Shown here: positions 1-64,000 of the stretch, in pieces | How positions within the stretch are numbered: the first letter of the stretch is position 1 | Layout: each line of letters begins with the position of its first letter | Origin: Candidatus Moraniibacteriota bacterium | Lineage (GTDB): Bacteria > Patescibacteriota > Minisyncoccia > Moranbacterales > UBA1568 | NCBI GenBank assembly: GCA_037133435.1 | Contig: JBAXOD010000002.1 | Span: forward strand, 23,545-87,544 | Direction of reading: 5' to 3' | Length of the DNA: 64,000 nt | Position numbers and translations under genes: made by a program | The notes under the pieces: model-generated | The model's input: only the letters and a program-made list of their open reading frames with translations | What the model was told of the DNA's origin: nothing | Databases searched by the model: none

Positions 1-6
1 AGAAAA

Positions 7-666
7 ATGATTTTGATCGCGATTGGTATCTTTTCGCTGATCGCTGGCGGATCAATATGGTTCGGATATGAAAAGCCACAAACCGTTTGGCAGGATTTCT
101 TGTCCCGCGTCGGATACGGCCGACCGGATACGAACGCCCCAAGCAAGATCGTATTTCTGGGAGACAGCATCACGTTTCGCGAAGACTGGAACGTACTTTT
201 TGGGGTAACGAATATCGCGAACGCCGGCGTTTCCGGCAATACGACGGACGATGTCCTGACCAGGCTGGATTCGGTCATCATTGCCAAGCCACAAAAACTG
301 TTCCTGATGATCGGTATCAACGATCTCTTGAGAGGAAACGACGTTTCTCATGTGTTGATCAACTATGAAAAGATACTGAGCGAGATAAGATCACAATCGC
401 CGGGAACGGAAATATTCGTTCAGAGCGTGTTGCCGGTGAATAACGATGTCTTAACGTACGGGACCGTCGATAGCCGGAGCATCATCGACATAAACAGCCG
501 CCTCGAATCGATGACTGATGAAAAAAAGATTTTCTTCGTCGATTTATATCCTGATTTTTGCGGAGCGGACAATAAGCTCTATTTCGCATACGCACCGGAC
601 GGATTGCACCCCAATGCTCATGGCTACGCGGTTTGGAAAAAAATAATCAGCCGGTACATAAAATGA
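7..666 (+). CDS. SGNH/GDSL-family lipase/acylhydrolase
   Basis: GDSIT block near N-terminus (FLGDSITF), GINDL block, DGLHPN catalytic His block; 219 aa typical size. Confidence 0.75.
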   Translation: MILIAIGIFSLIAGGSIWFGYEKPQTVWQDFLSRVGYGRPDTNAPSKIVFLGDSITFREDWNVLFGVTNIANAGVSGNTTDDVLTRLDSVIIAKPQKLFLMIGINDLLRGNDVSHVLINYEKILSEIRSQSPGTEIFVQSVLPVNNDVLTYGTVDSRSIIDINSRLESMTDEKKIFFVDLYPDFCGADNKLYFAYAPDGLHPNAHGYAVWKKIISRYIK

Positions 667-723
667 GAATGGCACCGAATATTTACCGTATCACGGAAAA
701 AATACTCAGTCTTGAGTCTTTTT

Positions 724-1992
724 TTACTTTTTATTTTCCGCCCGATTTATTTTTTGTCTCAGAGGAACTTCAACGAAACGATACGTCAGGGAGGAGATGA
801 GAATAACGATGGCTAAATAGGCCAGGGCGTAGAGCCAGGCGGTCGGCCAATCGAGACCTTCCATTTTTATCCGGGAAAATTTCTTGAGATAATCAAAAAG
901 AAAAGTCATGAGGAGGAAGTGCATAATATAAACCGAGTAGGAAATGGTGCCCAGGTAAACGAGCGGCTTGAGACTGAGAAGAAGTTCACAGAATCCTTCG
1001 GCATAGACGCTCGCCAGTATGATGGCGGCAAAGGCGATGATGGGAACGATGTCTGGCGTGGAAAAAGTCATGACCATTACGACAATGATCGTAATCAGAA
1101 GCCAGACGCTGTTTTTACTGAGATATTTCCGGCCCCAGTCGACGCGATACAATTCATAGAGGAGCATCCCGAAAAGAAAACCGAAGAAACAACGGATGAA
1201 GCCGAAGTCATAGGTAACATCCAGGGAATACTTTATTCCGGGATCGAGCGCGCCGTTCGTGAGAGCTGAAATCGGATAAAGGAAATATATAATGAACAGA
1301 TAGCCGGCAACGATCCCGAAAAAAATATAAATCCTTTTCCAGCCGGTGATTTTCCGGAAAGGGACGAGAAGAAAAGGAAAAACCACATACATCCACCATT
1401 CGACGCTGATAGACCAGGAAGGGCTGTTCCAGGTAAGAATTTTATACAAACCCATGGATTGGAGAAGGAAGAGATTGGCCCAAATGGTATGCATGTTGAA
1501 CGTATAGACATAATCTGCCGCGGAGAGCGTGAAGTTGGCCCTATACCAAAAATAGAAGACTACCATGCACAAAAAAGAAAACAGATGGAGCGGGTAGATG
1601 CGAGCGAAGCGCGAACGCATGAAGGTAAAGAAGTTTTCCGAAATGCTTTTATTGAATGATTCGGAATACACGTGCATCATGATGAAACCTGAAAGCAGGA
1701 AAAAGAAATCCACCCACAGGTAACCTTTCTGGATGAAATGATCAAAGGGACCGTCCCAGGGTGCCAGCGCGAAGCAAAAGACGTTAAAATGCAGAAGAAC
1801 AACCAAAAGCGCGGCCAGACCGCGAAGAGAGGTGAGTGAAGAAAGATAATTCTGTTTTTCCATATCGTTATCCGTCAATTTGGCGTATTTGCTATTATAC
1901 ACGGTTAAGACTGGGCGGTAAAACGACCGGATCTTCAACTCAAAAGAGGAATTTTTTGATGTTGAATGAACGTACATAACGGTGGTACTCAA
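724..1992 (-). CDS. Acyltransferase family 3 (OafA-like) integral membrane protein
   Basis: ~10 predicted TM segments, N-terminal LRGLAALLVVLLH motif typical of acyltransferase_3. Confidence 0.7.
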   Translation of the reverse strand: MSTTVMYVHSTSKNSSFELKIRSFYRPVLTVYNSKYAKLTDNDMEKQNYLSSLTSLRGLAALLVVLLHFNVFCFALAPWDGPFDHFIQKGYLWVDFFFLLSGFIMMHVYSESFNKSISENFFTFMRSRFARIYPLHLFSFLCMVVFYFWYRANFTLSAADYVYTFNMHTIWANLFLLQSMGLYKILTWNSPSWSISVEWWMYVVFPFLLVPFRKITGWKRIYIFFGIVAGYLFIIYFLYPISALTNGALDPGIKYSLDVTYDFGFIRCFFGFLFGMLLYELYRVDWGRKYLSKNSVWLLITIIVVMVMTFSTPDIVPIIAFAAIILASVYAEGFCELLLSLKPLVYLGTISYSVYIMHFLLMTFLFDYLKKFSRIKMEGLDWPTAWLYALAYLAIVILISSLTYRFVEVPLRQKINRAENKK

Positions 1993-2339
1993 TTCTCAGT
2001 ATCTCTCTCAAATCTCATGTCGAGCTGTACATTCGAAAATTTCGATAGGAGCGCCAACCAGAGGTTGGTCACCCTCTCAGTAAAAAACCATGAAAAAGGA
2101 GAGAAGGCTACTAACTAACCTGACGAGTTTTGAATGGTTTGCCCGCCCTCGACGATCGCTTGGCGAGACGGTCGGGGTCCGCCCGAATCGCTACGCAATC
2201 GTTGCGGACGGGCCTGCCCGCATTGCTAGGCAAAGCATTGCAGGCGGGTAGCCGAAATTTTCGGATTTCAGCCGGCAAGCGGATTTTTTGGCTTATATGT
2301 GCGTTGAGATTTGAGAGAGACACTAAAGGAAGCAAGGGG

Positions 2340-2768
2340 AGCGGGTGATGGAAATTTCGTCCTCGATGCCTGCGGGCATCTCGTAGTCCAGGGCAGCGCT
2401 GAATGCTTCCTAATTCGGTCGCATTCATCGACGCTCGACTATTCGCCTTCGCTCACGTCTCGCTTCTGCCCGTTCGATTCCCATCACCCAATTTTCTCCG
2501 AAAATTTGAGCAGGTGATGGAAATCCTCCTCGCTCCGACTCGGAGCCAGGGCGCTACACACAGAATGCTCGCTTACTCGCATTCGACTCGCGCCCTTCGA
2601 TTCCCACATGGACCGCGGGTGATGGAAATTTCGTCCTCGACGCCTGTTGGCGTCTCGTAGTCCAGGGCAGCGCTGAATGCTCCTATTCGTCGCATTCATT
2701 GACACTCAACTGCTCTCCGCCAACTGGCGGATTGCGTCTCGCTTCTGCCCGTTCGATTCCCATCACCA
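2340..2768. repeat. Three tandem degenerate units (~110-150 bp) each beginning GCGGGTGATGGAAAT and ending CGATTCCCATCACC, i.e. mimicking the 5' acceptor and 3' T-arm/acceptor of the adjacent tRNA-Gly
   Basis: Direct reading: unit starts at ~2340, ~2508, ~2619; ends share gtctcgcttctgcccgttcgattcccatcacc; 12-bp closing helix with one A.C mismatch. Confidence 0.6.
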
Positions 2769-2775
2769 CAAGCAA

Positions 2776-2804
2776 GCAAAAAGGACTCATATGAGTCCTT
2801 TTTA
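2776..2804. terminator. Bidirectional rho-independent terminator hairpin aaaaaggactcatatgagtccttttt
   Basis: Perfect 10-bp palindromic stem flanked by A-run and T-run. Confidence 0.6.
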
Positions 2805-2814
2805 CTTGCCTATG

Positions 2815-2887
2815 AGCGGGTGATGGGAATCGAACCCACCTCTCGACCTTGGAAGGGTCGCATAATAAGCCACTATACGACACCCGC
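2815..2887 (-). tRNA. tRNA-Gly (anticodon TCC)
   Basis: Manual fold: acceptor GCGGGTG/CACCCGC, anticodon stem CGACC/GGTCG, loop CTTCCAA, T-arm GTGGG-TTCGATT-CCCAT. Confidence 0.8.
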
Positions 2888-2997
2888 TTTCTTTCGACAG
2901 CATTATAAGCTTCGAAAACTGCTAAAGCTTCAATAGCTTTTGCAGAAATCCTCAAACCGTTACTCCCTGCCATCGGTCTACCGTTCAATGGTATCTG

Positions 2998-3750
2998 CTA
3001 TCTGTTCTCCGAAACCGTTCCCGACCCGGTCAGTCCCGCGAACGGATCGATATGGATGTTCTCCGCCGCGATACCGATACCGAGGAGAAGCGCTTTCATG
3101 GCATCCGCGAATGCCGGTGCGCCTATCACATAATAGAGCGATTCCCGCCATTCTGGCAAGTATTTCCCTATCATTTCCGCACTGATACGGCCTCGTTCCT
3201 CGCCCGGCTCGGTTGAAGGTCCGGTCTCGGCCGACAAGGTGTACACGTAGGTGAAGTCCGGAAGAATGATCGCCCGGATTTCCGAATGGAATGGCACGTC
3301 CTTTTGAAAACGGTTCGACGATATCAGGACGTATTTTCTCGTGTCGTTTTTCGCGACCGCTTCCAGAAGCATCGACCGTGCCGGGGCCATACCGACGCCT
3401 CCCGACAGGATCGCTATCGGTCGTGAATCCCCTTCCGGAACGGTCGCGTTTCCGAGCGGAGCACTTACCGAGATTTCCTCGCCCGCCCTGAGGTCCCACA
3501 TGGTCTTCTTGAAACCCGTCATGCCCTCGCGCATCACGAATACCAGCTCGGCCTCGCTTGGCGCGGACGCAAGCGAAAGCGGGCGCATCCCGGCACGGAC
3601 GTCCGGCTCGACAAGCCGCTCAGCCGGCACCCGAAGCATCACATACTGCCCGGCACGATACGAGTACCCTTCCGGCTTGGAAAAAAAGAATGCGAGCGTG
3701 CGATCGGCGGTCTCCTCGACCCGAATCAACGTGATGGGATAGAATTCCAT
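2998..3750 (-). CDS. FNR-like oxidoreductase, FAD/NAD(P)-binding domain protein
   Basis: RPLSLAS (RxYS-type FAD motif) and GGVGMAP (GGxGxxP NAD(P) motif); 250 aa. Confidence 0.6.
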   Translation of the reverse strand: MEFYPITLIRVEETADRTLAFFFSKPEGYSYRAGQYVMLRVPAERLVEPDVRAGMRPLSLASAPSEAELVFVMREGMTGFKKTMWDLRAGEEISVSAPLGNATVPEGDSRPIAILSGGVGMAPARSMLLEAVAKNDTRKYVLISSNRFQKDVPFHSEIRAIILPDFTYVYTLSAETGPSTEPGEERGRISAEMIGKYLPEWRESLYYVIGAPAFADAMKALLLGIGIAAENIHIDPFAGLTGSGTVSENR

Positions 3751-3856
3751 ACTCCTAATTCTTTATTCTTTATTCATCATCTAACGATTGTCGAGGCGCT
3801 CGGAATCGCTCAGGCATTCGCTGGGCGTCCGGCGTATGTCGGACGAACCAGGGCGG

Positions 3857-4025
3857 GTCTACCTCCCCTGCGGAGCCACGACCGTCCACTGGATGGTCGG
3901 ACACGAATCTTGTCGGGGCACCCGGAATCGGACCGGGACTACCTCCCCTTCGGGGCCACGACCGTCCATCGGGACGGTCGGATAACGTTCTTGTCGGGGC
4001 ACCCGGAATCGGACCGGGACTACCT
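3857..4025. repeat. Two tandem ~84-bp units, each = tRNA-Pro 3' half (cttgtcggggcacccggaatcggaccgggactacct) plus a GC hairpin spacer
   Basis: Exact 36-bp copies at 3909-3944 and 3990-4025; flanking spacers ccacgaccgtcca...ggtcgga also repeated. Confidence 0.7.
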
Positions 4026-4064
4026 GCTCCCAAAGCAGACGTACTACCACTATACTATGCCCCG
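3994..4064 (-). tRNA. tRNA-Pro (anticodon TGG)
   Basis: Manual fold of reverse complement: acceptor CGGGGCA/TGCCCCG, anticodon stem TCTGC/GCAGG, loop TTTGGGA, T-arm CCCGG-TCCGATT-CCGGG. Confidence 0.8.
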
Positions 4065-4090
4065 ACTATTACCCCGACAATAACGCTATC

Positions 4091-4126
4091 CCCAAAGCAG
4101 ACGTACTACCACTATACTATGCCCCG
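4091..4126 (-). pseudogene. Orphan duplicate of tRNA-Pro(TGG) 5' half (through anticodon loop)
   Basis: cccaaagcagacgtactaccactatactatgccccg identical to 4029-4064 but lacks 3' half. Confidence 0.65.
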
Positions 4127-4369
4127 CCAAATAATTTCAATTTTCTCTTTACGGACGAGGCTCGCCCTGATGGGCGACCCGACAATGAACTCGTCCCCGA
4201 AGCAGGCGTACTACTGACATTCATATCTCTTCCCAGTCTACGGACTCTCCGGGAAAAAGCAATCCCGCCTCCTGAAAGAGGCGGGACGGCCCTATCTTTT
4301 ATTTCGTGCAGTACGGAACCCGCCAATGGAAAACCGTCCCTCCGACGGAATCCCGCGAATACTCGCGTA

Positions 4370-4660
4370 CTATTTGACTGCCTCTTTGAGCGTCTTTCCG
4401 GCGGTGAATTTCGGAACGGTCATGGCCGGAATGGTGATCTTGGCCTTGGTCTGGGGGTTGATTCCCTCACGGGCCGCACGGTTCGATACGCGGAACGTAC
4501 CGAATCCGGTGATGGTCACCTTATCGCCCCTGCGGAGCGCGTTCGTAATCTCCTCGACGGCCGTCTCGATGACCGCCTCGACGTCCTTCTTGGAAAGGTC
4601 GAGTTTCGCAACGATCGACGCGACCAGCGCGTCCTTGTTTACGTTTGCCATTGTGTTCAC
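4370..4660 (-). CDS. hup: HU family DNA-binding protein
   Basis: 96 aa; MNKxxLV...GFGTFxVxxRAAREGxNPQT signature of HU/IHF. Confidence 0.9.
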   Translation of the reverse strand: MNTMANVNKDALVASIVAKLDLSKKDVEAVIETAVEEITNALRRGDKVTITGFGTFRVSNRAAREGINPQTKAKITIPAMTVPKFTAGKTLKEAVK

Positions 4661-4778
4661 CTGCCTTTCTAGGTTTGCGCTCCGGAAAGGATCCGGAGAC
4701 TGGATCAGGATTACCTCCTGCCCTCCATTCTAACTTTTCGCTGAAAAAAAGCAAATCCGGGGAATGTCAACCCGAACC

Positions 4779-6305
4779 CTATCGGGCCACCGCGACTGAA
4801 CGGGTCTCACGCATGACCACCACGCGGATCTCGCCCGGGTACTTCAGTTCTTCCTGAATGCGGTTCGCGATATCCTGCGCGAGTTTGATCGCCGCGAGAT
4901 CGTCCGTCTTCTCGGGATTCACGAAGACACGGACTTCGCGTCCCGCCTGGATCGCATACGACTTCTCGACGGAAGGGAATGAGTTGATGAGCGCCTCAAG
5001 CTCTTCGAGCCGCTTGATGTATTTCTCCGCGGTCTCCTTGCGGGCTCCCGGACGCGCCGCAGAAATGATGTCCGCCGCGGTGACGATATACGACTCGACC
5101 GACGCGTGCGGATAATCGTCGTGATGACTCTTCATCGCGTCGATGACCTCCTTTTGCACGTTGAACTTCTCAAGGATGCGGATACCTATATTGACGTGCG
5201 TACCCTCGATCTCATGGTCCACCGCCTTGCCGATGTCGTGCAGGAGTCCGGCCTTCTTGGCGATCGCGACATTGGCACCGAGTTCGGCCGCCAAGGCACC
5301 CGCGATATAGGACACCTCGAGCGAATGCAGGAGGACGTTCTGCTTATAGCTATACCGGTATCGGAGTCGGCCGAGGATATACAGGAGTTTTGGGTGCAGT
5401 CCTGCCACGCCGGCCTCGTACGCCGCCGCTTCACCGGCTTCCTTGATCTTCGTATCGATCGTCTTTCTGGCCTCCTCGACGGTTTCCTCGATGCGGGCCG
5501 GATGGATGCGTCCGTCCGAGATGAGTTTCTCGAGCGCGATCCTTGCAACCTCGCGACGGACCGGATCGAACCCGGAAATCACGACTGATTCCGGCGTATC
5601 GTCCACGATGAGTTCCACGCCGGTCTCCTTCTCGAGCGCGCGGATATTGCGACCCTCCTTGCCGATAATCTTCCCTTTGATGTCGTCGGACGGTATCGCG
5701 ACGGTCGTCGTCGTGAATTCCGAAACGTGCGAACGCGAATACTTCTGCAACACCGTCGCCATCAGTTCGAGCGCCCGTTCCTCTATCTGCTCCCCGCCTT
5801 CCTTCTCGAGCTTCGCGATCCGTCGGGAAACGGTCTCCCCGTGTTCCTGTTCGATGAGACGGTACACTTCCTTCTCGGCCTCCTCGCGGGACAATTGGGC
5901 AATCTTCTCGAGTTTCTCGAGCTCCTCTTCACGCAATTTTTCGGTTTCCGCCTGGATCGCGCGGATTTCGTCGGCCTTTCGGATCAGTTTCTGCTTGTCC
6001 TGCTCGATCTCACCGATCCGGTTCTCGAGCTGCTCTTCCCGCTTCTCGAGCCGCCGCTTCTGCTCGCGGATCTCCTCCTCCTGGATCTTCGTTTCCTTCT
6101 TGGACTCATCAAGAATCCCGACCGCCTTATTCTTGGCCTCGAGCGTGACGTCCGCGGCTTTCTTTTCCGCTTCCGTAAGTATCTTTTCTACCTGACCCTC
6201 GGCCGTCGTCAACTCGCGCTTCGCCATGGTCTGGCGTGCGACATACCCCAATACGGCCCCGACGGCGGCTATGCCGGTGCCGATGAGAAGCGTGATCACT
6301 TGCAT
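4779..6305 (-). CDS. rny: Ribonuclease Y
   Basis: N-terminal TM (MQVITLLIGTGIAAVGAVLGYV), long coiled coil, KH domain (GKIIGKEGRNIRALE), HD domain (LLHDIGKA); start taken at internal Met rather than ORF-track start 6353. Confidence 0.85.
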   Translation of the reverse strand: MQVITLLIGTGIAAVGAVLGYVARQTMAKRELTTAEGQVEKILTEAEKKAADVTLEAKNKAVGILDESKKETKIQEEEIREQKRRLEKREEQLENRIGEIEQDKQKLIRKADEIRAIQAETEKLREEELEKLEKIAQLSREEAEKEVYRLIEQEHGETVSRRIAKLEKEGGEQIEERALELMATVLQKYSRSHVSEFTTTTVAIPSDDIKGKIIGKEGRNIRALEKETGVELIVDDTPESVVISGFDPVRREVARIALEKLISDGRIHPARIEETVEEARKTIDTKIKEAGEAAAYEAGVAGLHPKLLYILGRLRYRYSYKQNVLLHSLEVSYIAGALAAELGANVAIAKKAGLLHDIGKAVDHEIEGTHVNIGIRILEKFNVQKEVIDAMKSHHDDYPHASVESYIVTAADIISAARPGARKETAEKYIKRLEELEALINSFPSVEKSYAIQAGREVRVFVNPEKTDDLAAIKLAQDIANRIQEELKYPGEIRVVVMRETRSVAVAR

Positions 6306-6753
6306 ATTGATGGGAGCCCCGGACCGACAGCTTCCGTGCGCGTAAAACGCCACGGACGGATACGACGAATCTCAGCGTCTTACCCTGAAAAGTGAAAAGA
6401 AGAAGGAGGCCATATCCGACGTGGCCGATACCCGCAGGAAAAATGGCGATGGTTCAATACGGATTCCTTGCATAACTTTCCGTTTCCGCTACCAGACGAA
6501 GGGAAATAAAATGGTTATCTTCGTAAAGACAGAATAGCCCACGGGAGGTATTTTGTCAAAGCGGAAAAGCGGGGTATACTGTATGGAGACCGCTCGGAAT
6601 ACGAACACGGACGTGACACGGAAAATAGGGCGAGGAAAGATCCTCGGCACCGTCATGACCGTACCGACAGATGTCCATGAATGAAATGAACGCTTGACCA
6701 CTGATCTGACCGGATAGCGACGGGCGGTTCCCGACGATTCCCGGGATTTCCGT

Positions 6754-8385
6754 GTGAAAAGGCATCATGGACCGTCACGCATAAGAAACAAAACTAAGAA
6801 TAAGCTTGTGTACCGACCAATCGTGCTCGTCGTCTTGGACGGCTGGGGACTCAGCAATGTCACGCAGGGAAATCCCATCCGCGAAGCGAATCTTCCGACG
6901 ATAAAGAAGTTCAACGAATTTTATCCGCTCGCCGCATTGCAAGCGTCCGGCATTTCGGTGGGTCTCCCCTGGAACGTGGTCGGCAACAGCGAGGTCGGCC
7001 ACATGACCATAGGTGCCGGCCGAGTCATCTACCAGAATCTTCCCCGGATTGCGCTCTCCATACAGGACGGCAGTTTTTCCAAGAACCCGGCATTGCTCGC
7101 GGCGGCCGAGAACGCCACGCGCAACGGGGGCAACTTCCATGTCATGGGTCTCGTCAGTTCCGGATCCGTCCACTCAAGCAAGGAACACCTGTTCGCCATC
7201 CTCAAGTTCGCCCAGGAAGCGGGTCTCGGCGACCGGACATTCGTCCATGTCTTTACCGACGGACGCGATTCCTCCCCGACTGAAGGGGTGATTCAGATCC
7301 GTGAGCTCGAACGGCATATGAAACTTCTCGGCACCGGGAAGATCGCCTCCATTATCGGACGGAACTGGGCGATGGACCGAAACAACAACTGGGACCGCAT
7401 CGAAAAGGCGTATCTCATGATGACCGAAGGCAAGGGCGAACACATCACCGACCCGTCACTGTATCTCGAACAGTCCTACGCGCGAGACGTGACGGATGAA
7501 TATGTCGAACCGGCGGTGCTGTGCGACGAACAGGGCGCGCCAATCGGCCTCGTCGGCAAGGGCGATTCCATCATGTTCTTCAACTTCCGCGAAGATCGTG
7601 CCCGGGAAATCACCAAGGCGTTCACCCTTCCGGGATTCTCCAATTTCAAACGATCGAAGTTCCCGGACATCTATTTCGTCACCATGACGGAATACGAGCG
7701 GGATCTGCCCGTTTCCGGCATCGCCTTTCCTCCCGAAAAAGTCGTCAACGATCTCGGGGAAATACTTTCGGCTTCGGGAAAGAAGCAGCTCCGTGTCGCG
7801 GAAACGGAAAAGTACGCGCACGTGACCTATTTCTTCAACGGAGGAAAAGAGCGCGCCTACCCCGAAGAAGACCGCATACTCATCCCGTCGCCGAACGTAT
7901 CGCGTTTCGACGAGGTCCCAGAAATGAGCTCGGACGAGGTGACGGACACCCTGCTCAAGGCGATCGAGGATGAGACGTATGATTTCATCCTGGCCAACTA
8001 CGCGAGTCCGGACATGGTCGCGCATACCGGCAACGAAGAGGCGACCATCCGAGCCGTCGAATCGATCGATCACAACCTCTCGATTCTGGTCCCCGCCATC
8101 CTCAAGGCCGGTGGAGCGCTCTTTATCACCGCCGATCATGGGAACGCCGAGGAGCTGAAGAAATCCGCTACCGGGGAAGTGGACACGGAACACTCCATCA
8201 ATCCCGTCCCACTGTGGTTCATCACGCCGGACAATCATCGCGAAAAGGACCAGGAGACGCAGACAAAGGAACAGAACGAGGTTCGCGGTCTGCTCTCCGA
8301 TATCGCGCCGACCATACTCGATGTTATGAAGTTGCCGCAACCGCCGGAAATGAACGGTTCAAGCCTCCTTCAGACACTGAAATGA
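6754..8385 (+). CDS. gpmI: 2,3-bisphosphoglycerate-independent phosphoglycerate mutase
   Basis: VLDGWGL N-terminal motif, 543 aa, iPGM domain architecture. Confidence 0.85.
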   Translation: MKRHHGPSRIRNKTKNKLVYRPIVLVVLDGWGLSNVTQGNPIREANLPTIKKFNEFYPLAALQASGISVGLPWNVVGNSEVGHMTIGAGRVIYQNLPRIALSIQDGSFSKNPALLAAAENATRNGGNFHVMGLVSSGSVHSSKEHLFAILKFAQEAGLGDRTFVHVFTDGRDSSPTEGVIQIRELERHMKLLGTGKIASIIGRNWAMDRNNNWDRIEKAYLMMTEGKGEHITDPSLYLEQSYARDVTDEYVEPAVLCDEQGAPIGLVGKGDSIMFFNFREDRAREITKAFTLPGFSNFKRSKFPDIYFVTMTEYERDLPVSGIAFPPEKVVNDLGEILSASGKKQLRVAETEKYAHVTYFFNGGKERAYPEEDRILIPSPNVSRFDEVPEMSSDEVTDTLLKAIEDETYDFILANYASPDMVAHTGNEEATIRAVESIDHNLSILVPAILKAGGALFITADHGNAEELKKSATGEVDTEHSINPVPLWFITPDNHREKDQETQTKEQNEVRGLLSDIAPTILDVMKLPQPPEMNGSSLLQTLK

Positions 8386-8414
8386 GACTGGCGTTGGAAA
8401 ATCAAGAGAGTCAC

Positions 8415-8446
8415 AAAAAACTCCGGCATATGCCGGAGCTTTTTGG
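8415..8446 (+). terminator. Rho-independent terminator after gpmI
   Basis: aaaaaactccggcatatgccggagctttttgg hairpin + T-run. Confidence 0.6.
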
Positions 8447-8505
8447 AATCTATTTATCTGACTTTCGACTTTATGGACTTGATGGACTTCTGACCTGACG
8501 GACCA

Positions 8506-9099
8506 TCACGCCATCACCTTGTCCACGATCCCGTATTTCTTCGCCTCGTCGGCAGACAGGAAGTAATCACGCTCGGTATCGTTCGCGATCTTCGCGATCT
8601 TCTGTTTCGTGTGTTTGGCAAGTATCTGATTCAGTCTCTCCCGGGTACGGAGGATGTGACGGGCGTGGATCTCCACCTCGGTCGCCTGACCCTGCGCCCC
8701 GCCGAGCACCTGATGGATCATGATCTCACTGTTCGGCAGCGCCATACGCCGCCCCTTCGCACCGGCAGCAAGCAGTATCGCCGCGGCGGACGCCGCCATT
8801 CCTACGCAGATCGTCGAGACCGCCGGCTTGATATGCTGCATCGTATCGTAGATCGCGAGTGCCGCCGTCACCGAGCCTCCCGGCGAATTGATGTACATAC
8901 GGATCTCCTCCTTGGGATTCTGCGACTCGAGGAACAGAAGCTGCGCGATGACCGTATTCGCGACCCCGTCGTCGATCGGCGAACCGAGAAAGACGATCCG
9001 GTCCTTGAGCAGGCGCGAATAGATGTCGTACGCGCGCTCCCCGTATCCGGATTTCTCTATGACCGTCGGCACGAGATAATCGTTCGTGATATCGCTCAT
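8506..9099 (-). CDS. clpP: ATP-dependent Clp protease proteolytic subunit
   Basis: ClpP core ([37 protein letters not shown]); start at MSDITNDY Met (9099) not the 280-aa ORF-track extension. Confidence 0.9.
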
Positions 9100-9113
9100 A
9101 ACATTGTCGGTGA

Positions 9114-10403
9114 TCAAAGGGTTTCCAACCACGTAAAGACTTTCTCGTTTCGGAGCCGATTGCGTGACGCGGCATACATGGCTGGCAGGTCGAAATCGCG
9201 CTCCGCCTGATTCACGCTTTTCGCGTACGCCAGGATACGGTTCATTTCCTCCTCGACTTCCTCCGAAGACGGATCGATCTCCTGTTCGGTTCCGATCTTG
9301 TCGATCGACAGTTCCGAAAGGATCCGTTTTTCCGCCTGAGGCCGCCACTCGGTCGCGAGTTCTTCCTCGGTCTTTTTCAGACGGGCCAGATAGTCCGAAA
9401 GGTTCATTCCCATCATCGAGGCCTGGTTTCCGAATTCGGCGATCATGCGACGGACTTCGTTCTCCACGAGCACCTCCGGCAGTTCGGCCTTGGCGACCGC
9501 GACGATCGCTTCCAAAATCCCCGTACGGAGTGTCTCCTTGGCTTTCGCCTTGTGCTCGTCCGAAAGGCCGTCGGACACGCTCTCCCGCAGCTTGTCGAGA
9601 CTCTCGAATTTTCCGAGCGACTGCGCGAACGCGTCGTTCAGTTCCGGGATCTGACGTTCCTGGATAAGATTCGCGGCGATATGGAAATTCGCCGGTTTCC
9701 CCGCAAGCGTCTCCACATGATACGACTCGGGGAAACGCAGTTCGAGCGTCTTCTCCTCGCCTTGATGCATGCCGAGAATCCCTTCCTCAAAACCCGGAAT
9801 GAACGCGCCCTTGCCGAGCACGACCGGATGTTTCTTGCCGGTGCCCCCCTCGATCGGCACGCCGTTCATCGTCACTTCGAAATCCGTCTCCACCATATCC
9901 CCGTCGCGGGCTTCCCGATCGACGGTGATGAACTTCGCCCGGCTCTCCGCGATCTTCCGGAGTTCCTCGTCGATATCGGCTTCGGCCACGACGATATTTT
10001 CTTTCGCAAAAGCGGCATTGAGTGCCTTCACGGACTTTTCCCACGAGCCGAGAACGATCTCGGGCATGACCGAGGTCGTCACGACGAAGACGAGCGGGCC
10101 TTCGGACTTCACGTCGTCGAGCCGTATCTCCGGCTTGCCGATGCCCTCCACTTTGGCTGCGGCAAGCACGTTCGGAAACAGGTGATCGATCGCGTGTTCC
10201 GCCCCCTCGATGAGGACGGTCGCCTTACCGAGCTTTTTCTCGATGACCTCGCGCGGGGCGTGACCGGGACGGAATCCCTGAACCTTCATGTCTTTCGAAA
10301 GATGCGCGACGGCATGATCGATCTCGCCTTTCCATTCATCCCACGGGATCGAGACGGAAATCTCCACTCTCGAATGCGGGAGTTTTTTCACCTGTACGTC
10401 CAT
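9114..10403 (-). CDS. tig: Trigger factor
   Basis: [18 protein letters not shown]-domain, FKBP-type PPIase (GFRPGHAP), 429 aa; tig-clpP synteny. Confidence 0.9.
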
Positions 10404-10444
10404 AGTGATCTATACGATAAGGAATGGATAATTTTTTTCCGACT

Positions 10445-11770
10445 TTACGCCGATACGTCTTCCGATTCGGTTTCCGGCACGGTATCAGTCTCTTCAGCGA
10501 CGGTCTCCGCGATCTCGACCGGTTCACCGGCCTCCGGTTTCGCGATCGGTGCGACTCCTCCGTGCGCCGCCTCTGCTTCCGCGCTCGTCACGTCGATCCG
10601 GCATCCCACGAGCTTCGCCGCGAGCCGCACGTTCTGCCCGCGCTTACCGATAGCAAGCGACAACTGGTCATCAGGCACCAGGACGCGGGCTCGCCGACCC
10701 TCCGCCTCCTCGGCGATCTCCACCGAGAGCACCTTCGCCGGACTCATCGCCGCGGAGATGAATGCCTCGATATCGTCGTTCCACTCGATGATATCTATCT
10801 TCTCGCCACCGAGCTCGTCGATCACGCCCTGAACGCGCGTCCCGCGTTGACCCACGCACGACCCGATCGGGTCGACCCCTTCCTGGTTCGCGGATACCGC
10901 GATCTTGGTGCGGGAGCCGGCCTCTCGGGCGATCGCCTTGATCTCCACCGTCCCGGCGAAGATTTCCGGCACCTCGAGCGAGAACAGGTGACGCACCAAT
11001 CCCGGATGACTCCGGGAGAGTACGATACCGGGTCCCTTGGTATCCGCCTCCACACGGAGCAGATACACCTTCAGATGCTGGTTCATGCGATAGTTTTCCC
11101 CTTCGATCTGCTCGGATGGGAACAGGATGCCGACGGATTTGCCGAGGTCGATATAGATATTTCGTCCCTCGATCCGCTGGACGGTCCCGTTCATCACCTC
11201 GCCCTCGTGGTCCTTGTACTCCTCGTACATGGTCTGCCGTTCGGCCTCACGCAACCGCTGGATGATGACCTGCTTGGCGGTCTGTGCCGCGACCCGGCCG
11301 AAGTCCTCGTGCGGCGGAAGGGGAATCTCGATGACGTCCCCGACCTTCGCACCCTTCTCAAGAAGCTTCGCTTCGTCGAGTGTCAGATCGCGTTCCGGAT
11401 TGTATCGTGGCAGACGGTCTTCCTCCTCTCCCGGCGTCTCCGTCTCGGGAACCTCTTCGACGATTTTCACCTCACCGGTCTCCTCGTCTATCTCGGTCTC
11501 CACGAACTCGCGGGTCGTCTCGTCGACGACCTCTTTCACGAGGAAGTAGCTCGAGGCCTTCGTGACCTCGTCGAACTTCGCCCGGATGACCTGACTCTTC
11601 TTTCCATAGTCACGCTTGTACGCGACCGCGAGCGCGGCTTCCACCACCTCGATGACTTTCTCCTTCGGGAGTCCCTTCTCGTCGACGATCTGCATGATCG
11701 CGCTTCCGAACTCGCTGATGCGTCCCGCGAAGTTTTCCGGCTCCGCCGCGACAACTTTTTTCTTCGGCAT
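10445..11770 (-). CDS. nusA: Transcription termination/antitermination factor NusA
   Basis: N-terminal domain, S1 and tandem KH domains (GSCVGQRGTRVQGVIDELGGEKIDII), acidic C-terminal tail. Confidence 0.9.
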   Translation of the reverse strand: MPKKKVVAAEPENFAGRISEFGSAIMQIVDEKGLPKEKVIEVVEAALAVAYKRDYGKKSQVIRAKFDEVTKASSYFLVKEVVDETTREFVETEIDEETGEVKIVEEVPETETPGEEEDRLPRYNPERDLTLDEAKLLEKGAKVGDVIEIPLPPHEDFGRVAAQTAKQVIIQRLREAERQTMYEEYKDHEGEVMNGTVQRIEGRNIYIDLGKSVGILFPSEQIEGENYRMNQHLKVYLLRVEADTKGPGIVLSRSHPGLVRHLFSLEVPEIFAGTVEIKAIAREAGSRTKIAVSANQEGVDPIGSCVGQRGTRVQGVIDELGGEKIDIIEWNDDIEAFISAAMSPAKVLSVEIAEEAEGRRARVLVPDDQLSLAIGKRGQNVRLAAKLVGCRIDVTSAEAEAAHGGVAPIAKPEAGEPVEIAETVAEETDTVPETESEDVSA

Positions 11771-11989
11771 AGTATTCTTGATTAATTATCGGTCATGATA
11801 CGAATTACATTTCCGATCGACGGGTACGTCTTCCTTTTTCGCGGTGCGCCGATACCGAAACAGCTCGGCCCGGAACACGGCATCTAAAGAAAAAAGTCCG
11901 CTTCAAGCGAACTTCCACACCCGTATCAGATAGTGCCAGTATACTCCCGAACGACCCGGCTGTCAAATGACTATGAGCCTTCACATACC

Positions 11990-12150
11990 TTTGCAGGTTC
12001 ATGGTACAACCGTAAACCTAACTGTCACTATCTTCGATCTAACCGCAACTTTACCGATGATAAACCATGTGGTTCAGGGTACAACCCTGAACCTGCGGGA
12101 ACATGCCTGTTATAAATTCTCCCTTATAAAAGCCATAAATAAGATGGTTC
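11990..12150. repeat. Hairpin repeat family copy a (inverted orientation): ggttcagggtacaaccctgaacc + tcccttataaaagcca
   Basis: Reverse complement matches cgcaggttcagggttgtaccctgaaccac at 40243 and 49647. Confidence 0.6.
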
Positions 12151-12304
12151 TTCCACGAATACGCGCAGCCACATTTTTGATTGACTTTTTTTGTCGTTTG
12201 TGCTATATTTCCCTGTTATGGAGAGTCGTGCCCGGAAGTGTTCATCACCGACGGACAGACTGCCATAACAAGCTTTTTTACAACCATCAAAACAACTTAC
12301 GACC

Positions 12305-13234
12305 ATGGCATGGAAACTACCAACATTGGATGCGCTTACTGATGTAGGCAACATCATTTCAAACGTCGCCAACATCACAAAAACAGGCAAGGAGTACATG
12401 GAGAAACTTGCCCAACAGCAACTCGGATTCGAACTCTTCGGAATCGGAGATTTGAGCGATGAGGCCATCGTAGGCGTCGGTCTACGGACAGCAGCCAAAA
12501 AGCTCTACACTCCGGAAGCATCCGCCGACAAGGCGTTCAGTAAGCTCGATGCTTTCCTAAAATCGTTGAATAATCATCAACGCATTCGGCTACGTCGAAC
12601 CATCGCGAAACTCGTTTTGACTGAACGGCATGAAAACGTCGTCGTCGAAACGAAAACCGACAAAGACGGAGCCAAGACTGAAAAACAGGACCGGCGCCAG
12701 GTTGATTATGAATATACCGCGGATGACCCAAGGGTTCAGTTCATAATGAATATGGCAAAAGAACTCATAAAACCTGGTGGACCTGCTGCTGTAAAAGATC
12801 AACTTCTCGCATTCGACGTTATCCTGGAGAAGGCGATTTATGAAACCCTCTTCGATAAGGTAAATGAGGGCAAGAAAAAGGCCAAAGAATGGATAGACGC
12901 TACGGCAATTCCGAAAACGCAGGATTTCCTGAAAGGCATCTTAAACCGTTTGAATAGGGTTACAGATCCCACCGCGACACCGGATGCATTCATCACGGAA
13001 CAGCAGACAATCATAGCTTCCAGGGAAAATGAAATCCTGAGCGAAGCGAGGAATAACTCGTGGATTCATCTGTTGACGACATCCCTACCGGGACGGATTC
13101 TCTTGGGCATGATCGCACTCGTTGCGATACTGGCTCTCGGCACCGGACTCGGCTGGAAGGTTTTCTTCGGAGTGATCGGCCTCGTGCTGGTAGGTAAATA
13201 TGTGATCGGTTGGTACAAACAGCATCATCCATAA
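12305..13234 (+). CDS. Hypothetical protein, coiled-coil N-region with C-terminal TM hairpin
   Basis: 309 aa ORF in lower-GC segment; C-terminal ILLGMIALVAILALGTGLGWKVFFGVIGLVLVG hydrophobic pair; no recognisable motif. Confidence 0.5.
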   Translation: MAWKLPTLDALTDVGNIISNVANITKTGKEYMEKLAQQQLGFELFGIGDLSDEAIVGVGLRTAAKKLYTPEASADKAFSKLDAFLKSLNNHQRIRLRRTIAKLVLTERHENVVVETKTDKDGAKTEKQDRRQVDYEYTADDPRVQFIMNMAKELIKPGGPAAVKDQLLAFDVILEKAIYETLFDKVNEGKKKAKEWIDATAIPKTQDFLKGILNRLNRVTDPTATPDAFITEQQTIIASRENEILSEARNNSWIHLLTTSLPGRILLGMIALVAILALGTGLGWKVFFGVIGLVLVGKYVIGWYKQHHP

Positions 13235-13262
13235 TTTTATTAAAAACAAAAAGCAACTAACG

Positions 13263-14492
13263 ATGCAACAAATCATTGATTTACTCGGTCTCATAGGGAT
13301 CAAGCTGACCCAAGAGATGCGATCCCTGCTTGTAAACGGAGTCACACGGCTCTATCAGACCTTGGTACTGTGGGTCCTGGCAATCATCATGTTGGTGCCC
13401 GTCGCGATTTTCTGCGGAGCAAACGGATGGAATTGGGTGAATCTCACCCTCTTCGTCTTGTTGCTCCCCTGTGTGGGAATCGCGTTCTTCACACCGGCAA
13501 ACGTCGTCTTCATGTTTCTGTTCGGCGGAGCGATGTGCTCGCTTTCCGATGCGAGCCGGCAACGATTTCTCGCCGGAGGCGAAGCCTACGTGAAAGGGAG
13601 CATCCGATTGATAGGCGGCTGCCTATTGGTCCTCGAAACGATCCTTTTCTATCTGGGATTCGTCGACATCAAGGAAAACCCATGGGCGGTCGTAGCGATA
13701 TTGATCGTAGCGATATTCATCACCCTCGATATCAAATTCGGTGGACGGCCCAGCTTCGGCAAAAAGATCCTCTATATTGTCGTCCCGAGTCTCATCGGTA
13801 TCGTCGCAGCGGTAAGTCTCATCAAGCCTGGCACGTGGACCAGTATTGGTTTACCGGCATGGTCCCTTGCGGATCACGGGCAACTTAACGACGTGACCGC
13901 GAGAATCGGGAAACAGATAGAAGAAAACCGGATCGCGGCGAGAAAAAAATCCGCCGACTCGCTCTATGCTGTCGTGGAATCCGGAAAGAGACTCTCTCCT
14001 GCCGGAGTACGACTCTATCACGAACTCATTCGTGAGGGGAAGAAGTACGATATCGTGTCAGCGGCCAAACAGACGAAGGAAAACGTCAGCGGAAACCAGG
14101 AAGTCCGTGAAAGGCTCTTCACGGTCCAACTCGATGGCACCAAGGAGAAGAAAGAGTCCGGTCTTCAGGATGGAGAACACATCTTCGTCATCAAGGATGG
14201 TCCGAACGGTCGTCCGCTCCTTCCCGTCTATACCATGACGAAAGATTTTGAGGGACGCGACGTGCAGATCCTATTCAATTCGTACGAACTCCAAAAGGGT
14301 GGTGAGAATACGATTGTCGCGATGGCGGAAGACGGGAACGAAGTCAGGGACGGCGGAAACATCACCATCCAAGGAGGAACGGTCAAAGTGCGCCTCGTCA
14401 TCGCGCCATGGCTGCAGAAAAAAATCGATTCAAAAAAATATATTCTCGGCGACGTGGTTGCCGTACTGGCATTCCAAAAGTCGAATTATTGA
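13263..14492 (+). CDS. Hypothetical polytopic membrane protein (N-terminal ~6 TM, C-terminal soluble domain)
   Basis: 409 aa; multiple hydrophobic helices in first 200 aa; no recognisable motif. Confidence 0.5.
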   Translation: MQQIIDLLGLIGIKLTQEMRSLLVNGVTRLYQTLVLWVLAIIMLVPVAIFCGANGWNWVNLTLFVLLLPCVGIAFFTPANVVFMFLFGGAMCSLSDASRQRFLAGGEAYVKGSIRLIGGCLLVLETILFYLGFVDIKENPWAVVAILIVAIFITLDIKFGGRPSFGKKILYIVVPSLIGIVAAVSLIKPGTWTSIGLPAWSLADHGQLNDVTARIGKQIEENRIAARKKSADSLYAVVESGKRLSPAGVRLYHELIREGKKYDIVSAAKQTKENVSGNQEVRERLFTVQLDGTKEKKESGLQDGEHIFVIKDGPNGRPLLPVYTMTKDFEGRDVQILFNSYELQKGGENTIVAMAEDGNEVRDGGNITIQGGTVKVRLVIAPWLQKKIDSKKYILGDVVAVLAFQKSNY

Positions 14493-14513
14493 ATCGACGG
14501 CCCCCACAAACCA

Positions 14514-14550
14514 AAAGCGGCTCTCATGAACTTGAGGCCGCCTTTTCTTT
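14514..14550. terminator. Bidirectional terminator between convergent genes
   Basis: aaaagcggctctcatgaacttgaggccgcctttt hairpin. Confidence 0.55.
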
Positions 14551-14568
14551 TCTAAAATAATTCAATCG

Positions 14569-15774
14569 TCAGGTCGTCGCGAAGAACGTGGCGATGGTGC
14601 GTACGATAATAAGCGAGACGAGCGCGACCGCCGTACCGATGATGGCGAACTTCACGATGTTCTTGGCGACATCCGTCTTCTTCTCGTCGCCACCGGCCGC
14701 GAAGTACATGAGCCCGCCGACGACGATCATGAGCATCGCCAGGATGCCGACCATGGCAAGGAGGAAGTTCAGCAGATTCGACGCGATCGTCATGAGCGAC
14801 GGGGCCGCGTTGACCTCGGCCGGGATATTGTTCGTGCCGTTGCCCCAATTGAGGATCGCCGCGATCTCCTTGAGGAAAGACGGGGCGGCAATACCGATGG
14901 CAAGACCGATCATCGCGGCCGTGATCATCTTTTTCGCGGTACCGATGTTCTTCTCGTTCCCGGCCGAGAAGATATAGAATATCCCGCCAAGAACCAGGAA
15001 CACGAGCGCGATCGTCACGATGACCCCTTGTGTATAGGCAAGGAACACTCCGAGCACTTCCTGGACGGTGTCGTATTTGAGCGGATTGATGAACTGGATC
15101 GTACTCCCGCCGGCCGTCGAAGATCCGGATGATCCGGTTGGACTCGTTGTACTTGACGAACAACACTTCTGAGTAGCGCTACCACAGTCACCCGCGATTT
15201 CACTGGTTCCACTCGGACATCCTGCACTGATATCGGCACACGTTCCGGACTGCGATGAACAGGTTCCGGTAGTGACCACGGCACCGCTCCCCACGCAGCA
15301 CTTGTTAGTGGTCCCGGAGCAATTTCCGTCCCAGGTCTTTCCAGTCGCACATGTCGCCGTCGCCCCTCCGGCCAGACACGCTCCCGACGCATGAGATGTA
15401 AGCCCAAGACAACCGGTGGTAGCGGTATTTCCACAACAATATGAGCTACCGGTACCGCAATCCGTCGCGCCGGTAAATTCTTCTCCCGGACAGCTTCCGG
15501 CCTGACATGCCCCTCCGAGATTCTGACACGTGATCGCGTCGTTATATGACTGACAGATAACAGTAATTCCGGTTGCCGCCAACTGGGATTTCATCGAATT
15601 ACAGTCGGTATACGTATAATTCTGAAAAGACGTCCCCGAACTGTTCGTATAGATCGAGCCGTTCGAATTCGCCAGACGATACTTGGTCGCCGCATGAACT
15701 GGTACCGTTTGGAAAAGCGCGAAAATCAGGACGATGAGCGATCTAGCGAAAAAACGGAATGATTTCGTTTTCAT
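14569..15774 (-). CDS. Secreted Cys/Gly/Thr-rich protein fused to VirB2/TrbC-like pilin domain (pilin paralog 1)
   Basis: Signal peptide MKTKSFRFFARSLIVLIFALFQTVPVHA; ~40 Cys in C-G-T-S-rich region; C-terminus VLGGIFYIFSAGNEKNIGTAKKMITAAMIGLAIGIAA matches the AGGDExKxxAKKM two-helix motif of the downstream paralogs; start at 15774 Met. Confidence 0.5.
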   Translation of the reverse strand: MKTKSFRFFARSLIVLIFALFQTVPVHAATKYRLANSNGSIYTNSSGTSFQNYTYTDCNSMKSQLAATGITVICQSYNDAITCQNLGGACQAGSCPGEEFTGATDCGTGSSYCCGNTATTGCLGLTSHASGACLAGGATATCATGKTWDGNCSGTTNKCCVGSGAVVTTGTCSSQSGTCADISAGCPSGTSEIAGDCGSATQKCCSSSTTSPTGSSGSSTAGGSTIQFINPLKYDTVQEVLGVFLAYTQGVIVTIALVFLVLGGIFYIFSAGNEKNIGTAKKMITAAMIGLAIGIAAPSFLKEIAAILNWGNGTNNIPAEVNAAPSLMTIASNLLNFLLAMVGILAMLMIVVGGLMYFAAGGDEKKTDVAKNIVKFAIIGTAVALVSLIIVRTIATFFATT

Positions 15775-15784
15775 AGTGTTCGTT

Positions 15785-16240
15785 TCAATATGCAGCCGAA
15801 CCGCCACTTCCCGACCCAGACCCGCCCGAGACGAGCTGCTGCACCGTATACACGATCATATACGCGAGGAGTCCGACCGCCACGCCGGTCGCGGCGTATT
15901 GCATCATGTTCTTCGCGCTTTCGGTCTTCTTCTCGTCGCCGCCTGCGAGCAGGTACTGTATGCCGGCCACCACGAAGAGAAGTATCGCGAGGATGCCGAG
16001 GATGCCCATGAGCCAATAGATGACGGTCGCGATGACCGGACCCGGCTCACGATCGGAAAGACCCGTCGCGGAGGATGTCGGCACGCAGACCCCGCTCATG
16101 AGTACGGTTTTTCCGTCCGAGCAGCTGGCCACCGCCCCGACCAGTTGCGGGGCGAACGTAAGAAGGACCAGAGCGGTCGCGAGTGCCGACTTGAGGAACC
16201 GTGTTGGGACGTTCATAGGAAAAGCAAAACTTTTTTTCAC
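15785..16240 (-). CDS. VirB2/TrbC-like conjugative pilin family protein (paralog 2)
   Basis: Signal peptide, then WLMGILGILAILLFVVAGIQYLLAGGDEKKTESAKNMMQYAATGVAVGLLAY two-helix hydrophobic core with charged loop. Confidence 0.5.
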   Translation of the reverse strand: MKKSFAFPMNVPTRFLKSALATALVLLTFAPQLVGAVASCSDGKTVLMSGVCVPTSSATGLSDREPGPVIATVIYWLMGILGILAILLFVVAGIQYLLAGGDEKKTESAKNMMQYAATGVAVGLLAYMIVYTVQQLVSGGSGSGSGGSAAY

Positions 16241-16327
16241 CTATCATCACTTTCGATAGTACTCCGATTTTTGAAAAAAAACAACTCCGCCACACGGCGG
16301 AGTCGTTCCGAAACGAAGGATGTGTAC

Positions 16328-16726
16328 TCAGTACGAGATGCTGTCCGCCGCGTCCGAACCGGTAAGGCTCGCAACCGTATTCACGGCGACATATCCGACG
16401 AGCGCGACGACGATCGCGATGCTCGCGTATACCATCATCTTCTTCGCGCTCTCGGTCTTCGTCTCGTCCCCCGCGGCGATGAGGTACATGACACCCGCTA
16501 TCACGAACGAGATGATGGCGCCGATACCGAGAAGCATCATGAGCCAGTTCATGACGTTGACGAGGATCTGTCCGGCCGAACTTTCCGTCATCCCGGCCGT
16601 GGTGGAAACGGTCTGATACGTGGTACCGGCACTGTCGATGGTCCCGAAACCGAGAGCACCAGTGACCGACGGAACCAAGAGCAGTGCGGCGACCAGGAAT
16701 GCGACCGACCGTTTGGATATCTTCAT
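16328..16726 (-). CDS. VirB2/TrbC-like conjugative pilin family protein (paralog 3)
   Basis: Start MKISKRSVAFLVAALLLVP with GGAGG SD 7 nt upstream; NWLMMLLGIGAIISFVIAGVMYLIAAGDETKTESAKKMMVYASIAIVVALVGY. Confidence 0.55.
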   Translation of the reverse strand: MKISKRSVAFLVAALLLVPSVTGALGFGTIDSAGTTYQTVSTTAGMTESSAGQILVNVMNWLMMLLGIGAIISFVIAGVMYLIAAGDETKTESAKKMMVYASIAIVVALVGYVAVNTVASLTGSDAADSISY

Positions 16727-16849
16727 ATGTTTACCTCCTGTGTTATTTTTTTCCGATGAAACATTCAGTGACACTTCAGATGCTACTCCAATTTTCACAA
16801 AAAAACAACTCCGCCCTGTGGCGGAGCCGTTCTTGTCATCGCGTGACGA

Positions 16850-17260
16850 CTAGTAGCTGATATTGTCCCCAGCGTTCGAACCCGTAAGGTTCGTGATGGT
16901 GTTGACGGCGACATATCCGACGAGTGCCACGACGATCGCGATGATCGCGTAGACCATCATCTTCTTCGCGTTGTCGGTCTTCGCCTCGTCCCCTCCGGCG
17001 ACGAGGTACAGGATACCCGCGATCACGAACGAGATGATGGCGCCGATACCGAGAAGCATCATAAGCCAGTTCATGACGTTGACGAGCATCTGTCCGATGG
17101 AGCTCTTCGTCATTCCGGCGTTCTGAGATACGGTCGTGTACGCCGTACCGCCGGTATCATATTTTCCGAATCCCGAGGTCGGTACGGCCGCGAACACGGC
17201 GACCGGTGCGACCAACGCGGCGACGATCGAGAACATGAGTATCTGTTTCAAAAATTTCAT
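16850..17260 (-). CDS. VirB2/TrbC-like conjugative pilin family protein (paralog 4)
   Basis: Signal peptide MKFLKQILMFSIVAALVAPVAVFA, GGAGG SD; core nearly identical to paralog 3 (NWLMMLLGIGAIISFVIAGILYLVAGGDEAKTDNAKKMMVYAIIAIVVALVGY). Confidence 0.55.
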   Translation of the reverse strand: MKFLKQILMFSIVAALVAPVAVFAAVPTSGFGKYDTGGTAYTTVSQNAGMTKSSIGQMLVNVMNWLMMLLGIGAIISFVIAGILYLVAGGDEAKTDNAKKMMVYAIIAIVVALVGYVAVNTITNLTGSNAGDNISY

Positions 17261-17310
17261 ATGTTCACCTCCTTTCCGTTATTTTTTATTTCCGTTTTCC
17301 ACTGTCCCGA

Positions 17311-17583
17311 TTATACCATAGCCGCCAGCTGTCGGATAGCGATCAGCATCAGGAGGACGACCGAGAGACCGAGGATGGAATAGCCGAGCATCCGTTTCGC
17401 CGATTTCGATTGCTCCTCGTCACCGCCGGCCATCATATACATCACACCGGCCGCGATCAGCGCGACAAGCGCGACGAGACCGAAGAGCGACAACACGAGT
17501 TCGAGGGCACGCATACCGACGAGCTGAAGCGGCGGGGCATCATCTATCACGCCGGACGCTTTCGCTACGGGGATAAGGTTCAT
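17311..17583 (-). CDS. Short VirB2/TrbC-like pilin family protein (paralog 5)
   Basis: 90 aa; LVALVALIAAGVMYMMAGGDEEQSKSAKRMLGYSILGLSVVLLMLIAI retains the AGGDE..K.AK+M motif. Confidence 0.4.
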   Translation of the reverse strand: MNLIPVAKASGVIDDAPPLQLVGMRALELVLSLFGLVALVALIAAGVMYMMAGGDEEQSKSAKRMLGYSILGLSVVLLMLIAIRQLAAMV

Positions 17584-18986
17584 AACGATGCTCCGCCCCG
17601 CACGAGGAGTGAAATCTGATTCGCCGCCGCGCCGAGAGCCTGCTGAGTCGTCTTCTCACCGCGGTACACGGATTCGATCACGTCGGCCAGGGCGCCTTCC
17701 GCCTGATCGACCTCGCCGACCCGCCACGTCCTGGCGATGAGGTTCCCGTACGCGAACGGTGCGAGCCACGCATCGTTCTTTTCCTCTTCCAACAGATCGC
17801 GACGGGCCGCCGGTTGCCCGGTCGCCTGGAGATACGCCTTGGCCGGATCGGTCTTGATATCGGCATTGACGGAATACTGCGTATCGAGATAATTGCGGAG
17901 CGTGATCTTCTGCTCCGGATGCGGAAGCGTGAGAAACCGCAGGAACTGCCAGGATTCGTGCACGCGCAGATCGTTATACCGATCCACCGGAAAGGTCGTG
18001 GACTTGCCCGCGACGACCGGGGCGTTCCGATTCTTCGCGACCACGAGCACCCAATAGTTCGCGACATTCGAGGGAGCGAGTCCGGTGAACTGCGGAAGCG
18101 GCGCGACGCCGAAGTTGAGTTTCGCGTTCTTATTCCTGATGGTACTGAGATTCCATGAATAATTGATCATCATCGCGAGCTTGCCCTCGTAGAACGTGTC
18201 GATGGAATAATGCTGATCCGCGTTCCAGGAATAATACGGCGAGCTCGTCCTGGCGAACTGCGCATAAAAATCCGTGGCTCGCGCCATCTCGGCGCTCGAG
18301 AACGCGAGGTTGTCGTAGAAACCGTCCCGGGTACTCTTCAGCCCCTGTTGCATGGCGATCGCCAACAGCACGTCGGTCGAACGGTTGATATTCTTGGCCG
18401 TCCCCAGCGAAACCGCCGACTCCGTGATATTTCCGTACGCGTCGACCGCACTCAACAACCGGACGTCCTTCAGGAATTCTTCCCAGGTCGCGGGCGGCGC
18501 GGAGATTCCGGCGGCATTGAGGAGATCTTTGTTGTAATAGAGCGCGAGCGAATCCATGGCAAGCGGCATACAGTACACCTTGCCGTCGATGACGCAGTCG
18601 TTGATCGCGGCATCCGCGAACGTATCCCGGAACTCCTTCTCGGTCACCATGGAATCCGGTGCCGGTTCGATCAGGTTCTTGACGAGCGGAAGCCACGCAT
18701 TGCGAACCAGAAACACGTCCGGCCCGTTCCCCTCGGCGAATGCCGCAAGAAGGTCCCGCCGATAGTTCTCCTCCACTTTCTTCTTGTATTCGATGCGCCC
18801 GATATGCGTCTGATTCAATCTTTCATAAGGCGCGATGGCGTCCTTGTACGCCTGGGCATCGTCGAAAATCCCCCACATCTCGAGATCGATCTGATAGGCC
18901 GGCGGCACCACCTTCGAGCACCCGGAGAGGGAGACGGCGGCCAGCAATACGGATATGAAAACGGCTCCTTTTTGTATCTTTCGCAT
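17580..18986 (-). CDS. ABC transporter substrate-binding lipoprotein (family 1 solute-binding, sugar-type)
   Basis: Start at MRKIQKGAVFISVLLAAVSLSGC (lipobox) not the 623-aa ORF-track extension; periplasmic-binding-protein-like sequence. Confidence 0.65.
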   Translation of the reverse strand: MRKIQKGAVFISVLLAAVSLSGCSKVVPPAYQIDLEMWGIFDDAQAYKDAIAPYERLNQTHIGRIEYKKKVEENYRRDLLAAFAEGNGPDVFLVRNAWLPLVKNLIEPAPDSMVTEKEFRDTFADAAINDCVIDGKVYCMPLAMDSLALYYNKDLLNAAGISAPPATWEEFLKDVRLLSAVDAYGNITESAVSLGTAKNINRSTDVLLAIAMQQGLKSTRDGFYDNLAFSSAEMARATDFYAQFARTSSPYYSWNADQHYSIDTFYEGKLAMMINYSWNLSTIRNKNAKLNFGVAPLPQFTGLAPSNVANYWVLVVAKNRNAPVVAGKSTTFPVDRYNDLRVHESWQFLRFLTLPHPEQKITLRNYLDTQYSVNADIKTDPAKAYLQATGQPAARRDLLEEEKNDAWLAPFAYGNLIARTWRVGEVDQAEGALADVIESVYRGEKTTQQALGAAANQISLLVRGGASL

Positions 18987-18994
18987 AATATTTT

Positions 18995-19648
18995 CTATTT
19001 TGTCACGAGAAACGCGTAATGATACGCCCCGACCGGGATATCGCGGATTTCCGTAAAGCCGATCTTTTCCAAAATCTGTTTCATATCCCCCGCGGAAATC
19101 CGTTTCCCCGTTTCCGGTCCGACCTTCCCCTCCGTTTCCGGATTCCATTCCATGATCAGTCCGTGTCCGCCGGGATGAAGCACCCGCGAGACCTCTCGCA
19201 AGATCACATCCTTCATATCGTTCTGAAAGAGCATGTCCTTGACGATGACCCAATCCACGCTCGCCGGAGCAAGCCCCGAACCGTTCTCCCGTTCCAGGTT
19301 GGCCCGCTTCGTCGTGATATTCCTGAGACCCAAGAGCTTGGCCTGACTCTCCATCGCCTCGAGCGCGGCCGGCAGGACGTCGAGCGCGATAACCTGCCCT
19401 TCTTCGCCGACCGCTCTCGAAAATTCCACGGAAAAATATCCTGCGCCGCACCCGAAATCGGCCACGGTCCCTTTCGGTGCGACCGGTAACGCCGCCACGA
19501 CAGCCTTCGGATCCACGAATGTCGGAGAAGAGAACATACTCGTTTCTATATCGGTATTATATTTGCCTGATTCCAATAAATATAGTACAACAATTGAAGG
19601 CGAAAAGAAAGAAGTTCCGGAAAGCTTCTGGAGCCGTTCGAGCTTCAT
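18995..19648 (-). CDS. Class I SAM-dependent methyltransferase
   Basis: Motif I VADFGCGAGYFS, motif post-I ALDV, 217 aa. Confidence 0.65.
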   Translation of the reverse strand: MKLERLQKLSGTSFFSPSIVVLYLLESGKYNTDIETSMFSSPTFVDPKAVVAALPVAPKGTVADFGCGAGYFSVEFSRAVGEEGQVIALDVLPAALEAMESQAKLLGLRNITTKRANLERENGSGLAPASVDWVIVKDMLFQNDMKDVILREVSRVLHPGGHGLIMEWNPETEGKVGPETGKRISAGDMKQILEKIGFTEIRDIPVGAYHYAFLVTK

Positions 19649-19744
19649 TAGCCTCCAAAGCTTCGAAAGAGAAGCTTCGAGAACCTTGGCAAGAGGTCGG
19701 GAACACGGTTAAAATGAGGAGCCGTTCCCGTTCAATGGCACTTG

Positions 19745-19899
19745 GAGCCTATCCGTTAGGAACATACCTCCTGCGCCTAAAATCTTCGGCGTACACGCGC
19801 GTACCCCTTGTCGTCTTATCCAGATAGGGCTCCGCGGGTTACCCGCCTTTCCACTCGAAGCTTATACGGCTCGTGACGGAGACCCTGACGGATAGGCTC
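19745..19899 (-). mobile_element. 155-bp MITE-like element copy 1 (inverted relative to copies 2 and 3)
   Basis: Terminal inverted repeats gagcctatccgttagg / cctgacggataggctc; >85% identical to 22579-22735 and 32646-32800 after reverse complement. Confidence 0.65.
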
Positions 19900-19987
19900 T
19901 TATTCTCCTCCGAGTGTTCCCTGTTTACTGTTTACTGTTTACTGTTCATTGTTGTCAGTTGTCAGTGGTTAGTTATCAATCAAATAC

Positions 19988-20049
19988 GGAGAGATGACCG
20001 AGTGGTTGAAGGTACCGCTCTCGAAAAGCGGCAGGCCCGAAAGGGCCTC
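19988..20049 (+). pseudogene. 62-nt 5' fragment of tRNA-Ser(CGA) (acceptor through first half of T-loop), exact duplicate of 20391-20452
   Basis: ggagagatgaccgagtggttgaaggtaccgctctcgaaaagcggcaggcccgaaagggcctcgagggttcg identical in both copies; diverges inside T-loop. Confidence 0.75.
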
Positions 20050-20122
20050 GAGGGTTCGTCCGGCATACGCCGGACGCCCCGCGCATGCGGGGCGAATCCC
20101 ACATTTAAGGAGAAGGCTGCAT

Positions 20123-20386
20123 ATGTTCTATGTCTATATCCTCAGAAGCAAGAAAGACAATGACTTCTATATCGGGTCAACCGGAGATTTAAAAAGAAGA
20201 ATGAAAGAACATAATCGCGGAGTAGTGGAATCAACAAGACACAGACGACCTCTTGAACTCCTATGCTATGAAGCGTACAACTATAAAGAAGAAGCTCAAG
20301 CGAGAGAGCGTTTTCTAAAAAGCAGTGACGGAAAGAAAGATTTACGGAAACGATTGACTCGCAGTTTGGAAAAAAAGGAAAAATAA
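20123..20386 (+). CDS. Small GIY-YIG nuclease-domain protein (YhbQ/UPF0213-like)
   Basis: MFYVYILRSKKDNDFYIGSTGDLKRRMKEHN = GIY-YIG motif; AAGGAG SD 8 nt upstream of ATG at 20123; 87 aa. Confidence 0.75.
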   Translation: MFYVYILRSKKDNDFYIGSTGDLKRRMKEHNRGVVESTRHRRPLELLCYEAYNYKEEAQARERFLKSSDGKKDLRKRLTRSLEKKEK

Positions 20387-20390
20387 GTAC

Positions 20391-20477
20391 GGAGAGATGA
20401 CCGAGTGGTTGAAGGTACCGCTCTCGAAAAGCGGCAGGCCCGAAAGGGCCTCGAGGGTTCGAATCCCTCTCTCTCCT
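20391..20477 (+). tRNA. tRNA-Ser (anticodon CGA)
   Basis: Acceptor GGAGAGA/TCTCTCC, anticodon loop CTCGAAA, long variable arm CAGGCCCGAAAGGGCCTC, T-arm GAGGG-TTCGAAT-CCCTC. Confidence 0.85.
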
Positions 20478-20486
20478 CACTGAAAG

Positions 20487-20523
20487 AAAATCAGGATCCC
20501 ATTTTGGGGTCCTGATTTTTTTC
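20487..20523 (+). terminator. Rho-independent terminator after tRNA-Ser
   Basis: aaaatcaggatcccattttggggtcctgattttttt. Confidence 0.65.
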
Positions 20524-20529
20524 GGTTTG

Positions 20530-20665
20530 AATGGGAAAAAGGGATTCGAAAGCCGGACTGCTAGCAGGCAGGAGGCGGGGTCGCGACCTCGAGCACGGCC
20601 TTCGGAGGCCGGACGCTCGAGAGTTGTGACCGAGTCCCTCCCTTTCCTCAAAAGCGAATGACCGT
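20530..20665 (+). ncRNA. Structured tRNA-Ser-derived element 1 (14-bp closing helix GGAAAAAGGGATTC/GAGTCCCTCCCTTTCC); candidate small RNA or pseudo-tRNA
   Basis: 3' end gagtccctccctttcctca resembles tRNA-Ser 3' end; sits between two terminators. Confidence 0.3.
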
Positions 20666-20706
20666 CCCGATCATATTGGGGCGGTTATTCGTTTCTTGTG
20701 AGATGG

Positions 20707-20790
20707 AAGAGGGATTCGAAGGGATATGGAAATGTGAACGATTTCACGTTTCCATGTCCCCGGCCCGCAGGGGAATCCCTCCCTTTCCTC
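20707..20790 (+). ncRNA. Structured tRNA-Ser-derived element 2 (closing helix GGAAGAGGGATTC/GAATCCCTCCCTTTCC, internal 13-bp hairpin ATGGAAATGTGAA/TTCACGTTTCCAT)
   Basis: Direct reading of complementary segments; immediately followed by terminator. Confidence 0.3.
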
Positions 20791-20796
20791 AACGGA

Positions 20797-20833
20797 AATC
20801 AAAAGACTCCTGAATGGGGTCTTTTGATTTTTG
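20797..20833 (+). terminator. Rho-independent terminator
   Basis: aaatcaaaagactcctgaatggggtcttttgattttt. Confidence 0.65.
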
Positions 20834-21030
20834 TGTGTTGTGTTAATGGATGGATTCGAAATTGCAGGCATCTCAGGAAATCCGGCATTTCATTTGTCGC
20901 ATAGCGTCTGTCTTTCCACCGAAATGGATTGCGTGTCAAAGGTACGGATGATACAGTAAGGATGTTTTCGGATAATTCGGAAGATACCGAACAGTACCAT
21001 TCGAAGAATCAGACAGCCAAACGCTCTCAT

Positions 21031-22593
21031 ATGAGGATATCTTTGGAAAGTATTTTCTATCGCGTCATCCTTCCTTTCATGTTTCTTGAGGGATTTCTCC
21101 TGAGAATCGGCAATCTCAGAAAAGGTTTCTGGATCGACGAGTATCTCACCATCGAAACCGCACAGAAACTGACGTTTTTCAATCATACTGACACGGTCGG
21201 TCTCAACCCTTATTACGTCGGCCTCCGTCTGGTCGCATACCTCTTCGGTACCGACGAGACCGCCGTACGGATCATTTCCGTCCTGTTCGGTCTTGCGTCG
21301 GCATTCATCCTTTTCCTGATCGGAAAAAAATATTTTCACGAACGCGTCGGGCTCATCTCATCCTGTATCTTTCTGCTTACTCCCTTAGGCATATCGCTCG
21401 GTCAGGAAGTACGGCCATATTCCATGCTCCTTTTCCTTTCCCTGTGCCAACTATTTTTCTTTCTGGAAATATTGCAGTCCGTCTCCGAAGGTAAGCGGGT
21501 GAAAAATATCCGATTCATGCACCTCTCCGTCCTTACCCTGCTGATCCTGTTCATCCACCTGTCATCGGTATTATTCCTCGTCTCCGAAATGATCGTCCTT
21601 TCGTTCATAACGATCATCGAAAAACGGTGGCCGACGGACGTCTTCAAATATTATCTCGCTTGTTTGTTCCCGATGTTCGCGTTCTTCGCCTGGTTCTATC
21701 GTGACATCCTTACAAAACTCGGATTTATCGTTTCGGACCGGAATTACATTACCGTCTATTCAAACAGCGGACGCTCTTTCGCCGATGTGATCGTTTTCAT
21801 CCAGAATATCTCAACGGGACTCATCCCGGAGAAGCCAAAGGAGAGCCTGCTGGTATTCCTCCTTGCGCTCATTCTGATCGGAGCATCCATCGGCATTTGC
21901 CATTCTTTCATACGACGCGCCACGATCGTAAACGCCCTCTTTGGAATAACGATTCTCCGGATCTGCATCGGGCTGTCGATGCATGACTTCATTCCGAGAC
22001 ACGCGTTCATATTGACCCCTCTTTTTTCACTCTTTCTCGGAATATCCCTCTACAACCTTTCAAAAGTTCGCAGGGTTCCAAAGGTGGTCATTTTTTGCGT
22101 GTACGGATTCTTCATTCTGTCCCTCGCATATCTTTCACTGATTTCGCAGAAAGCCGAGAAAGCCGATCCGGGGAGACAATGGGGGTCGGTCGCCGATTTC
22201 GTCGAACGAAACGCCGGACCGGAAAAAGCGGTCATCGTGGCAGTCCCCTATCTGAAAGGGATATTCACCCATTATTATCATGGAACGACTCCGATCATCA
22301 CTATGGATGATTACAAGGAAAAATCACGAAATACCCTCATAGAGAACAATGAAATCGGTGTCTCGTTCATAAATCAAGAGCTGACCGATGCGTTGATCGG
22401 CAAGAGTATCGGGTTTCGAGAAATTCTGGTCGTCAAAGACGTTATCGCCTTAGATTTGAGCGATGTGGACAAACGCTTCGATACGGCTTTAGCAAGTCGT
22501 TTCATCCGGATCGATACAACCTGTTTCCCGGCTTCAGCGAAAATCCTGTGCGTCGAACGCTATCGAAGAGCCGACCAAGAGCCTATCCGTTAG
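21031..22593 (+). CDS. GT-C fold membrane glycosyltransferase (ArnT/PMT-like)
   Basis: ~12 TM, GFWIDE in first loop, N-terminal hydrophobic domain followed by C-terminal soluble domain; start at MRISLES. Confidence 0.5.
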   Translation: MRISLESIFYRVILPFMFLEGFLLRIGNLRKGFWIDEYLTIETAQKLTFFNHTDTVGLNPYYVGLRLVAYLFGTDETAVRIISVLFGLASAFILFLIGKKYFHERVGLISSCIFLLTPLGISLGQEVRPYSMLLFLSLCQLFFFLEILQSVSEGKRVKNIRFMHLSVLTLLILFIHLSSVLFLVSEMIVLSFITIIEKRWPTDVFKYYLACLFPMFAFFAWFYRDILTKLGFIVSDRNYITVYSNSGRSFADVIVFIQNISTGLIPEKPKESLLVFLLALILIGASIGICHSFIRRATIVNALFGITILRICIGLSMHDFIPRHAFILTPLFSLFLGISLYNLSKVRRVPKVVIFCVYGFFILSLAYLSLISQKAEKADPGRQWGSVADFVERNAGPEKAVIVAVPYLKGIFTHYYHGTTPIITMDDYKEKSRNTLIENNEIGVSFINQELTDALIGKSIGFREILVVKDVIALDLSDVDKRFDTALASRFIRIDTTCFPASAKILCVERYRRADQEPIR

Positions 22594-22735
22594 GGTCTCC
22601 GTCACGAGCCGTACGATCTTCGAGCGGAAAGGCGGGTAACCAGCGGATCCCTCTCCGTAGATACGGCGACAAGGGGTACGCGCGTGTACGCCGAAGATCA
22701 TAGGCGCAGGAGGTATGTTCCTAACGGATAGGCTC
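22579..22735 (+). mobile_element. 155-bp MITE-like element copy 2
   Basis: gagcctatccgttagg...cctaacggataggctc; overlaps stop codon of upstream gene. Confidence 0.65.
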
Positions 22736-22940
22736 TCAGTAGATGATAACAAACCCCCGAGTCAATCGATTCGCGATCCATCTTGTCACTCCGGTTTCAT
22801 TCCGATATCGTGATTGTCTGCGTCGAGAGGCTCCGGGAGCATTCCATGGTATCATCAGTGGGATAGGAATACCGGTAACCGGATATCGGAACAAGACAAA
22901 AAATCATATACCGAACGGCAAAAAACCACAGACAGAACCT

Positions 22941-24371
22941 ATGTCGAAACGAACACAGACGGTCATCCTCGGCGCCGGTCCGGCGGGATTATCGGCCGCG
23001 TACGAAATGAATGGGAGCGGCAGCGACATAGTCGTACTCGAGGCGGACCGATCGGTCGGAGGCATCAGCAAGACCGTCTCCTTCAAAGAATGCCTTTTCG
23101 ACCTCGGTGGACACCGATTCCATACCGATATTTCCGAAGTTTCACGGCTCTGGGAAAGCCTTCTGGGCGACGACTTCCTGACCCGACCGAGACTTTCCAG
23201 GATCCGCTACCGGGGGAAATTTTTCGATTATCCGCTCACGCCGATGAATGCCGTCTTCGGACTCGGCATGATCGATTCCATCGGTATCCTTTGGAGTTAT
23301 CTGGCCGCCCGCATGTTCCCCTCCAAGGAAGAGAGGACGTTTGAACAATGGGTATCGAACCGTTTCGGGAAACGACTGTTCGAAATTTTTTTCAAGTCCT
23401 ACACGGAAAAGGTCTGGGGAATCCCCTGCGATGAACTCAGTGCCGAATGGGCCGCACAGAGAATCGACGGTCTTTCCTTGTCCGTCGCGATCCGACAAGC
23501 CCTGTTCCCGGAACGAAATGGTAAGGTGAAGACGTTGATCGACGAATTCCGTTACCCGAAACTCGGACCAGGCATGCTCTACGACGAGATGATGCGCCGC
23601 ATACGCGAGCGTGGTGGACAGATCGAGACCGGTACGCGCGTCATAGGATTGCATGCCGACGGGAACAGGATTCGCAACATTCTCACGGAAGACGCGGATG
23701 GGAACGGCGCCGAGTATCCGGCAGACTTCCTCATCTCAAGCATGCCGATCGACGAACTCGTGACTATGATCCGGCCTGTTGCGCCCGAGGCCGTCATCGC
23801 CGCCGCAAACGGACTCCGTTATCGAAGTCTTGTCTCGGTCAGCCTCGTCCTCGATTGCCCGAACCCCTTCCCGGACAATTGGATCTACGTACACACGCCG
23901 GAAGTACGATTGGGCCGCATACAGAACTTCGGCAATTGGAGCCCTTCCATGGTCGAGCCCGTTGGACGGGTCGCCCTCGGATTGGAATACTTCTGCGACG
24001 AAGGGGACGACTTCTGGAATACGGACGATACCGCTCTCATCGCGCTCGGACTCGATGAGATGAGAAAGATCGGCATAGCGGGATATGACGGCTTTATCGA
24101 CGGGTTCGTGACGCGTATACCGAAGGCCTACCCCGTCTATCACGGTGCCTACCGAGAGAACGTCGCCATCTTACGAACGTACCTCGAAGGGTTTCGGAAC
24201 CTGCAGACGATCGGGAGAAACGGGATGTTCCGCTACAACAATATGGATCATTCGGTCCTGACGGGAATCCTGGCGGCCAAGAACATACCCGAAAAAAGAT
24301 TCGATCTTTGGGATGCGAAACGATATTCCGACGTTACTTCGATAACGGCCGACGAGGCGCTGGACATATGA
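22941..24371 (+). CDS. UDP-galactopyranose mutase (Glf)-family FAD-dependent enzyme
   Basis: VILGAGPAGLSAAYE Rossmann GxGxxG; GGHRFHTD, FEIFFKSYTEKVWGIPCDELSAEW and GRNGMFRYNNMD blocks align with Glf GPHIFHTD / YEAFFKGYTIKQWG / GRLGTYRYLDMD. Confidence 0.6.
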   Translation: MSKRTQTVILGAGPAGLSAAYEMNGSGSDIVVLEADRSVGGISKTVSFKECLFDLGGHRFHTDISEVSRLWESLLGDDFLTRPRLSRIRYRGKFFDYPLTPMNAVFGLGMIDSIGILWSYLAARMFPSKEERTFEQWVSNRFGKRLFEIFFKSYTEKVWGIPCDELSAEWAAQRIDGLSLSVAIRQALFPERNGKVKTLIDEFRYPKLGPGMLYDEMMRRIRERGGQIETGTRVIGLHADGNRIRNILTEDADGNGAEYPADFLISSMPIDELVTMIRPVAPEAVIAAANGLRYRSLVSVSLVLDCPNPFPDNWIYVHTPEVRLGRIQNFGNWSPSMVEPVGRVALGLEYFCDEGDDFWNTDDTALIALGLDEMRKIGIAGYDGFIDGFVTRIPKAYPVYHGAYRENVAILRTYLEGFRNLQTIGRNGMFRYNNMDHSVLTGILAAKNIPEKRFDLWDAKRYSDVTSITADEALDI

Positions 24372-26650
24372 AACACCGTTTCGGAAAAATTCCGACGACA
24401 CCGCGAGAAAGGATCTTCTCGTACCTGTTCCTGGTATGGATGGTCTTTTTCTTCGTCTTGCATACTGCGAACACGTGGCAACTCACCGAGAACAGCTTCA
24501 TCCCGGCGTACCTGATCGCTTTGGCGCTTTCTTCCCTTTTGGGACTAGTCATTCTCATCGCCTACCGGCTCTTCATCGTCTTACACGGAAATAGCGACGT
24601 ATCGATAGGAATCCCTGCCCTTTCCATAGCGATCATAGTCATCGTCATGACCGTCTTCAACATCGACCGGATCGTCTCCATGGACCCGACCGGACTCAGC
24701 GCCATTCCCGGTTTCGCCCTCGACTTCCTGAAATCGGTCTCGGTCGTCACATTGTTTCTCCTCTCCGCGTATCTTGTCGGCGATGCGCTCCTGGAATATT
24801 TCATGCCCCGCGTGTTCGGCAAAGGGGAAGGCGGTCCGATATCCGTCGCGATCGGAGTCGGAGTCTCCGGGTACTTTATCCTCCTCATCGATTTGTTCGG
24901 CATCGCCTACCCCTTGACCGTCTTCTTGTCCGCGATCGCTATCATTACCCTGTTCCGGAAGCGAGCAAAAGAACTCCTCAATTCCTTCATGACCAAGAAG
25001 TTGATCATCAAACCGGGATTACGGACCGAGAACGTCATAGCCGTTATCCTTATCATGCTGACGTTTCTCTCCTTTTTCCTGTCATACGCCGGCCTCGCCG
25101 TCGGAGGATGGGATACGTTCCATCAATATCTCGTCTTCCCGGAAACATACGCGAAATATCATACGCTCGTACCGTTCCCCTTCCATCCCCATTGGGGATT
25201 CCCCCAGCTGTCGGAAATGATATTCGAGGAAGGACTCCTCCTCGGCGACACACGGACGCCGTTTCTCCTCAACTTCGCGTTCATCACGCTCGGCTTCATC
25301 GGCTTTGCCGTAACCGCGAAAAAAATCGCCGGAAAATCCTTCGTATGGCCGCTCGCCGCATTCGCGTCGGTTCCCCTTCTGCTCCGGTTCTGGTCCGGAT
25401 ACCTGAAAGTCGAATCGATCCTCTTCCTGTTCGTCGCGGCGCTCTTCATGCTCCTTTGGAAGATCGCAAGACGGAAGGAGTCCAGCGACGGAAAATTCGG
25501 CCCGTGGGTACTCGTCGCCATCATGCTCGGACTGATGCTGTCCGTAAAATACACATCCTTCTTCATCGGTGCGGCATTGGCTGCCTCGCTTATTCTCTTC
25601 CACCGATCCTTCGACTTCGATTGGAAAAAGGCAGTCCTTGTCGCGGGCATCTCGATGATTTTCCTCTCCCCGTGGCTCATAAAAGACCAGCTCTATTATG
25701 GAAACCCACTCTACCCCGCGCTCCAGGGAAATGATCCTGTTTCGGAAAAGCTGGGAACAAACTGTCAGGCTTCTTTTATACAGATCTGTAACGAGGACAA
25801 TTTTGTGAACCGTCGCCCGGAAATGTTTCAAAAAGATTCCGTTCATCTTTCAAGTGCCTTCCTCACGACGCGACCGTTCATAATGGGAGACGGTTCTGAT
25901 ATCACTTCGACCGGACCGTTCTTCATGCTCTTCCTACCGCTTTTATGGTGGCTTCTTTTCCGAACCAAAGATCCATTTCTCCGCTTCCTCATATCATTCT
26001 CGGCGATATTCCTCGCGCTTGGCGTCTATTTCTTCACCGGACAGACCTGGTATCTTCTGCCGATGATGTTCCCTTTCATGCTCGCGCTCGCCTACGCGTG
26101 GAAAGAGTCGGAAGGAACCATCATCAATGCCATGAGCCGTTCCCTCATATTCCTGTGGATTTTCTTCCTTCTCACGGTCAACATATTCAGTTCAGGAACC
26201 GTGGAACTGGCCAAATATGCCAGAAGCGGATCAGGTCTCGGATACGCGCTGCAGGAAATCGGGAAAATATGTGGCGACCAGAGACGCCGCGACGCATATC
26301 TGGCATGGCAGGATGTGAATGATCTCATCTCCAAGCGCGACGGTGAAAGCACAGTCGTCTACGGGTTCATGGACCCTCAGGGATATTTCATCAAGGACTC
26401 TTTCCGTCATTTCATTCCGGACTTCTTCGGATACCTCTATACCTGCATATCGAAAAACGGCGACATCGGAGACGGGCTGAAGAAACTCGGTGTGACGCAC
26501 GTCCTGTTCGATGCGGCCGCACCGTCCGGCTGTCTTCAAAACGACGTGTTCCTCACCTGTCGCGCCTACTTCGGTTTCCGGGATTTCATCTCGACGCACG
26601 GCACACTTGTGAAAAAGGAGGGGTCGTTCGAACTGTATTCGATAGAATAG
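24368..26650 (+). CDS. Large polytopic membrane protein, putative GT-C-type glycosyl (galactofuranosyl/arabinosyl) transferase
   Basis: 760 aa, >14 TM, ATGA overlap with glf-like gene; assignment by context only. Confidence 0.35.
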   Translation: MKHRFGKIPTTPRERIFSYLFLVWMVFFFVLHTANTWQLTENSFIPAYLIALALSSLLGLVILIAYRLFIVLHGNSDVSIGIPALSIAIIVIVMTVFNIDRIVSMDPTGLSAIPGFALDFLKSVSVVTLFLLSAYLVGDALLEYFMPRVFGKGEGGPISVAIGVGVSGYFILLIDLFGIAYPLTVFLSAIAIITLFRKRAKELLNSFMTKKLIIKPGLRTENVIAVILIMLTFLSFFLSYAGLAVGGWDTFHQYLVFPETYAKYHTLVPFPFHPHWGFPQLSEMIFEEGLLLGDTRTPFLLNFAFITLGFIGFAVTAKKIAGKSFVWPLAAFASVPLLLRFWSGYLKVESILFLFVAALFMLLWKIARRKESSDGKFGPWVLVAIMLGLMLSVKYTSFFIGAALAASLILFHRSFDFDWKKAVLVAGISMIFLSPWLIKDQLYYGNPLYPALQGNDPVSEKLGTNCQASFIQICNEDNFVNRRPEMFQKDSVHLSSAFLTTRPFIMGDGSDITSTGPFFMLFLPLLWWLLFRTKDPFLRFLISFSAIFLALGVYFFTGQTWYLLPMMFPFMLALAYAWKESEGTIINAMSRSLIFLWIFFLLTVNIFSSGTVELAKYARSGSGLGYALQEIGKICGDQRRRDAYLAWQDVNDLISKRDGESTVVYGFMDPQGYFIKDSFRHFIPDFFGYLYTCISKNGDIGDGLKKLGVTHVLFDAAAPSGCLQNDVFLTCRAYFGFRDFISTHGTLVKKEGSFELYSIE

Positions 26651-26830
26651 CTACGGCCGTACACATCAGATGCAGCGCTGACATCCGGCTCCGACATAAA
26701 AATGAAAGGTGCTGTGAGCAACGCCACAGCATTTTTTCGGATGAATCGGACTTCCCAGCGAACCGTTTTCATGCTATACTGGATGAGTAATTGGCTGCAT
26801 AAAGCCGAAATAAATAGTAAGACAGATCAT

Positions 26831-27628
26831 ATGTCCGCAAAGAAGATAAGCGAGCTGTTCGATTTCACGGGAAAGACGGTCGTCGTCACCGGTGGCGCCA
26901 ACGGTATCGGCTACGGCATCGCGCGACGATTCGCGGAAGCGGGTGCGAACGTGGTCATTTCGGATATCAACGAGGAGGTCGGCGTCGCCAAGGCCGAGTC
27001 GCTCGGTGCGGAATTCGGTGGCAAGACCCTGTTCGTGAAGACCGATGTCTCTTCGGAAGAAGACGTGAAGGCGCTCGTCGCCAAGACGAAAGAAACGTTC
27101 GGCAGCCTCGATGTCATGGTGAACAACGCGGGTATCTTCCCCACCTCGCCGGTCCTCGATATGGAAGTCGGTTTCTGGGACAAGGTGCAGGCCGTGAACG
27201 GTCGCGGCGTGTTCCTCGGTTGCCGTGAAGCCGCCAAGGTCATGATCGGACAGGGCGGCGGCTCAATCATCAACATCGCCTCGATCGACGCCTTGCATCC
27301 GAGCATGGTGGGACTCGCGGCCTATGACGCATCCAAGCACGGCGTCTGGGGCTTTACCAAGAACTTCGCGCTCGAGCTCGCTCCGCACAAGATCCGCGTG
27401 AACGCGATCGCTCCCGGGGGCGTGGCCACCGAAGGCGTCGCCGCCATGAGCTCAGGCGTGCCGGCCATGACGGACGAACAGATGAAGGCCTTCCTCAACG
27501 CCATCCCGATGGGACGTTATGCGGAGCCCGACGAGATGGCGACGGTCGCCCTCTTCCTCGCGAGCGACGCGGCGAACTATATGACCGGATCGATCGTCGT
27601 CGCCGACGGCGGCTCGCTCATCGCGTAA
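26831..27628 (+). CDS. SDR family NAD(P)-dependent oxidoreductase
   Basis: TGGANGIGYGIARRFAEAGANVVISD cofactor motif, NNAG, YxxxK (YDASKHGV). Confidence 0.8.
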   Translation: MSAKKISELFDFTGKTVVVTGGANGIGYGIARRFAEAGANVVISDINEEVGVAKAESLGAEFGGKTLFVKTDVSSEEDVKALVAKTKETFGSLDVMVNNAGIFPTSPVLDMEVGFWDKVQAVNGRGVFLGCREAAKVMIGQGGGSIINIASIDALHPSMVGLAAYDASKHGVWGFTKNFALELAPHKIRVNAIAPGGVATEGVAAMSSGVPAMTDEQMKAFLNAIPMGRYAEPDEMATVALFLASDAANYMTGSIVVADGGSLIA

Positions 27629-27650
27629 GGTCGGGGCAAAAAAGCATACT

Positions 27651-27686
27651 GCCGGACCGGATCGTTTCCGGTCCGGTTTCGTTTTG
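27651..27686 (+). terminator. Rho-independent terminator after SDR gene
   Basis: gccggaccggatcgtttccggtccggtttcgttttg. Confidence 0.6.
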
Positions 27687-27961
27687 CGTTGACGTTCGTT
27701 TCACGGCATCTTGCCTGAAAATGAAAACGGATTATACTCTACGAGGTATACCCATACATAATCATTGACCGAAAGGATCGGAAACCGGGATATCCCTACT
27801 TGTTGAAAAGTCCCTCACAGAAATGTCATTCCGGCCTACGAGCCGGAATCTATGCCTTGGATCCCGGGTCAGGCCCGGGATGACAGCGTATTGTATATAT
27901 GCATTCTTGTTGTGTTTTCTTCAAAGTGCGGCATTCCACCTTTCCGAAAGAACCTACCGAT

Positions 27962-28987
27962 ATGGAAAACAAGAAAAAGATGCTCATAGAGCTCAATCGG
28001 AAGCATTCCGACATGTTCATGAGTCAGCGTCTGGAACGCGATCTGTATCTCGCGAATCACCCGACCAAGATCATCGCGTTCAAATGCATGGACGGACGTG
28101 TCCATATGCCGACCGTCACCCACACCCCGCTCGGCGTCATGCGCCCCTACCGGAATATCGGCGGCAAATTCGACCTCGGCTGGCCGCTTCTGAACGAATC
28201 GTTCGACCGGAGCGTCACGCGCGCGGTCACAAAGGGAAACCGTGTTCTGGTTCTCGTCACCTATCATTTTTCCGCGGGCGATACGCACCGTGGATGCGCC
28301 GGCTTCAAGTACGACTGCGAAGAATCAAAGCGTTCGACGGAACAGTTCCGCAAACAGATTCTGCGCGTCTACGGCGAGAACAACGGGGTCGTGTTCCCTA
28401 TCCTCGTCGGACTCGAGACGGACAAGGACGCGCTCATCTTTCACGGGGAACAGGGCGACATCATCGACGTCTCGACGATCACGGACGGGTCCGAGGACAA
28501 CCTGCACCAACTGTTCCGCGCGCTCTACCCCTCGATGCCCGATCGCATCCTCGCCGACCTCATTCCGCTCGTTTCCGGAAACCTGGCGCACGTGAACGAG
28601 ACGAAAAGCGGCAAGCCGGTGGAGGACCTCGTCCACGGCGAATGGATACTGGCGATCGGCAAGGGCTTCGACTGGCTGCATACCCCGAACATGGCGCTCA
28701 TCGTCGGGCCGTACGACCCGAACCTCGGCGAACCGATCACGACCGCGGCCGGCATCATCCGGTCCAACGTGAATGCGGGAAGGGCGGCCGGAGGATTCGT
28801 ACTGCTGTCGTCGGCCGTCTATGCCGACCCCGCGGAACGGAACCGGACGAAGGAACGCTCCCTCTACCTGAACCGGCTCTCCCAGGACATCATCCGGAAA
28901 AATTATCCGGAAATCGCGGATCTGATGCATTCGATGGCCGTCATCATGGACTCCGAAACGATGCGTATGGAATTGGTCGACGAATAG
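27962..28987 (+). CDS. Divergent beta-class carbonic anhydrase-like protein with ~150-aa C-terminal extension (paralog 1)
   Basis: CMDGR (CxDxR), RNIGG (cf. RNAGN), VLVLVTYHFSAGDTHRGCAG (HxxCxG) in beta-CA spacing; start MENKKKMLIEL. Confidence 0.45.
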   Translation: MENKKKMLIELNRKHSDMFMSQRLERDLYLANHPTKIIAFKCMDGRVHMPTVTHTPLGVMRPYRNIGGKFDLGWPLLNESFDRSVTRAVTKGNRVLVLVTYHFSAGDTHRGCAGFKYDCEESKRSTEQFRKQILRVYGENNGVVFPILVGLETDKDALIFHGEQGDIIDVSTITDGSEDNLHQLFRALYPSMPDRILADLIPLVSGNLAHVNETKSGKPVEDLVHGEWILAIGKGFDWLHTPNMALIVGPYDPNLGEPITTAAGIIRSNVNAGRAAGGFVLLSSAVYADPAERNRTKERSLYLNRLSQDIIRKNYPEIADLMHSMAVIMDSETMRMELVDE

Positions 28988-29025
28988 CGTTCGAGTCCCT
29001 TGACACGGAACTCCCGAAGGAGTAC

Positions 29026-29059
29026 AAAAACAGGTAGCACAAGCCTGTTTTTGTTTTTT
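29026..29059 (+). terminator. Rho-independent terminator
   Basis: aaaaacaggtagcacaagcctgtttttgtttttt. Confidence 0.55.
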
Positions 29060-29097
29060 AAAAATCAGTAAACCACACGGCTCGGGAGGGCTGTCAT

Positions 29098-30183
29098 ATG
29101 TTTTGGGAAGGAGAAAAATATCCATGGGGCGACATGACGAATGAAGCAAGAATTAATCTGCTTCATTCGGAGGTTTTCCAAAAATACTCGGAAGAATACG
29201 TGAGCCATGAACCGACACGGAAAATGATACGGGAGAAGTATAATATCGCCGTTACATTCGTATTTTGTAGCGATCCGAGACTTCGCGACATTTTTTTCAA
29301 TCTCGTTCCGGGAGAATCCTGGTATAAACGAGGTATCGGAAGCATCGTGAACGATGCGGATCCTTTGTTCCGGGCTACATTCTCACGACTGCTCGACAAA
29401 CACGAAGTGAGACATTTGGATCACTTATATATCCAGACGTATCACTTCTCCAAAAGCGACGGTCAAAAATGCTGTGCTGGCCAGAAATATGATGCTGACA
29501 AAGCAAGGCTTTCGGGAGAATTCGAAACGGAAACGGCGCGAAGAATCTATCGCTTCAAAAGGTTCGTCTATCCGATCCTAATCGGAATCGAAACCGATCT
29601 TGGTGAAGCGATCATTCACGGGTACGACGGTTCGATGCTCAGAAGCTCGGAAATCGGATCAATGTCAGACGATGCGATCTATACTCGTCTTTATACCATG
29701 TTTCGGGATACGACGTTCAACAAGTCTTTACCGGAGAAACTAAAATACTATATCCTGGAGCGACTCATCAAAGGAAATGTGCGTTACATTTCGGAAGATC
29801 ATACCGAAACGAATGAAGTCCTGCAAAGACAACATCAGTTCGTACTCGGTATGGGAACGGGACTCTTCGCGTTTCCGGCTGGGCGTGTTCTCATCATCCC
29901 GCCGTTTCCCCTCGATAAGAAACTGGAGCTCATCAAAGGAGCTCGGTTGATCAGAAAAGTTTTCGATGCCGGTCGAATTAAGCACGAAAACGGATTCATC
30001 CTTTCGACCTCAACCATGTTCGACAATCCGGATGACTGGCCATGGGCAGCCGAAGAAACGCTTCGCTTCGCACGATTCGTGGATAAGACCATCAAAAAAG
30101 GAGCGAAAGATCTATATGAAAGAATGACGGTATTGCCGGTTATCATGAACCGTATCGACCGCATGACCACGATTATCGATTAG
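29098..30183 (+). CDS. Beta-carbonic-anhydrase-like paralog 2 (CSDPR retained, Zn-ligand His replaced: SDGQKCCAG)
   Basis: Collinear with paralog 1 (TYHFS, PILIGIETD, C-terminal domain); His of HxxC absent. Confidence 0.4.
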   Translation: MFWEGEKYPWGDMTNEARINLLHSEVFQKYSEEYVSHEPTRKMIREKYNIAVTFVFCSDPRLRDIFFNLVPGESWYKRGIGSIVNDADPLFRATFSRLLDKHEVRHLDHLYIQTYHFSKSDGQKCCAGQKYDADKARLSGEFETETARRIYRFKRFVYPILIGIETDLGEAIIHGYDGSMLRSSEIGSMSDDAIYTRLYTMFRDTTFNKSLPEKLKYYILERLIKGNVRYISEDHTETNEVLQRQHQFVLGMGTGLFAFPAGRVLIIPPFPLDKKLELIKGARLIRKVFDAGRIKHENGFILSTSTMFDNPDDWPWAAEETLRFARFVDKTIKKGAKDLYERMTVLPVIMNRIDRMTTIID

Positions 30184-30195
30184 ACCTTATCAACC

Positions 30196-30225
30196 GAAAG
30201 GGAACCAATGGTTCCCTTTCTTCTT
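30196..30225 (+). terminator. Rho-independent terminator
   Basis: gaaagggaaccaatggttccctttcttctt. Confidence 0.6.
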
Positions 30226-30292
30226 ATATCAGTCACTTTTCCTTTACAGCGGGCGTTTCGCGTGCTAGGCTTGGAATGCCTATTTTTCCCAT

Positions 30293-30865
30293 ATGGAAGG
30301 ACTGTTTTCCCCCTCATCCGCCGTTTTGTTCGCGCTCGGCGCCGCAGGGTTCGCCGTTTTTTCATTCGCGCTGTCGCTGTCGCTCTTCCTGCGGATCCGC
30401 CGGATGAAACGCGACCTCTCATCCTTCCTTTCCGGCAAGGACGGCAAGGATCTCGAAGAGCTCGTCCTCGGACAGGGAAAGGAGATCACGGCGATCAATG
30501 GCGAAATCAAGAATCTCTACGATGCCGCCGAGGAGCTCTATCTGCTCGGTCAGGAAAGCATCCATCGGACCGAGGTCGTCCGTTTCAATCCTTTCAAGGA
30601 AGTCGGCGGCAACCAGAGCTTCGTCATCGCGTTCCTCAACGGTCGCAACACCGGATTCGTCCTCTCCTCGCTCCACACGCGCGAAGGGACACGGGTCTAC
30701 GCGAAACCCGTGGTGAGCGGTGCCGAGACCGAGGGACATCCTCTCTCGAAGGAAGAAAAGTACGCCATCGGACTGGCCGCCAAGAAACGTATCGGCAAGG
30801 AGTCGACCGAACAGTCGGGGAAGAAACCGCTTCCGTCTAACAAAGCACTGAATACGACCGTATGA
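30293..30865 (+). CDS. N-terminally membrane-anchored protein, DUF4446-like
   Basis: [26 protein letters not shown]; [31 protein letters not shown] resembles DUF4446 core; overlaps infB start by 4 nt. Confidence 0.4.
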
Positions 30866-32640
30866 ACGAGAACGAATCGGAAACCGTACCGAAAGTGGCC
30901 ATTCCGCCGACCATCACCGTGAAGGCGTTTTCCGATACCCTCGGACTGCCCGTCGCGCAGGTAATGACGGAACTCATGAAAAACGGCATCTTCGCGACCA
31001 TCAACGAGGAGATCGATTTCGATACCGCGAGCATCATCGCGACCGACCTCGGCATGGAGGCGGTCCCGGCCATCGAATCCGGCGATGCTGATAAGCCGCT
31101 CTCGCTCGAGGACATGCTTGACATCTGCGCGAAAGAAAAGAACTCGGACAAGCGCCTCGAGCCACGCGCACCGATCGTCACGATTCTCGGACATGTCGAC
31201 CACGGCAAGACCACGCTCCTCGACACGATCCGCAAGGCGAGCGTCGCGACCGGGGAAGCGGGTGGCATCACACAACATCTCGGCACCTATCAGGTCAAGA
31301 AGCGCGGCAAACTCATCACGTTCATCGACACCCCCGGACACGAGGCGTTTTCCGCGATGCGCAAGCGCGGCGTCTCTATCGCCGACATCGCCATCCTCGT
31401 CGTCGCGGCCGATGACGGCGTCCAGAAGCAGACCAAGGAAGTCATCACGTACCTCAAGGAGCGCGGACTCCCCATCATCGTGGCCATCAACAAGATCGAC
31501 AAGCCGGACGCGAATATCATGCGCATCAAGCAGGATCTTGCCGAGAATGACATCCTCATCGAAGAATGGGGCGGGAAAATCCTGTGCTCCGAGATCAGCG
31601 CGAAACAGAACGTCGGCATCGATTCACTGCTCGAAAACATCCTCCTCGTCAACGAGGTGGAAGAATTTTCCGCCGACGCGAAGCGCAGCGGACTCGCGGT
31701 CATCCTCGAATCGCACCTCGACAAGCAGAAGGGCCCAGTCGCCACGAGCCTGGTCCGGACCGGCACCCTCAAGGTCGGTCAGGACGTGATCGCCGGATCG
31801 GTCTTCGGCCGTATCCGTCATATGGAAAACTACGCCGGCAAGACCGTCGAATCCGCCGGTCCCTCGACGCCGGTCATCATCTACGGCTTCAGCGATACTC
31901 CGAAGGTGAACGACGTCGTTTCGGTCGCCAGCGGCAAGGCATCGGCACGGGTCCGTTCCGAACGGGCCCAGACGACCGCTAAGACCCTTATCAGGGCCAA
32001 ATCCGAGGAAGAAGGTGTCGAAGGTCCGAAGCGGCTTTCCTTCGTCCTCAAGGCGGATGTGGAAGGCTCGCTCGAGGCGATCGAACAGATTCTCGGTACC
32101 ATCGTCCACGACGAAGTCGCGCTCGAGGAGATTTCCTCCGGGGTCGGAGCCATCACCGAATCCGACGTGAAGATGGCGGAGAGCGCGGGGGCGGTCATCT
32201 TCGGATTCAACGTGGAACCGACCGCGGTCGCCCGACGCATGGCCGAAAAGAGCGGCACGGCGATCGAGAGCTTCGGAATCATTTATAAACTCGTCGACCG
32301 GGCGAAGGAGCGGCTGTCCGAGTTATTGCCGCCGGAAACGATACGCACCGATCTCGGCACCCTGTCCGTCCTCGCGGTCTTCAAGACCGGCAAACGCGAC
32401 CAGATCGTCGGCGGACGCGTCGGTAATGGAAAACTCTTCAAAGGTACGAAAGTCGACATCCGCCGCAAGGACGAGGTCGTCGGCACCGGTATCATCGTCA
32501 ATCTCCAGCAGAACAAACAGAACGTCGAGGAGGTCGGGCAGGGAAACGAATGTGGCGTCGTCTTCGAAGGCAATGCGAAAATCGCGGATGGGGATACGCT
32601 TCTCGTCTATCGCGAGGAAACGAAGCGCCGGACGCTCTAG
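30862..32640 (+). CDS. infB: Translation initiation factor IF-2 (short form)
   Basis: [12 protein letters not shown] (G1), DTPGHEAF (G3), NKID (G4), C-terminal beta-barrels; 592 aa. Confidence 0.9.
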
Positions 32641-32645
32641 ACTTA

Positions 32646-32800
32646 GAGCCTATCCGTCAGGGTCTCCGTCACGAGCCGTACGAGCTTCGAGCGAAAAGGC
32701 GGGTAACTTGCGGAGCCCTATCGAGATAAGGCGACAAGGGGTACGCGCGTGTACGCCGAAGATCATAGGCGCAGGAGGTATGTTCCTAACGGATAGGCTC
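32646..32800 (+). mobile_element. 155-bp MITE-like element copy 3
   Basis: gagcctatccgtcagg...cctaacggataggctc immediately after infB stop. Confidence 0.65.
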
Positions 32801-33015
32801 TTACATATAAGCATACCACGATTGCTTCTCGGTCAATTTTGCATTTTTTTCTGACACATGCTATCTGCACCGTATAATCCGTGGTAAATTGTTAGTTGTA
32901 CGCTTCTTGTTCAATGCTTTCTTCCCGCTCGTCCTTGCAAGCGGGTCCGCGCACGGAGATGTCGCGGATTATCTGTTGTAGGTTATCAGTGGTAAGTCGT
33001 TAGTCTTGCTTTCCT

Positions 33016-34530
33016 ATGGATTCTTCCGTCATCCCCGCACCGGTCCTCTCCGTCCTCGATGCCCTGAAATATGCCGGGTATCAGGGGCAGATCGTCGGCG
33101 GATGCGCGCGCGACCTGTTTCTCGGACGCGAACCGAAGGACTGGGATATCACGACCGATGCGAAACCGGAGGAGACGCTTTCCGTCTTCCCGGACAGTTT
33201 CTATGAGAACGATTTCGGGACGGTCGGCGTAAAAGTCGAGCCGTTCCACAAGGAAGGCCGTCCGGACCGCGAACACGACGTGATAGAAGTGACGACCTAT
33301 CGGACCGAATCCGGCTATTCGGACATGCGTCGGCCTGATCAGGTCGAATTCGTCCTATCGCTGTCCGAAGACCTTTCCCGGCGCGATTTCACGATGAACG
33401 CGATCGCGCTTCAGGTCAACGATCCGTCCCCGTCGCATACGGACCGGACCATCGACGTCATCGATCCGTTCCATGGCCAGGAAGACATCAACCGAAAGAT
33501 CATCCGGACGGTCGGCAACGCCGAACAACGCTTCGGCGAGGATGCACTGCGCATGATGCGGGCGATACGTTTCTCCTCCGAACTGGGCTCACCGGCTACG
33601 GAAGAAAGCGGATGGACGATCGAGGAACCGACGCTTGCGGCGATAGGAAAACACTCGGAACTGATCGCTCACGTCTCGCAGGAACGCATCCGCGACGAAT
33701 TATCGCGGATTATCCTCTCGGAGCGTCCGGCTGAAGGGGTCGAGCTGCTCCGGAGTGTCGGGTTGCTGAGATATATCATTCCAGAACTCGAGGAAGGCGT
33801 GGGTATCGGACAAAACCTCCATCATGCCCTTACCGTATACGAGCACAATCTCGGTGCGCTGCGATACTGCCCGTCGCGCGTGCTCGAAGTCAGGCTTGCG
33901 GCGCTGCTGCACGATGTCGGCAAACCCCGATCGAAGCGCGGCGACGGCTACAAGTCGACGTTCTACAATCACGACCATATCGGGGCCCGGATGACCAAGG
34001 TGATACTCCAAAGGCTTCGCTACCCCGTGGCCGTCATCGACCGGGTCACCCTGCTCGTGGACAACCATCTCTTCTATTACAATGTTGGCGAAGTGACCGA
34101 AGCCTCGGTTCGTCGGCTCATCCGACGCGTCGGCCTCGGGAACATGCGCGATCTTATGTCCGTCCGGATCGCGGATCGGCTCGGGTCGGGCGTCCCCAAA
34201 GCCAAACCGTATAAGTTGCGTCACTTGGAATACATGATCGAGAAGGTCTCAAACGACCCGGTCTCCGTCAAAATGCTCAAGATAAACGGCACGGATCTCA
34301 TGAACGACCTCAAAATGACGCCCGGACCGAAGATCGGCGCCGTGCTCGATGTCCTCCTTTCCGAAGTGATCGAAGATCCGTCACGTAACATCCGCGAGTC
34401 ACTCCTGGTACGCGCGAAAGAACTCTTCGAAGAGGATCTTTCTTCCCTTCGCGACCGCGCGAAAGACGTCATCGAGGAAAAACGCGAACAAGACGATAAG
34501 GGAATCAAAAACCGTCACAAGGTGGCGTAG
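33016..34530 (+). CDS. cca: CCA-adding tRNA nucleotidyltransferase with HD domain
   Basis: GGCARDLFLGREPKDWDITTD Pol-beta NTase motif; LLHDVGKP HD motif; 504 aa. Confidence 0.85.
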   Translation: MDSSVIPAPVLSVLDALKYAGYQGQIVGGCARDLFLGREPKDWDITTDAKPEETLSVFPDSFYENDFGTVGVKVEPFHKEGRPDREHDVIEVTTYRTESGYSDMRRPDQVEFVLSLSEDLSRRDFTMNAIALQVNDPSPSHTDRTIDVIDPFHGQEDINRKIIRTVGNAEQRFGEDALRMMRAIRFSSELGSPATEESGWTIEEPTLAAIGKHSELIAHVSQERIRDELSRIILSERPAEGVELLRSVGLLRYIIPELEEGVGIGQNLHHALTVYEHNLGALRYCPSRVLEVRLAALLHDVGKPRSKRGDGYKSTFYNHDHIGARMTKVILQRLRYPVAVIDRVTLLVDNHLFYYNVGEVTEASVRRLIRRVGLGNMRDLMSVRIADRLGSGVPKAKPYKLRHLEYMIEKVSNDPVSVKMLKINGTDLMNDLKMTPGPKIGAVLDVLLSEVIEDPSRNIRESLLVRAKELFEEDLSSLRDRAKDVIEEKREQDDKGIKNRHKVA

Positions 34531-34817
34531 AAAAAGATCAGTGAACAGGTAACAGATAAACATATATCAGGAAACGGGGGGATACATCGAGAACCGGCTG
34601 ATACCAGAGGAGAACAGCACTCGATACTCAATCACCCTGTTCTCATCATGTATACATTCCTGCAAATGACCGACCATTCCCGGTTCCCTTGTTCCTAGTT
34701 CTCCGTTCCCTGTTAACTGCTTTCCGTTATCTGATCGCCCCTTTCCTTTTTCCGATAACCTGCTAGAATGGAACCTGTTGTGATAAAGACGGATATTTCC
34801 CGAAACTGAGGGAAAAA

Positions 34818-34888
34818 CGGAGTGTGGTATAGTGGTATTACGCACGATTCGGGTTCGTGTAATCCGGGTTCGATTCCCGGCACTCCGA
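34818..34888 (+). tRNA. tRNA-Pro (anticodon CGG)
   Basis: Acceptor CGGAGTG/CACTCCG, anticodon stem CACGA/TCGTG, loop TTCGGGT, T-arm CCGGG-TTCGATT-CCCGG. Confidence 0.75.
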
Positions 34889-35026
34889 CAAAATAGCACC
34901 GGAAATATACGGTTCTACGGGTTTACGAAGTATCCGGCGCATGCCGGACGATTATAGATTTCTATCCGGCTACCTCATATCCACGCGACAAGCATACCGT
35001 GGTTTCCCGGTACTCCGACGAATCAG

Positions 35027-35374
35027 GTGGTACAAAAAACGCATAAACATACCTCGCCTATGAGGATTCTCGTCAATAACCCGTCCGAAAACGCGCTCAC
35101 ACTCATGCGGAGGGCGGGATACGTCTTTCAACGCAAGGAAGGCGACGAGATGAGTTTCGTCCGAGAGTTCGCCCGGTCGGGTTTCCCCCGGTTTCACGCG
35201 TATGTCAGGACCGAAACGGTCACTATAACGGTCAATTTCCATCTCGATGCGAAACGCGAGACCTACGGTGAATCGACGCGGCACCACGGTGAATACGAAG
35301 ATGACGGTCCTCTCGCGGAAGAGGCGAAACGGCTCTTGAAACTTTTCGGCGAAAGGGCGTCCGTGGTGAAATAA
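35027..35374 (+). CDS. Hypothetical small protein between tRNA genes
   Basis: 115-aa ORF, no recognisable motif; could be spurious. Confidence 0.3.
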   Translation: MVQKTHKHTSPMRILVNNPSENALTLMRRAGYVFQRKEGDEMSFVREFARSGFPRFHAYVRTETVTITVNFHLDAKRETYGESTRHHGEYEDDGPLAEEAKRLLKLFGERASVVK

Positions 35375-35382
35375 ACGCCGAT

Positions 35383-35472
35383 GCCGAGGTGGCGCCCGCC
35401 CGCAACGCTTCGCGTAGCGATGCGGGCAGGAAACTGGTAGACGCACCAGGTTTAGGTCCTGGCGGGAGCAAG
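35383..35472 (+). pseudogene. Partial tRNA-Leu copy: acceptor+D-stem, 36-nt GC hairpin inserted in D-loop, anticodon arm, no T-arm
   Basis: gccgaggtggcg[cccgcccgcaacgcttcgcgtagcgatgcgggcagg]aaactggtagacgcaccaggtttaggtcctggcgggagcaag vs intact copy 12 nt downstream. Confidence 0.7.
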
Positions 35473-35483
35473 AAACGTATATT

Positions 35484-35570
35484 GCCGAGGTGGCGAAATT
35501 GGTAGACGCACCAGGTTTAGGTCCTGGCGGGAGCAATCCCTTGGGAGTTCGAGTCTCCCCTTCGGCACCA
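35484..35570 (+). tRNA. tRNA-Leu (anticodon TAG), CCA encoded
   Basis: Acceptor GCCGAGG, anticodon loop TTTAGGT, long variable arm, T-arm GGGAG-TTCGAGT-CTCCC, 3' ACCA. Confidence 0.85.
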
Positions 35571-35714
35571 TACGAAACCACCCTGCACCGTACGGTGCAG
35601 GGTGTTTCGATTCATCTTTCTCCGTCTTCCGCTTCGCCATACCGTATCCTTGGCGCAGGCGGATTCCCAACTCGTTAACACGTGAACTCGTTAACTGAAG
35701 AACTTACATGTTAC

Positions 35715-38312
35715 CTATCGCCTATACGCCGACCTCCGATCATCAGGCTCGGAAGCGGGAATCAGGGAAGAAACGAAACCGACCGAGAACAGGAGGAATG
35801 CCGAGGTCAGGATCATCCTGACGGCGAAGACGACGAACGGGGGCACGTATTTCGACACCGCTGCGAAAAATCGGTTCGATCCGGACGAGGCGACGGTCAG
35901 ATCCTCGTTCGCTATCGCTTGAACACGTACGTCACTTACGACCTTCGTTTCCGAGGAATCGATGACGTTGACTCCCCACAGATCTCGGAGTGCCACACGT
36001 TTCTCGTTCGCTTGGACGATTTTCCCCGTAAAGTTGACGAAGTTCGCGTCACCGATCGTGCCGGGTTTCGGAAGCGTATACGCTATCTGCATATCCGCGG
36101 ACTCGTCCACTGTTTTGCCGTCCACCGTCCAGACATGCGACAGCAGATACTTCTTCGCGTATCCCGGAATGATCGACGCCTTCATCGGTATGACGGTGCC
36201 GCTCGCGAACCGTTCGAAAATTTCGTCACTATGCTCGTCGTTCTTGGTACCGTCAAGTTCCGTAAACGTGCCGACGTATCGCGGCCAGACGGCACTCGTG
36301 TCGTTCGATTCGAGCAGGATTTCCGGATCGACGACCTGATAGTTCCGCGAAAGGGACAACGCCTTTCCCGTCGCTACATTCACCGCTTCCATCCGTACGG
36401 TGTACGTTTCTCCCGGCTCGCCCGTTACCGCGAAAAACGCGGTGTTCCCGAGCCCTCCCGAAGGACAGTCGACGGACGAGACGGTCGAGGAACAGTTCAG
36501 TGCGGCACCGTTTATGGTCCATCTGAAATTCTTCCACTCGGTAGAAGTCGCGTTGCGGAGCGTGACCCCGAGAATCTCGTTTTTCATGACGCGACACGAG
36601 ATACGGTTCAGGTTCTCCTTCGCTTCGGCCGCGGTGGAAGGCGTCGGATAGTACATGTCACAGATCGGATCAATCGAGGTGTCAAGCGCCACCTGTGCCG
36701 CGCCGGATGTGGACGCGGTCGCGGTGGTCGTATACGTGGAGATCTTCTTGTCCGTATTGGTGACTTTCACGACCACGTCGCTTTTCCCTTCGGGTCGGGC
36801 GATCATGTTCTGCGCAACCGTACTGCCGCCCGACGCCGTCGCGGTATAGGTGGTCGCGGAATAATTCTCTCCCGCCCGGGTCGTGATACGCATGTAGACC
36901 GGATCGGTATTCGCGAACGTACCAAGAATCTCCGGCTTCATATCAAGCAGCACTTTGATGGAAGTCAGGCCGTTCTGCGAGATCGCCTGGGTGGTGGAAT
37001 TCGGGAGCGTGATGAGCTTTCCAGCCGTGAGTAAACCCGCCGCCTCAAGCTGGGCCGTGACGTCCTTCCAGCCGTCGACCGGATTATTGCTCAGCTCGAC
37101 GGTCCACGAATAGGTGATTTCTTCGGGACTTTTGGATGAATTGTCGACCGAAGCCGTAGCAGTGACCATGTCCCCGCCGATTCCTTCCGTCTTGTCGTTC
37201 ACCGGATTATCCGGCGTCGCGGAAACGGAGAGCTCGAGTTTCTTGGAAGAACCGGATTCAGAATCCATCGGATCGACCAGGTTCATCTCGAGACAGTCAT
37301 CGATATCCCCTTTCGTCAGGCTGGTCGTCAAAAACGTGACCGGATACCCGTGTACCGTCTCTATATAGCTCCCAGGATTCTTGATGGGGCACTTCTTGTT
37401 CTTCGAGAATCCCCACTGGACCATCATCGTCGCGTCATCATGCTTCGTCGCGACCATCGACGATCCCTCCACGAGCACCCCGACTTTGTCTCCGGTCTGA
37501 TAGTTCCACTTGAAGGTATCCCGACCCAGGCCGACCGCGTTCGCCTCGTCCTTGTTGCCGTTACCGCTCGTATCCGGATCGTGCGGGTTGGTCCCCCATG
37601 CCTTCTCGTCCGACAGTCCGAATGTTCCGTCCGTTCCGCCGACCTGACTCCCGTTCAATTCCGGGAACAAGTGGACGCATGCCGGCAACTCATAAAAATG
37701 TCCGCTGACCGGATCGTGCATGTAGCACCAATCCTTCTTCGTATCGACGACGAGCTCCCCTCCGAAATGAGCCTTGTATCCGTCGTTATCATCGTCAGTG
37801 TCGTATTTGAATCCGTTACTGTCGGCATTGTCCGTAGCGAGGATTCGCGAAGCGGCGACTTTCCAATCATTGACGGTCACCGACCCGTCGTTGTCCGAAT
37901 CACAGTAACTCGCCTGACCGGAAGAACCGCCGAGTTCGCATCCGTTCCGCTTCAGATACCAGGTGTAATAAAGCTGTGACTCGCTGGCATTGGAAAAATA
38001 GGTCGGGAACGCCTTCGCGCTGAGTTTCTGCCCGTCCTTGGGATCCGAAGGGCTGAACGCAATCGTCACCTCGGGCGCGTTGCCCTTGTTTTCGGACACG
38101 TTGAACGACTCCCCGTATCTGCGTATGACCGCGGGGTCGAGATGATACCGCTGTTCAATGGCCGACGCTATCGAATCGGCACTCGGGAAATCCAAAGCGA
38201 CCACCTTTTCGGAAATGATGAAACCGGACAAGAAAATCACGAAAGCGACGGGAATCATTCGTCTTCCCGATTGTTTCCTCATTGGATGCATAGCGTTGAA
38301 TTTATTTTTCAT
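35715..38312 (-). CDS. Large secreted/surface protein (865 aa), Thr/Ser/Asp/Asn-rich, N-terminal signal-anchor
   Basis: Start MKNKFNAMHPMRKQSGRRMIPVAFVIFLSGFII; no catalytic motifs; composition of adhesin-like proteins. Confidence 0.5.
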   Translation of the reverse strand: MKNKFNAMHPMRKQSGRRMIPVAFVIFLSGFIISEKVVALDFPSADSIASAIEQRYHLDPAVIRRYGESFNVSENKGNAPEVTIAFSPSDPKDGQKLSAKAFPTYFSNASESQLYYTWYLKRNGCELGGSSGQASYCDSDNDGSVTVNDWKVAASRILATDNADSNGFKYDTDDDNDGYKAHFGGELVVDTKKDWCYMHDPVSGHFYELPACVHLFPELNGSQVGGTDGTFGLSDEKAWGTNPHDPDTSGNGNKDEANAVGLGRDTFKWNYQTGDKVGVLVEGSSMVATKHDDATMMVQWGFSKNKKCPIKNPGSYIETVHGYPVTFLTTSLTKGDIDDCLEMNLVDPMDSESGSSKKLELSVSATPDNPVNDKTEGIGGDMVTATASVDNSSKSPEEITYSWTVELSNNPVDGWKDVTAQLEAAGLLTAGKLITLPNSTTQAISQNGLTSIKVLLDMKPEILGTFANTDPVYMRITTRAGENYSATTYTATASGGSTVAQNMIARPEGKSDVVVKVTNTDKKISTYTTTATASTSGAAQVALDTSIDPICDMYYPTPSTAAEAKENLNRISCRVMKNEILGVTLRNATSTEWKNFRWTINGAALNCSSTVSSVDCPSGGLGNTAFFAVTGEPGETYTVRMEAVNVATGKALSLSRNYQVVDPEILLESNDTSAVWPRYVGTFTELDGTKNDEHSDEIFERFASGTVIPMKASIIPGYAKKYLLSHVWTVDGKTVDESADMQIAYTLPKPGTIGDANFVNFTGKIVQANEKRVALRDLWGVNVIDSSETKVVSDVRVQAIANEDLTVASSGSNRFFAAVSKYVPPFVVFAVRMILTSAFLLFSVGFVSSLIPASEPDDRRSAYRR

Positions 38313-38356
38313 CGTCCGTATGATAATGATTCCGATGGCACGTGAAACTGAAGACG

Positions 38357-39022
38357 TCACCTGCCAAAAACGAGAAACGCCACGTCGGCAAGAAACAGCG
38401 TCAGCCAGCCGGAAAACCAGGAATAATAGATCGAGCGGGTACGATGCGCGACGAACCCGGACGCGAATGCCGCAAGAATCATCGGCGTGCTGTTCCAACC
38501 GATACCGCCGAATGCCGCCAAAAACGCGACGAAAATTCCTCCTTGCAGAAAAACCGCGAGGATGCCGGTCTTGGACAACCACGAAAGCATGATGAGGCCG
38601 CGGAAAAACACCTCAAAGAGAACGGAGACGATACCGACCAGTACCACCTCATACAAAACGAAATAGAGGAACGAATCCTGAATGAAGTTTGGCAGCGAAT
38701 ACGTCACATCGGTCCCTCCGATAGCAATCACCGAGTACCAGACGACGAGAAACGGGATGACCGCGACCACGGCGGTCAGAAAACCGTATTTTTTCACGCT
38801 CCCCTGAAAACCGATCGATGAAAGCGGCTCTTTCTCAACGAAAATCACGTAGAGGATAGGGAGACACAGGAGAAAGACGATCCCCAACACGCCGGCCTGC
38901 AGGGATTCGTCCATATTCGCGTCGGCCGGAAACAAGCGAAATGCGAGAAGCGTCGCCACGACAAACAGTCCCGTCGAGAGGAACCGCTTCATATCGAAAG
39001 CCAGAATAGGAGTCTCACTCAT
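38357..39022 (-). CDS. CPBP family intramembrane metalloprotease (CAAX protease-like)
   Basis: EVFFRGLI motif (EExxxR), multiple TM, TATAAT 12 nt upstream of chosen start MSETPIL. Confidence 0.65.
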   Translation of the reverse strand: MSETPILAFDMKRFLSTGLFVVATLLAFRLFPADANMDESLQAGVLGIVFLLCLPILYVIFVEKEPLSSIGFQGSVKKYGFLTAVVAVIPFLVVWYSVIAIGGTDVTYSLPNFIQDSFLYFVLYEVVLVGIVSVLFEVFFRGLIMLSWLSKTGILAVFLQGGIFVAFLAAFGGIGWNSTPMILAAFASGFVAHRTRSIYYSWFSGWLTLFLADVAFLVFGR

Positions 39023-39076
39023 AGCATTGCTTCCATTATAACGTTTTTTTTCAATCTTGAAAATTTCTGACAAAAT

Positions 39077-40147
39077 TTAGGCGTTCTTGATCTTGTTCTT
39101 GATGCGACTCAGAAGAAACGCGACCAGAAATGACTGAAGCGGGAAGACGGCGATGATCGGGATGCTCTCGATTACCGCCACGATCACAATGACACCGATA
39201 CGCTTTGCTAGTAATATGATTTTCTCTTTCGGCGGCAGTTTCCTCGTATTCTTGTCAAGTGCTATGATGATGATCTGTCCGATAACGAACGGTCCCGAAA
39301 TGAGTGTGGTCACCCCCGGAAGAAAGAAATCGAAAAAATCGGTCAGGTCGTCGATGCCGCCGAGCATGTAAATCAATAATTTTGATGTAAACGACAAATC
39401 TGAGGCGTTCGGATCATGCTGTGCTGTTCCACTCCCCTGCACGGTCACGTTCCCCGTCTGCCCCGATTTGCGTTGCTCTTCCCAGGACGGGTATCGGGTC
39501 GGCCGTCCTCCCATGGCTTCCGATGATTCTTCCGCATCCTCCTCATCCGATTCAGTAGTCACCGAATTCGGAACAAAACGCAGATTATTTGGAGATTCGC
39601 TATATCGGACATTCCGCTGTTTCGGCCGGGCTGTCGTCGATGCGGCTGGTTTCCCCGAAGCGGAGTTCGAGAGCTGCAAACTGTAATTCTCACGTGCTCG
39701 TTTCGTTTCGATCGCAAGCCGTGTCGCGTCCGGATTTCGATCTTGTTCGAGTTCAAGCTCATCCCTTAAAAGTGCACCAAAAGATTGTACATTCATATTC
39801 TCAGGCCGGTTCGCAGTCAATTCCGCGGGCGTTTCCGAAGTGGCGATACGGCGCTGCAGACGAGTACTCTCAGTCGCTCGTTTCTCGAGCATCGCACGCT
39901 GAACAGCGGCTGATTCCCGGTCACTGTCGATCGCGTCCGCTGTCAAAAGAGCGTCGGCCGCTACGACCGTACGGGCGATATTTTGTCGTGCTCCCGCGGC
40001 CTCATTCATCCTCCGTGCACGCAGGCCCGCAAGCATGCCCGACATACGTGCCGCATTCCGTGCGTTAGGCGAAATCACGGTCCGATCCGAAGCCGGCAAG
40101 CGGGCACGACCGTCGGGAGCTCCTGTATTTGGATTCGAAGTACTCAT
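39077..40147 (-). CDS. Hypothetical protein: ~260-aa disordered polar N-region plus C-terminal TM pair
   Basis: 356-aa ORF, C-terminal FVIGQIIIIAL and IGVIVIVAVIESIPIIAVF helices. Confidence 0.45.
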   Translation of the reverse strand: MSTSNPNTGAPDGRARLPASDRTVISPNARNAARMSGMLAGLRARRMNEAAGARQNIARTVVAADALLTADAIDSDRESAAVQRAMLEKRATESTRLQRRIATSETPAELTANRPENMNVQSFGALLRDELELEQDRNPDATRLAIETKRARENYSLQLSNSASGKPAASTTARPKQRNVRYSESPNNLRFVPNSVTTESDEEDAEESSEAMGGRPTRYPSWEEQRKSGQTGNVTVQGSGTAQHDPNASDLSFTSKLLIYMLGGIDDLTDFFDFFLPGVTTLISGPFVIGQIIIIALDKNTRKLPPKEKIILLAKRIGVIVIVAVIESIPIIAVFPLQSFLVAFLLSRIKNKIKNA

Positions 40148-40229
40148 AGGTACTGACTACGTATCACGAATCATTATGAGAGAGACCGAAAGGAGCGATA
40201 GAATCAAAAAGACGACCTCCCGTGACGGA

Positions 40230-40385
40230 AGACCGTCTTTACGCAGGTTCAGGGTTGTACCCTGAACCACGGGGTTTACAACCGATACCGAAGCTCTGAT
40301 ATGGAGAACCGACCTCCGGTAAGGTTCTGACACAGGGAGAGAAACATTTCGGAGCAGGGTACAACATTGCTCCAGTAAAGAATCG
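40230..40385 (+). repeat. Hairpin repeat family copy b: cgcaggttcagggttgtaccctgaaccac and ggagcagggtacaacattgctcc
   Basis: Matches 12071-12093 (inverted) and 49647-49673 / 49821-49843. Confidence 0.6.
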
Positions 40386-40432
40386 AGCTCTCATCCGCCA
40401 AACTGGAACGAAATATAAATTGGGAAATGGGA

Positions 40433-42769
40433 TCAATATCCCGCACCCGCGTCGAAATCGCGTTTGGCCTGTTCGATCTCAAGCAACTGCCGCGGATCCG
40501 TCGTAATGACCTGATCCTCGCTGTACGAAGCGATAACCTTGATCGCGACGTGTTTCGTCCCGGCGAAAAAGATTCCCTCTCCCACGTTCGATTCGAGCAA
40601 CAAGAACTTCTCGTGATCGGTCAGGTAAAAGAGATCCGCAATGAGATCAATCGAAGCCGGCGACTGTTTGAGGAGAAGCTGGATAGAGGAGTTTGTGACG
40701 ATCGGTTTACCGTAGCGTGACGCCATGAAATCGCCCACGTCCTGGGTGATGGTCGTCAGTCCCGCGAAGTACTTGCGGCACCGTTTCGCGATACCGAACA
40801 TGAATGCGGCGGCATCCTCGTTTTGCATCATGATCCACGCCTCGTCCACGACGATCAGCCGCTGTTTCATTTCCACGCGGATCTCGTTCCAGATGTACTG
40901 CAAGATGACGTACATCGCGATCGGCCGAAGCTCGCTCTCGAGGTCCCGGATATTGAAGACGATCATCTGCCGATTCAACGACACGTTTGTCTGGTGATTG
41001 AGGAACCCGCTGAAGACGCCCTCGGTATACTGTTCGAGCCGCGCCGCGAGCGATTCGGCACCTTCGACATTGCGAAGCACGGCATAGAGATCCGTCATGG
41101 TCGGGAACGATGCCGCGTCGAGAGAGCGGAAGTCCGACGATTCGGTGATGTCGCGGATGGCATATGTCTCGCGGATCGCACGGTCAAGGACGGAGTCCTC
41201 TTCCGGCGTCACCGCGCCGAGCATGAGGTGTAGCAATCCGATCAGGTTCGCGACATGACTGCGGAACACGCCCTGTTCATCTTCCGTCGCGGCGATTTTC
41301 GGAAGGTCGAACGGGTTCAGATGCGCGTCGGAGGCGAGCGAAATGTCGAGGAACGTCCCGCCGACCGTGTCGCACAGGTGCTTGTATTCCTGTTCCGGAT
41401 CGATGATGACGACGCTCGTCCCGAACATCATGGAACGCAGTATCTCGAGTTTGATGGTATAGCTTTTTCCGGCGCCGGATTTCGCGAAGACGACCATGTT
41501 GGCGTTTTCCATGCGGAACCGGTCGAACAGGACGAGCGAATTGTTGTGCCGGTTGATCCCGTAGAGTATCCCCTCGTTCGAGGACAAATCGGAAGACACG
41601 AACGGAAACGTGGTGGACAAGGGCGAGGTGTTCAGATTGTTCGCGATATCGAGCAGGTCCATGCCCAAAGGCCTCGTGGAGATGAATCCCTGATCCATCC
41701 GCAGCACGGCCTGCTTCGTGAAGACGAGCTGCGCCTCGAGTATGGACTCGATGTTTCTGGAAATGTCGTTGAGTGCCTTCTCATCGGCCGCATAGACGGT
41801 CATGTAGAGTCCGAATCGGAAGAATTTCTCCGTCCCCTGCTGCAGACGGTCGCGAAGATCCTGGATGTTCTCGAGTGCGGCTTCGAGCATAGGATCGCGG
41901 ACCTTGCCGCCTTCGGCCTCGATGCCGATCTGCGAACGGACGTGCGTCTCGGACGCACGCAACTCACGCATGATCTCACGCGTGTCGACCGGATGAATAA
42001 GGAAGCCGACGTCCATCGGGGCGTCGATATTCACGATCGGGGAAAACCAGTTCGTCCCGAGGTATTTCGGATACGCGATGACGAAATGCGTCCGCGCGAA
42101 CACGCTGCCGACATGGAAAAAGCTCGGTGACATGCGTATCGCCGGCGGTGCGATGAGATCCTTGAGACTCGCGACGCCCTTGCGATAGAGCTCTTCCGAT
42201 TCGGTGCTGCCATGTGAAGAAAATACGGAGGTCAAAAATCCGCCCTTGCCGCCGCCGGCCGATTTCTGCTTGGAGGAAGGCCGTTCGACCTCCGCCGAAT
42301 ACGGAATGACCTCCTCCTCGAAACCGGACGGGCGTGAGTAAGGTGCGGCTGATTCCGAACCAGGTGCGGGAATACGGGACGATTCCGCTTCGACAGCGGA
42401 AGGAAGAGGCTCTACCGTAACCGGCGGCGTATCAAAAGAACGCGCCGGCGCGGGTTCGGATGATGCCGGTTGCGACGACCACGAGGCATACGCGGGCGCC
42501 GCCGATTCCGCCACCGGGATCGGTGCGGGTACCGGAGTCGGTTGCACTGCGGGAGTGGCCGCGACCGGGGGCGTCGACACGACCGGAGCGTCGAAATACT
42601 TCGGCTCCGGCGCGGAAGCGGGAGTCGGGATCGGTGCTGGCGCGGGTGCGGCCGGAACGGGTGCCGGTCCCGAAGGAGATGCTGTACCGCCGCCGGCATC
42701 ACTTAATCCGAGCAGTTCCATGATGAGCGCTTTGCGCTGTTCCGGATCCAATTGTGCTGGTGTAGGCAT
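40433..42769 (-). CDS. VirB4/TrbE/CagE-family T4SS ATPase with ~180-aa Pro/Ala-rich N-terminal extension
   Basis: Walker A VVFAKSGAGKSYT, Walker B LIVVDEAW, CagE_TrbE_VirB N-domain block FHVGSVFARTHFVIAYPKYLGTNWFSPIVNIDAPMDVGFLIHP. Confidence 0.8.
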   Translation of the reverse strand: MPTPAQLDPEQRKALIMELLGLSDAGGGTASPSGPAPVPAAPAPAPIPTPASAPEPKYFDAPVVSTPPVAATPAVQPTPVPAPIPVAESAAPAYASWSSQPASSEPAPARSFDTPPVTVEPLPSAVEAESSRIPAPGSESAAPYSRPSGFEEEVIPYSAEVERPSSKQKSAGGGKGGFLTSVFSSHGSTESEELYRKGVASLKDLIAPPAIRMSPSFFHVGSVFARTHFVIAYPKYLGTNWFSPIVNIDAPMDVGFLIHPVDTREIMRELRASETHVRSQIGIEAEGGKVRDPMLEAALENIQDLRDRLQQGTEKFFRFGLYMTVYAADEKALNDISRNIESILEAQLVFTKQAVLRMDQGFISTRPLGMDLLDIANNLNTSPLSTTFPFVSSDLSSNEGILYGINRHNNSLVLFDRFRMENANMVVFAKSGAGKSYTIKLEILRSMMFGTSVVIIDPEQEYKHLCDTVGGTFLDISLASDAHLNPFDLPKIAATEDEQGVFRSHVANLIGLLHLMLGAVTPEEDSVLDRAIRETYAIRDITESSDFRSLDAASFPTMTDLYAVLRNVEGAESLAARLEQYTEGVFSGFLNHQTNVSLNRQMIVFNIRDLESELRPIAMYVILQYIWNEIRVEMKQRLIVVDEAWIMMQNEDAAAFMFGIAKRCRKYFAGLTTITQDVGDFMASRYGKPIVTNSSIQLLLKQSPASIDLIADLFYLTDHEKFLLLESNVGEGIFFAGTKHVAIKVIASYSEDQVITTDPRQLLEIEQAKRDFDAGAGY

Positions 42770-42773
42770 ATGT

Positions 42774-43460
42774 TTATCTTCCGGTCAGTTCCACCGACTC
42801 GATATTCTTGACCACCGACGACGTGAACAACGAAGGGTTGTACGAATTATACAAAAGCTCGATGACCTCTTCGGTACCCAAAAGCGTGGTCCGGACGCCG
42901 GTACCCATGAGTGCCGACGCGACCAGATCGGCGCGCTGGAACAGCTGGTTCTTGTACGTCTCGAACACCTCTCCGCCGATGAACGTCTGCTTGACCGGAT
43001 TGAATATGCCGCCCATCTTCGTGAAAAAACCGCCCTCTTTCGTCTCGGAAGGGGCGAACGGTACCACGACAAAGAACGATTTCGACATGATATTCGAGAC
43101 ATCGGTCAGACTCTTGATGAAATTCGCGTATTCCGAAATCTGGAACCGCAAAAGGTCATTCTCCTGGGTCTTTTCCTGTTGCTTGAGCTTCTCGAGATAC
43201 GGCTCGATGCGGAAACGGCGCGAGTGCACGATAATCTGGAGCGGAAAATCAAGCGAGTTGAGGAAATTCTGATACTGTATGATGATCGCATCCTGCTCGT
43301 CGGTCGATTTGAGGTCGAAGTTGATGGAAGACGCGAGCAGCACCGCCCGGATGGAGCCGTTGCGCAGTATCATGACGCCGTCGCGGACTTCCTCGACGTC
43401 CACGTACTTTTGTGTGCTCGCGGCGTCCGATTCCTTTTTGTTGTCGGTGATGCGTTCCAT
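42774..43460 (-). CDS. Hypothetical T4SS-associated protein; N-region resembles the extreme N-terminus of Gram-positive VirB4 (PrgJ/TcpF-type)
   Basis: DGVMILRNGSIRAVLLASSINFDLKSTDEQDAIIIQYQNFLNSLDFPLQIIV; 4-nt gap to VirB4 start. Confidence 0.4.
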   Translation of the reverse strand: MERITDNKKESDAASTQKYVDVEEVRDGVMILRNGSIRAVLLASSINFDLKSTDEQDAIIIQYQNFLNSLDFPLQIIVHSRRFRIEPYLEKLKQQEKTQENDLLRFQISEYANFIKSLTDVSNIMSKSFFVVVPFAPSETKEGGFFTKMGGIFNPVKQTFIGGEVFETYKNQLFQRADLVASALMGTGVRTTLLGTEEVIELLYNSYNPSLFTSSVVKNIESVELTGR

Positions 43461-43490
43461 AGTTTTCCGTGGTTGTGTGTTTTTCCTCCG

Positions 43491-43889
43491 CTATTTCCGG
43501 TCCACCGCCTCCGCTATGCGGCGTATCTCCGCTTCCGTGATCCTCCGCTCGGGCGCGACCGATCCGGTATCGATCTTTTTCGGAAGAGTCTTCTGTACTG
43601 GCTTCCCGAGCGGCCTTCGCCACATCATGACCTTCGGATTGAAGAGAAAAAAGAATCCGTAGATCACGAAAAGGAGGAGTGGCTGACCGTTCGGCCTGTA
43701 AAACGCGAGGAGACAGAAAATGATGATGATCGGTATGGAAACCAGGTAGATCGCGATGCCGTCACCGATGATGAACTTGGCGACCAGGATGGTCGTCCCC
43801 ATCCCGATCATCCACAAAAGTTGCTTCCCGGTGAGCGGTCCGGCGATCTTGTCTTCCACGTCGACAAATTGCGGTACGTTGAATATCAT
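43491..43889 (-). CDS. PrgI-family (VirB3-like) small membrane protein
   Basis: MIFNVPQFVDVEDKIAGPLTGKQLLWMIG N-terminus typical of PrgI; two TM helices. Confidence 0.6.
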   Translation of the reverse strand: MIFNVPQFVDVEDKIAGPLTGKQLLWMIGMGTTILVAKFIIGDGIAIYLVSIPIIIIFCLLAFYRPNGQPLLLFVIYGFFFLFNPKVMMWRRPLGKPVQKTLPKKIDTGSVAPERRITEAEIRRIAEAVDRK

Positions 43890-43946
43890 AGCACGGATTC
43901 GGAGATTATCACATTCAAAAACTTCGACTCACTCAAGGATACCATA

Positions 43947-45812
43947 TCAGTTCCGAAGATCCACGACGCGACCCGGGTCGTCGTCTTCCGAAGCCACGAA
44001 CCCGTCTTCCGTATCGACGGGACGGATATAGTACGGGCCCGCTTTCGGTGCCTGATTCGGACGCGGGACATCCTGCGGCATCTGCCGATCCGATACGGGG
44101 GTCCGGACGATTTCGGTGTGGTACGGCTCGGTCGCTCGACCCTGCGCGAATGACGTCGCGGACGGCAACGCCACGGGCCGGGTCGTTTCGATGTCGTCAC
44201 GGATGGAATTTCGTTTCGAATAATCGATTTCGCCAGGCAACGAATGACCGGAAGAAAACGACATGCCGCCACTCCTTTCGGACACATGCGGGGAATGCGT
44301 GATCGGTTCCACGACATCATCATGCGCGCGCGTACCGATCGGAGCAGGAGCGGATGTGTCGATATCCTTGGATGCGACATCGCGGATACCGTCATTTTTC
44401 CAAAATGCCACCTTCGACGTATCCGGTTGGAAGGACGGGATCGCACCGGACGCGCGGAGCGGTGCGGGCTGCACCGGAGCGGGACCGATCGGCAGATCGC
44501 GCGGAGGGGCGGCAGTCGGTCGAGGTGCAAGAGCCGGTGCTACCGGTCGTGCGGGTGACACATATGGCCGTGAGACCGGCTCCTGAACAGGTTCCACATA
44601 TCGCGGAGCGGGAGCCTGTGAAGGCGGCGCGACCGGTCGTGCAGGCGGTACATACGGAGCCGGTGCCGGTGCTTGAATGGGTTCGGCAGAGTGTAACGCC
44701 GATGCAAAATGAGGTGCCTCGGTCTGAAATTCTTGATTCGATATATGAACCAATTCTTCTTTGGGTATCACATATTGAGATGCGGAAGCCGGAGCTGACG
44801 AGGGTAGCGAAACCGGTCGTACCGGTGGTACATACGGAGCCGGAGCTTGTGGCACTTGATACTGCGCGGGAGTTGGTTCCACATATCGCGACGCGGGAGC
44901 TGGCGCTGCAGTATGTTGTGCAGGCGTCGGCGGGACCGGTCGTGCCGGAGGCACGTACGGACGCGGTTCCGGTCTTTGTGCGACTGCTGCCGGTCGCGCT
45001 GGAAGCGATGCCGTACCGCGCCCGGACTCTTGGAAGGTCGGGAAGACGATCTCCATGGTTTCTGTATCGACGTCGAGCGCGACATTGTCCTCCACGGACC
45101 GGACAATCAGGTTGATCCTCTCCCGTTCTTCCGAAGAGAGTTTCTTGCCGTTCTCCGAATCGAACAGGAATTTGGCGCGAAGCATCGGATCGTGATATCC
45201 CACGCCGAGATCGTTGCGATACGCGCGGATCCAATTACCCAAACTCGGCCGGACCGTTTCCAACTGACCGTGGATATGGATACGCTCCGTCGAGAGTATC
45301 TGTTCGCTGAGTTTCGGATACTGGCTCACCGCCTGTAAAAGCGGGAGTGATACGGTCGCCCGCAGTGCCGCCTCGGACAGGTCTTCATCCTCGTCCTCAT
45401 CCTTTTCCAGAAGCCACGGTTCGAGTTCGAACACTTTTTTTCGCGCTTCCTCGAGTCCGATGACCGGTGCGGATTTTTTGGTCGCCCATTCGGCCCCGAG
45501 TGCGGCAGCATCGGTGAAGTACTCCGGGAAGCGCGAAAATATCCGCTGATTCACCTCGTATGCGATGCCGTATGCCACGCTCCGCTCGATGCCCGCCTCC
45601 CATCCGACTGTCGCCGGATAATCCGCAAGTGATATCTCGCGCACGAATATTCCCCCAAGCGGCCCGGTCACGGCCGGAATAGCCTCTTCCGGGAGTCCGT
45701 AGAGCATGCAGACCTCCTCGCAGAGGATACGCGGATCGTCCAGCATGAAAAAGTCATGCACAGGCGCCGGCAGCTGCTTCAGTTTTTTGAAAAAATCCTC
45801 CTGCATAATCAC
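43947..45812 (-). CDS. Protein with globular N-domain and Pro-rich repeat C-region (PAPYVPPARPV repeats)
   Basis: 621 aa; at least six YVxPxRPV-type repeats between aa ~290-500. Confidence 0.5.
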   Translation of the reverse strand: MIMQEDFFKKLKQLPAPVHDFFMLDDPRILCEEVCMLYGLPEEAIPAVTGPLGGIFVREISLADYPATVGWEAGIERSVAYGIAYEVNQRIFSRFPEYFTDAAALGAEWATKKSAPVIGLEEARKKVFELEPWLLEKDEDEDEDLSEAALRATVSLPLLQAVSQYPKLSEQILSTERIHIHGQLETVRPSLGNWIRAYRNDLGVGYHDPMLRAKFLFDSENGKKLSSEERERINLIVRSVEDNVALDVDTETMEIVFPTFQESGRGTASLPARPAAVAQRPEPRPYVPPARPVPPTPAQHTAAPAPASRYVEPTPAQYQVPQAPAPYVPPVRPVSLPSSAPASASQYVIPKEELVHISNQEFQTEAPHFASALHSAEPIQAPAPAPYVPPARPVAPPSQAPAPRYVEPVQEPVSRPYVSPARPVAPALAPRPTAAPPRDLPIGPAPVQPAPLRASGAIPSFQPDTSKVAFWKNDGIRDVASKDIDTSAPAPIGTRAHDDVVEPITHSPHVSERSGGMSFSSGHSLPGEIDYSKRNSIRDDIETTRPVALPSATSFAQGRATEPYHTEIVRTPVSDRQMPQDVPRPNQAPKAGPYYIRPVDTEDGFVASEDDDPGRVVDLRN

Positions 45813-45926
45813 ATTTGCGTTCCAATCTTTTCAACCTTTTTAGAAATAATTCGAACCATCTCCCCTTATGGGACCCTGCCCGCCGGAATTTTTTTCTCCG
45901 CCCAAGTTTCCACCTGTATTCCCATC

Positions 45927-48404
45927 TCAATTATTCTCTGGCACTCTATCTACCAAACCGAACCGATGATCTCTTCCCATTGACTTATGTGCCGATTCCG
46001 CTTCTTTTTTTAGGGCGACTGCAGCAAGGTTAGTTTTATCTACTTCAGCAGCCGCGAGCTCTATGATCTTATCAGTCGATTTATTTATTTTCGCTCCATC
46101 CTCAGCTAGTTTCGCAAGATTACTCACAGTTTTACTGGCTCCTCCATTCGCTAAAAGCATCGGCATAATGGCAGCCAAATTGTCCGGATTCTTACTGACT
46201 GCGTCGAGCGTCAAAGCATCGGCTTTCTTGTACACGGAATCTTGTACAGCTATATTGGTTTTGACACTATTATGGAATTCACCTTCTCGAGAGAAGTATG
46301 CCTGGTGTGCCGCAGTACGTTGCTTCTCGAGAATTTTCTTTTCTTGTGGCGAACCAGCGGCATCTATTTTCGCCTTAATATCCGGATCAAATTGCGCAAC
46401 AGCAGTATCAAGATTCTCGGAAATCTTCACCGACTTTTCCCCATCCTTACTCAGTTCGTCGAGGACAGTCTGATTGATCTTATTCGCAGTAAGACCGGCC
46501 GCAAGCACCTCTGAGGTCAATGCGTTCGCAGTCTGACTTTCGAACTTAACCCTGCCACTCTTGAGCACCTTTGTCATTTCTTTGACATCAGTACCGTACG
46601 CCGCCTTTAGGTTCACCTCGGCAACATTCGCCCTCGTCTCCTTCACGACAGCATTGTCCATACCGCCGCGATCCTTGAAGTGATCCTCGACTAACTTCAT
46701 ATCGGCATTCTCCATCTTGCCCTGCAGTTCGGGACGTTTCCGCATCTCATCCAATACCGCCGTCATATGAAGGCCGTCTTTTCTGCTCTTCGCTTCGGCA
46801 TGCTGCTTCTCAAGCTCTGAAATCGACGTATTGGAATTGATAGCCCTTCGTTTCGCCTCTTCCTTTACGAGTTCCTGTTCACGCGTAAGCGCGCCCGTAG
46901 CGGCCATTTTCCTGCCCGCCTCGGTTCTGAATCTTGACTGCGCCGCGTTCCTCTCGGAAACCAAGTTGCGATGCTGGCCGAACCGCGTCCCGACATTGTT
47001 CCTACTGAATCGGTCATCCTTGAGTTTCTTCCTCTCGCTCCGATAGGCATCCACGCGCTTCTTGCCAGCTGTGATACCGGTCACGAATTTCATCGCTCCC
47101 ATCGCATATTTCTTCACCGCATCCGCTCCATAAATACCCATCATGTTTCCGACACTCATCGCCGCCCATATCATGATAACAGGGATGATTGTTATCACCA
47201 TCGAGGTAATAAGGGATGTATTGTCCGCTGATGTCCTGATTCCGGAAGTTATCGTCGTAATTGTCGTAGCAGCCGAACCATTCTTAAAGTTCTTCAGAAA
47301 CGTAACAGCTACAAGGATCATGAGCATTGCGGCTGGACCAAAAAACGCATATTTCATGAAATAGTCCCACCATTGTTTAGAAAATCTCTCCAATCCGGGG
47401 ATGGCGGACGCCGCAAATCCAATCGGCGAAAATATCACCAAAAGCAAAAGGGCCACCAAACGGACCAGAAACAATGCGGCGAGCATCAATAGTGACGCAG
47501 CCAATAGAAAAGTGAACACGATTGCCTGAATAAGAAACCCGGTCGTTTTCCCCTCCCAAAGAGATGATTTTGCCGTCGATGGCAAGAGAAATTTCGAATA
47601 CCCGCTATTCCCCATCAGTTGTTCGAAGATATTAGTAGCACTCTGATTGCTTGGCCCCAAAATACTGTCGATGAAAAAGTACATCGGCACATTCGTCGCG
47701 TCCACGATAAATCGGGACACCGGGAAACTGAAGTTCACTAAGAGAGCCATCAAGACGAGCTGTAAGAGCCATTTTCTATAATTGTATGCCTGAATCTGAA
47801 ATATCGTCCCGAATGCAACGAACAAAAGCGTCAGTATGAAGAACAGGTTGAAAAAATCCCGAACCATTCCCCACATCGTATAGGTGGCCGACATATTGAA
47901 CAGTTCCAGCCATACTTTCGCATCCACCGCCCACGCGAAAATTACCGCGGCGAGACCATAGAGCAGGCTGATAAAGGCAAGGACCGCATATAAAATGATG
48001 TTCAAAGCGCCCAGAAAAATATTTGCTGACAAATTCCCAACCGCTGAAGCAGCCTCTGCCAACGGTTTCACGGAGAGTGTTTCCGCCGCGTTTATAACAG
48101 GATCCGTAGAAAGAGCCGCAGCAAACAAACCAAGCGGCGCAGTATCGTACGTATAGTTCGCGTAATTCTTGCTCTTACAATACGCCCGGCAAGCCTCACC
48201 GCTCGCTGTCGGTGCCGCCGGAGGACTGATTGTTTCTTGAACTGGATGAAGTACCGCGCCACTGCGGCAAAAGCATGATTCTCCGGCTGCATGTGCTGTT
48301 TTTGCAAACGAGAAAAATATCGCGCCGGAAAACACAAAACTCACCAAAAAAATGGCTGAGGATACCGAAAAAGAAATGTTCTTGATTTTTTTCACAACAG
48401 GCAA
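45927..48404 (-). CDS. VirB6/TrbL-like polytopic membrane protein with long charged coiled-coil C-terminal domain
   Basis: Signal peptide, ~7 TM in residues 120-430, then Lys/Glu-rich 350-aa tail; architecture only. Confidence 0.45.
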   Translation of the reverse strand: MPVVKKIKNISFSVSSAIFLVSFVFSGAIFFSFAKTAHAAGESCFCRSGAVLHPVQETISPPAAPTASGEACRAYCKSKNYANYTYDTAPLGLFAAALSTDPVINAAETLSVKPLAEAASAVGNLSANIFLGALNIILYAVLAFISLLYGLAAVIFAWAVDAKVWLELFNMSATYTMWGMVRDFFNLFFILTLLFVAFGTIFQIQAYNYRKWLLQLVLMALLVNFSFPVSRFIVDATNVPMYFFIDSILGPSNQSATNIFEQLMGNSGYSKFLLPSTAKSSLWEGKTTGFLIQAIVFTFLLAASLLMLAALFLVRLVALLLLVIFSPIGFAASAIPGLERFSKQWWDYFMKYAFFGPAAMLMILVAVTFLKNFKNGSAATTITTITSGIRTSADNTSLITSMVITIIPVIMIWAAMSVGNMMGIYGADAVKKYAMGAMKFVTGITAGKKRVDAYRSERKKLKDDRFSRNNVGTRFGQHRNLVSERNAAQSRFRTEAGRKMAATGALTREQELVKEEAKRRAINSNTSISELEKQHAEAKSRKDGLHMTAVLDEMRKRPELQGKMENADMKLVEDHFKDRGGMDNAVVKETRANVAEVNLKAAYGTDVKEMTKVLKSGRVKFESQTANALTSEVLAAGLTANKINQTVLDELSKDGEKSVKISENLDTAVAQFDPDIKAKIDAAGSPQEKKILEKQRTAAHQAYFSREGEFHNSVKTNIAVQDSVYKKADALTLDAVSKNPDNLAAIMPMLLANGGASKTVSNLAKLAEDGAKINKSTDKIIELAAAEVDKTNLAAVALKKEAESAHKSMGRDHRFGLVDRVPENN

Positions 48405-48701
48405 ATCCTGAAGTCGAAATATTTGAAACCGGGCGCAACAATACGCGACATGATTATACTATAATTTTTGGAAAGAGAGAAACAGCAATAAGCAAGAGAA
48501 CATCTCACAAGTACGCCACAAGAGGACTGTCAATATTGAAACAAAAATTGAACCAGACTCTAAATTGTAGATATTGGAAATCTTTCCAACAAAACTAAAA
48601 TTATTGACCATGATAAGCAAAGCAACTTAAAAATAATGCGAATAAACAAAAAAAGAGAGGCCAATTGGTCTCTCTTGGAATTGATACCGTTGTCACAATA
48701 C

Positions 48702-49277
48702 CTATTGAGGCCGCGCATATGCCAAAATAGTATTATCAAAATAGTATTTCCGTTCCCACTCTTCCTCGACCGGACCATAATCCGTCCCATTTTCACTAAA
48801 TCGAGAAGAACTTCCATCACCGTAAAAAACAATTATCTCTGCTTTTAATTCGACTGGTATCACCAACTGCTCAATAGTATTATTTGTGATTCGGGCAACG
48901 TACCCGTATTTCACTTTCTCTACGCTCGCCCCAGTTGCCTTATGAAGTATATCGCCGATACTTGGATCAGGATTGACGTTATCGTCAGAAAGATATGAGA
49001 CAAGTAATGTGTTTCCGAACAGTTTGTGCGACAACTCAATATATTTCACCCCTCCGGTCAATTTGTTGTTCTTCCCTAAATGAAGCCTTTGTCCAGGAGG
49101 CGCACCACCAGATGAAACCAAAGTCTCTCCCCCCTGGCTCATTCCTGCCGAAACGATTGGCTGCGTGCCGTCATTTGCAGCACTGTTTCCATTGTTTTTA
49201 TTACTACTGCAAGCGCAGAGACCGACTATGCCCAAAAAAAAGGCAACTTGTACTAAATATACTAAAGATTTCTTCAT
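48702..49277 (-). CDS. Putative lipoprotein
   Basis: MKKSLVYLVQVAFFLGIVGLCAC signal/lipobox-like, 191 aa. Confidence 0.5.
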   Translation of the reverse strand: MKKSLVYLVQVAFFLGIVGLCACSSNKNNGNSAANDGTQPIVSAGMSQGGETLVSSGGAPPGQRLHLGKNNKLTGGVKYIELSHKLFGNTLLVSYLSDDNVNPDPSIGDILHKATGASVEKVKYGYVARITNNTIEQLVIPVELKAEIIVFYGDGSSSRFSENGTDYGPVEEEWERKYYFDNTILAYARPQ

Positions 49278-49479
49278 TTTACCCTCCTAAAAGGTTGTCG
49301 GGCCGAAAATGAACCCAGTTAAAAGATAACTGCATTATTTTTTTATAGATTTTCTTCCTGCTTCTGTTGTCAAAGGCGGAAGCACCTCCCGCCGGACTTT
49401 TGTCCATTGACCAAGAACAAATTCTCGGCATCAGACACCTCCCTTATACCATGTATTTTCAGACGAGTCAAGAGTCACG

Positions 49480-49860
49480 AAAATAAATTCTCACTTTTCC
49501 CTTATAAAAGCCACAAACGAAACATTTTCCCGATCAAATTTTCGGCCCGTAAGGTCATTTCGCGGGCTCAGGACTGCGCCCAGCACCGTACGGTACTGAG
49601 TCGTACCTCGTACCAGACGGTACGGGGTTGTACTCTAAACCTTTTCGCAGGTTCAGGGTTATACCCTGAACCACATCGTTTACGGCCGATGATGTGATTT
49701 CGACTTGTCAAACTATACCCTGCCGAGGCTAAGTCTTGGCAAACCAGCCTCCGCTCTAGCTTCGGCTTGGCAAGCCAGACTCCGCTCTAGCTTCGGCCTG
49801 GAAGGGAGAAAGAATGTTTCGAAGCAGGGTGCAACCCTGCTCCTGCAATAAAATTACATC
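49480..49860 (+). repeat. Hairpin repeat family copy c plus internal tandem 30-bp repeat (ggcaaaccagcctccgctctagcttcggc x2)
   Basis: tcccttataaaagccacaaa, cgcaggttcagggttataccctgaaccac, gaagcagggtgcaaccctgctcc. Confidence 0.6.
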
Positions 49861-49937
49861 TGATACGCGATAGCGTAGCAAATGTAACTTTTCGAAAATA
49901 TCTCAAATTTGATAATACTGCTACAGGTTGCCAATCC

Positions 49938-50150
49938 ATCCCCGTTCCCCTTTCAAAATTCGAAATTCAAAATTGCCCTGACCTCGTCCCCAACCCGTTA
50001 ACTCGTTAACCCGTGAACCGAATAACATCCCCTCCCGTTCCCCTTTCAAAATTCGAAATTCAAAATTCAAAATTGCTTTGACCTCGTTCCCAACACGTTA
50101 ACTCGTTAACCCGTGAACCGAATAACATCCCCTCCCGTTCCCGTTGTAAG
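49938..50150 (+). repeat. Two and a fraction tandem ~91-100-bp direct repeats containing ttcaaaattcgaaattcaaaattgc and cgttaactcgttaacccgtgaacc
   Basis: Units 49938-50028 and 50029-50128; third copy of the AT-rich core at 51346-51410 on the other side of the recombinase gene. Confidence 0.7.
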
Positions 50151-50193
50151 TTGTTAGGAGTAAGTTGTGAGTGGTAAGTTGTCAGTCTGTCCC

Positions 50194-51177
50194 TCATTTC
50201 TTCCGTTTCTTCGCATGAAATTCCTCATGAATCTCGCGGAGCCGTTCGTTCGTCACATGGGTATACACCTGGGTAGTGGTAATGGAAGAATGGCCCAGCA
50301 TCGCCTGCACGGAACGGATGTCCGCCCCGTTTTGCAACAGATCGGTCGCGAAGGAGTGCCTCAGCGTGTGTGGATGGACATCCTTGACGATGCCGGCCTT
50401 GGCGGCGTATTTCTTCACCAATCGCTGTATACTCCGTTCGGTAAGCCGCATTCCGGCGTGTCCCTGCCGTTCCTTGGGCGCGCGTTTCGACTTGGGGATG
50501 GCGATAAAGAGCGCCTTGTCCATATCGCTTCGCTTTTCCAAATATCGCATAAGCGAATCTCGTGCGTCATCGGAGAGGAACACTACGCGGAGCTTGGATC
50601 CCTTGCCGCGCACGCTGAATTCACCCTTTTTCAGGTTCACCGAATCGCGATCAAGCGAAGTGAGCTCGGAAACGCGCAATCCTGCGGAAAACAGCAGTTC
50701 GAGGATCGCCCGGTCACGCAGAGCGCGAAGCGACCCGCCCGAAGCGGCAGCAAGGAGCCGTTCCACCTCGTCGAGCTCGAGAAACCCTACCTCGCGCGTC
50801 GGCGCCTTGCCGACCGCGATCTTCTCGGCCGGTACGGTATATTCGTCTTCGCGGGCCAGGTACTTGAGAAACGAACGAAGCACCACGATATGATATGTCT
50901 GGGTCGACTTACGGAGCGTTTCGCCACGCTCGTTGGTGACACGATTAAGCGAGAGACGGTATTCCCGGACACGTTCTGCCGTGATATCCGCCGGACTCTT
51001 GATGCCGCTCATTTCGAAAAACTTCCACAACGAACGCGTATAACTCTCAAGCGTCCGCGGAGAACGGTTCAGCTCTATCTCGAGATGTTCGAGAAACCGC
51101 TTCGCGAGCGCTTCGATCCGAGTCTCTGATTTCGGTGTCCCTGCATTCATATCCATTAAGTATACATGAAAAGTCAC
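50194..51177 (-). CDS. Tyrosine site-specific recombinase (XerC/XerD/phage-integrase family)
   Basis: C-terminal HTLRHSFATDLLQNGADIRSVQAMLGHSSITTTQVYTHV with catalytic R..H..R..Y. Confidence 0.85.
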   Translation of the reverse strand: MTFHVYLMDMNAGTPKSETRIEALAKRFLEHLEIELNRSPRTLESYTRSLWKFFEMSGIKSPADITAERVREYRLSLNRVTNERGETLRKSTQTYHIVVLRSFLKYLAREDEYTVPAEKIAVGKAPTREVGFLELDEVERLLAAASGGSLRALRDRAILELLFSAGLRVSELTSLDRDSVNLKKGEFSVRGKGSKLRVVFLSDDARDSLMRYLEKRSDMDKALFIAIPKSKRAPKERQGHAGMRLTERSIQRLVKKYAAKAGIVKDVHPHTLRHSFATDLLQNGADIRSVQAMLGHSSITTTQVYTHVTNERLREIHEEFHAKKRKK

Positions 51178-51545
51178 TTGTAAGGTGCGAGAAGTCGGTT
51201 CCCCATCCCCGCTCCCCGCTCCCTTCCTGCTCCACTGCCTGAGGGGAGCTCCCGTGGTTTTGCACGGGTGAGGGGTGGGAGAAGTTGCCCATCCTTATCC
51301 CCGCTCCTCACTTCTCACTCCTCATTCCTGTCCCCACTCCCCGCTCCCGTTCCCGTCCCCATTTCAAAATTCGAAATTCAAAATTCAAAATTGCTGAGAC
51401 CCTGTTCCTTATTATCTGCTCAGTGTTAACTGAAGTTATCCCTTATTCAAGGGTAAAGCTACCTATTTCACCATCAATTTTCGTTGACATTGCCCCCCTG
51501 CGGAAGCTATACTCGATTCCATATAACACCTTAGGGCGCCGGCGT

Positions 51546-52823
51546 ATGATGCGGACTCCCTTTCGAGCGAAAGGAGCCCATCTACCGCCCCGCCTCGTAG
51601 AAGGGAACGCCCGTATAGCATTCTTCTCCCGCATCCATAAAGGTTGGGCGCGAATCCGCGAATATGTCGCGGCGCGTTATGCGATAACCGAAACGTTCAT
51701 CCATCACGTCCAAAGCGAATGGTTCGCCGTCCTTCGCAACGGATTCGGCAAGAAGATCGCGGAAGTGTTCCGTTCATATGGATCATTTTCCCTCGTCATA
51801 ACGAGCGCCCTTCTGGTCTCGATGACGAATCTCACGCAGGAACAGGGATCCAAGAGCGCGATACTCGGCAGTTTCCGTGTTTCCATGGCACAAGATGCCG
51901 AACAACCGAGGATACGGGTCACCTCGGAACAACCGGCTAAAACGGGACTTTCCCAGGTTCCGCTCGAAAAATCATTTTCCGGCATAGATACGACGGCGCA
52001 GACCGAGGAAACGACATCCGCCGTCTTCCAAAGCGGCGCACTCCTTTCCGCACAGACCGAAAGCTCCATCGCTCGCGATCCGGAAGAGGAAGGCGGCGTC
52101 ACGATCTACACTGTCAAAGAAGGCGACACCATTTCCGGCATCGCGGCGGCCCACAACATCACCGTCAATACCATCCTCTGGGCGAACGACCTCGAGAACG
52201 TGGACGCGATCAAGCCTGGCGACGACATCTTCATCCTGCCGGTCGCCGGACTCTCTCATGTGATCGCAACAGGCGAAACGCTCGATTCCATCGCGGACAA
52301 ATACAAGGCCGACCGCAGCGCCATCATCGCGTTCAACGGGCTTCCCGCCAACGGCGAAATCACCGTCGGGGACACGGTCGTCATCCCGGGAGGTTCCAAG
52401 GAATTACCGAAGCCGCCGGAAGTCGTCGGGCTCCGCCAATACGCATCCTCGACGAGCGCCGGGTCCGTGACGGACATTTCCGGCGGATATCGCAAACTCG
52501 ACGGCAGGGCCGGCGCCGGGCATCGGTTCCCGTTCGGATACTGTACCTGGTACGTCGCGCAGAAACGGTACGTACCGTGGGGCGGCAACGCGGGAGCCTG
52601 GCTCTACAATGCGCGCTCGCAGGGATACCAGACCGGCAAGAGCCCGTCCGCGGGAGCGATCGTCGTGACGACCGACAGCGCCTACTACGGCCATGTGGCG
52701 CTCGTTGAGAGCGTATCCGGCGGGTCGATCACCGTATCGGAAATGAACTTCAACGCGTGGGGCAAGGTGGACCGCCGTGTCATACCCGCGTCGAGCCGTT
52801 CCATCAAGGGATACATCTACTAG
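51546..52823 (+). CDS. LysM-repeat / CHAP-domain peptidoglycan hydrolase
   Basis: Two LysM repeats (YTVKEGDTISGIAAAHNITVNTILWANDL; HVIATGETLDSIADKYKADRSAIIAFNGL), CHAP-like C-terminus with Cys (GYCTWYV) and His (YGHVALVE); start uncertain. Confidence 0.65.
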   Translation: MMRTPFRAKGAHLPPRLVEGNARIAFFSRIHKGWARIREYVAARYAITETFIHHVQSEWFAVLRNGFGKKIAEVFRSYGSFSLVITSALLVSMTNLTQEQGSKSAILGSFRVSMAQDAEQPRIRVTSEQPAKTGLSQVPLEKSFSGIDTTAQTEETTSAVFQSGALLSAQTESSIARDPEEEGGVTIYTVKEGDTISGIAAAHNITVNTILWANDLENVDAIKPGDDIFILPVAGLSHVIATGETLDSIADKYKADRSAIIAFNGLPANGEITVGDTVVIPGGSKELPKPPEVVGLRQYASSTSAGSVTDISGGYRKLDGRAGAGHRFPFGYCTWYVAQKRYVPWGGNAGAWLYNARSQGYQTGKSPSAGAIVVTTDSAYYGHVALVESVSGGSITVSEMNFNAWGKVDRRVIPASSRSIKGYIY

Positions 52824-52824
52824 C

Positions 52825-53715
52825 ATGAAAAAAAGGGTCGCCGTCATCATCGGTCGGTTCCAGGTGCCCACGCTCCACGAGGGGCACCGGCATATCATCG
52901 ATTTCGCCCGCTCACATGCCGACGCGCTCCTGATCCTCATCGGCACGACGGCGGCACTCCCGTCGGCACGCAATCCCCTTCCCTATGCCGTCCGTGAGCA
53001 CATCGTCGCCGAAGCATATCCGGATGCGGTGATCCTGGAAACGAAAGATCATCCGTCCAACCGTATCTGGTCCGAAGACATCGATCACATCGTCGCCGAA
53101 CGCTTCCCCGATCACGAAGCGACGCTCTACGGTTCGCGCGACAGTTTCATCCCCTATTACGAAGGTGCGCTTCCGTGCGTCTTCGTCCCACCCGCGGACG
53201 CCCCCTCGGGCACGGAAATCCGAAACGCGCTCGACCCGCTTCATGATGACCCGATATTCCGATCGGGCATGATTCACGCGCAGACGCTCCGTCCACCGCT
53301 CTCCTACCAGGTCGTCGATATCGCCGTCATACGGAAAGAAGACGCTTCCGTCTTGCTCGGTATGAAACGTTCGGCCGAAGGAAAACGATGTTTCATCGGT
53401 GGATTCGTCGACCCGCAAGATGAGGATCTCGAATCGACGGCCCTGCGGGAACTGCGCGAGGAAGCCGGCCCGGTTCTCTGCGGTGATCTTCGCTATGTCG
53501 GTTCGTTCCGGATTCCCGACCACCGCTATCGCGACGGCGACGACAAGGTCATGACCGCGCTTTTCGTAGCCGAATATCACGGAGGCGAACCCGTCGCAGG
53601 AGACGATCTTGATGAGGTAGAATGGATCAATCTGGTCGATCTCGAGTCAGTCCTCGTCGCAGGCCATCTGCCGCTCGCGAAGCGGCTGCTCTCATATCTG
53701 GAGTCCGAACGATAG
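52825..53715 (+). CDS. nadM: Bifunctional NMN adenylyltransferase / Nudix hydrolase (NadM-Nudix)
   Basis: GRFQVPTLHEGH (HxGH NTase motif) N-domain; Nudix box GGFVDPQDEDLESTALRELREEAG. Confidence 0.75.
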   Translation: MKKRVAVIIGRFQVPTLHEGHRHIIDFARSHADALLILIGTTAALPSARNPLPYAVREHIVAEAYPDAVILETKDHPSNRIWSEDIDHIVAERFPDHEATLYGSRDSFIPYYEGALPCVFVPPADAPSGTEIRNALDPLHDDPIFRSGMIHAQTLRPPLSYQVVDIAVIRKEDASVLLGMKRSAEGKRCFIGGFVDPQDEDLESTALRELREEAGPVLCGDLRYVGSFRIPDHRYRDGDDKVMTALFVAEYHGGEPVAGDDLDEVEWINLVDLESVLVAGHLPLAKRLLSYLESER

Positions 53716-53736
53716 TCTGGCAATACGATATCACCC

Positions 53737-53766
53737 ACAAAAAAACCGCTTCATGCGGTTTTTTTG
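53737..53766 (+). terminator. Rho-independent terminator
   Basis: aaaaaaaccgcttcatgcggtttttttg. Confidence 0.65.
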
Positions 53767-54104
53767 CAATCATTATTTTCAAAAGTTGCGAGTGAGTGCC
53801 CCGTACTTTCTTCCTGTTCCCCTGCCAGAGGAGGATTATCTGACAACAAGGAAAATGATCCGTTGAGTCTTCGAAACTGAAGGTTGGGAGAAATTCCCCG
53901 CATCCTTGACTTGCCACGGCCTCCGCGGCTTCGCAAAGACCGAAGGTATCACGCTCCCGTTCCCTGCTATCTGCTCAATGTTATCTGCTCCCTGATCCCT
54001 GACTCATGTTCCCTGTCTCATGTTATCTGTTCTCTGTTGTCAGTAGTTAGTTGTAAGTTGTCAGTGGTTAGTTGTCAGTTATAGGTTATCAGTCGTCAAT
54101 TCTT

Positions 54105-54785
54105 CTACAACACCTCCACGGTCTTCGGTTTGCGCGCCGTGAAAGAATACAGCCGCGCCGGGCGACTCTGTCCCGACTGGCGGACTTTCCCTGTTTCTTT
54201 GACAAGTTCGATATCCAAGATCTTCTTGCGAAAATTCCGCTTGTCGAGCTCGTGCCCGAGAATGATCTCGTAGACGGTCTGCAGTTCGGTCAGGGTGAAT
54301 TCCTTGGGCAGGAGTCCGTACGCGATATTGGAATATCCGATTTTGCTTCTGAGCCGATCGACGCCGACTGAGACGATCTTCGCGTGATCGAACGCCATCT
54401 TCGGCAAATGCGCCGTATCGTGCCAGGCGATATCGGAATAATATTCGATGGTCGAGGGAAGGCACCGGTCGCTGTTCACGAGCGCGAAATATGCCGTCGA
54501 GACACTCCGCCCACGAACATCACGATCCACACCTCCAAACGTGAATAACTGTTCCAGATAAATATCATCGACACCGGCCTTTTCCGAAAGGATTCGTTCC
54601 GCGGCCTGATCGAGGGATTCATCCATACGGACCAATCCGCCGGGCAACGCCCATTTCCCTTCGTAGGGACCGCTGCCGATCCGGATAAGCAACACCCTGA
54701 GCGCTCCGTCGATGACGGAAAAAATGGCGGTGTCGACCGCGATCAGTATCGACTGGCCGAGTGGCGGCGTGACATTTTTTTTCAT
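54105..54785 (-). CDS. nrtR: NrtR-type Nudix-related transcriptional regulator of NAD metabolism
   Basis: N-terminal degenerate Nudix domain (GKWALPGGLVRMDESLDQAAERILSEKAG) plus C-terminal winged-helix region; flanked by nadM/nadV. Confidence 0.7.
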   Translation of the reverse strand: MKKNVTPPLGQSILIAVDTAIFSVIDGALRVLLIRIGSGPYEGKWALPGGLVRMDESLDQAAERILSEKAGVDDIYLEQLFTFGGVDRDVRGRSVSTAYFALVNSDRCLPSTIEYYSDIAWHDTAHLPKMAFDHAKIVSVGVDRLRSKIGYSNIAYGLLPKEFTLTELQTVYEIILGHELDKRNFRKKILDIELVKETGKVRQSGQSRPARLYSFTARKPKTVEVL

Positions 54786-54907
54786 ATGGGTAGCGTAAAA
54801 AGAAGAAGTGTACCGCCTACAGCATACCCCGACACTCGAACCGAGGTCAATCAGGCGACGCAATCCTTCTCAACACCTCCCTGCTCACGGCATTTGACAC
54901 AATTTTG

Positions 54908-54930
54908 TTAGTGTGTATAATACACTTAGT
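54908..54930. promoter_or_regulatory. Candidate NrtR operator 1: ttagtgtgtataatacacttagt with perfect 13-bp palindrome GTGTATAATACAC overlapping a TATAAT box
   Basis: Direct reading; in divergent nrtR-nadM intergenic region. Confidence 0.45.
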
Positions 54931-55082
54931 TGGTTCACAGGAAGGACGCGCGCGAGAATCGGCGCGGGACGGTCGTACGGCAACCGACGGGACCCATTTC
55001 AGTTCCCGGCTTCGCTGCCAACGATGACCGTCCCGCCCGCATTCTCCCGCCGGTGCCTCGGCATCGGTATGCTTGTCCTTAC

Positions 55083-55100
55083 TTAGTGTATATAAAACAC
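55083..55100. promoter_or_regulatory. Candidate NrtR operator 2: ttagtgtatataaaacac, 45 bp upstream of nadM2 start
   Basis: Shares ACTTAGTGT(G)TATA with site 1. Confidence 0.35.
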
Positions 55101-55142
55101 GATGTGTACGTTCACAATCAACCAAAAAAACAGGAGACCGTT

Positions 55143-56048
55143 ATGAAACGTCTTGCCGTCATTATCGGCCGATTCCAGGTCGCCCTTCTTCACGAAGGAC
55201 ACCGGCATCTCATCGAAACCGCGCGATCGGAAGCCGATTCGGTGCTCATCCTTCTCGGAAGCACCCCGGCACTCCCCTCGTCACGCAATCCGCTTCCCAT
55301 CCATATCAGAAAGGCTATGATCCACGAAACGTATCCCGATGTCCGCATCGAGGAACTTCCGGATCACCCGTCCAACCGCCTGTGGTCGGAAAGTATAGAC
55401 GAGATGATCTCGGAGCATTTTCCCGATCATACCGCCCGACTGTACGGCTCCCGGGACAGTTTCATTCCATGTTACGAAGGTTTCCTGCCGTGTGTTCTCG
55501 TCCCTCCGGCCGTCGCGCCGTCGGGAACGGAACTGCGCTCAGACATATCCGCCGTAAACCGTGACGGTCAGGACTTCCGCGCCGGCATCATCCACGCGCA
55601 GACCCTTCGTCTGCCGATCTCCTATCAGACCGTGGACATAGCGGTCATCAGACATCCGCAGAACGAGGTCCTCCTCGGAAGGAAACGTCATGACGGGGAC
55701 CGGTTCCGCTTCATAGGCGGTTTTGCTGACCCGATGGACGTTTCGCTCGAAGCGGCCGCCATGCGCGAACTGCACGAGGAGGCGGGTCACGTGGACTGCC
55801 ACGAGATCGACTATCTCGGATCGTTCCGTATTCCGGATTACCGGTACCGCTGCGAGGAGGATCAGATCATGACAGCCTTTTTCGCGACCTACCACCTCGG
55901 CGGGGCACCGAGGGCCGGTGACGATCTCGACGAAGTCGCCTGGATCCCGATCGTGGAGATCGAATCGCTCATCGTCGAGAATCATCTGCCGCTGGCGAAA
56001 CGACTGGTCGCGTACATCAATCAAAAGAAAAACGGAGCACGATCATGA
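55143..56048 (+). CDS. nadM: Bifunctional NMN adenylyltransferase / Nudix hydrolase (NadM-Nudix), second paralog
   Basis: GRFQVALLHEGH; Nudix box GGFADPMDVSLEAAAMRELHEEAG; collinear with 52825-53715. Confidence 0.75.
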   Translation: MKRLAVIIGRFQVALLHEGHRHLIETARSEADSVLILLGSTPALPSSRNPLPIHIRKAMIHETYPDVRIEELPDHPSNRLWSESIDEMISEHFPDHTARLYGSRDSFIPCYEGFLPCVLVPPAVAPSGTELRSDISAVNRDGQDFRAGIIHAQTLRLPISYQTVDIAVIRHPQNEVLLGRKRHDGDRFRFIGGFADPMDVSLEAAAMRELHEEAGHVDCHEIDYLGSFRIPDYRYRCEEDQIMTAFFATYHLGGAPRAGDDLDEVAWIPIVEIESLIVENHLPLAKRLVAYINQKKNGARS

Positions 56049-57424
56049 ACAACGTTGAAAACATAATCCTTCTGACCGACAGCTACAAGCCGTCGCATTG
56101 GAAACAGTACCCCAAAGGGACCACGGACATCTACGGGTTCCTCGAAAGCCGCGGCGGCGAGTTTCCCGAGATCCTTTTCTTCGGTCTCCAGTATTTCCTG
56201 AAGAGATACCTCGCCGGTCCGGTCGTATCCGGAGAAGATATCGCTGAAGCCCGCGAAATCTTCGCGGCACATTTCGGAAACGGCGCGATCTTCAACGAAG
56301 CCGGATGGAAACGGATCGTCGAACGTCACGGCGGGCATCTGCCCGTACGGATCAAGGCGGTGCCCGAAGGGACGGCCGTTCCGAACTCGAACGTGCTCAT
56401 GACCGTCGAAAGTACCGATCCGGAAATGGCCTGGCTCCCGAACTACCTCGATCCGCTCCTGACAGAGCTGTGGTATCCCAGCACCGTCGCGACCCAAAGC
56501 AAGGCGATGAAGAACATCATCCTCGAATACCTCGAGGAAACCGGCGACCCCGCTTTGATCGACTTCAAACTCCATGACTTCGGGTTCCGCGGTTCGACCA
56601 GCCCGGAATCCGCCGGTATCGGGGGTGCCGCACACCTGGTGAACTTCATGGGAAGCGACAACCTCCCGGCGATCCGCATGCTGCGACGTCTCTATGCCGA
56701 GCAGATGGCCGGATTCTCCATCCCTGCAGCGGAACACAGTACGATAACGTCGTGGGGGAAAGATCACGAAGTGGACGCGTTCCGGAACATGCTCGAGCAG
56801 TTCCCCGAAGGGCTCGTTGCGGTCGTCTCCGACAGCTACGATATCTTCAAAGCCTGCCGCGAACTCTGGGGCGGAGAACTCCGGGAGAAAGTCCTCGAGA
56901 GGAACGGCGCACTCGTCGTACGGCCCGACAGCGGGGACCCCGCCACGGTCGTCGTCGAGGTACTGAACATCCTCGGTGAAGCCTTCGGCACGGAAACGAA
57001 TCGTAAGGGCTACAGGGTGCTCGACCCGCACGTCAGGGTCATCCAGGGAGACGGCATCGATCTCCGCTCGCTTCCCGTGATCCTGTCGCACATGAAGAAA
57101 AACGGGTGGTCCGCCGACAACGTCGCCTTCGGTTCGGGCGGCGGCCTTCTCCAAAAGGTGAACCGCGACACGAACCGTTTCGCGTTCAAATGTTCCGCGG
57201 CGAAGATCGACGGCGTCTGGAGGGAAGATATCATGAAAGACCCGGTCACAGATCCCGGAAAGAAATCCAAGTCGGGCAGGATGAAACTCATCCGTGAAAA
57301 CGGCACGTTCAGGACCGTGTCCGAAAATATACCCGGCGAGGATCAGCTCGTCACGGTGTTCGAGAACGGCCGAATCCTCAGGGAATGTTCGCTCGCGGAA
57401 ATCCGTGAAAGGGCGAATGCCTGA
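56045..57424 (+). CDS. nadV: Nicotinamide phosphoribosyltransferase
   Basis: N-terminal ILLTDSYKPSHWKQYPKGT typical of NAMPT/NadV; 459 aa; ATGA overlap with nadM2. Confidence 0.8.
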   Translation: MNNVENIILLTDSYKPSHWKQYPKGTTDIYGFLESRGGEFPEILFFGLQYFLKRYLAGPVVSGEDIAEAREIFAAHFGNGAIFNEAGWKRIVERHGGHLPVRIKAVPEGTAVPNSNVLMTVESTDPEMAWLPNYLDPLLTELWYPSTVATQSKAMKNIILEYLEETGDPALIDFKLHDFGFRGSTSPESAGIGGAAHLVNFMGSDNLPAIRMLRRLYAEQMAGFSIPAAEHSTITSWGKDHEVDAFRNMLEQFPEGLVAVVSDSYDIFKACRELWGGELREKVLERNGALVVRPDSGDPATVVVEVLNILGEAFGTETNRKGYRVLDPHVRVIQGDGIDLRSLPVILSHMKKNGWSADNVAFGSGGGLLQKVNRDTNRFAFKCSAAKIDGVWREDIMKDPVTDPGKKSKSGRMKLIRENGTFRTVSENIPGEDQLVTVFENGRILRECSLAEIRERANA

Positions 57425-57435
57425 AACGGGAAACG

Positions 57436-57478
57436 AAAAAGCGTTCCGAGAACCATCGGGACGCTTTTCTTATTTTTC
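57436..57478. terminator. Bidirectional terminator between nadV and pcrA
   Basis: aaaaagcgttccgagaaccatcgggacgcttttcttatttttc. Confidence 0.5.
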
Positions 57479-57485
57479 ACGGCGG

Positions 57486-59759
57486 TCAGACCTTCCGGAG
57501 CGGTGCCATGCCGAGCATGAGTTTTTTCACGCCGACACGCTTGAACGCTATGGTAGCGATCGTTCCCGATATCGAGATGACGACGCCGCCACCGAATTCC
57601 GGATGTTCCACCTCGTCGCCGGGACGCAGGTTCTTCTCTTTCGGCGCATCCTTCGAGGAAGCGGCGACACTCTGATCCTTTCGCCGCGAAGCGTCCGCCC
57701 GAAATACCGACGCCTTCTGTCCGCCCGAAAACGCCCCATATTTCCCCGTTTTTCGCTGACCGGATCCGGACAACAGCGACGGCATCTCGTCCTCGATGAC
57801 TTCCTGAAGCAGATGTGCGGGAATCTCGCCGACGAATCGCGACGCCGGATTCACGTTCGTCGAACCGAACAGCATCCGCGCCTCGGCGGAAAGCAGATAG
57901 AGCCGTTTCTTGGCCCGCGTGATACCAACGTACATGAGCCGTCGTTCCTCCTCCAGGTCTTCCTCGGAAAACGCGCTCCGCGAATGCGGGAAGACGCCCT
58001 CCTCGAGGCCCACGATAAACACGGTCGGGAATTCGAGTCCTTTGGCGCTATGCAGCGTCATAAGGTGCACCGCTTCCGCCTTGCTGTCGATGGAATCGGT
58101 GTCCGACGAAAGCGCCACTTCCTCGAGAAACGCCGAAAGTGCGTCCGCGAGCGGACGATCCTCGTATTTTTTCGCGACGCTGAACAGCTCGCGCACGTTC
58201 TGTTCACGTTCCTCGCCCTCGGTGGTCCCATCACGAAGCGACAGCAGGTACCCGGACTCGGTCGCGAGCTCCTTGAGGATTTCCGAGAAAGTAAGCGTCG
58301 GTGTATCGGAAACGACTTCGGTCCGAAGATGCGAGAAAAGCGACGCGAACGTCTTCAGGATAAGGATCTTCTTGTCCGGGATACCGCTGTCATTGGTGAT
58401 TCCTGAAACCGCGGCCAGGGGATCCGTCCCGACCCGGTCCGCCGCTTCGGCCCATTTCGCAAGCGTCACGGAACCGATACCGCGTTTCGGTTCGTTGATG
58501 ATCCGCGAAAGTGCGATCATGTCGCGCGGATTCTGCAACAGCCGCGCGTACGAGATGACGTCCTTCACCTCCTTGCGCTGGTAGAACTTCAGTCCTCCGA
58601 CGATACGATACGGGATGGAATATCGGAGAAACGCCTCTTCGAGCGCGCGGGATTGCGCGTTCGTACGATAGAGCGCGGCGAAATCCCCGAAACGGACCGC
58701 TTCGCCTTCACCCGCAAGCTTGATCGTGCGGGCGACGAATTCGGCCTCGGCCGTCTCGTCGGAAAGCGTTCTCGCCACGATGAGTTCCCCTTCCTTTTCT
58801 TCCGTCCAGAGTTTCTTCTCTCGCTGGTTCCGATTCTTCGCGATGACGCTGCCGGCCGCGTCGAGAATGATCTGCGTCGATCGGTAGTTCCGCTCGAGCG
58901 TGATGACTTCCGCGTCCGGATAATCCTTCTCGAACTCGAGGATATTGCGGATGTCTGCCTGTCGCCACCGGTAAATGGATTGGTAATCGTCGCCGATCAC
59001 GAAGACGTTGTGATGTTTCTTGGCGAGCAGGCTGATCAGCCGGTACTGCAGCGGGTTGGTGTCCTGATATTCGTCCACGAGGATATACCGGAACAGCTCC
59101 TGATACCGCGAGAGCGTCTCCGGCGATTCCTCGAAAAGTCTCACGGTCAGCCGCAACAGGTCATCGAAGTCGAGGCTCTCCGTCTTCAGGAGTTCCGCCT
59201 CATACCGCTGATAGACCCGGGCGACCAGTTCCTCGTAGTAGCTGCCCGTTCGGCTGGAATAGGCATCCGCGTCGAGCGACTCCCCCTTGGCTCGCGAGAT
59301 CGCCTCGAGCACGGAACGCGGTTTGATCTGTTCCTCGTTCATCTCGAGTCCCTTCATCGCCGCCTTGACGATGCTTATCTGATCATCCGCGTCGAGGATG
59401 TTGAAGCGCGGGTCACGGCCGATCTTCGCGATATCGTTACGCAAGATCTTCGCCGAGATGGCATGAAAGGTACCGATGTGCGGCATGCCGCGAAACGAGA
59501 TCGGATCCGCGCTCTCCTCGGCCGCGGTCGCCAAAAGCGCCTCGACCCGGTCGCGCATCTCGCCGGCGGCCTTGTTCGTGAACGTGACCGCAAGGATATT
59601 GCGCGGCGAAATACCCTTCTCGGCGATGAGATAGGCGATACGATGCGTGAGTGTCTTGGTTTTGCCAGATCCCGCCCCGGCGAGGATGAGTGCCGGCCCT
59701 TCGGTACGCAAAACGGCTTTCTTCTGCTCCGGATTGAGCCCTTTTTCCCAAAATTTCAT
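57486..59759 (-). CDS. pcrA: ATP-dependent DNA helicase PcrA/UvrD
   Basis: LNPEQKKAV...ILAGAGSGKTKTLTHRIAYL (motif I), DEYQDTN (motif II), VGLEEGVFPHSRS, 757 aa. Confidence 0.85.
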   Translation of the reverse strand: MKFWEKGLNPEQKKAVLRTEGPALILAGAGSGKTKTLTHRIAYLIAEKGISPRNILAVTFTNKAAGEMRDRVEALLATAAEESADPISFRGMPHIGTFHAISAKILRNDIAKIGRDPRFNILDADDQISIVKAAMKGLEMNEEQIKPRSVLEAISRAKGESLDADAYSSRTGSYYEELVARVYQRYEAELLKTESLDFDDLLRLTVRLFEESPETLSRYQELFRYILVDEYQDTNPLQYRLISLLAKKHHNVFVIGDDYQSIYRWRQADIRNILEFEKDYPDAEVITLERNYRSTQIILDAAGSVIAKNRNQREKKLWTEEKEGELIVARTLSDETAEAEFVARTIKLAGEGEAVRFGDFAALYRTNAQSRALEEAFLRYSIPYRIVGGLKFYQRKEVKDVISYARLLQNPRDMIALSRIINEPKRGIGSVTLAKWAEAADRVGTDPLAAVSGITNDSGIPDKKILILKTFASLFSHLRTEVVSDTPTLTFSEILKELATESGYLLSLRDGTTEGEEREQNVRELFSVAKKYEDRPLADALSAFLEEVALSSDTDSIDSKAEAVHLMTLHSAKGLEFPTVFIVGLEEGVFPHSRSAFSEEDLEEERRLMYVGITRAKKRLYLLSAEARMLFGSTNVNPASRFVGEIPAHLLQEVIEDEMPSLLSGSGQRKTGKYGAFSGGQKASVFRADASRRKDQSVAASSKDAPKEKNLRPGDEVEHPEFGGGVVISISGTIATIAFKRVGVKKLMLGMAPLRKV

Positions 59760-59929
59760 AGTATATGTCTTTTGCCAGCGGTCCGTCGATCACTTCAGTG
59801 TAGCATGCGGCTCAGAAGCGGGAAAATTCCATCATCATGGTATAATGATGCTGATAATCATAACTTCCGTTCGTTGTCTTGACCTTCGTTGAGAAAACCC
59901 GACGAATATCGTCCGTAAAACCAAAACGT

Positions 59930-60367
59930 ATGAACCCGTTTCACCCCTATCTGGTCTTCCTGATCCCGCTTCTGGTGGGCGTCGGGACACAGGCCGTCAA
60001 ATTTCTCATTTTCACGGGCAAACACGGTTGGAAACCGGAGTACATGTTCACGCACGGGCACATGCCGTCGGCACACACCGCGTTCGCGGTCTCGCTCGCG
60101 ACGAGCGTCGGCTGGTACGAGGGGGTCGGGTCCGGATCGTTCGCCGTCGCCGCCGCGCTTGCGTTCATTCTCGTGGACGACGCCGCCCGCATCCGCATGT
60201 ATCTCGGTGACCAGGGCCGTTACCTCAATATGCTCGTCGAACAGCTCAATATAGACGGGAGCAAATTCCCCCGCCTCAAGGAACGTGTGGGACACCGCGT
60301 GAGCGAGGTCATCGTCGGCGGCGTGATCGGTCTCGTCGCCACCGTCATCCTCGCGGGGATACTGTGA
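59930..60367 (+). CDS. Divergent PAP2 family (DUF212) membrane protein
   Basis: THGHMPSAHTAF (HGGMPSSHSA-type motif), 4 TM. Confidence 0.6.
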   Translation: MNPFHPYLVFLIPLLVGVGTQAVKFLIFTGKHGWKPEYMFTHGHMPSAHTAFAVSLATSVGWYEGVGSGSFAVAAALAFILVDDAARIRMYLGDQGRYLNMLVEQLNIDGSKFPRLKERVGHRVSEVIVGGVIGLVATVILAGIL

Positions 60368-60741
60368 CGCGACATGTTTTTCAAATTTCCCGAAATCGAA
60401 ACGGACTCCGTATGGAGTCCGTTTTCGTATGAAATATCTTCGACCGAATCAGGCCGCCTGATGACGATCGAAATTTTCAAAAGCCGAGTTCTCGATAACC
60501 TCTTCGAGATAGGCGCCGTTTTCATCGCCAGGTCGGGGATTGAATTCATGAGCGAGATCAATCTCGGTTTCACCTTCTACCCCATTCGGGCCGTCGGCTG
60601 CGAGAAAAAAATTCGTCTCGTCGTCCTCAAAAAGTTTCTTCTTACCATCGACAGGCAGCTCATCAGAAGAAACGGGGTTTTCTCCAAAGGATCCGAACTC
60701 TATACGATTTGATTTACAAGTTAGGTTCCGAAACCGATCGA

Positions 60742-60897
60742 TTACAACAGACCCATGTTGCCGAACAGGGTGAGTGTGATCACCGGCATGAGCGCCAGGA
60801 GAAACGCGAACGCGATTTCCTGATCCGCCGCCCGTCTCGAACATTCGATACACTGCGAGCATCCCGCGTGCTTGTGCACCTCGTCCGACCCGATCAT
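60742..60897 (-). CDS. Candidate small CxxC membrane protein (51 aa)
   Basis: GGAGGAGAAAACA-ATG SD/start; MIGSDEVHKHAGCSQCIECS + C-terminal TM; not in ORF track (too short). Confidence 0.25.
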   Translation of the reverse strand: MIGSDEVHKHAGCSQCIECSRRAADQEIAFAFLLALMPVITLTLFGNMGLL

Positions 60898-61029
60898 TGT
60901 TTTCTCCTCCATATCTTTGTCTTACGATTTAACGCGTAAAAAGAAAACGGGGACCCCATATATTGGGTCACCCGTTTCGCTCTTACCTAGGAAGTATACT
61001 CCATTTTTCAGCAAGAGTCAAATGTCCGA

Positions 61030-62395
61030 ATTGAGACACAATTAATGTAACTATTGACCCCATCAATGAGACATCCAGAATGTAATGTTCCTAATCATCG
61101 GACGTTACATTCAATATGATGAGCAAACAAGCAAGAATCGAGTATATCAGGGAGATCAAACCGGCATACTTGAAGACGTTGAGACGAGAAAAGACCGAGA
61201 AGCTTGATGAGGCGGTACGACTCACTGCGTATAACCGAAGCTATCTCATCCGACTCCTGTCCCCGAAGACGGATCTCGTGAAGCGTGAGCGGGCGGGAAA
61301 GCGGGCTGGGAGGCGATGGCGATACGACACGAGGCTGATTGTTGTTTTGACGAAGATCTGGACGCTTCTCGACTATCCCTGCGGACTCAGGTTGAAATCA
61401 ATGCTTGCTGAGATGATACGCGTTCTCAGACGATGCAAAGAGATTGAATTGAGCGATGAAGAGGAATCCGTGCTTTTAAAGATCTCCTCACGTACCATCG
61501 ACCGAAGATTGAAACGGGAGAAGGAGATACAGAAAGTCAAAAACAAGAAAGGATTCTGTACGACGAAGCCGGGAACGTTGAAATCGAAGATTCCCCTGCG
61601 AAGAGGGCATGAGTGGGAGGAAAATGTCCCTGGGTTTTTGGAAATCGATACGGTGGCACACAATGGCGGAGACCCCTCCGGATTGTTCATATATACGCTT
61701 AATACGACGGATATATACTCGGGATGGACTGAGAGCGTTGCCTGCCTCGGAAAGAGCCAGTATGCTGTGATTGAGACTGGGTTCAAAGGAACACTCATTC
61801 CAGACTTTCCGTTTTCGGTGCGAGGTGTCGATGGAGACAGTGGCGGAGAGATCATCAACGAACTCCTCTTCCGGTATTGCAAGGAGAACGGAATCGTCTT
61901 CACCCGTTCCCGTCCGTATCATTCCAATGATGGCTGTCATATCGAGGAGAAGAATTGGACGCATGTCCGGAAGATTATCGGATATGGTCGATTGGAGTCG
62001 GAAGAGGAAGTATCGGCACTCAATGACCTCTATCGGAACGAACTTCGTCTGTACCTGAATTTCTTCCAACCACACATGAAGTGCGTCAGGAAGGAATTCA
62101 CCGGAAAGCACGCCAAACGGACCTATGAGATCAAGACGCCGTATCAGTGGCTCATGGAATCGGATGATATTTCAGAAGAACGGAAGAAATCGCTCCGTGA
62201 CTGCTATGAAAGTCTGAATCCTGTTTTATTGAAGCATGCGATTGAGAAAAAGTTGTCGGCGATCGGAAACCTTTCAAGAAATCTAACTATGGAACCCCGA
62301 TGATTCGATTACATTTCTGAATGTCTCAATGAATGGGCTTCACTTACATTTCTAGATGTCTCAATGCGAGTGTTACCGGAATGTTCTCAATTTCG
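61030..62395 (+). mobile_element. IS element with DDE transposase and multiple subterminal repeats
   Basis: Left gagacatccagaatgtaatg (61061-61080) vs right attacatttctgaatgtctc (62309-62329) imperfect inverted repeats, with extra copies of the ACATT(T)CT(G/A)GATGTCTCAATG motif at 61033-61052 and 62340-62368. Confidence 0.6.
61116..62303 (+). CDS. DDE-type transposase/integrase (rve core)
   Basis: N-terminal HTH-like region, catalytic-core-like segment with D (EIDTVAH), D (VDGDSGGE) and E (HIEEKNWTH). Confidence 0.65.
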   Translation: MMSKQARIEYIREIKPAYLKTLRREKTEKLDEAVRLTAYNRSYLIRLLSPKTDLVKRERAGKRAGRRWRYDTRLIVVLTKIWTLLDYPCGLRLKSMLAEMIRVLRRCKEIELSDEEESVLLKISSRTIDRRLKREKEIQKVKNKKGFCTTKPGTLKSKIPLRRGHEWEENVPGFLEIDTVAHNGGDPSGLFIYTLNTTDIYSGWTESVACLGKSQYAVIETGFKGTLIPDFPFSVRGVDGDSGGEIINELLFRYCKENGIVFTRSRPYHSNDGCHIEEKNWTHVRKIIGYGRLESEEEVSALNDLYRNELRLYLNFFQPHMKCVRKEFTGKHAKRTYEIKTPYQWLMESDDISEERKKSLRDCYESLNPVLLKHAIEKKLSAIGNLSRNLTMEPR

Positions 62396-62507
62396 ATAGG
62401 CATATTTCGGATGACTCATTCGACAAAAAATCCGGTATGTCCAAGAATTTATTGGAATGATCACAATATGCGTATCGTATTGATATCTCATGTACCGCGA
62501 CATATCC

Positions 62508-63122
62508 TCAATCTTCCGATCGCTCGATCGATTTCCTCACAAGTCGACCGATCATACCGATGGTCGTCTTATTTTGCAAAGCGAGGGAAAGAACAAGCCA
62601 AAATATCATGGCGAGAACGGTGTACGCGATCGCACCAAACCGATTGCCGGACCGGAACGAAACGAGCGCGAAAAGAACGCTGGACGAGAACACGAACACC
62701 GCTACGTCATTTTGCAGAAGGCTGCGAATCGTACGCCAGACCGCTTTCGGGATACGACATGACCGATATGCGATAACGACGATGATGATGAAAGGGACAA
62801 CGTTGAGAATCCGTCCTTTCTTTTGTCCGATCCTCTGCGGAATCATCCTCACATATTCCGCGAGCAGGTGTTGGAAGCCGCGCGATATACCGAACGATTC
62901 GAAACGATCCGATATCCACTCTTTCATGGGAAAATAAATTCCGCTTGATCCGCCGAGATAGTGAAAAAAGTCGGAAAAGACCGCGATAACCGACCACCAG
63001 ATGATGATCCAAAACATGGTCCGAAACGCCATATCGGCCGTTTCCCGAACGGCATTCGATCGCACCATCCTGCTGAGGTTTTCTTTCCAGTCATGCGTCA
63101 TAGGCGAGAATCCGATAGTCAT
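62508..63122 (-). CDS. Hypothetical membrane protein
   Basis: 204 aa, ~4 TM; no motif. Confidence 0.4.
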   Translation of the reverse strand: MTIGFSPMTHDWKENLSRMVRSNAVRETADMAFRTMFWIIIWWSVIAVFSDFFHYLGGSSGIYFPMKEWISDRFESFGISRGFQHLLAEYVRMIPQRIGQKKGRILNVVPFIIIVVIAYRSCRIPKAVWRTIRSLLQNDVAVFVFSSSVLFALVSFRSGNRFGAIAYTVLAMIFWLVLSLALQNKTTIGMIGRLVRKSIERSED

Positions 63123-63140
63123 ATCATCCTATTCCTTTCC

Positions 63141-63380
63141 TCATATTTCCGCAACCGAACGTAAATTTCGAACATGCGCCACGATGTGGGAATAAAAAAA
63201 TGGAGCCTGGTCTCGGTCGTTGAACCGGTCCCAAAGCTCCTTCTTCGCATGCTTGCGGTCATAACCGCGTTTTCCCTTTTTCGTCGAGTGTGGCCCTCCC
63301 TTGTGTTTAAGCACATCCACGATTTCCGTCGGAAGTCGATGTTTCAGCTTCCGTTTGTCGATCTTGATTTTCGACGGCAT
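63141..63380 (-). CDS. Small basic hypothetical protein (79 aa)
   Basis: GGAGG SD 6 nt upstream of ATG; Lys/Arg-rich. Confidence 0.4.
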   Translation of the reverse strand: MPSKIKIDKRKLKHRLPTEIVDVLKHKGGPHSTKKGKRGYDRKHAKKELWDRFNDRDQAPFFYSHIVAHVRNLRSVAEI

Positions 63381-63559
63381 GTTGCCTCCTTTTTTTCTTT
63401 GTTTGAAAGAAATCTCGTTTACCTATAAATACACTATCTATATCCAAAAGTCAAGTATAATTTTTCCGGAATAGCTCGAGATTCATCAAAGTCCCCTTAT
63501 GTGTGAAAATGTCTCCCTAATCGGAAAGCTCTTTCGTTGGCCGGAAAAATCGAAAGGTC

Positions 63560-64000: not shown

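Follow-up and report, generated by a model that had tools for sequence, protein, structure and literature searches.

Does a T4SS-like gene cluster that lacks a relaxase and a coupling protein belong to a conjugative element, or does it serve the cell that carries it? The question is raised by a minus-strand cluster of Candidatus Moraniibacteriota, located in a window of 64,000 nucleotides, the whole stretch of DNA that was analysed. With a probability of about 0.72, the locus is a housekeeping, chromosomally fixed T4SS of Candidatus Moranbacteria (Paceibacteria, CPR), belonging to a Patescibacteria-specific lineage that stems from monoderm (MPF_FATA) conjugation machines. It corresponds to the Patescibacteria-clade T4SS (Wang 2023, PMC10633639; Quinonero-Coronel 2025, PMC12102498), a class that, including its missing relaxase, has already been published for the phylum in 2023-2025. 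Undescribed so far are the C-terminal alpha-solenoid of its VirB6 protein, the conserved membrane protein that follows VirB4 (G7), and the CPBP-like/Ig-like pair G8-G9; these features and the protein G3 are absent from the main text of both papers.

Main unit and companion genes

The first-pass annotation had described eleven co-directional minus-strand genes and read them as a minimal T4SS-like machine of Gram-positive/CPR type that lacks relaxase and coupling protein, an interpretation that is supported here. Minus-strand ORFs, all in the same direction, fill the interval 35715-49277, and a CD1110/MPF_FATA VirB4, TrsD, PrgI and a VirB6 fold are present; the number of genes counted here is nine (G1-G9; Table 1). 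The products named earlier, namely a lipoprotein, a VirB6-like polytopic protein, a PrgI-like protein, a protein resembling the extreme N-terminus of VirB4, a VirB4 ATPase, an 865-aa surface protein and a pilin array 18 kb away, hold up against the evidence presented below and in Table 1. The genes for PrgI/VirB3 and the extended VirB6 fold precede those for TrsD and VirB4 within one operon.

Table 1. Coordinates of the locus and its companion features within the window
Feature	Position	Strand	Basis
G1, small lipoprotein, 191 aa	48702..49277	-	signal peptide, GLCAC lipobox
G2, extended VirB6, 825 aa	45927..48404	-	AF2 model, Foldseek
G3, Pro-rich protein, 621 aa	43947..45812	-	sequence, orthologue alignment
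G4, PrgI/VirB3-like membrane protein, 132 aa	43491..43889	-	PF12666
G5, TrsD-like, VirB4 N-terminal domain as separate gene, 228 aa	42774..43460	-	NCBIfam
G6, VirB4 ATPase core, 778 aa	40433..42769	-	NF045971, PF19044
Intergenic hairpins	40208..40286	-	terminator scan; fold z=-2.5
G7, membrane protein, 356 aa	39077..40147	-	sequence
G8, divergent CPBP/Rce1-like polytopic membrane protein, 238 aa	38357..39073	-	NCBIfam MrtA
G9, surface protein, 865 aa	35715..38312	-	signal peptide, AF2 model, Foldseek
LysM-CHAP peptidoglycan hydrolase	51285..52823	+	LysM x2 + CHAP
Five VirB2-like T4SS pilin genes (412, 151, 156, 136, 90 aa)	14569..17583	-	PF18895 in 5/5

The ATPase G6 matches NF045971 over residues 190-743 with 358.3 bits against a cutoff of 325, as well as PF19044 (E=1.4e-28), and its Walker A (G432, G434, K435, S436) and Walker B (D642, E643) residues are invariant in 17 of 17 sequences. 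Judged by sequence, G6 is a catalytically intact VirB4 of the CD1110/MPF_FATA type; reassignment to HerA or FtsK did not occur, as models of both types score far below NF045971. The N-terminal extension of G6 (190 aa, P/A-rich) is specific to one sub-clade, in which it spans 150-340 aa and is rich in Pro, Ala, Ser and Thr, compared with 20-45 aa in most relatives. G5 aligns to two NCBIfam models, CD1110 VirB4 (at positions 3-118; E=2.5e-6) and TrsD/TraD (E=2.1e-5), and its orthologues carry PF26593 (TraC-like). In most loci, G5 is separated from the VirB4 start by 2-12 nt or overlaps it by 4 nt, while in two loci (L014, L060), in which the 5' end of G5 is cut by the contig edge, both lie in one open frame. 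G4, found in 77 of 81 loci, matches PF12666 with E=7.9e-8 and 33.2 bits against a gathering cutoff of 27.

The VirB6 assignment of G2, which is kept in 59 loci, relies on structure. The protein consists of an N-terminal anchor, a Cys-containing outside loop, a polytopic VirB6-fold domain (~aa 116-421) and an alpha-solenoid of ~330 aa, which a K/R-rich stretch past the last TM segment suggests is cytoplasmic. The AF2 model has a mean pLDDT of 83, exceeding 90 across the TM domain and the solenoid, and its best Foldseek matches are TrwI chains at probability 0.98-1.0. Sequence identity to the VirB6 proteins R388 TrwI (PDB 7o3v/8rt9) and Legionella DotA (9ngy) is 8-9%, and TrwI lacks both the anchor and the solenoid. 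G2 itself has no PF04610 match; its homologue P0178 matches this TrbL/VirB6 family slightly below cutoff (E=3.5e-5, 24.1 bits), and a weak match to Tn916 Orf15 was obtained with hhalign (31% probability).

G3, found in 69 loci, has no PDB or Pfam relative. Its conserved parts are a central domain (~aa 155-260) and short C-terminal motifs, LSFSSxHxLPxE and NPFxIRPV, with R188, W194, Y198, R199, H207 and other residues invariant in an alignment of 46 orthologues. The sequence contains no signal peptide and no TM segment; G3 is therefore probably cytoplasmic and unlikely to span the wall. The earlier suggestion that the extensions rich in Pro, P/A and Thr point to an assembly spanning the envelope finds no support for two of them, since G3 has no export signal or TM segment and the P/A-rich VirB4 N-terminus is part of a cytoplasmic ATPase.

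The LysM-CHAP hydrolase, a member of the locus in relatives, was absent from the earlier gene list. In 53-54 related loci, its gene immediately precedes the VirB6-like gene in the same orientation; in the present genome, both it and xer are inverted, which takes it away from the operon. The enzyme is the probable VirB1-type wall-opening component of the system, although it resembles the division hydrolases PcsB and DipM as much as VirB1. VirB1 homologues associate with virB4 in Paceibacteria (PMC12102498). The pilin array lies 18.1 kb from the main locus. In a sister lineage (L076-L081), orthologous pilins are directly upstream of PrgI-TrsD-VirB4, and an orthologous SBP-pilin module is contiguous with PrgI-TrsD-VirB4-G7 in sister lineages.

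The unit downstream of VirB4

Two hairpins after VirB4 probably split the locus into two transcription units. The first is the GGTTCAGGGTACAACCCTGAACC element, a second copy of which lies upstream of G1 (repeat family D14; 40237-40286 matches 49641-49690). The second consists of a terminator-like stem of 15 bp with a T-run behind it.

G7 always lies immediately after VirB4 and has no match in Pfam or NCBIfam. A long low-complexity N-terminus precedes a conserved domain of 2-3 TM segments with the motif E-x-I-P/G-x-x-N-F-L-P-x-E/Q-T/S, and positional orthologues bearing this motif are present in at least 46 of 75 loci, the distant L079 group among them. G8, found in 70 loci, had been called a CPBP protease. 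It is a divergent CPBP-like protein, with an NCBIfam MrtA (CPBP) match (E=2e-4) and PF02517 matches in 28 of 46 orthologues (best E=2.8e-7); the protein in the window has no Pfam match of its own. Its active site is non-canonical and without the canonical histidines: E142, E154, R158 and D230 are conserved among the orthologues, most of which have Tyr in place of the motif-2 His. In G9, the signal peptide is followed by beta-sandwich domains in series, Ig-like/macroglobulin-like and containing numerous conserved Cys and Trp residues, and by a conserved C-terminus with a motif, a TM helix and an Arg-rich tail as predicted anchor. Its AF2 model (mean pLDDT 83.6) finds complement C3 MG domains, Bap, NCAM Ig domains and an archaeal S-layer in Foldseek (E down to 5e-8), while no Pfam domain was detected across 120 homologues.

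G7-G8-G9 probably constitute a lineage-specific envelope and host-contact module, a membership that rests on conserved adjacency. That the three genes (35715-40147) are instead an unrelated envelope operon beside the T4SS is possible but unlikely. The strong terminator-like hairpin between VirB4 and G7 fits such a separation, as does the lack of resemblance of any of the three to a pCF10 or Tn916 T4SS protein, a comparison in which the profiles of G3, G8 and G9 found no match. In the distant L079 group, moreover, VirB6, G3, G8 and G9 are not adjacent to VirB4-G7. Yet a G7-type gene adjoins VirB4 even in this group, and of the loci that extend far enough, 68-70 have G8 and G9 next. The distribution of the G9 family is also as narrow as the locus type, with only 499 representatives among 1.84 billion proteins.

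Function of the machine

To our knowledge, Moranbacteria have no cultured member, and the function proposed for the locus is extrapolated by homology from a distant class, the Saccharimonadia. In Southlakia epibionticum, the T4SS genes and the pilin array are essential for epibiotic growth (PMC10633639). Possible T4SS pili have been observed as tubular structures at a parasite-host interface (bioRxiv 10.64898/2026.06.21.733656). In the proposed mechanism, VirB4 hexamers would dock via TrsD and PrgI onto the VirB6 membrane platform, the CHAP hydrolase would open the cell wall, and VirB4 would power the building of a pilus or tube of VirB2 type out of the products of the pilin array. The machine would then mediate contact-dependent exchange with a host cell, either protein export or acquisition of host macromolecules, and would not perform plasmid or ICE conjugation. 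The second unit would probably add an envelope/host-contact module made up of a small membrane protein (G7), a CPBP-like protein (G8) and an Ig-like anchored surface protein (G9). The T4SS locus is regarded as real and important to the ultra-small Moranbacteria cell.

A machine confined to pilus assembly and adhesion, in which VirB4, VirB3 and VirB6 build a VirB2-type pilus that acts with an Ig-like adhesin and translocates no substrate, is improbable. It accords with a conserved pilin array that is contiguous with PrgI-TrsD-VirB4 in sister lineages, the role of VirB4 as pilus-biogenesis ATPase in known systems (PMC12102498), the adhesin-like G9 and the failure to find a T4CP nearby. However, CPR attachment is credited to type IV pili, and the large VirB6 solenoid and G3, both taken as cytoplasmic, suggest docking of a substrate or partner.

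A somewhat fainter prospect is a DNA-uptake machine, as in Sulfolobales Ced or Helicobacter ComB, that imports DNA for nucleotides or recombination. The system is VirB4-driven without a relaxase, as is Ced, and VirB4 weakly matches CedB (E=2.2e-14); CPR bacteria lack nucleotide synthesis, neither relaxase nor T4CP was found, and T4SS loci of the class ABY1 co-localise with comF, recG and radA. Unlike in Ced, equivalents of CedA, CedA1 and CedA2 are not seen, and the 53 bits for CedB lie far under the 358 bits for CD1110. Competence genes are absent from the window, and in Southlakia, in which uptake is credited to type IV pili and ComEC, comEC is dispensable: its deletion put an end to competence yet left the cells viable, and the T4SS remained essential (PMC12857230). 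VirB4-driven systems without a coupling protein include Bordetella Ptl and Brucella VirB; unlike in Ptl, a ptx-type operon for a Sec-exported toxin is not seen. Exchange with a host cell is the preferred reading.

Inheritance and related systems

As the first-pass annotation had stated, VirD4, relaxase, VirB11 and VirB9/10 are missing: no sizeable ORF of the window matches relaxase, T4CP, VirB11 or VirB9/10 families, and no VirB8-like protein was found. Nothing nearby is a canonical relaxase or VirD4 that would make the locus an ordinary ICE. The same T4SS composition is reported for 2,407 Patescibacteria assemblies, with relaxases in 103 genomes only, and 2,918 Patescibacteria genomes carry a VirD4-like T4CP (PMC12102498). 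A T4CP is therefore likely to be present elsewhere in this genome and could still bring DNA or protein substrates to the machine.

Among 80 related species-level genomes, ~70 share the order xer, LysM-CHAP, VirB6, G3, PrgI, TrsD, VirB4, G7, G8, G9, CCA, IF2, with VirB4 identities of 61-80% across them; at this frequency, the gene order is more than chance. Its retention, flanked by a Xer recombinase on one side and the CCA-enzyme/IF2 genes on the other, identifies the locus as vertically inherited chromosome rather than an ICE. An integrated conjugative element or remnant, with the recombinase and tRNA-Pro/tRNA-Leu as ends and the relaxase and T4CP lost or elsewhere, would draw on the tyrosine recombinase at 50194-51177, the tRNA-Pro, tRNA-Leu and partial tRNA-Leu copy at 34818-35570, the GC drop to 0.44-0.48 at 46-50 kb and the conjugative CD1110 type of VirB4, but is effectively refuted by synteny, the whole block with the flanking CCA-enzyme and IF2 genes being collinear in ~70 species-level genomes, and is further opposed by the lack of a direct repeat of the tRNA 3' end on the other side and of relaxase, T4CP, excisionase and replication genes. 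The neighbouring recombinase was rejected as an ICE integrase, since its score marks it as XerC/XerD (246 bits) and its position is syntenic across 53 related loci.

The Gram-positive MPF_FATA systems (pCF10 Prg/Pcf, pGO1/pSK41 Trs, CTn2 of the CD1110 family) share with the locus a VirB4 over the CD1110 equivalog cutoff, PrgI and the absence of VirB7/9/10; a separate TrsD gene is found in pGO1, and the CHAP-type hydrolase is like PrgK/TrsG. In contrast to these systems, the window is without relaxase, PcfC/VirD4 and a PrgL/TraM-type VirB8 protein, the Moranbacteria system has pilins, and its locus is not on a mobile element. The locus of Southlakia epibionticum ML1 (SEML1_0006-0019) likewise lies on the chromosome, lacks a relaxase and has no T4CP close to virB4, and it combines an MPF_FATA-type VirB4, TrsD, PrgI/VirB3, VirB6, nearby wall hydrolases and an array of divergent VirB2-like pilins. 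It differs in that the present locus comes from the class Paceibacteria (Moranbacterales), has its pilin array 18 kb off rather than inside the cluster, and lies between xer and CCA-enzyme/IF2 rather than beside dnaA/dnaN.

G1 is lineage-specific and fast-evolving. A tblastn search of 80 related loci returned 0 matches, the LysM-CHAP and VirB6-like genes are only 100-175 nt apart in most relatives, and the position is without a gene in most Moranbacteria. The closest relative encodes a 159-aa lipoprotein whose resemblance to G1 is limited to the signal region and a WERKY[YF] motif.

Gene content and the VirB4 core

A cluster of eleven genes had been described at 35715-49277; the count obtained here is nine co-directional minus-strand ORFs, G1 to G9 in transcription order, which fill this interval. 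An intact-motif VirB4 and its putative detached N-terminal domain are encoded in one operon with PrgI/VirB3 and VirB6 proteins. VirB2-like pilins and a wall hydrolase are encoded as well, and nothing specific to conjugation lies close by.

Genes of the T4SS-like locus and associated features in the window
Feature	Coordinates	Strand	Length	Remark
G1, lipoprotein	48702-49277	-	191 aa	
G2, VirB6-like	45927-48404	-	825 aa	
G3, Pro-rich	43947-45812	-	621 aa	
G4, PrgI	43491-43889	-	132 aa	
G5, TrsD-like	42774-43460	-	228 aa	
G6, VirB4	40433-42769	-	778 aa	
G7, membrane protein	39077-40147	-	356 aa	
G8, CPBP-like	38357-39073	-	238 aa	
G9, Ig-like surface protein	35715-38312	-	865 aa	
LysM-LysM-CHAP hydrolase	51285-52823			outside the interval of the first-pass annotation
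Pilin array	14569-17583			five PF18895 VirB2-like genes, 18 kb from the main locus
Orphan SBP homologue (SBP_bac_1/8)	17580-19451		623 aa	directly upstream of the pilin array

Related loci were collected by a scan of one genome per species, which yielded 80 loci, nearly all from Moranbacteria, and gene order across these loci was determined by tblastn of the window proteins. The core of the locus is recognizable by HMM search. G6 scores 358.3 bits against NF045971, the CD1110 VirB4 model (equivalog cutoff 325), in an alignment that starts at residue 190, and its Walker A and Walker B residues are invariant across 17 homologues. A reading of G6 as a HerA or FtsK protein is ruled out by the HMM scores, as HerA and CedD reach a mere 15-16 bits against 358.3 for CD1110 and the FtsK-type models give no score; the VirB4 identity proposed in the first-pass annotation therefore holds. 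Residues 1-190 of G6 form a P/A-rich extension, and such a long P/A-rich VirB4 N-terminus is limited to the sub-clade of the window. VirB4 homologues number 7,991 at E<=1e-20, with 60-96% identity among the matches listed, and every named protein among the best 120 matches comes from Moranbacteria/Moraniibacteriota. This taxonomy agrees with probable membership of the monophyletic Patescibacteria VirB4 clade.

G4 is a VirB3/PrgI homologue near virB4 (PF12666, E=7.9e-8, 33.2 bits vs cutoff 27), and G5 matches both the TrsD/TraD family and positions 3-118 of the CD1110-type VirB4 model. The TrsD-like gene adjoins VirB4 in 80 of 81 loci. The spacer measures 4 nt in the window, and in most relatives it is 2-12 nt long or the genes overlap by 4 nt; the two genes are predicted to be translationally coupled. 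TrsD and VirB4 form a single continuous ORF at L060:5-2467 and L014:63-2354, two related loci in which the contig begins inside TrsD and so lacks its 5′ end, and are separate genes in the other loci examined (∼77). The one-frame arrangement fits TrsD as a detached N-terminal domain of VirB4.

G1 is a lipoprotein by sequence. A tblastn search of the 80 related loci detects no homologue, which rules G1 out as a conserved T4SS component. Most relatives lack any gene at this position, and the nearest relative carries a different small lipoprotein there, with only a WERKY motif in common with G1.

A 15-bp terminator-like hairpin follows VirB4 (40208-40240) and is preceded by a 50-nt element with a perfect hairpin (GGTTCAGGGTnnnACCCTGAACC). 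This element occurs twice, between VirB4 and G7 (40237-40286) and upstream of G1 (49641-49690), and each copy heads a putative T4SS transcription unit. The terminator-like hairpin together with the recurring element suggests two transcription units, G1-G6 and G7-G9. The element itself may be regulatory or REP-like.

Chromosomal setting and relation to described systems

The order xer (minus), LysM-CHAP (plus), G2, G3, PrgI, TrsD, VirB4, G7, G8, G9, CCA-adding enzyme (minus), and IF2 (minus) is present in ∼70 of the 80 loci, and the remaining genes of the window are housekeeping genes (RNase Y, trigger factor, iPGM, IF2, CCA enzyme, UvrD, NAD salvage). Relaxase, T4CP, VirB11, and VirB9/10 families have no match in any sizeable ORF of the 64-kb window, which confirms the earlier claim that the cluster lacks a relaxase, VirD4, VirB11, and VirB9/10. 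The only trace of a T4CP in the window is the P-loop of VirB4 itself, matched to CD1115 at E=0.1, and no oriT is found within the 64-kb window. Conserved order, housekeeping surroundings, and the lack of conjugation genes in the window indicate that the locus is part of the chromosome and passed on vertically, as opposed to an ICE. On this evidence the Moranbacteria, an uncultured group, retain the Patescibacteria T4SS machine at a fixed chromosomal position.

The neighboring recombinase and the tRNA-Pro and tRNA-Leu genes that flank the locus do not change this reading. The recombinase is Xer-like, scoring 246 bits against both XerC and XerD, and is syntenic in relatives; a search for att-type repeats shared by the tRNA genes and the recombinase flank finds none. 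These features, with the synteny across ∼70 genomes, rule out an ICE. Truncated or duplicated tRNA pieces lie beside intact tRNA genes at 35386-35471, 19982-20058, 3845-4133, and 2341-2767. They include a partial tRNA-Leu upstream of tRNA-Leu, a copy of the 5′ part of tRNA-Ser, and repeats around tRNA-Pro and tRNA-Gly, and are tandem duplications rather than att sites.

The locus has in common with the Patescibacteria-clade T4SS (MPF_FATA-derived) a CD1110-type VirB4, TrsD, PrgI, a VirB2-like pilin array, a chromosomal location, and the absence of a relaxase from the 64-kb window. In contrast with conjugative T4SS and ICEs, the relaxase with its oriT, the T4CP (VirD4/TcpA), and the mobility module are all absent from this window. 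An analysis of 2,407 Patescibacteria assemblies describes the same composition, with no relaxase, rare nearby T4CPs, abundant TrsD, and pilin arrays (PMC12102498); the same features are reported for Southlakia (PMC10633639) and reviewed in PMC12857230. The core finding is therefore a correct rediscovery of the known Patescibacteria T4SS, and the core claim is not new. None of the papers searched names Moranbacteria alongside the words 'type IV secretion'.

In 53-54 related loci the LysM-CHAP hydrolase gene immediately precedes the VirB6-like gene on the same strand, a placement in line with published work that links VirB1-type hydrolases to virB4 in Paceibacteria (PMC12102498). In the window genome the xer/LysM-CHAP pair (50194-52823) is inverted with respect to ∼50 related Moranbacteria loci, and LysM-CHAP reads into a NUDIX gene (52777-53715), not into the T4SS operon. 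The LysM-CHAP/NUDIX junction is tight and is present in an independent assembly; at the other junction, which falls within tandem repeats, two independent assemblies break off.

In the sister lineage L076-L081, orthologues of the SBP homologue and of the pilins are contiguous with PrgI-TrsD-VirB4-G7, and the SBP orthologues (38-43% identity) occupy the same place upstream of the pilins. This contiguity argues that the distant array of the window is functionally tied to the T4SS locus. The SBP homologue is extended by 200 aa at its N-terminus, with no ABC permease gene close by, and may bind a ligand in association with the T4SS or the pilus. Three sizeable plus-strand ORFs by the pilin array (10424-11785, 12305-13234, and 13263-14492) have no Pfam or NCBIfam match; they could encode further pilus or T4SS-associated proteins.

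Accessory proteins and proposed function

G2 has no Pfam match, TrbL included, in the window protein or in 46 orthologues. A few homologues reach PF04610 (TrbL/VirB6) just under threshold, the best of which, P0178, scores 24.1 bits (E=3.5e-5, cutoff 25.9). The AlphaFold2 model of G2, built from 87 sequences, has a mean pLDDT of 83, with values >90 in both the membrane and the C-terminal domains. In this model the polytopic domain has a VirB6 fold, which makes G2 a VirB6-fold protein. Three parts of G2 go beyond TrwI: an anchor at the N-terminus, an outside loop that contains Cys, and an alpha-solenoid of 330 aa. Because the last TM segment is followed by a stretch rich in K/R, we infer a cytoplasmic solenoid.

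A PDB search with sequence profiles of the G2, G3, G8, and G9 orthologues gives no match. When these profiles are compared by hhalign with all Prg/Pcf proteins of pCF10 and Orf13-17 of Tn916, the sole signal is G2-Orf15 at 31% probability; with respect to a VirB8-like protein (PrgL/TraM/TcpC), these four profiles give no match to PrgL, PrgD, or Orf13. For G3, neither the PDB, nor Pfam, nor the pCF10 and Tn916 proteins yield a relative. Its central domain is conserved, its Pro-rich linkers vary, and two short motifs at the C-terminus are again conserved. G3 has neither a signal peptide nor a TM segment and is most likely cytoplasmic; the wall-spanning role once suggested for this Pro-rich protein does not fit, as an export signal is absent.

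G7 has a divergent N-terminus and a C-terminal domain of 2-3 TM segments with the motif E-x-I-x-x-x-N-F-L-P-x-E-T. A G7-type protein directly follows VirB4 in at least 46 of 75 loci, including a distant group in which the other accessory genes lie elsewhere, which argues for G7 as a conserved, unnamed partner of VirB4.

The window G8 has no PF02517 match; 28 of 46 orthologues match this Rce1-like/CPBP family (best E=2.8e-7), and the match of G8 to the NCBIfam CPBP model MrtA is weak, at 21.7 bits vs a cutoff of 200. The catalytic motifs of CPBP/Rce1-like proteins are EExxxR, FxxxH, and HxxxN. With the alignment register judged by eye, motif 1 of G8 reads Y-E-V-F-F-R, in which E154 and R158 are kept and the first Glu is missing, and motif 3 is reduced to an invariant D230. 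Most orthologues have Tyr in place of the motif-2 His, again in a register set by eye and not by superposition. For the CPBP protease named in the first-pass annotation, the family assignment is plausible, and the canonical catalytic motifs are, in this by-eye alignment, not kept. G8 thus appears to be a CPBP-fold protein with a non-canonical site, which is possibly inactive.

G9 is modeled as a chain of beta-sandwich domains (mean pLDDT 83.6), with similarity in the model to the MG domains of complement, to Bap, to Ig-CAMs, and to an S-layer protein from an archaeon. No Pfam domain is detected in any of 120 homologues, and the family has just 499 representatives among 1.84 billion proteins. 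Conservation is striking at the C-terminus, which has an FFAAVSxYVPP motif, a TM helix ending in GFVFSLIPE, and an Arg-rich tail; this tripartite end (35715-35870) resembles a C-terminal sorting signal. G9 adjoins G8, whose best NCBIfam match is the archaeomyxosortase MrtA and which is without the canonical catalytic histidines.

The extension of VirB6 by a solenoid, G3, the G7 family, the CPBP-like/Ig-like pair, and the SBP-pilin linkage were not found described in the main text of PMC12102498, PMC10633639, or PMC12857230. Synteny is what would place these parts in the machine.

A mechanism can be proposed by analogy with established T4SS architecture (the R388 structure and Gram-positive Prg/Tra systems) and with work on Saccharibacteria. 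VirB4 hexamers would dock onto PrgI and VirB6, the LysM-CHAP hydrolase would open the peptidoglycan, pilins would be polymerized into a tube, and the machine would serve contact-dependent exchange with a host cell, not conjugation. Protein export or acquisition of host material is ranked above DNA uptake and above adhesion alone. In Southlakia epibionticum, homologous T4SS genes and the pilin array are essential for epibiotic growth, and comEC is not (PMC10633639, PMC12857230). A 2026 preprint describes tubular structures, possibly T4SS pili, at a parasite-host interface (bioRxiv 10.64898/2026.06.21.733656).

A bolder reading is that Moranbacteria rebuilt the envelope- and substrate-facing parts of the T4SS with components not known from any described system, which we consider unlikely, at roughly one chance in five. 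The VirB6 solenoid and G3 would then form a substrate-docking platform in place of the missing coupling protein, the pseudo-protease-like G8 would recognize or anchor the tripartite G9 C-terminus, and the G7-G8-G9 module would take the functions of VirB8, VirB5, and an adhesin at the host contact.

Much of bacterial diversity belongs to the CPR/Patescibacteria, which rely on host cells. The foremost candidate for the conduit of this reliance is their T4SS, which proved essential in the single lineage where this was examined. For the order, the locus provides a cleaner parts list: an extended VirB6 backed by a structure model, VirB4 split in two, the LysM-CHAP hydrolase, the conserved membrane protein that follows VirB4, and a CPBP-like/Ig-like pair. 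These parts are concrete targets for structural and genetic studies of how a T4SS works without a relaxase or a nearby coupling protein.

Repeats and other sequence elements

Several intergenic repeat families are present in the window (49933-50187, 51351-51432, 53956-54108, 19901-19981, and 32961-33019), bordering the rearranged xer/LysM-CHAP segment and occupying other intergenic sites. They include a 100-nt unit in tandem duplicate (49939-50138), with a third, partial copy at 51351-51408, and intergenic tracts with a 7/14-nt period (GTTGTNAGT...). An Rfam search of the repeat-rich leader (49250-50250) gives chance-level matches only. A 160-nt repeat with 89-99% identity (22573-22736 and 32640-32801) lies just downstream of two plus-strand genes, encoding a PMT_2 glycosyltransferase-like protein and IF2, and could represent either a small RNA or a 3′ element under conservation. 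A 395-aa ORF (61116-62303) with weak similarity to the rve integrase core and IS481 transposases (E ∼1e-2 to 2e-4) may encode a degraded or divergent transposase.

Follow-up and report, generated by a model that had tools for sequence, protein, structure and literature searches.

The genes for a 221-residue polytopic membrane protein (tm221) and an 865-residue surface protein (big865), which lie side by side on the minus strand of the 64,000-nucleotide window (the whole stretch of DNA analysed here), may work together as a single module at the far end of a chromosomal conjugation-type (MPF-FATA-like) T4SS cluster of Moranbacteria, a proposal to which we give an even chance. The pair is most likely the docking partner and the cell-surface arm of the T4SS, rather than a protease and its substrate. 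The two genes and their surroundings are laid out as follows:

39035..39063, minus strand, promoter-like site TTTTCA-17 nt-TATAAT from a scan of the window (TATAAT at 39040-39035, 12 nt before the tm221 ATG)
38357..39022, minus strand, tm221 gene: 221-aa polytopic membrane protein, CPBP/Rce1 fold, degenerate catalytic motifs
38597..38617, minus strand, degenerate motif 1 of tm221 (aa 136-142, F-E-V-F-F-R-G), from column counts in 71 orthologues
35715..38312, minus strand, big865 gene: 865-aa surface protein, type I membrane protein (ORF and translation, ATG at 38312)
38193..38312, minus strand, predicted signal peptide of big865 (aa 1-40): basic n-region, hydrophobic core at aa 19-42, putative cleavage site between VVA and LD (hydropathy, homologues)
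37278..38075, minus strand, best-conserved big865 ectodomain (aa 80-345), from invariant residues in 118 sequences
35883..37277, minus strand, further Ig/FN3-like beta-sandwich chain (about aa 346-810), from DSSP of the AF2 model
35754..35882, minus strand, C-terminal module (aa 811-853): juxtamembrane helix and transmembrane helix, from column counts in 118 sequences
35718..35753, minus strand, short cytoplasmic basic tail (aa 854-865, ...DDRRSAYRR), from homologue tails
35579..35604, both strands, perfect 11-bp-stem hairpin, terminator-like, downstream of the big865 stop and before tRNA-Leu
35484-35570, tRNA-Leu

Upstream of the pair the T4SS cluster spans 39077..49277 on the minus strand, and tm221 and big865 form its end:

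48702-49277, minus strand, p191 lipoprotein
45927-48404, minus strand, p825, polytopic and VirB6-like (hydropathy)
43947-45812, minus strand, p621, Pro-rich
43491-43889, minus strand, PrgI/VirB3 (Pfam PrgI, 7.9e-8)
42774-43460, minus strand, TrsD (NCBIfam TrsD, 2.1e-5)
40433-42769, minus strand, VirB4 of the CD1110 family (NCBIfam, 358.3 bits against a cutoff of 325)
39077-40147, minus strand, p356, with C-terminal TM helices (hydropathy)

Together, VirB4 of the monoderm CD1110 type, TrsD and PrgI/VirB3 mark this as a T4SS cluster of the Patescibacteria/MPF-FATA kind, in agreement with the T4SS-like neighbourhood of the original prediction. The T4SS genes of orthologous loci stand in the same order as in the window, with VirB4, TrsD and PrgI upstream of the pair, and in the window as in these loci the cluster adjoins housekeeping genes (IF-2, CCA-adding enzyme). 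VirB4 lies upstream of the pair in every locus with enough sequence, the sole exception being one (L070) in which tm221 and big865 are still paired though virB4 is not upstream, so that homologues are not consistently found outside T4SS contexts. This gene order suggests that the pair is linked to T4SS function. The T4SSs of Patescibacteria are widespread and chromosomal, and essential in one species tested (PMC12102498, PMC11665869, PMC12857230); a survey of them detected no adhesins and very few VirB8 homologues, and CPBP or CAAX proteins go unmentioned in it (PMC12102498). In the literature on CPBP combined with T4SS we found incidental co-mentions only. The big865 family, which counts 501 representative clusters at E<=1e-3, occurs in a single lineage only and therefore cannot be a universal part of the T4SS.

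Co-occurrence of the pair, as anticipated, is strict: tm221 and big865 are immediate neighbours on the same strand in 79 of 79 assessable loci, the median spacing between the tm221 frame and the big865 open frame downstream being -7 nt. Almost all loci with the pair come from records titled as Moranbacteria or as unclassified MAGs. Some 70 species, with proteins only 31-66 per cent identical, share the order virB4 - small TM protein - tm221 - big865, which argues for selection on co-expression. The TATAAT that had been noted before the tm221 start is present; promoter-like sites in the window are no more numerous than expected by chance (13 against 10.1 +/- 3.1 in shuffles), and the element is enriched in orthologous loci, where an exact TATAAT occurs within 60 nt upstream of tm221 in 18 of 69 (1.1 per cent of random windows) and a match with <=1 mismatch in 55 of 69 (19 per cent of random windows). 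The two proteins may be in physical contact. In tm221 x big865 mutual information (77 pairs, APC-corrected) the C-terminal segment appears in 4 of the top 30, against 1.6 expected, an enrichment too slight to be convincing. Alternative starts were considered for both genes and rejected, a 955-aa GTG start for big865 that overlaps the upstream gene and a 238-aa TTG start for tm221 that overlaps the promoter-like site and exceeds the orthologue lengths of 214-225 aa.

The 865-aa reading frame is as first described, and its Thr/Ser/Asp-rich character holds as a mild enrichment (S 9.6%, T 8.7%, D 7.2%) but not as low complexity. An identical database protein (P0001) is called at 847 aa from Met19, and its homologues, over 160 in number and mostly from Moranbacteria, are without exception annotated as hypothetical. 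Searches of Pfam and NCBIfam give no match to big865, consistent with the earlier remark that it has no enzymatic motifs. The AF2 model shows, at high confidence (mean pLDDT 85.6), a string of Ig-like domains, and its Foldseek matches in the PDB include NCAM Ig1-3 (2.7e-8), the MG domains of complement C3/C5 and protocadherin-15; the view of big865 as surface-exposed and adhesin-like, for which a structure prediction looking for Ig-like repeats had been suggested as a check, is thereby strengthened. Conservation in the ectodomain comes to 49 invariant positions in 118 sequences and is strongest at aa 80-345 (mean information content 2.85 bits), where the Asp-rich loops DxDxDGxVxxxD (aa 138-149), DxDxDGY (aa 173-179) and NPxDPDTxxNGNKDEAN (aa 242-258) lie together with three of the five pairs made up by the 10 conserved Cys. 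The shape of these loops suggests that this region may bind Ca2+, although it has no Pfam match.

The membrane topology of big865 differs from the signal-anchor originally assigned to it. A hydrophobic segment does lie at the N-terminus (aa 19-42), but in homologues an AxA-like site follows the hydrophobic core, which suggests a signal peptide that would be cleaved, and it had gone unreported that the chain turns hydrophobic again at aa 822-853, ahead of a basic tail. This C-terminal module is about as well conserved (mean information content 2.79 bits) as the best ectodomain. Its juxtamembrane helix carries the motif G-x-(K/R)-(K/R)-(Y/F)-x-A-A-x-x-S-Y-x-P, its TM helix has R/K832 and S/T836 invariant and one conserved face (F829, L839, F842, F846, L850; helical moment, shuffle p=0.04), and the tail holds >=2 K/R in 116 of 118 homologues. 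Periodic conservation of one face together with an invariant R/K832 is expected of a specific helix-helix interface and not of a throw-away anchor. No LPXTG motif occurs in the translated big865 sequence, the conserved motif being AAxxSYxP instead, and a search of translated flanks totalling 1.39 M residues found the C-terminal motif in big865 homologues only.

Membership of tm221 in the CPBP superfamily, as originally proposed, is supported by its fold, with profile matches in part of its orthologues. The structure model, built with 30 database homologues, has the polytopic helical fold of the Rce1 type. The PF02517 profile leaves the tm221 of the window unmatched even at E<=10; 40 of 71 orthologues match it at E<=1 (best E-value 1.9e-7), and a precomputed PF02517 annotation is attached to some of the database homologues. 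The top NCBIfam match is the archaeomyxosortase MrtA (NF040590; E 1.6e-4), at 21.9 bits against a cutoff of 200. Active CPBPs require EExxxR, FxxxH and HxxxD/N (motif definitions in PMC12260438, PMC11980579), and the catalytic first Glu and both His are needed in Rce1 and MrtX (PMC11980579, PMC12260438), where the first Glu and the His residues activate water and form the oxyanion hole (PMC11980579). In the tm221 family, however, motif 1 reads (Y/F)ExFFR in place of EExxxR: position 136, where the catalytic first Glu would stand, holds Y in 53 orthologues and F in 11 (64 of 71), and E137, F139, F140, R141 and G142 are invariant. Motif 2 is FxxxL/V instead of FxxxH (F164 in 66 of 71, position 168 being L, V, I or F), and motif 3 is a hydrophobic residue followed by xxxD instead of HxxxN/D (D213 in 68 of 71, position 209 being L, F, V or I). 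No His is conserved, any column holding at most 12 of 71, while other polar residues are kept (S197 invariant; E125, Q160 and D213 nearly so). The register of motif 2 was set by spacing and the model's TM5 rather than by a curated alignment. Neither the window nor the 83 loci contain a canonical CPBP (EExxxR...H...HxxxN/D) that could anchor the alignment, and the most distant match (P0150) is itself non-canonical and yielded no PDB anchor, so that the motif register rests on the invariant R-G, MmRce1/MrtX-like spacing and the helix positions of the model. Profile searches of PDB sequences with the tm221 and big865 families gave nothing useful.

Degenerate catalytic motifs on a CPBP fold are also what is seen in SpdC, LnsB and SpbR (HELYMR, FIYLD, QIVAI), which are non-catalytic partners of membrane proteins (PMC12260438; 10.1101/2020.05.21.109470; PMC11980579). 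The proposed role of tm221 as a protease that processes big865 is hard to maintain when the catalytic first Glu and both His are missing family-wide. Catalysis has probably been lost, and we put it no more strongly because an active site of a non-canonical kind could be made up of E137, R141, S197, E125, Q160 and D213.

There is about an even chance that tm221 is a non-catalytic CPBP scaffold that holds the C-terminal helix of a T4SS surface adhesin or stalk. On this account big865 would be exported via Sec and its signal peptide removed, and the single C-terminal helix with its short basic cytoplasmic tail would keep it in the membrane. Outside the cell would stand the disulfide-bonded, probably Ca2+-stabilised N-terminal domain, followed by the Ig/FN3-like chain, and the protein may serve as an adhesin or stalk, possibly in contact with a host. 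Without the catalytic Glu/His/His set, tm221 would work as a scaffold instead of a protease and would bind the juxtamembrane and transmembrane segment of big865, with R/K832 and S/T836 as candidate contacts for the membrane-embedded E137/R141, E125, Q160, S197 and D213. Such binding could stabilise, orient or dock big865 at the T4SS membrane platform, much as happens in Staphylococcus aureus, where SagB is held by SpdC through its single TM helix and SpsB is bound by SpbR. In one large lineage, the Moranbacteria, the pair would then offer a specific and strictly conserved candidate for what the T4SS exposes at the cell surface, along with its dedicated membrane partner, and would extend the emerging idea of degenerate CAAX-protease homologues as scaffolds for single-pass envelope proteins from staphylococcal cell-wall enzymes to a secretion machine.

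A tripartite C-terminus beside a CPBP gene is also typical of dedicated sorting systems, which counts against the scaffold, and tm221 might instead be a myxosortase-like CPBP endopeptidase that cleaves the big865 anchor at an AAxxSYxP/TM/Arg-rich signal, after which big865 would be released or passed to another anchor (compare MrtJ/JDVT-CTERM and MrtX/MYXO-CTERM). We regard this as unlikely. Strict one-to-one adjacency is a mark of dedicated sorting systems by Haft's criteria (10.1101/2023.06.07.544157), big865 joins an N-terminal signal peptide to a C-terminal motif borne by no other protein in the flanks, MrtA is the best NCBIfam match of tm221, and little or no variation is seen at E137 and R141 (motif 1) or at D213 (motif 3). 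Yet all 71 tm221 orthologues are without the catalytic first Glu and both His, the MrtA score is far below its cutoff, the TM helix of big865 is conserved in sequence beyond mere hydrophobicity, and, whereas an invariant Cys is common to every myxosortase signal described (10.1101/2023.06.07.544157; PMC11980579), a Cys occurs in the last 70 residues of just 2 of 118 big865 homologues. It is more doubtful still that tm221 is a histidine-less CPBP-fold enzyme (E137/R141, E125, Q160, S197, D213) processing a new Cys-free sorting signal, which would consist of (K/R)(K/R)(Y/F)xAAxxSYxP, a TM helix with invariant R/K and an Arg tail; if true, Patescibacteria would have their first described system dedicated to protein sorting, one that matures the T4SS's extracellular arm. 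An active CPBP protease that processes, or gives immunity to, a T4SS-delivered secreted effector, along the lines of the original prediction, is very improbable: the superfamily and the T4SS context are right for it, but the catalytic motifs are degenerate, and a protein with a Sec signal peptide and a conserved anchor is not a cytoplasmic T4SS substrate. A membrane anchor as conserved as the best ectodomain likewise suits a secreted effector poorly, and a bacteriocin-immunity (Abi) role was rejected, since no peptide or bacteriocin-like gene lies next to the pair and the linkage to big865 is strict.

The surface protein could also be unrelated to secretion. Archaeal S-layer glycoproteins combine an Ig-like chain, acidic loops and a C-terminal anchor, a layout that big865 resembles, and a Nitrosopumilus S-layer protein is among its Foldseek matches over the full length (E 1.2e-5). 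Were big865 a general surface lattice protein of Moranbacteria, with tm221 as its membrane chaperone, proximity to the T4SS would be mere synteny, and the pair's own conserved -10 element, its persistence apart from virB4 in L070 and the location of the cluster among housekeeping genes would all be in keeping. Lattice proteins usually diverge fast, however, whereas the big865 ectodomain is well conserved, and the four-gene order from virB4 to big865 has been kept across ~70 species; we hold this reading to be unlikely.

Among known systems, Rce1 (type II CAAX protease, PDB 4CAD) differs from tm221, which has no catalytic Glu/His/His/Asn set, and its prenylated substrate is not expected in bacteria. 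The myxosortase systems (MrtX/MYXO-CTERM, MrtJ/JDVT-CTERM, MrtA/CGP-CTERM) likewise place a CPBP gene beside that of a signal-peptide protein in a one-to-one 'dedicated' arrangement, and their targets, like big865, end in a motif, a TM helix and an Arg-rich tail. Unlike the myxosortases, however, tm221 is without conserved EE, FxxxH and HxxxN, and the C-terminal signal of big865 is without the invariant Cys.

The T4SSs of Patescibacteria (MPF-FATA-like; Quinonero-Coronel et al. 2025, PMC12102498) have a chromosomal virB4-trsD-prgI cluster, as here, where no relaxase is in view. In pCF10, too, the transfer operon encodes a large surface protein that contains Ig-like domains, PrgB. No LPXTG motif and no homology to PrgB are seen in big865, however, and its anchor, unlike that of the adhesins of Gram-positive T4SSs, is a conserved TM helix that has a partner dedicated to it.

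The closest parallels to the scaffold reading are SpdC (LyrA)-SagB of S. aureus (PDB 6U0O), SpbR-SpsB and LnsB-LnsA, in which a polytopic protein of CPBP/Rce1 fold with degenerate motifs likewise has as its partner a protein that crosses the membrane once and carries its functional domain outside the cell; APH-1 of gamma-secretase is a further precedent for the CPBP fold as a non-catalytic subunit (Pei et al. 2011, cited in PMC12260438). SpbR even has the same remnant of motif 1 as tm221, xExxxR (PMC12260438). Sequence identity between tm221 and SpdC is only 12 per cent, and the tm221-big865 complex is a proposed one. The partners of SpdC-type proteins are N-terminally anchored hydrolases or peptidases, whereas here the partner is an 865-aa Ig-like protein with a C-terminal anchor, and, unlike those of SpdC and SagB, the genes of tm221 and big865 are strictly adjacent and lie inside a T4SS cluster.

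The two genes considered here may encode a non-catalytic partner of CPBP fold, the 221-aa membrane protein tm221, that would hold or dock the C-terminal helix of big865, an 865-aa protein that would serve as an Ig-like surface adhesin or stalk. The two would be co-expressed from a -10 element of their own at the end of a type IV secretion system (T4SS) cluster with the following features.

35579-35604: perfect 11-bp hairpin, 3' of the big865 stop codon and before tRNA-Leu
35715-38312, minus strand: big865, 865 aa, ATG at 38312, the distal of two consecutive minus-strand ORFs
38357-39022, minus strand: tm221, 221 aa, upstream of big865
39040-39035, minus strand: TATAAT, 12 nt 5' of the tm221 ATG, with TTTTCA another 17 nt upstream
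39077-40147, minus strand: 356-aa protein with C-terminal TM helices, the nearest upstream same-strand gene to the pair
Same strand, second upstream of the pair: VirB4 ATPase, monoderm CD1110 family (358 bits vs a cutoff of 325)
Same strand, third upstream: TrsD-like protein
Same strand, fourth upstream: PrgI/VirB3 protein
Same strand, fifth upstream: Pro-rich 621-aa protein
45927-48404, minus strand, sixth upstream: polytopic 825-aa VirB6-like protein
48702-49277, minus strand: 191-aa lipoprotein at the head of the T4SS cluster, with a lipoprotein-like signal (LVGLCAC)

The tm221 and big865 frames are separated by 44 nt in the window. A database protein identical to big865 (P0001) is annotated as 847 aa with a start at Met19. 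A 955-aa GTG start for big865 was dismissed because its frame overlaps the upstream gene, and a TTG start at 39073 for tm221 is disfavored because orthologue lengths of 214-225 aa support the 221-aa ATG form.

A chromosomal, relaxase-poor, MPF-FATA-like T4SS has recently been described for Patescibacteria (PMC12102498), and the cluster in the window is that system. The Patescibacteria T4SS is essential in the sole cultivated Saccharibacterium tested (PMC12857230, PMC11665869); the survey of these systems reported an absence of adhesins and hardly any VirB8 homologues, and CPBP/CAAX proteins go unmentioned in it (PMC12102498). Homologues of tm221 and big865 carry names such as Candidatus Moranbacteria or Moraniibacteriota (Patescibacteria, Parcubacteria group), and the gene order of the cluster is repeated in two independent contigs, retrieved by protein identity, and in 80 loci from GTDB assemblies with one genome per species, all loci being metagenome-assembled genomes (MAGs). 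A Moranbacteria-type cluster is also present under dozens of MAG titles reading 'uncultured Bdellovibrionales bacterium' (L013, L015, L018, L022 and others), at 31-41% identity to big865; these titles are probably taxonomic mislabels. Profile searches returned no match for the 825-aa or the 191-aa protein; the former, with ∼6-7 TM helices at its N terminus and a C-terminal domain that is long and charged, resembles an 'extended VirB6'. Downstream of the pair, on the opposite strand, lie a CCA-adding enzyme and IF-2. About 2 kb past the head of the cluster, a 512-aa protein (51285-52823, plus strand) that combines two LysM domains with a CHAP domain (Pfam E 9e-21, 1e-17) is a candidate VirB1-like cell-wall hydrolase, and in a related 826-kb contig (locus L001) five VirB2-like T4SS_pilin genes (PF18895) stand in tandem at 19929-22362, ∼7 kb past the big865 homologue.

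Linkage of the two genes was complete wherever it could be read. An HMM built from 71 tm221 orthologues and run on 83 loci matched one ORF per locus in 79, and in the other four the contig ends <220 nt upstream of the big865 homologue. Both ORFs share a strand in 79/79 loci, and the interval from the end of the tm221 frame to the start of the big865 open frame (median -7 nt, range -669 to +174) leaves no space for a third gene. VirB4 lies upstream of the pair in all loci with at least ∼4 kb available except L070 (362-9315), in which PNPase, a UPF0102 (nuclease-like) protein and signal peptidase II come before the adjacent pair. A rearrangement or a join made during assembly would account for L070, and tm221 and big865 thus stay joined even when separated from virB4. 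The original prediction, which had tentatively tied the pair to the T4SS-like machine, holds in that co-occurrence is found at all 79 loci and, this lone rearrangement aside, the pair is not consistently found outside T4SS contexts. The gene between virB4 and tm221 keeps a C-terminal 2-TM segment behind a highly variable N-terminal part, measuring 105-121 aa in several relatives (8931-9296 in L001), 356 aa in the window and 779 aa or more in L047 (2-2340).

In the window, promoter-like sites were not above chance (13 vs 10.1 ± 3.1 in shuffles). Across loci, the 60 nt upstream of tm221 orthologues contain an exact TATAAT in 18/69 (vs 1.1% of random windows) and a TATAAT with at most one mismatch in 55/69 (vs 19%), an enrichment that is somewhat overstated because the background was all sequence and not intergenic sequence alone. 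The position of the box is conserved, and close relatives have TGnTATAAT or TATACT. A terminator-like hairpin (15-bp stem, then a T run; 40208-40240, minus strand) separates virB4 from the 356-aa gene, and thus the last three genes, the 356-aa gene, tm221 and big865, may form a transcript of their own, apart from the ATPase genes.

The tm221 family is clearly related to the CPBP superfamily. Pfam gave no match to tm221 itself and NCBIfam a weak one, to the CPBP archaeomyxosortase MrtA (E 1.6e-4, 21.9 bits vs a cutoff of 200); PF02517 matched 40/71 orthologues (best E-value 1.9e-7), and the top Foldseek match was the Rce1 structure 4cad. A homologue 73% identical to tm221 (P0122) bears the JGI name 'glucose-6-phosphate-specific signal transduction histidine kinase', and is almost certainly a mis-annotated polytopic membrane protein. 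Active CPBPs carry EExxxR, FxxxH and HxxxD/N (PMC12260438), the catalytic water being held by the first Glu together with the His of motif 2, and the oxyanion hole formed by the His and Asn of motif 3 (PMC11980579). Among the 71 orthologues, the residue preceding invariant E137-x-F-F-R141-G142 is Y in 53 and F in 11; F164 is conserved with L/V/I at position 168, and D213 is conserved with a hydrophobic residue at 209, these latter registers being set by spacing and helix position and not by a curated alignment. No alignment column holds more than 12 His. Judged from sequence, the catalytic signature is lost: the string EVFFRG, earlier taken as the mark of an enzyme, is a non-catalytic remnant of EExxxR, and it is unlikely that an active protease here processes a secreted effector. 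Polar residues are still conserved inside the predicted helices (E125, E137, R141, Q160, S197 and D213).

The partner is mildly rich in S (9.6%), T (8.7%) and D (7.2%). In homologues the hydrophobic segment at aa 19-42 precedes an AxA-like site, a pattern suggestive of a cleavable signal peptide, and ten Cys, all conserved, are consistent with a position outside the cytoplasm. AF2, run on 118 sequences, gave a confident model (pLDDT 85.6) that is nearly all beta, and Foldseek against the PDB gave 210 matches at E≤1e-3, mostly to tandem Ig/FN3-type proteins, including NCAM Ig1-3 (2.7e-8), CEACAM, CD22 and protocadherin-15, and also complement C3/C5 MG domains and a Nitrosopumilus S-layer protein; the Ig-like repeats anticipated for this protein are thus present in the predicted structure. 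From fold and gene order we infer a role in adhesion or host contact and a physical association with the T4SS; big865 may instead have an envelope or S-layer function unrelated to that machine. The best-conserved ectodomain, aa 80-345, had no match in a profile search; its Asp-rich loops (DxDxDGxVxxxD, DxDxDGY and NPxDPDTxxNGNKDEAN) are spaced like EF-hand or dockerin-like sites and may bind Ca2+. The family is compact, with 501 of 1.84 billion representatives at E≤1e-3 (371 at E≤1e-30), nearly all full-length (800-1270 aa). Most homologues (900-1270 aa) have a Cys-rich insert of ∼100-200 aa after aa 211; big865 is a short form that, with its closest relative, has instead a 22-aa Thr/Ala-rich insert of low model confidence (aa 483-505).

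There is real precedent for tm221 as a sorting enzyme acting on the tripartite C-terminus of big865. A CPBP gene strictly linked to a signal-peptide protein with such a C-terminus recalls the dedicated MrtJ/JDVT-CTERM pairs, of which 16/17 are adjacent (Haft), and cleavage of MYXO-CTERM by MrtX has been shown experimentally. Such an enzyme, however, needs the active site missing from the tm221 family and the invariant Cys missing from the C-terminal signal, Cys occurring in the last 70 residues of only 2/118 homologues; LPXTG is likewise absent from the translated big865 sequence. It also leaves unexplained the residue-by-residue conservation of a helix that would be removed. Residues 811-853 are conserved at 2.79 bits per column, vs 2.85 for the best ectodomain and 1.98-2.54 for the remaining domains. 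The consensus G-x-(K/R)-(K/R)-(Y/F)-x-A-A-x-x-S-Y-x-P, modeled as a short helix ahead of the membrane, was matched as a regex in 64/83 homologue frames and once in the window; the six-frame ORFs of the loci, 1.39 million residues in all, gave no other match. The TM helix that follows (hydrophobic segment aa 822-853) precedes a tail that has two or more K/R in 116/118 homologues, and its conserved positions (F829, basic 832, S/T836, L839, F842, F846 and L850) are periodic on one face (helical moment, shuffle p=0.04), with 832 invariantly basic (R in 82, K in 36). A non-catalytic CPBP scaffold docking this helix fits better than a sorting enzyme and is favored because the motifs are degenerate, SpdC is the closest structure, one helix face is conserved, and the invariant basic residue of the big865 helix would pair with invariant acidic residues of tm221.

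Systems in which a degenerate CPBP scaffold serves a single-pass partner are already known. SpdC, LnsB and SpbR are degenerate CPBP homologues that lack catalysis and bind other membrane proteins (PMC12260438); motif 1 of SpbR, HELYMR, is the same xExxxR remnant as in tm221, and in the SagB-SpdC structure a single SagB TM helix packs on SpdC and is required for the complex. A literature search found no paper that connects a CPBP homologue with a T4SS machine, and what is new here is the partner protein, its C-terminal anchoring mode, the strict pairing in an operon and the setting in a T4SS cluster.

Follow-up and report, generated by a model that had tools for sequence, protein, structure and literature searches.

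RAYTs are single-domain HUH/tyrosine (Y1) transposases related to the TnpA of IS200, and the genomes of candidate-phyla-radiation (CPR) bacteria, at about 1 Mb, are thought to be poor in repetitive DNA. The REP and REPIN families are short palindromes, usually found as inverted pairs, that a single-copy RAYT recognizes as hairpins in single-stranded DNA and mobilizes in trans (PMC3116915, PMC3337134, PMC6006769). Here, we followed up a pair of hairpins beside a VirB4-like gene in a 64-kb window of a Candidatus Moranbacteria chromosome; the window is the whole stretch of DNA that was analyzed, and all coordinates are relative to it. The hairpins, which form the second (b) of three copies in the window, are most likely the two REP units of a non-autonomous REP/REPIN-type doublet of the kind moved by a RAYT, with a foot other than GTAG, and the element is probably parasitic. 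Locus b does not bound the secretion gene cluster and does not control it: it is no att site, no origin of transfer (oriT) and no cluster-specific regulator.

The doublet beside VirB4 and its copies in the window

The gene content of the window is that of an ordinary chromosome (trigger factor, NusA, IF-2, RNase Y, iPGM, the CCA-adding enzyme and UvrD), and it also encodes a VirB4/PrgI cluster. An earlier note on this DNA had placed two hairpins in the gap between the 356-aa gene and the VirB4 gene, and there they are: the gap, 285 nt from the VirB4-like stop to the start of the 356-aa gene, houses both, and their sequences, read directly, are GGTTCAGGGTTGTACCCTGAACC at 40246-40268 and GGAGCAGGGTACAACATTGCTCC at 40351-40373. 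Chance matches to either hairpin pattern with up to 3 mismatches came to 0.00 in 100 shuffles. The features of the cluster and the gap are as follows.

14569-17583, minus strand: five consecutive T4SS_pilin (PF18895) paralogues, two of them joined by a 300-nt direct repeat, 83% identical
39077-40147, minus strand: gene for a 356-aa membrane protein, downstream of doublet b, in the same conserved cluster as VirB4
40208-40240, minus strand: terminator-like hairpin, 15 pairs then TTTTT, outside the repeat family
40243-40378, plus strand: doublet b, REPIN-like, ~136 nt, both hairpins being its outward-facing ends
40246-40268, no strand assigned: unit A of doublet b, a perfect putative REP hairpin, GGTTCAGGGT-TGT-ACCCTGAACC
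40269-40350, plus strand: spacer of doublet b, containing the conserved ACnnnGTTTAC inner flank and, at ~40306-40330, a small hairpin
40351-40373, no strand assigned: unit B of doublet b, a decayed putative REP hairpin of the GGAGCA type
40433-42769, minus strand: gene for a VirB4/TraC-like ATPase, 778 aa (Pfam P-loop_TraG, 1.4e-28), the gene call being confirmed in contig L201

Doublet b consists of a 5'-GCAG foot, unit A, the spacer, GGGAGAGAAACATTTC, unit B and a decayed CTGC foot (AGTA in this copy), a layout that recurs in copies c and a and in the metagenome contigs L163, L165, L167 and L197. The units are 23 nt long, with a 10-bp stem and a 3-nt loop, and so fall among the short (20-40 nt) hairpin-forming palindromes that REPs are. 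Folded as DNA, unit A, whose stem is without mismatch, reaches -10.9 kcal/mol (z -5.3), and unit B, with two stem mismatches, -5.7 kcal/mol (z -3.7); undecayed counterparts of unit B, GGAGCAGGGTACAACCCTGCTCC, are present in L163. The whole doublet as single-stranded DNA gives -26 kcal/mol (z -4.2). Only tRNAs in the window reach the gathering score in Rfam 15, and an Rfam search across five element-bearing loci at E <= 1 returned no match. The T-run that marks an intrinsic terminator was absent after the stems of units A and B in a terminator scan, which singled out just the separate terminator-like hairpin at 40208-40240. On the minus strand, the order is the VirB4 stop, ~55 nt, unit B, the doublet spacer, unit A, the terminator-like hairpin, ~60 nt and the ATG of the 356-aa gene. 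Read along the coding strand, the terminator-like hairpin (40240 to 40208) comes after doublet b, and copies a and c have no counterpart of it; in the minus-strand RNA, and not in that of the other strand, three of its pairs are G-U, which agrees with the gene direction. Because doublet b lies between the VirB4 stop and this hairpin, it sits in the presumed VirB4 3' untranslated region (UTR) and should be transcribed. The element is presumably transcribed together with VirB4 and would at most have a passive effect on how stable the 3' end of the mRNA is or on how it is processed.

Seven hairpin units occur in the window, at three loci that are all intergenic, bearing out the earlier description of a hairpin repeat family dispersed over copies a, b and c. 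REPs, for comparison, are extragenic and number from tens to hundreds per genome. Its placement of locus b at the downstream end of the T4SS-like cluster did not hold. The genes after locus b (356, 238 and 955 aa) stay on the same strand, and in L001, from a related genome, homologues of the 356-aa and 955-aa genes follow VirB4 in the same order (37% identity, E 1e-43, and 65% identity, respectively, at the protein level). Since the cluster genes continue past locus b and are syntenic in L001, the locus is internal to the cluster. Within the same cluster, a 621-aa ORF at 43947-45812 contains internal repeats of ~55-65 nt at 44525-44974 and is the cluster's most divergent part in a 90%-identical relative. 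The other two loci hold the following features.

11993-12096, minus strand: doublet a, 104 nt, inverted relative to b and c, with GCAG/CTGC feet at both ends
11996-12018, no strand assigned: second unit of doublet a, decayed, 2 mismatches, -3.8 kcal/mol
12071-12093, no strand assigned: unit A of doublet a, perfect hairpin, -10.8 kcal/mol
49619-49641, no strand assigned: extra unit beside doublet c, strongly degenerate, no longer folding (z 0.0)
49647-49848, plus strand: doublet c, 202 nt, in direct orientation relative to b
49650-49672, no strand assigned: unit A of doublet c, perfect stem, loop TAT
49735-49801, plus strand: 31-nt tandem repeat, 2.2 copies, in the spacer of doublet c
49821-49843, no strand assigned: unit B of doublet c, GAAGCAGGGTGCAACCCTGCTCC, 1 mismatch

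Each doublet contains one intact unit A (GGTTCAGGGT-NNN-ACCCTGAACC) with ~50 nt of flank that is 86-95% identical between copies, and a second unit that faces the opposite way, leaving outward feet 5'-GCAG ... CTGC-3'. Inverted doublets with outward feet, the arrangement by which REPINs are recognized, are formed by a, b and c and likewise in L163, L165, L167, L197, L098, L127, L180 and L118. The stems of unit A are flawless in all three copies, and the partner units carry one or two mismatches. The 31-nt unit of the copy c spacer recurs in the spacers of L163 (2 copies). The neighbors of doublet c are genes for a XerC/D-like recombinase (50194-51177, minus) and for a 191-aa protein (48702-49277, minus), and those of doublet a are nusA (10445-11770, minus) and a 309-aa gene (from 12305, plus). 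The longest ORF at the nusA position, 10424-11785 on the plus strand (453 aa), is spurious; with the real gene on the minus strand, copy a is flanked by divergent genes, a setting that is unusual for REPs and counts against our main interpretation. Pfam and NCBIfam searches returned nothing for the genes adjoining copies a, b and c (191, 309, 356 and 409 aa). A 15-nt box, CCCTTATAAAAGCCA, lies near copies a and c (12122-12136 and 49499-49513), with a similar AAATTCTC upstream, and is oriented oppositely with respect to the doublets; as it was found in no other locus searched, we dropped it as part of the element.

The window holds other repeats and structured regions. A region of ~335 nt at 1995-2330 is closed by a ~23-bp helix and folds with -147 kcal/mol (z ~ -8.4) on either strand; pieces of it are 89-93% identical in the otherwise unrelated L163, L165 and L167, and an Rfam search of 1850-2850 (E <= 1) returned nothing relevant. 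It could be a structured RNA that has not been described before or else another dispersed element. A hairpin inside it, at 2213-2248, resembles one at 35395-35430. Runs of 7-nt periodic repeats (GTTGTCA, GTTAGTT and similar) occupy four intergenic places (19901-19981, 32961-33019, 50143-50187 and 53993-54108). A ~165-nt repeat in three copies, 86-99% identical and one of them inverted (19745-19906, 22568-22740 and 32639-32800), brackets a region with tRNA-Ser and two glycosyltransferase-like genes. The 5' 71 nt of the tRNA-Ser(cga) gene at 20391-20478 are duplicated 403 nt upstream with 99% identity (19982-20058 / 20385-20461), in what looks like an integration or rearrangement scar. Just downstream of the recombinase gene beside copy c lies a 100-nt tandem repeat (49939-50138; 1.9 copies, TTCAAAA-rich), and a 58-nt partial copy of it, 90% identical, lies on the other side of that gene at 51351-51408, so that the recombinase gene is flanked by direct repeats.

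The hairpin family in other genomes and its RAYT neighbors

The hairpins belong to a widespread family. The stem pattern GGTTCAGGGTNNNACCCTGAACC, with 20 specified bases, matches at least 120 metagenome contigs; our own estimate from the size of the collection is that a scan of this kind would give ~1 match by chance. The matches listed comprise 99 distinct sites after removal of duplicates, mostly intergenic, and a few of these sites are coincidences in conserved coding sequence or telomere-like repeats. Two of the contigs, L144 (100% identical) and L201 (99.99% identical), come from the genome of the window itself. The element-bearing contigs span 38-59% GC. L163, L165, L167 and L197 (51-56% GC) carry the same GCAG-A-spacer-B-CTGC doublet, some in tandem arrays and some with the 31-nt spacer unit. 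Contigs of 38-48% GC keep unit A, with feet GTT...AAC or GCT...AGC and second units such as GGAGCAGGTTAAAAACCTGCTCC or GGTTCAAAGTTTTACTTTGAACC, and contigs of 54-59% GC keep unit A with the second unit GGGTTCAATTTGCAAAATTGAACCC. The feet in the window read GCAG, those in other lineages GTTG, GCTG or GCGG; the canonical 5' GT[AG]G guide tetranucleotide, a defining feature of classical REPs, is absent from them, which counts against our main interpretation. A search of 2.9 million viral contigs with the hairpin pattern gave 0 matches.

The genes next to the hairpins are mutually unrelated and include those for ThiC, glutamine synthetase, pyruvate kinase, RNase E/G, TsaD, an ABC transporter, an M48 peptidase and a lipase-like surface protein. 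Among the matches listed, the sites with two called neighbors lie between convergent (20/43) or tandem (20/43) genes far more often than between divergent ones (3/43), and placement of this kind is the distribution described for REPs (PMC3733652). On L163, two or more full doublets, additional B-type units and truncated pieces of B are arrayed at 9527-10170, between the gene for a 1045-aa lipase/Ig-domain protein and the next gene, which shows that the elements can accumulate side by side.

The element is absent from the same position in close relatives. A search for VirB4 relatives gave 219 stretches in species-representative genomes, from which 80 loci were kept, most of them labelled Candidatus Moranbacteria/Moraniibacteriota or Patescibacteria; the best VirB4 among them is 76% identical over most of the protein. 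A core motif search of these 80 loci (1.39 Mb) found no family hairpin, and in L001, the closest of them, the gap after VirB4 is 81 nt. Two contigs, L202 and L203, are much closer, with VirB4 proteins 96% identical and flanking-gene DNA 89.8% and 87.6% identical to that of the window. Their alignments to the window break off right at the VirB4 stop on one side and at the following start codon on the other, and the spacer between is 97 nt, with its own terminator hairpin and no family unit, compared with 283 nt in the window; because the spacers are otherwise unalignable, a clean insertion junction, exact boundaries and target duplications are not definable in this comparison. The same two genes therefore occur with the element in the window and without it in L202 and L203, the filled and empty sites expected of a mobile element.

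A Pfam survey of the genes neighboring the hairpins returned Y1_Tnp, the IS200-like transposase, as the commonest family, and in five independent contigs or contig groups the family hairpins directly adjoin a RAYT gene, in four of the five on both sides. Three of the adjoining genes match NCBIfam NF047646, "REP-associated tyrosine transposase," which has a cut-off of 80 bits, with scores of 78.1, 82.4 and 83.3 bits; they come from L092, L157 and L195. The RAYT gene lies between CGGGTTCAGGGTTGTACCCTGAACCCG and CAGGTTCAGGTTCCAAACCTGAACCCG in L092, between family units in L157 and between TGGTTCAAGGTTGTACCTTGAACCA and TGGTTCAGGGTACAACCCTGAACCA in L195, which is the same locus as the near-identical L204-L206; the flank TGGTTCAGGGTACAACCCTGAACCA is identical, as reverse complement, to unit A of the window. 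In L207, a RAYT homologue recognized by sequence similarity lies between GGAGCAAGTTTGTAACTTGCTCC and GAAGCAGGTTACAAACCTGCTCC, which are GGAGCAAGTT-type units of the GGAGCA type, like unit B of the window, and in L181 a family hairpin is 2 nt from the gene for a RAYT homologue that was likewise found by sequence similarity. In an alignment of six RAYT proteins (L195, L157, L092, P0186 from L207, P0190 and P0128), the N and both H of the HUH motif NH(I/L/V)H are invariant and the tyrosine motif Y(I/V)(H/Q)xNP is conserved. The L195 protein has 118 homologues at E <= 1e-10, named by JGI, where they are named, "REP element-mobilizing transposase RayT," and one of them comes from a Candidatus Pacebacteria MAG. 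RAYTs from contigs with the same 20-nt stem are only ~50-57% identical to one another. A PDB sequence search with a RAYT returned no match.

No RAYT gene was found by tblastn in the 64-kb window or in the four closest element-bearing contigs, L163, L165, L167 and L197, a result that counts against our main interpretation. We infer that the window copies were mobilized by a RAYT that these 64 kb do not encode. Such an enzyme would recognize the REPIN as hairpins in single-stranded DNA and would cut and rejoin it in trans, the REPIN being two short outward palindromes, each with a GCAG foot here, separated by a variable spacer. One doublet would have landed in the VirB4-like 3' UTR, ahead of the terminator, and two further doublets elsewhere in the window.

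The stems also show compensatory substitutions between lineages. Among 20 variants of the 23-nt unit, 97% of the cells pair, a percentage that is inflated by the palindrome filter with which the set was collected, as this filter biases it toward pairing. Changes on both sides were seen for 6 of the 10 stem pairs (TT/AA to AG/CT, for example, or GGG/CCC to GGT/ACC, AAG/CTT or ATT/AAT), and these stand despite the filter. The observed value was reached by 0/500 shuffles for four of five measures and by 4/500 for the fifth, and pairing fell to 27-52% when the partner columns were slid. The 3-nt loop is free, with TGT, ACA, TGC, GCA, TAT, TTA and TCA all found. Perfect unit A stems next to flanks that have diverged by 5-14% and partners that are decaying suggest that intact hairpins are favored, and the cause could be either that mobilization is limited to intact copies or that the host uses the units as RNA hairpins.

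Alternative readings of the hairpins

The earlier note saw in the copies possible limits of the cluster that could support excision. If they were att or recombination sites delimiting a mobile T4SS island, recombination between b and c would excise DNA and recombination between a and b would invert it, and in its favor 50 nt of copy b recur in direct orientation in copy c with 86% identity, copy a has the inverted orientation, and a tyrosine recombinase gene adjoins copy c. However, b and c share no identical stretch longer than ~15 nt, the recombinase is XerC/D-like and scores below every specific cut-off, locus b is inside the conserved cluster, and the cluster is present without the hairpins in L202, L203 and the 80 other VirB4 loci. 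Direct repeats at both ends of an element, one of them beside the integrase, and an island missing from empty sites, the signs of an integrative element, were not what we found. The note had itself named many unrelated genomic copies as evidence that would tell against it, and related genomes supply these: among the matches listed, the hairpins lie in ~90 unrelated metagenome contexts beside housekeeping genes, and elsewhere they lie beside RAYT genes. We therefore consider att sites extremely improbable. Equally little speaks for an origin of transfer, in which the hairpins would combine a nick site with the recognition hairpin of a relaxase working with the T4SS-like machinery. HUH relaxases, too, recognize hairpins beside their nick site and the copies lie near T4SS-like genes, but the window ORFs contain no relaxase or coupling-protein domain (Pfam), the hairpins are missing from the 80 VirB4 loci and from the 90%-identical relative, the viral contigs have none, and the enzyme found beside the hairpins elsewhere is a RAYT; an oriT is scarcely credible on these grounds. 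A cis-regulatory RNA or operator specific to the T4SS and pilin genes (a leader, an attenuator or a transcription-factor site) would fit the orientation of the window copies, which is the same relative to the next downstream gene in all three, and the position of the element upstream of a T4SS_pilin gene in the related contig L127. Against this, the orientation to genes varies between lineages and the neighboring genes are unrelated elsewhere, no Rfam match appears even at E = 1, the element is missing from the orthologous loci and its partner units are decaying, all of which makes such a role very unlikely.

A somewhat better, though still unlikely, case can be made for relic REPs that would have been co-opted as 3' UTR elements, the transposase being gone and unit A being kept because its RNA hairpin would protect or process the end of the VirB4 transcript. 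The 20-nt stem of unit A is perfect in all three copies, with flanks 86-95% identical and decayed partners, doublet b should be transcribed from its position between stop codon and terminator, and REPs are known to act as RNA elements (PMC3733652). The same preservation would be expected, however, if only copies with intact hairpins can be mobilized, and copy a lies outside any 3' UTR. Co-option of this kind is possible alongside the REP/REPIN-type doublet that we favor, since the two are compatible. Several other kinds of site were considered and set aside, in each case with a RAYT as the adjacent enzyme elsewhere: integron attC sites, as there are no cassette arrays and no integron integrase; dif sites and DNA uptake sequences, for which we found no support; and the ends of IS200/IS605 elements with a TnpB guide RNA, as there is no TnpB gene. 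Going beyond the REPIN interpretation itself, we speculate that very small CPR/Patescibacteria genomes might maintain a persistent non-GTAG REPIN-RAYT system whose 20-nt stem is near-invariant across lineages of 38-59% GC and half-identical RAYTs, and that, in this genome, its intact units would have been recruited as modules of 3' UTRs or promoter regions at T4SS and pilus loci. We hold this broader proposal to be doubtful; if true, one stem common to distant lineages and half-identical RAYTs would imply an unusually strong constraint by the enzyme or repeated horizontal spread.

Comparison with known elements

The analysis removes a false lead, as the hairpins mark no mobile T4SS island or oriT in this Moranbacteria genome, and it documents a REP/REPIN family and a RAYT clade in CPR bacteria. 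For the REPIN field, it adds a non-GTAG foot, a modular spacer and one stem common to distant lineages, and for annotation, it accounts for contig breaks that recur in these MAGs and for their enlarged intergenic spacers. Our full-text search of the literature found no paper joining RAYT or REPIN with Patescibacteria; a single paper names both repetitive extragenic palindromic sequences and the CPR, one time each.

The modular build recalls the BOX elements of Streptococcus pneumoniae and the Correia elements of Neisseria, in which, as here, an end A is followed by variable internal tandem units (31 nt here) and an inverted end B, and which are likewise intergenic and often co-transcribed. Unlike the present hairpins, BOX and Correia elements are not known to be linked to a Y1 transposase, the sequences are unrelated, and Correia elements have TA target duplications. 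Intrinsic terminators share with units A and B the G+C-rich stem-loop after a stop codon and differ from them in the T-run.

The closest likeness is to the REP/REPIN-RAYT systems (REP/BIME of E. coli with TnpA_REP, the REPINs of Pseudomonas and the class 2 TnpAY1 of Quentin et al. 2018, PMC6006769), which consist, as here, of extragenic palindromes of 23-29 nt in inverted doublets with a spacer. In both, the elements lie mostly after genes, between convergent or tandem ones; a small (~165-aa) HUH/Y1 transposase gene lies directly between two units, in our case in related contigs; the stems carry compensatory changes; and close relatives differ in presence and absence. They differ in the foot, which is GT[AG]G in those systems (PMC6006769, PMC3733652) and G(C/T)NG here, and also in the host, which is a member of the CPR/Patescibacteria, in the one 20-nt stem that extends across 38-59% GC and in that no RAYT was seen in the window. 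The nearest group of enzymes may be the subclass 2.6 TnpAY1, or group 5 RAYTs of Bertels (PMC6006769), whose motifs NH[LIV]H ... YIH[QN]NP match those found here; because it draws on motifs and foot and not on a phylogeny, this assignment is a resemblance only. Subclass 2.6 is associated with "atypical secondary structures" that have genomic copies elsewhere (PMC6006769), and the flanking hairpins described here are likewise without a GTAG guide. By contrast, that subclass is described mainly from Bacteroidetes (PMC6006769), and the tryptophan motif of our proteins is FW instead of WQ. The element is thus of a known kind, and what is new is the unusual host group and the non-canonical foot.

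Follow-up and report, generated by a model that had tools for sequence, protein, structure and literature searches.

The stretch of DNA analysed in this study (64 kb; hereafter the window) contains what is probably a chromosomal NAD-salvage locus of Candidatus Moranbacteria, an uncultivated lineage of the Patescibacteria (candidate-phyla radiation). As the first-pass annotation had described, nrtR lies between two collinear nadM-Nudix genes of about 300 aa, and both of these carry cytidylyltransferase-like and NUDIX Pfam matches (Table 1). The two nadM genes are on the same strand, 1.4 kb apart, and alike in length and architecture. The nadM1 gene abuts a LysM-CHAP gene, with 1 nt between the stop codon of that gene and the ATG, and has a weak, distant Shine-Dalgarno sequence, whereas nadM2 is preceded by a 357-nt regulatory region. 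The start of nadV overlaps the stop of nadM2 at an ATGA (56045-56048), as had also been noted. The terminator between nadM1 and nrtR matched Rfam only as the terminator portion of an unrelated model.

Table 1. Genes and predicted regulatory features of the locus (positions counted from the first nucleotide of the window).
Feature	Position	Strand	Description
nadM1	52825-53715	+	296 aa; predicted NadM-type NMN adenylyltransferase fused to a Nudix domain
Bidirectional intrinsic terminator, nadM1/nrtR	53738-53766	.	perfect 12-nt arms CAAAAAAACCGC / GCGGTTTTTTTG, 5-nt loop
nrtR	54105-54785	-	226 aa; Nudix-like effector domain and winged-helix DNA-binding domain
Operator box 0 (candidate)	54805-54825	-	CTGT-AGGCGGT-ACAC; overlaps nrtR -10 and transcription start; core 7/8
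nrtR promoter	54805-54850 (including box 0)	-	-35 TTGACC 54850-54845; -10 TATGCT 54826-54821; promoter scan 9/12
nadM2-nadV promoter	54894-54921	+	TTGACA-16 nt-TATAAT
Operator box 1 (candidate)	54908-54928	.	TTAGTGT-GTATAAT-ACACTTA; covers the -10 hexamer
Leader A	54928-55142	+	conserved structured 5'UTR of nadM2-nadV
Hairpin A	54979-55019	+	GGCA-AC-CGA-CGGGAC-loop-G.UCCCG-GCU-UCG-C-UGCC
Hairpin B	55050-55067	+	CCGGUGC-CUCG-GCAUCGG
Operator box 2 (candidate)	55083-55103	.	TTAGTGT-ATATAAA-ACACGAT; inside the 5'UTR
nadM2	55143-56048	+	301 aa; NadM-Nudix copy, predicted NrtR-regulated
nadV	56045-57424	+	459 aa; predicted nicotinamide phosphoribosyltransferase
Intrinsic terminator 3' of nadV, common to convergent pcrA	57437-57478	+	13-bp stem, then CTTATTTTTC

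The two NadM copies, previously described as highly similar, proved to be moderately so (61% identical and 76% similar over 295 aa, E 2e-131). The NUDIX match of NadM1 was above the cut-off, and its CTP_transf_like match (20.3 bits, E 6.7e-4) fell just under the 21-bit cut-off; the N-terminal match of NadM2 was equally weak. Both proteins fell well short of the NCBIfam equivalog cut-offs (50-58 bits vs at least 354) and were about 20% identical to solved NadM enzymes. The motifs GRFQ..H.GH, SGTE.R and RE.xEEAG are retained in NadM1. The AlphaFold2 model of NadM2 had a pLDDT of 93, and the six best PDB matches were the NadM enzymes of Francisella and Synechocystis (2QJT, 2QJO and 2R5W; E 5e-18 to 1e-16). 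With these enzymes (NMN adenylyltransferase / ADP-ribose pyrophosphatase), including that of Francisella tularensis (FtNadM), the Moranbacteria proteins share the two-domain architecture, an H.GH motif that aligns with that of FtNadM, and the SGT..R and RE..EE motifs kept throughout this protein family. They differ in being shorter (about 300 vs 340-350 aa), in a two-residue insertion ahead of H.GH relative to FtNadM, and in the non-canonical first half of the Nudix box. On sequence grounds, NadM1 and NadM2 are members of a divergent subfamily that is common in Patescibacteria. The nrtR product matched NrtR_WHD (E 4.3e-27) and NUDIX (E 4.5e-12), and the NCBIfam model for the ADPR responsive transcriptional repressor at E 4e-53, yet with 180 bits against a 400-bit cut-off; its Nudix box reads RILSEKAG and so has kept only one of the three catalytic Glu residues. 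NadV matched NAMPT_N (E 3.4e-39), NAPRTase (E 2.7e-58) and NCBIfam NF006629 (624 bits, above the 405-bit cut-off).

The published NrtR operator is a 21-bp palindrome with a GT-N7-AC core (PMC2330246), and boxes 1 and 2 both fit this rule, in agreement with the NrtR regulon proposed earlier. Their 18-nt forms, TTAGTGTGTATAATACAC at 54908-54925 and TTAGTGTATATAAAACAC at 55083-55100, are identical at 16 of 18 positions and lie 175 bp apart; in the motif scan that had been suggested, run here over the window, they were the only two matches (0.01 expected). GTGT-N7-ACAC with at least 7 of 8 bases occurred at 5 positions in these 64 kb of the genome, three of them within 300 bp at the nrtR locus; the rest of the genome may hold further NrtR sites or a nadD/nadE route. 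The palindrome reported for box 1, GTGTATAATACAC, is present at 54913-54925, but its centre base is unpaired (6+1+6), and the predicted working register is not this 13-nt palindrome but the published core, here TTAGTGT-N7-ACACTAA. The GTGT-N7-ACAC register is common to both boxes, the orthologous loci and NrtR loci of other phyla. Among 80 loci drawn from many phyla, about 40 have it beside an nrtR homologue, often less than 100 nt from the start codon, and the TTAGTGT-N7-ACACTAA consensus occurs at every promoter adjoining nrtR or its operon in Moranbacteria.

The nadM2-nadV promoter was the sole perfect match (12/12) in a 5-kb scan and is nearly identical in 10 Moranbacteria loci. The first-pass annotation had placed both boxes over -10-like hexamers, which holds for box 1 only; the TATATA/TATAAA of box 2 is not kept in orthologous leaders, where no conserved promoter hexamers were found. 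Judged by its sequence, box 2 is not a promoter; it is located some 160 nt inside the 5'UTR, with 42 nt, rather than the 45 bp given before, between the end of its core and the nadM2 ATG. In box 2, none of the 10 orthologous units departs from TTAGTGT and ACA at N7, the spacer is variable, and the right arm is weak (ACAA or ACAT in 5 of the 10). Upstream of monocistronic nrtR in five loci (L003, L005, L008, L211 and L212) a conserved ATTGACC-N17/18-TATNCTGT-N7-ACACTT was found. At the box 0 position, CTGT replaces GTGT in most loci, and the nrtR promoter of L210 has a full GTGT-N7-ACAC. No operator was detected upstream of nadM1 or its orthologues, the sole exception for nadM1 being a 7/8 core within the LysM-CHAP ORF, at a distance of 950 nt. 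Two elements are additions to the earlier description of the locus, namely the candidate third operator at the nrtR promoter (box 0) and the conserved structured 5'UTR.

Leader A has a minimum folding energy of -89 kcal/mol, against -67.2 +/- 4.2 for shuffled sequences (z -5.1), and in 8 loci conserved blocks are separated by diverged spacers. Two-sided changes were observed at nine pairs, compared with 4.6 in shuffles, a count attained in 3 of 500. In hairpin A, 27 of 45 columns are invariant in the 8 leaders, and compensatory changes were seen in L210 (CAGG/CCUG) and in L211 and L212 (GGGGC/GUCCCC). The stem of hairpin B covaries across 10 units (CCGAUGC/GCAUCGG, CCGACGC/GCGUCGG, CGAGCC/GGCUCG and CCGGGC/GCCCGG), a 17-nt pyrimidine-rich tail after it reaches the box 2 core, and the distance from hairpin B to the GTGT of that core is constant at 17-19 nt in the 10 units. 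The same leader precedes two different nicotinamide-using operons.

These features bear on the possibility that the second layer of control is provided by the 5'UTR itself instead of by NrtR at box 2, with leader A acting as a cis-regulatory RNA (a riboswitch or a protein-binding attenuator), and, jointly with it, that box 2 owes its conservation mainly to a role as hairpin B's tail or to pairing, as the 3' strand of a long-range helix, with the transcript's 5' end. The strong folding, the covarying hairpins, the invariant positions of hairpin A among diverged spacers and the presence of the leader before two operons all speak for such an RNA; leader A matched no Rfam family and would therefore be undescribed. 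Moreover, GUAAG after box 1 is complementary to CUUAC before box 2, and both are conserved and lie outside the 21-bp operators. However, the complementarity between the boxes themselves is automatic because their half-sites are common to both, and the long-range helix shows no compensatory change, the sole changes (in L210 and in the window) breaking pairs. The position of ACA exactly 7 nt after GTGT in all 10 units is predicted by the NrtR rule and unexplained by an RNA. Furthermore, the covariation sample consists of only 8-9 closely related sequences, and a covariance model of hairpin A matched only these leaders and nowhere else. The two joined proposals are thus regarded as unlikely in the form in which they replace NrtR, and an RNA layer and NrtR binding at box 2 are not mutually exclusive.

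Comparison with relatives indicated that the place of nadM1, between xerC and pcrA, is conserved. Orthologues of nadM1 come after xerC in L003 and L006; the order in L006 is xerC-nadM1-pcrA without nrtR, and L003 has nadM1 together with an nrtR that drives a pncA-like...pncB operon. In L005 and L210, nadM2-nadV is driven by nrtR; in L207 and L209, pnuC-nadR-nrtR is divergent from nadM2-nadV, with nadM1 missing from L209; and only pnuC-nadR-nrtR is found in L007 and L213. Relatives vary at this chromosomal place, where the nrtR module with nadM2-nadV is present, absent or swapped for other salvage genes. In sequence terms, nrtR with its promoter and operator is a module that drives varied salvage genes among relatives (nadM2-nadV, pncA...pncB and pnuC-nadR). 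The regulator appears to stand between two copies because this module (nrtR, promoter/operator/leader and salvage genes) fills a variable slot adjoining nadM1. The earlier idea of a second salvage module is borne out to the extent that nrtR, its promoter and operator and nadM2-nadV act as a unit among relatives; its suggested phage or defence origin is not.

The marginal N-terminal Pfam match and the poor Shine-Dalgarno sequence of nadM1 could mean that this gene is decaying or monofunctional (for example, an ADP-ribose pyrophosphatase only), which would leave one real NMN adenylyltransferase at the locus. We consider this improbable. The reading frame is full-length, GRFQVPTLHEGH, SGTEIR and RELREEAG are all retained as across the whole family, and NadM2 gives no better N-terminal match. 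In addition, the sole nadM at the locus in L006 and L003 is a NadM1-clade orthologue, and the 1-nt gap past the upstream stop fits translational coupling.

A very improbable origin is that nadM2-nadV is a NAD reconstitution pair of the NARP2 kind, acquired from a phage or kept against NAD-depleting immunity. A KVP40 enzyme with a Nudix fusion was reportedly described by Lee and colleagues in 2017. Homologues of this NadM type are found in jumbo and huge phages, and the variable slot adjoins a tyrosine recombinase gene and type-IV-secretion-like genes. NARP2 of Vibrio phage KVP40 is the same enzyme pair, Nampt and Nmnat (Osterman et al., bioRxiv 10.1101/2024.02.11.579819), and the two-step route from nicotinamide through NMN to NAD, encoded together, would be shared. 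Nevertheless, the best phage NadM and NadV are 41.8% and 54.7% identical, against 55-72% and 64-91% for Patescibacteria; the phage homologues are much more distant, and a phage NARP2 origin is therefore unsupported. Unlike NARP2, the Moranbacteria pair is chromosomal, its nearest relatives are cellular, and it probably lies under an autoregulated metabolic repressor, as in free-living bacteria. The neighbours pcrA, the Mur ligase gene and xerC are housekeeping genes, and in all relatives xerC, the LysM-CHAP gene and the secretion-like genes belong to a conserved backbone rather than to an insertion. NadM2 and NadV were not placed in a phage clade, no prophage borders were found around 54105-57480, and no evidence of an anti-defence role of nadM2-nadV was found.

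The recent tandem duplication that had been proposed, in which in situ copying of nadM around nrtR would have given this lineage two genes that are still redundant, is hardly credible, for although the copies agree in strand, length, architecture and proximity, in relatives either copy can stand alone at this locus, no duplicated DNA is common to their flanks, and the phylogeny refutes it, with separate NadM1 and NadM2 clades (bootstrap 197/200 and 198/200) that contain closer orthologues elsewhere in Moranbacteria (78% for NadM1, P0014 of another genome; 66-72% for NadM2, P0001-P0004). The 61% identity and these clades indicate that the nadM duplication is old. By its sequence, nadM1 is an old, locus-resident paralogue and not a fresh duplicate. 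The two clades are sisters with weak support (74/200), and transfer between related lineages instead of in-place duplication is possible. Two nadM-Nudix genes within 8 kb were seen in another lineage, too.

A chromosomal salvage operon under NrtR control, beside an old and separate nadM1, is the explanation that we consider likely as a whole. By analogy with characterised homologues, NadV would make NMN from nicotinamide and PRPP, NadM2 would use its N-terminal domain to form NAD from NMN and ATP, and its Nudix domain would most likely hydrolyze ADP-ribose. Both genes would be transcribed as one operon from the consensus sigma-70-type promoter, which the divergently encoded NrtR most likely represses at box 1, over the -10 hexamer. 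Autorepression from box 0, across the nrtR -10 and start site, is also most likely, as is binding of NrtR to box 2 within the 5'UTR. As with the NrtR proteins studied, ADP-ribose, a product of NAD consumption, would release the repressor and switch salvage on. The nadM1 gene probably shares a transcript with the LysM-CHAP gene upstream of it and most likely provides a constitutive source of NMN adenylyltransferase. The fixed distance between hairpin B and box 2 tentatively suggests joint action; one possibility is attenuation, in which bound NrtR may stall RNA polymerase just past the weak terminator-like hairpin B.

The closest known system is that of Synechocystis sp. PCC 6803, where the NrtR (Slr1690) regulon includes a nadM-nadV operon (Rodionov et al. 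2008, PMC2330246) that is bound by NrtR in gel shifts, and ADP-ribose releases NrtR (PMC2330246). Both have a repressor with Nudix and winged-helix domains, a target operon in which nadV follows a gene for a bifunctional NadM-Nudix protein, and a palindromic operator with a GT-N7-AC core, with ADP-ribose as the expected inducer. The Moranbacteria locus differs in that nrtR is divergent from its target and seemingly autoregulated via its own box, that three boxes are present, one deep in a structured 5'UTR, that nadM and nadV overlap, and that the regulator has a second, apparently unregulated nadM paralogue next to it; the host belongs to the Patescibacteria, and its NadM proteins are only about 20% identical to that of Synechocystis. 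In Shewanella oneidensis and Acinetobacter, NrtR controls prs-nadV via tandem operators, both of which were gel-shifted (PMC2330246). More than one NrtR site, here predicted, thus precedes a nadV-containing operon in each case, although the partner gene is prs there and nadM here. In the NrtR loci scanned in other phyla, tandem sites are spaced by about 22-50 bp, whereas boxes 1 and 2 here are separated by 175 bp, with conserved structured RNA between.

In conclusion, a nicotinamide-to-NAD salvage operon under NrtR repression is of an ordinary kind, and the sole unusual detail, as read from the DNA, is the conserved structured leader, which places an RNA hairpin at a fixed distance from the second repressor site. 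What is new here is this conserved structured 5'UTR, which is without an Rfam match and carries covarying hairpins.

The arrangement of nadM1, nrtR, nadM2 and nadV described in the first-pass annotation was confirmed at the positions listed in the table, including the ATGA shared by the nadM2 stop codon and the nadV start codon. NadV exceeded the curated cut-offs of Pfam NAMPT_N PF18127 (133.5 bits), of NAPRTase PF04095 (198 bits), a type II phosphoribosyltransferase domain, and of NCBIfam NF006629 (624 bits against a 405-bit cut-off), which identified it as a NadV/NAMPT nicotinamide phosphoribosyltransferase. The surrounding genes are ordinary chromosomal ones, with xerC and a LysM-CHAP hydrolase upstream and pcrA/uvrD, DUF212 and a Mur ligase downstream. 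Patches of lower G+C content (0.44-0.49 versus about 0.55-0.59 elsewhere) were observed at window positions 1-2000, 12001-14000, 20001-22000 and 46001-50000.

Coordinates of the genes and regulatory features of the nadM1-nadV locus in the window
Feature	Position	Strand	Description
xerC / LysM-CHAP pair	50194-52823		divergent genes; inverted relative to related contigs
nadM1	52825-53715	+	296 aa
Heptad array	54036-54098	+	nine tandem GTTGTCA units
nrtR	54105-54785	-	226 aa
Box 0	54805-54825	-	CTGT-AGGCGGT-ACAC; overlaps -10 (TATGCT) and start region of nrtR promoter
nrtR promoter			TTGACC-18-TATGCT
nadM2-nadV promoter	54894-54921		TTGACA-16-TATAAT; perfect match, near-identical in ten related loci
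Box 1			covers -10 of TTGACA-16-TATAAT promoter
Leader	54928-55142		5'UTR of nadM2-nadV
Hairpin A	54979-55019		27 of 45 columns invariant; two compensatory changes
Hairpin B	55050-55067		four stem versions across ten units
Box 2			about 160 nt into transcript; core ends 42 nt before ATG
YACAACC / CAACAAC motif	55111-55123		15-25 nt upstream of Shine-Dalgarno
nadM2	55143-56048	+	301 aa
nadM2/nadV overlap	56045-56048		ATGA, 4 nt
nadV	56045-57424	+	459 aa

Sequence and structure analyses suggested that both NadM copies are two-domain enzymes. NadM1 and NadM2 are 61% identical across 295 residues, and both contain a Pfam NUDIX domain and a cytidylyltransferase-like N-terminus, the CTP_transf_like match of NadM1 (20.3 bits) lying just below the 21-bit cut-off. 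The catalytic motifs required of the transferase, (H/T)xGH and SxTxxR, and of the Nudix box, REUxEExGU, are present in both copies as GRFQ..LHEGH, SGTE(I/L)R and REL(R/H)EEAG, and the same motifs are conserved family-wide; the Gx5Ex7 half of the Nudix box is off canonical spacing throughout the subfamily. Judged by these motifs, neither copy looks degenerate. A loss of function of NadM2 through a Glu-to-Val replacement in the first half of the Nudix box was considered and rejected, since this column varies across the whole family and the Val is therefore uninformative. Moreover, the AlphaFold2 model of NadM2, built with 58 homologues (pLDDT 93), retrieved the characterized bifunctional NadM enzymes 2QJT and 2R5W of Francisella and 2QJO of Synechocystis as the top six Foldseek matches in the PDB, over their full length and with E values of 5e-18 to 1e-16. 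The model shares with these enzymes the fold of a nucleotidyltransferase joined to a Nudix domain, at a sequence identity of only about 20% between the Francisella and Synechocystis proteins and the window copies (phmmer E 1.5e-7). Against the NCBIfam equivalog models (PRK05379 series), with cut-offs of 354-449 bits, NadM1 reached at best 58 bits and NadM2 51 bits. Both copies fall in a divergent subfamily of NadM, widespread among Patescibacteria, and their activities are predicted from these likenesses.

The regulator has the architecture of the NrtR family, with a Pfam NUDIX domain at residues 19-138 (4.5e-12) and an NrtR_WHD domain at residues 157-215 (4.3e-27). In residues 50-73, GLVRMDESLDQAAERILSEKAGV, the REUxEExGU part reads RILSEKAGV, so that two of its three Glu residues are replaced; by this signature the Nudix domain appears degenerate and is probably non-catalytic. 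The protein scored 180 bits (E 4e-53) against NCBIfam NF050029, a model of an ADPR-responsive repressor with a cut-off of 400 bits. Pfam places it in the NrtR family, but it does not qualify as an equivalog of the protein behind NF050029.

In most NrtR groups, the operator is a 21-bp palindrome with a GT-N7-AC core, and the nadM-nadV genes of Synechocystis are bound by NrtR, which is released by ADP-ribose (Rodionov et al. 2008, PMC2330246). Three candidate sites lie within 300 bp in the window locus: box 0 at the nrtR promoter, box 1 at the nadM2-nadV promoter and box 2 in the 5'UTR. Boxes 1 and 2 both contain GTGT-N7-ACAC, are identical at 16 of 18 positions and have no other match in 64 kb, where 0.01 would be expected. 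A 13-nt palindrome, GTGTAT-A-ATACAC, had been put forward as an operator candidate; it does lie inside box 1, but neither box 2 nor other loci have its register. GTGT-N7-ACAC was found in about 40 of the 80 loci of many phyla fetched through NrtR homologues, often less than 100 nt upstream of nrtR and sometimes as two tandem sites. In Moranbacteria, the consensus is TTAGTGT-N7-ACACTAA, and the motif is present at all promoters adjoining nrtR or its operon. Box 0 is retained in front of all monocistronic nrtR genes examined, and box 2 retains TTAGTGT and ACA at N7 spacing invariantly in 10 orthologous units, with a variable spacer. Together, the published GT-N7-AC rule, the three sites and the recurrence of the motif support the reading of the locus as an NrtR regulon. 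The hexamers TATATA/TATAAA in box 2 were discarded as a second promoter, having been missed by the promoter scan and not being conserved in orthologous loci. No operator was found upstream of nadM1 or its orthologues; the nadM1 ATG lies 1 nt past the LysM-CHAP stop codon, and nadM1 is therefore probably co-transcribed with LysM-CHAP, outside the regulon. In the related locus L005, a third promoter and operator (TTGACA ... TTAGTGT-GTATAGT-ACATTAA, 13 of 14 positions to consensus) was observed at 7270-7340, after nadV and before a 271-aa gene, so the regulon is larger in that relative.

Directly 3' of the nrtR stop codon, inside the 340-nt spacer that precedes the shared terminator, the nrtR sense strand reads (UGACAAC)n. 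A comparable heptad array follows nrtR in one related locus, L008 (4810-4860), and in none of 10 others. Being C-rich and G-poor, the array may serve Rho loading; alternatively, it may bind a protein.

For the two nadM copies on either side of the regulator, a recent tandem duplication or acquisition of a second salvage module, for example one of the phage type, had been suggested as possible origins. The phage NAD reconstitution pathway NARP2 encodes Nampt and Nmnat together, as nadM2-nadV does with its 4-nt overlap, and the chemistry is equal; unlike phage NARP2, nadM2-nadV is chromosomal. The best phage homologues were only 41.8% identical to NadM (from a jumbo phage) and 54.7% to NadV, compared with up to 72% and 91% for Patescibacteria homologues of NadM2 and NadV, respectively; the NadV relatives comprise Moranbacteria at 80-91% and other Patescibacteria at 64-72%. 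Taken with the chromosomal neighbours, these distances argue against a phage origin. A recent tandem duplication is contradicted by the 61% identity of the copies and by a neighbour-joining tree (200 bootstraps), in which NadM1 (7 members) and NadM2 (5 members) formed separate clades in 197/200 and 198/200 replicates. Within the set of 1142 homologous sequences, NadM2 has orthologues at 66-72% identity (P0001-P0004); for NadM1 the values are 78% for P0014 and 60-64% for the other orthologues. The sister relationship of the two clades was weak (74/200), and a joint clade including the homologue P0005 was recovered in 153/200. The well-supported separate clades, each with outside orthologues, indicate that the duplication is older than the divergence of several Moranbacteria lineages. 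Evolutionary rates are very uneven within a single module: the window proteins are identical to those of L005 at 91% for NadV, 81% for NrtR and only 70% for NadM2.

Type-IV-secretion-like genes, LysM-CHAP, xerC, a variable slot, pcrA and DUF212 make up a backbone common to the related contigs. The slot holds nadM1 only in L006; nadM1, a cupin gene and nrtR divergent from a pncA-like...PP2C...pncB operon in L003; nrtR divergent from the same operon, without nadM1, in L211, L212 and L283; nrtR divergent from nadM2-nadV in L005 and L210; pnuC-nadR-nrtR divergent from nadM2-nadV in L207 and L209, the latter without nadM1 after xerC; and pnuC-nadR-nrtR only in L007 and L213. In one further lineage, nrtR is divergent from nadM-nadV and a second nadM-Nudix gene lies 8 kb off. 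From these contents, nadM1 is the locus-resident copy, and nrtR moves together with its promoter and operator, in association with interchangeable sets of salvage genes; the regulator is flanked by two nadM copies in the window because nadM1 and the nrtR module are both present there. The nadM duplication is old and modular, not recent or phage-derived. The xerC / LysM-CHAP pair of the window is inverted relative to all related contigs (L003, L006, L209, L211-L213 and L283), which is why nadM1 adjoins LysM-CHAP there but xerC, at 34 nt, in L003 and L006.

The pncA-like first gene (L003 10743-11558, L211 6829-7644, L212 954-1781) encodes a protein with the N-terminus M..HLMIIDPQNDF, which by its sequence looks nicotinamidase/isochorismatase-like. 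It has no precomputed Pfam match, and the L003 copy matched NCBIfam PncA weakly, below cut-off (E 8e-7). The genes that follow it are unknown genes, a PP2C phosphatase and a PncB-type NAPRTase. In L213, isochorismatase-family and ADP-ribosylglycohydrolase genes (1-2535) are located a few kb upstream of pnuC-nadR-nrtR, which suggests a wider NAD / ADP-ribose neighbourhood. In L283, the gene immediately upstream of nrtR encodes 232 aa and has weak to faint Pfam matches to LSDAT_prok and LDcluster4.

The locus is otherwise a known type of NrtR regulon, and the structured leader with its embedded operator is the one feature deserving follow-up. In eight loci, the region from box 1 to the start codon, preceding nadM2-nadV or the pncA-like operon, consists of conserved blocks with diverged spacers between them. 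The window leader folded at -89 kcal/mol, compared with -67.2 +/- 4.2 kcal/mol for shuffled sequences (z -5.1). In a small sample of closely related sequences, RNAalifold and pair counts showed two-sided changes at 9 pairs, compared with 4.6 in shuffles (3 of 500 shuffles reached 9); the covariation score was 0.164, compared with 0.095 (reached by 0 of 500). In addition, hairpin B is separated from the GTGT core of box 2 by a constant 17-19 nt with a pyrimidine-rich tail in ten units. RNAalifold also predicted a long-range helix between the transcript 5' end and box 2, with no compensatory change; it follows automatically from the half-sites shared by the two operators and was kept only within a rival explanation.

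An Rfam scan of window 53700-55200 (E up to 10) gave no match in 54928-55142 and five weak matches, all in 53724-54059, and scans of L005, L207 and L210 (E up to 1) gave no match to known NAD-related riboswitches or other families. In 84 sources, comprising the window, 80 NrtR loci of many phyla and 3 Moranbacteria loci, the covariance model of hairpin A detected no other credible example; hairpin A is confined to a narrow Moranbacteria group. The pattern GGCAACCGAN{18,32}TCGCTGCC had at least 120 metagenome matches, and those listed were all chance matches, with no hairpin or operator nearby; it was too loose for a metagenome database, so no extra leader sequences were gained. Scans of viral contigs yielded 21 matches to the hairpin A pattern and 48 to the box 1 core. 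The viral hairpin A candidates were rejected: the two scored by the covariance model were identical in sequence, and the one examined, in L220, lay inside a phage structural gene. On inspection, a kink-turn reading of hairpin A was also rejected, since no GA adjoins the closing stem on the strand facing the bulge. An upstream peptide (MPRHR...PYLV) over hairpin B and box 2 was dismissed as well: its start is GTG in the window, its frames differ between loci, and its ATG is lost in L005 through a compensatory change that keeps the hairpin.

Several further elements were observed in the leaders. The YACAACC / CAACAAC motif occurs at the same position, 15-25 nt before the Shine-Dalgarno sequence, in L003, L005, L207, L209-L212 and L283, and also near 7320 in L005; it is similar to the heptad array downstream of nrtR and to the CAACCGA sequence flanking hairpin A. 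L283 has a longer leader before its pncA-like gene (1776-2386, minus strand), in which the hairpin A region is altered and a GC hairpin, Y-rich tail and TTAGTGT-N7-ACAH form two tandem units. In the pnuC-nadR-nrtR operons, promoter and operator are unchanged and are followed by a different conserved leader (L007 5100-5230, L207 2514-2646 and L209 7771-7903 on the minus strand, L213 6100-6228) with its own hairpin, GGAUGCCG...CGGUCAUCC; no Shine-Dalgarno sequence was visible in these leaders, and an Rfam scan of L207 gave no match.

The predicted binding sites suggest that NrtR at box 1 would occlude the promoter and repress nadM2-nadV, and that NrtR at box 0 would repress its own gene. By analogy, ADP-ribose arising from NAD consumption would release NrtR, upon which NadV and NadM2 would rebuild NAD from nicotinamide and the Nudix domain of NadM2 would remove ADP-ribose; nadM1 would provide a constitutive supply of adenylyltransferase. 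The fixed spacing between hairpin and operator suggests that NrtR at box 2 might stall RNA polymerase right after hairpin B, a weak terminator-like stem. We tentatively propose, and consider possible though rather unlikely, that the leader is a new cis-regulatory RNA of Patescibacteria nicotinamide-salvage operons in either of two versions. In one, hairpin B and the NrtR operator could form a composite at which bound repressor stalls the polymerase and makes termination conditional on ADP-ribose. In the other, the near-invariant hairpin A could be the centre of a ligand- or protein-binding element that provides a second input besides NrtR.

Metabolism is strongly reduced in Patescibacteria, which are believed to rely on scavenging cofactors or their precursors. 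One member probably makes NAD through nicotinamide salvage by NadV and NadM under the ADP-ribose-sensing repressor logic of free-living bacteria. The pair of paralogues, of which one is probably constitutive and the other regulated, is of modest interest. Wider mechanistic interest attaches only to the hairpin-plus-operator unit of the leader, if it is functional. The xerC-pcrA slot is a compact case of modular pathway swapping behind one conserved promoter and operator, with nicotinamide via NadV, nicotinamide via PncA/PncB and riboside via PnuC/NadR as interchangeable routes.
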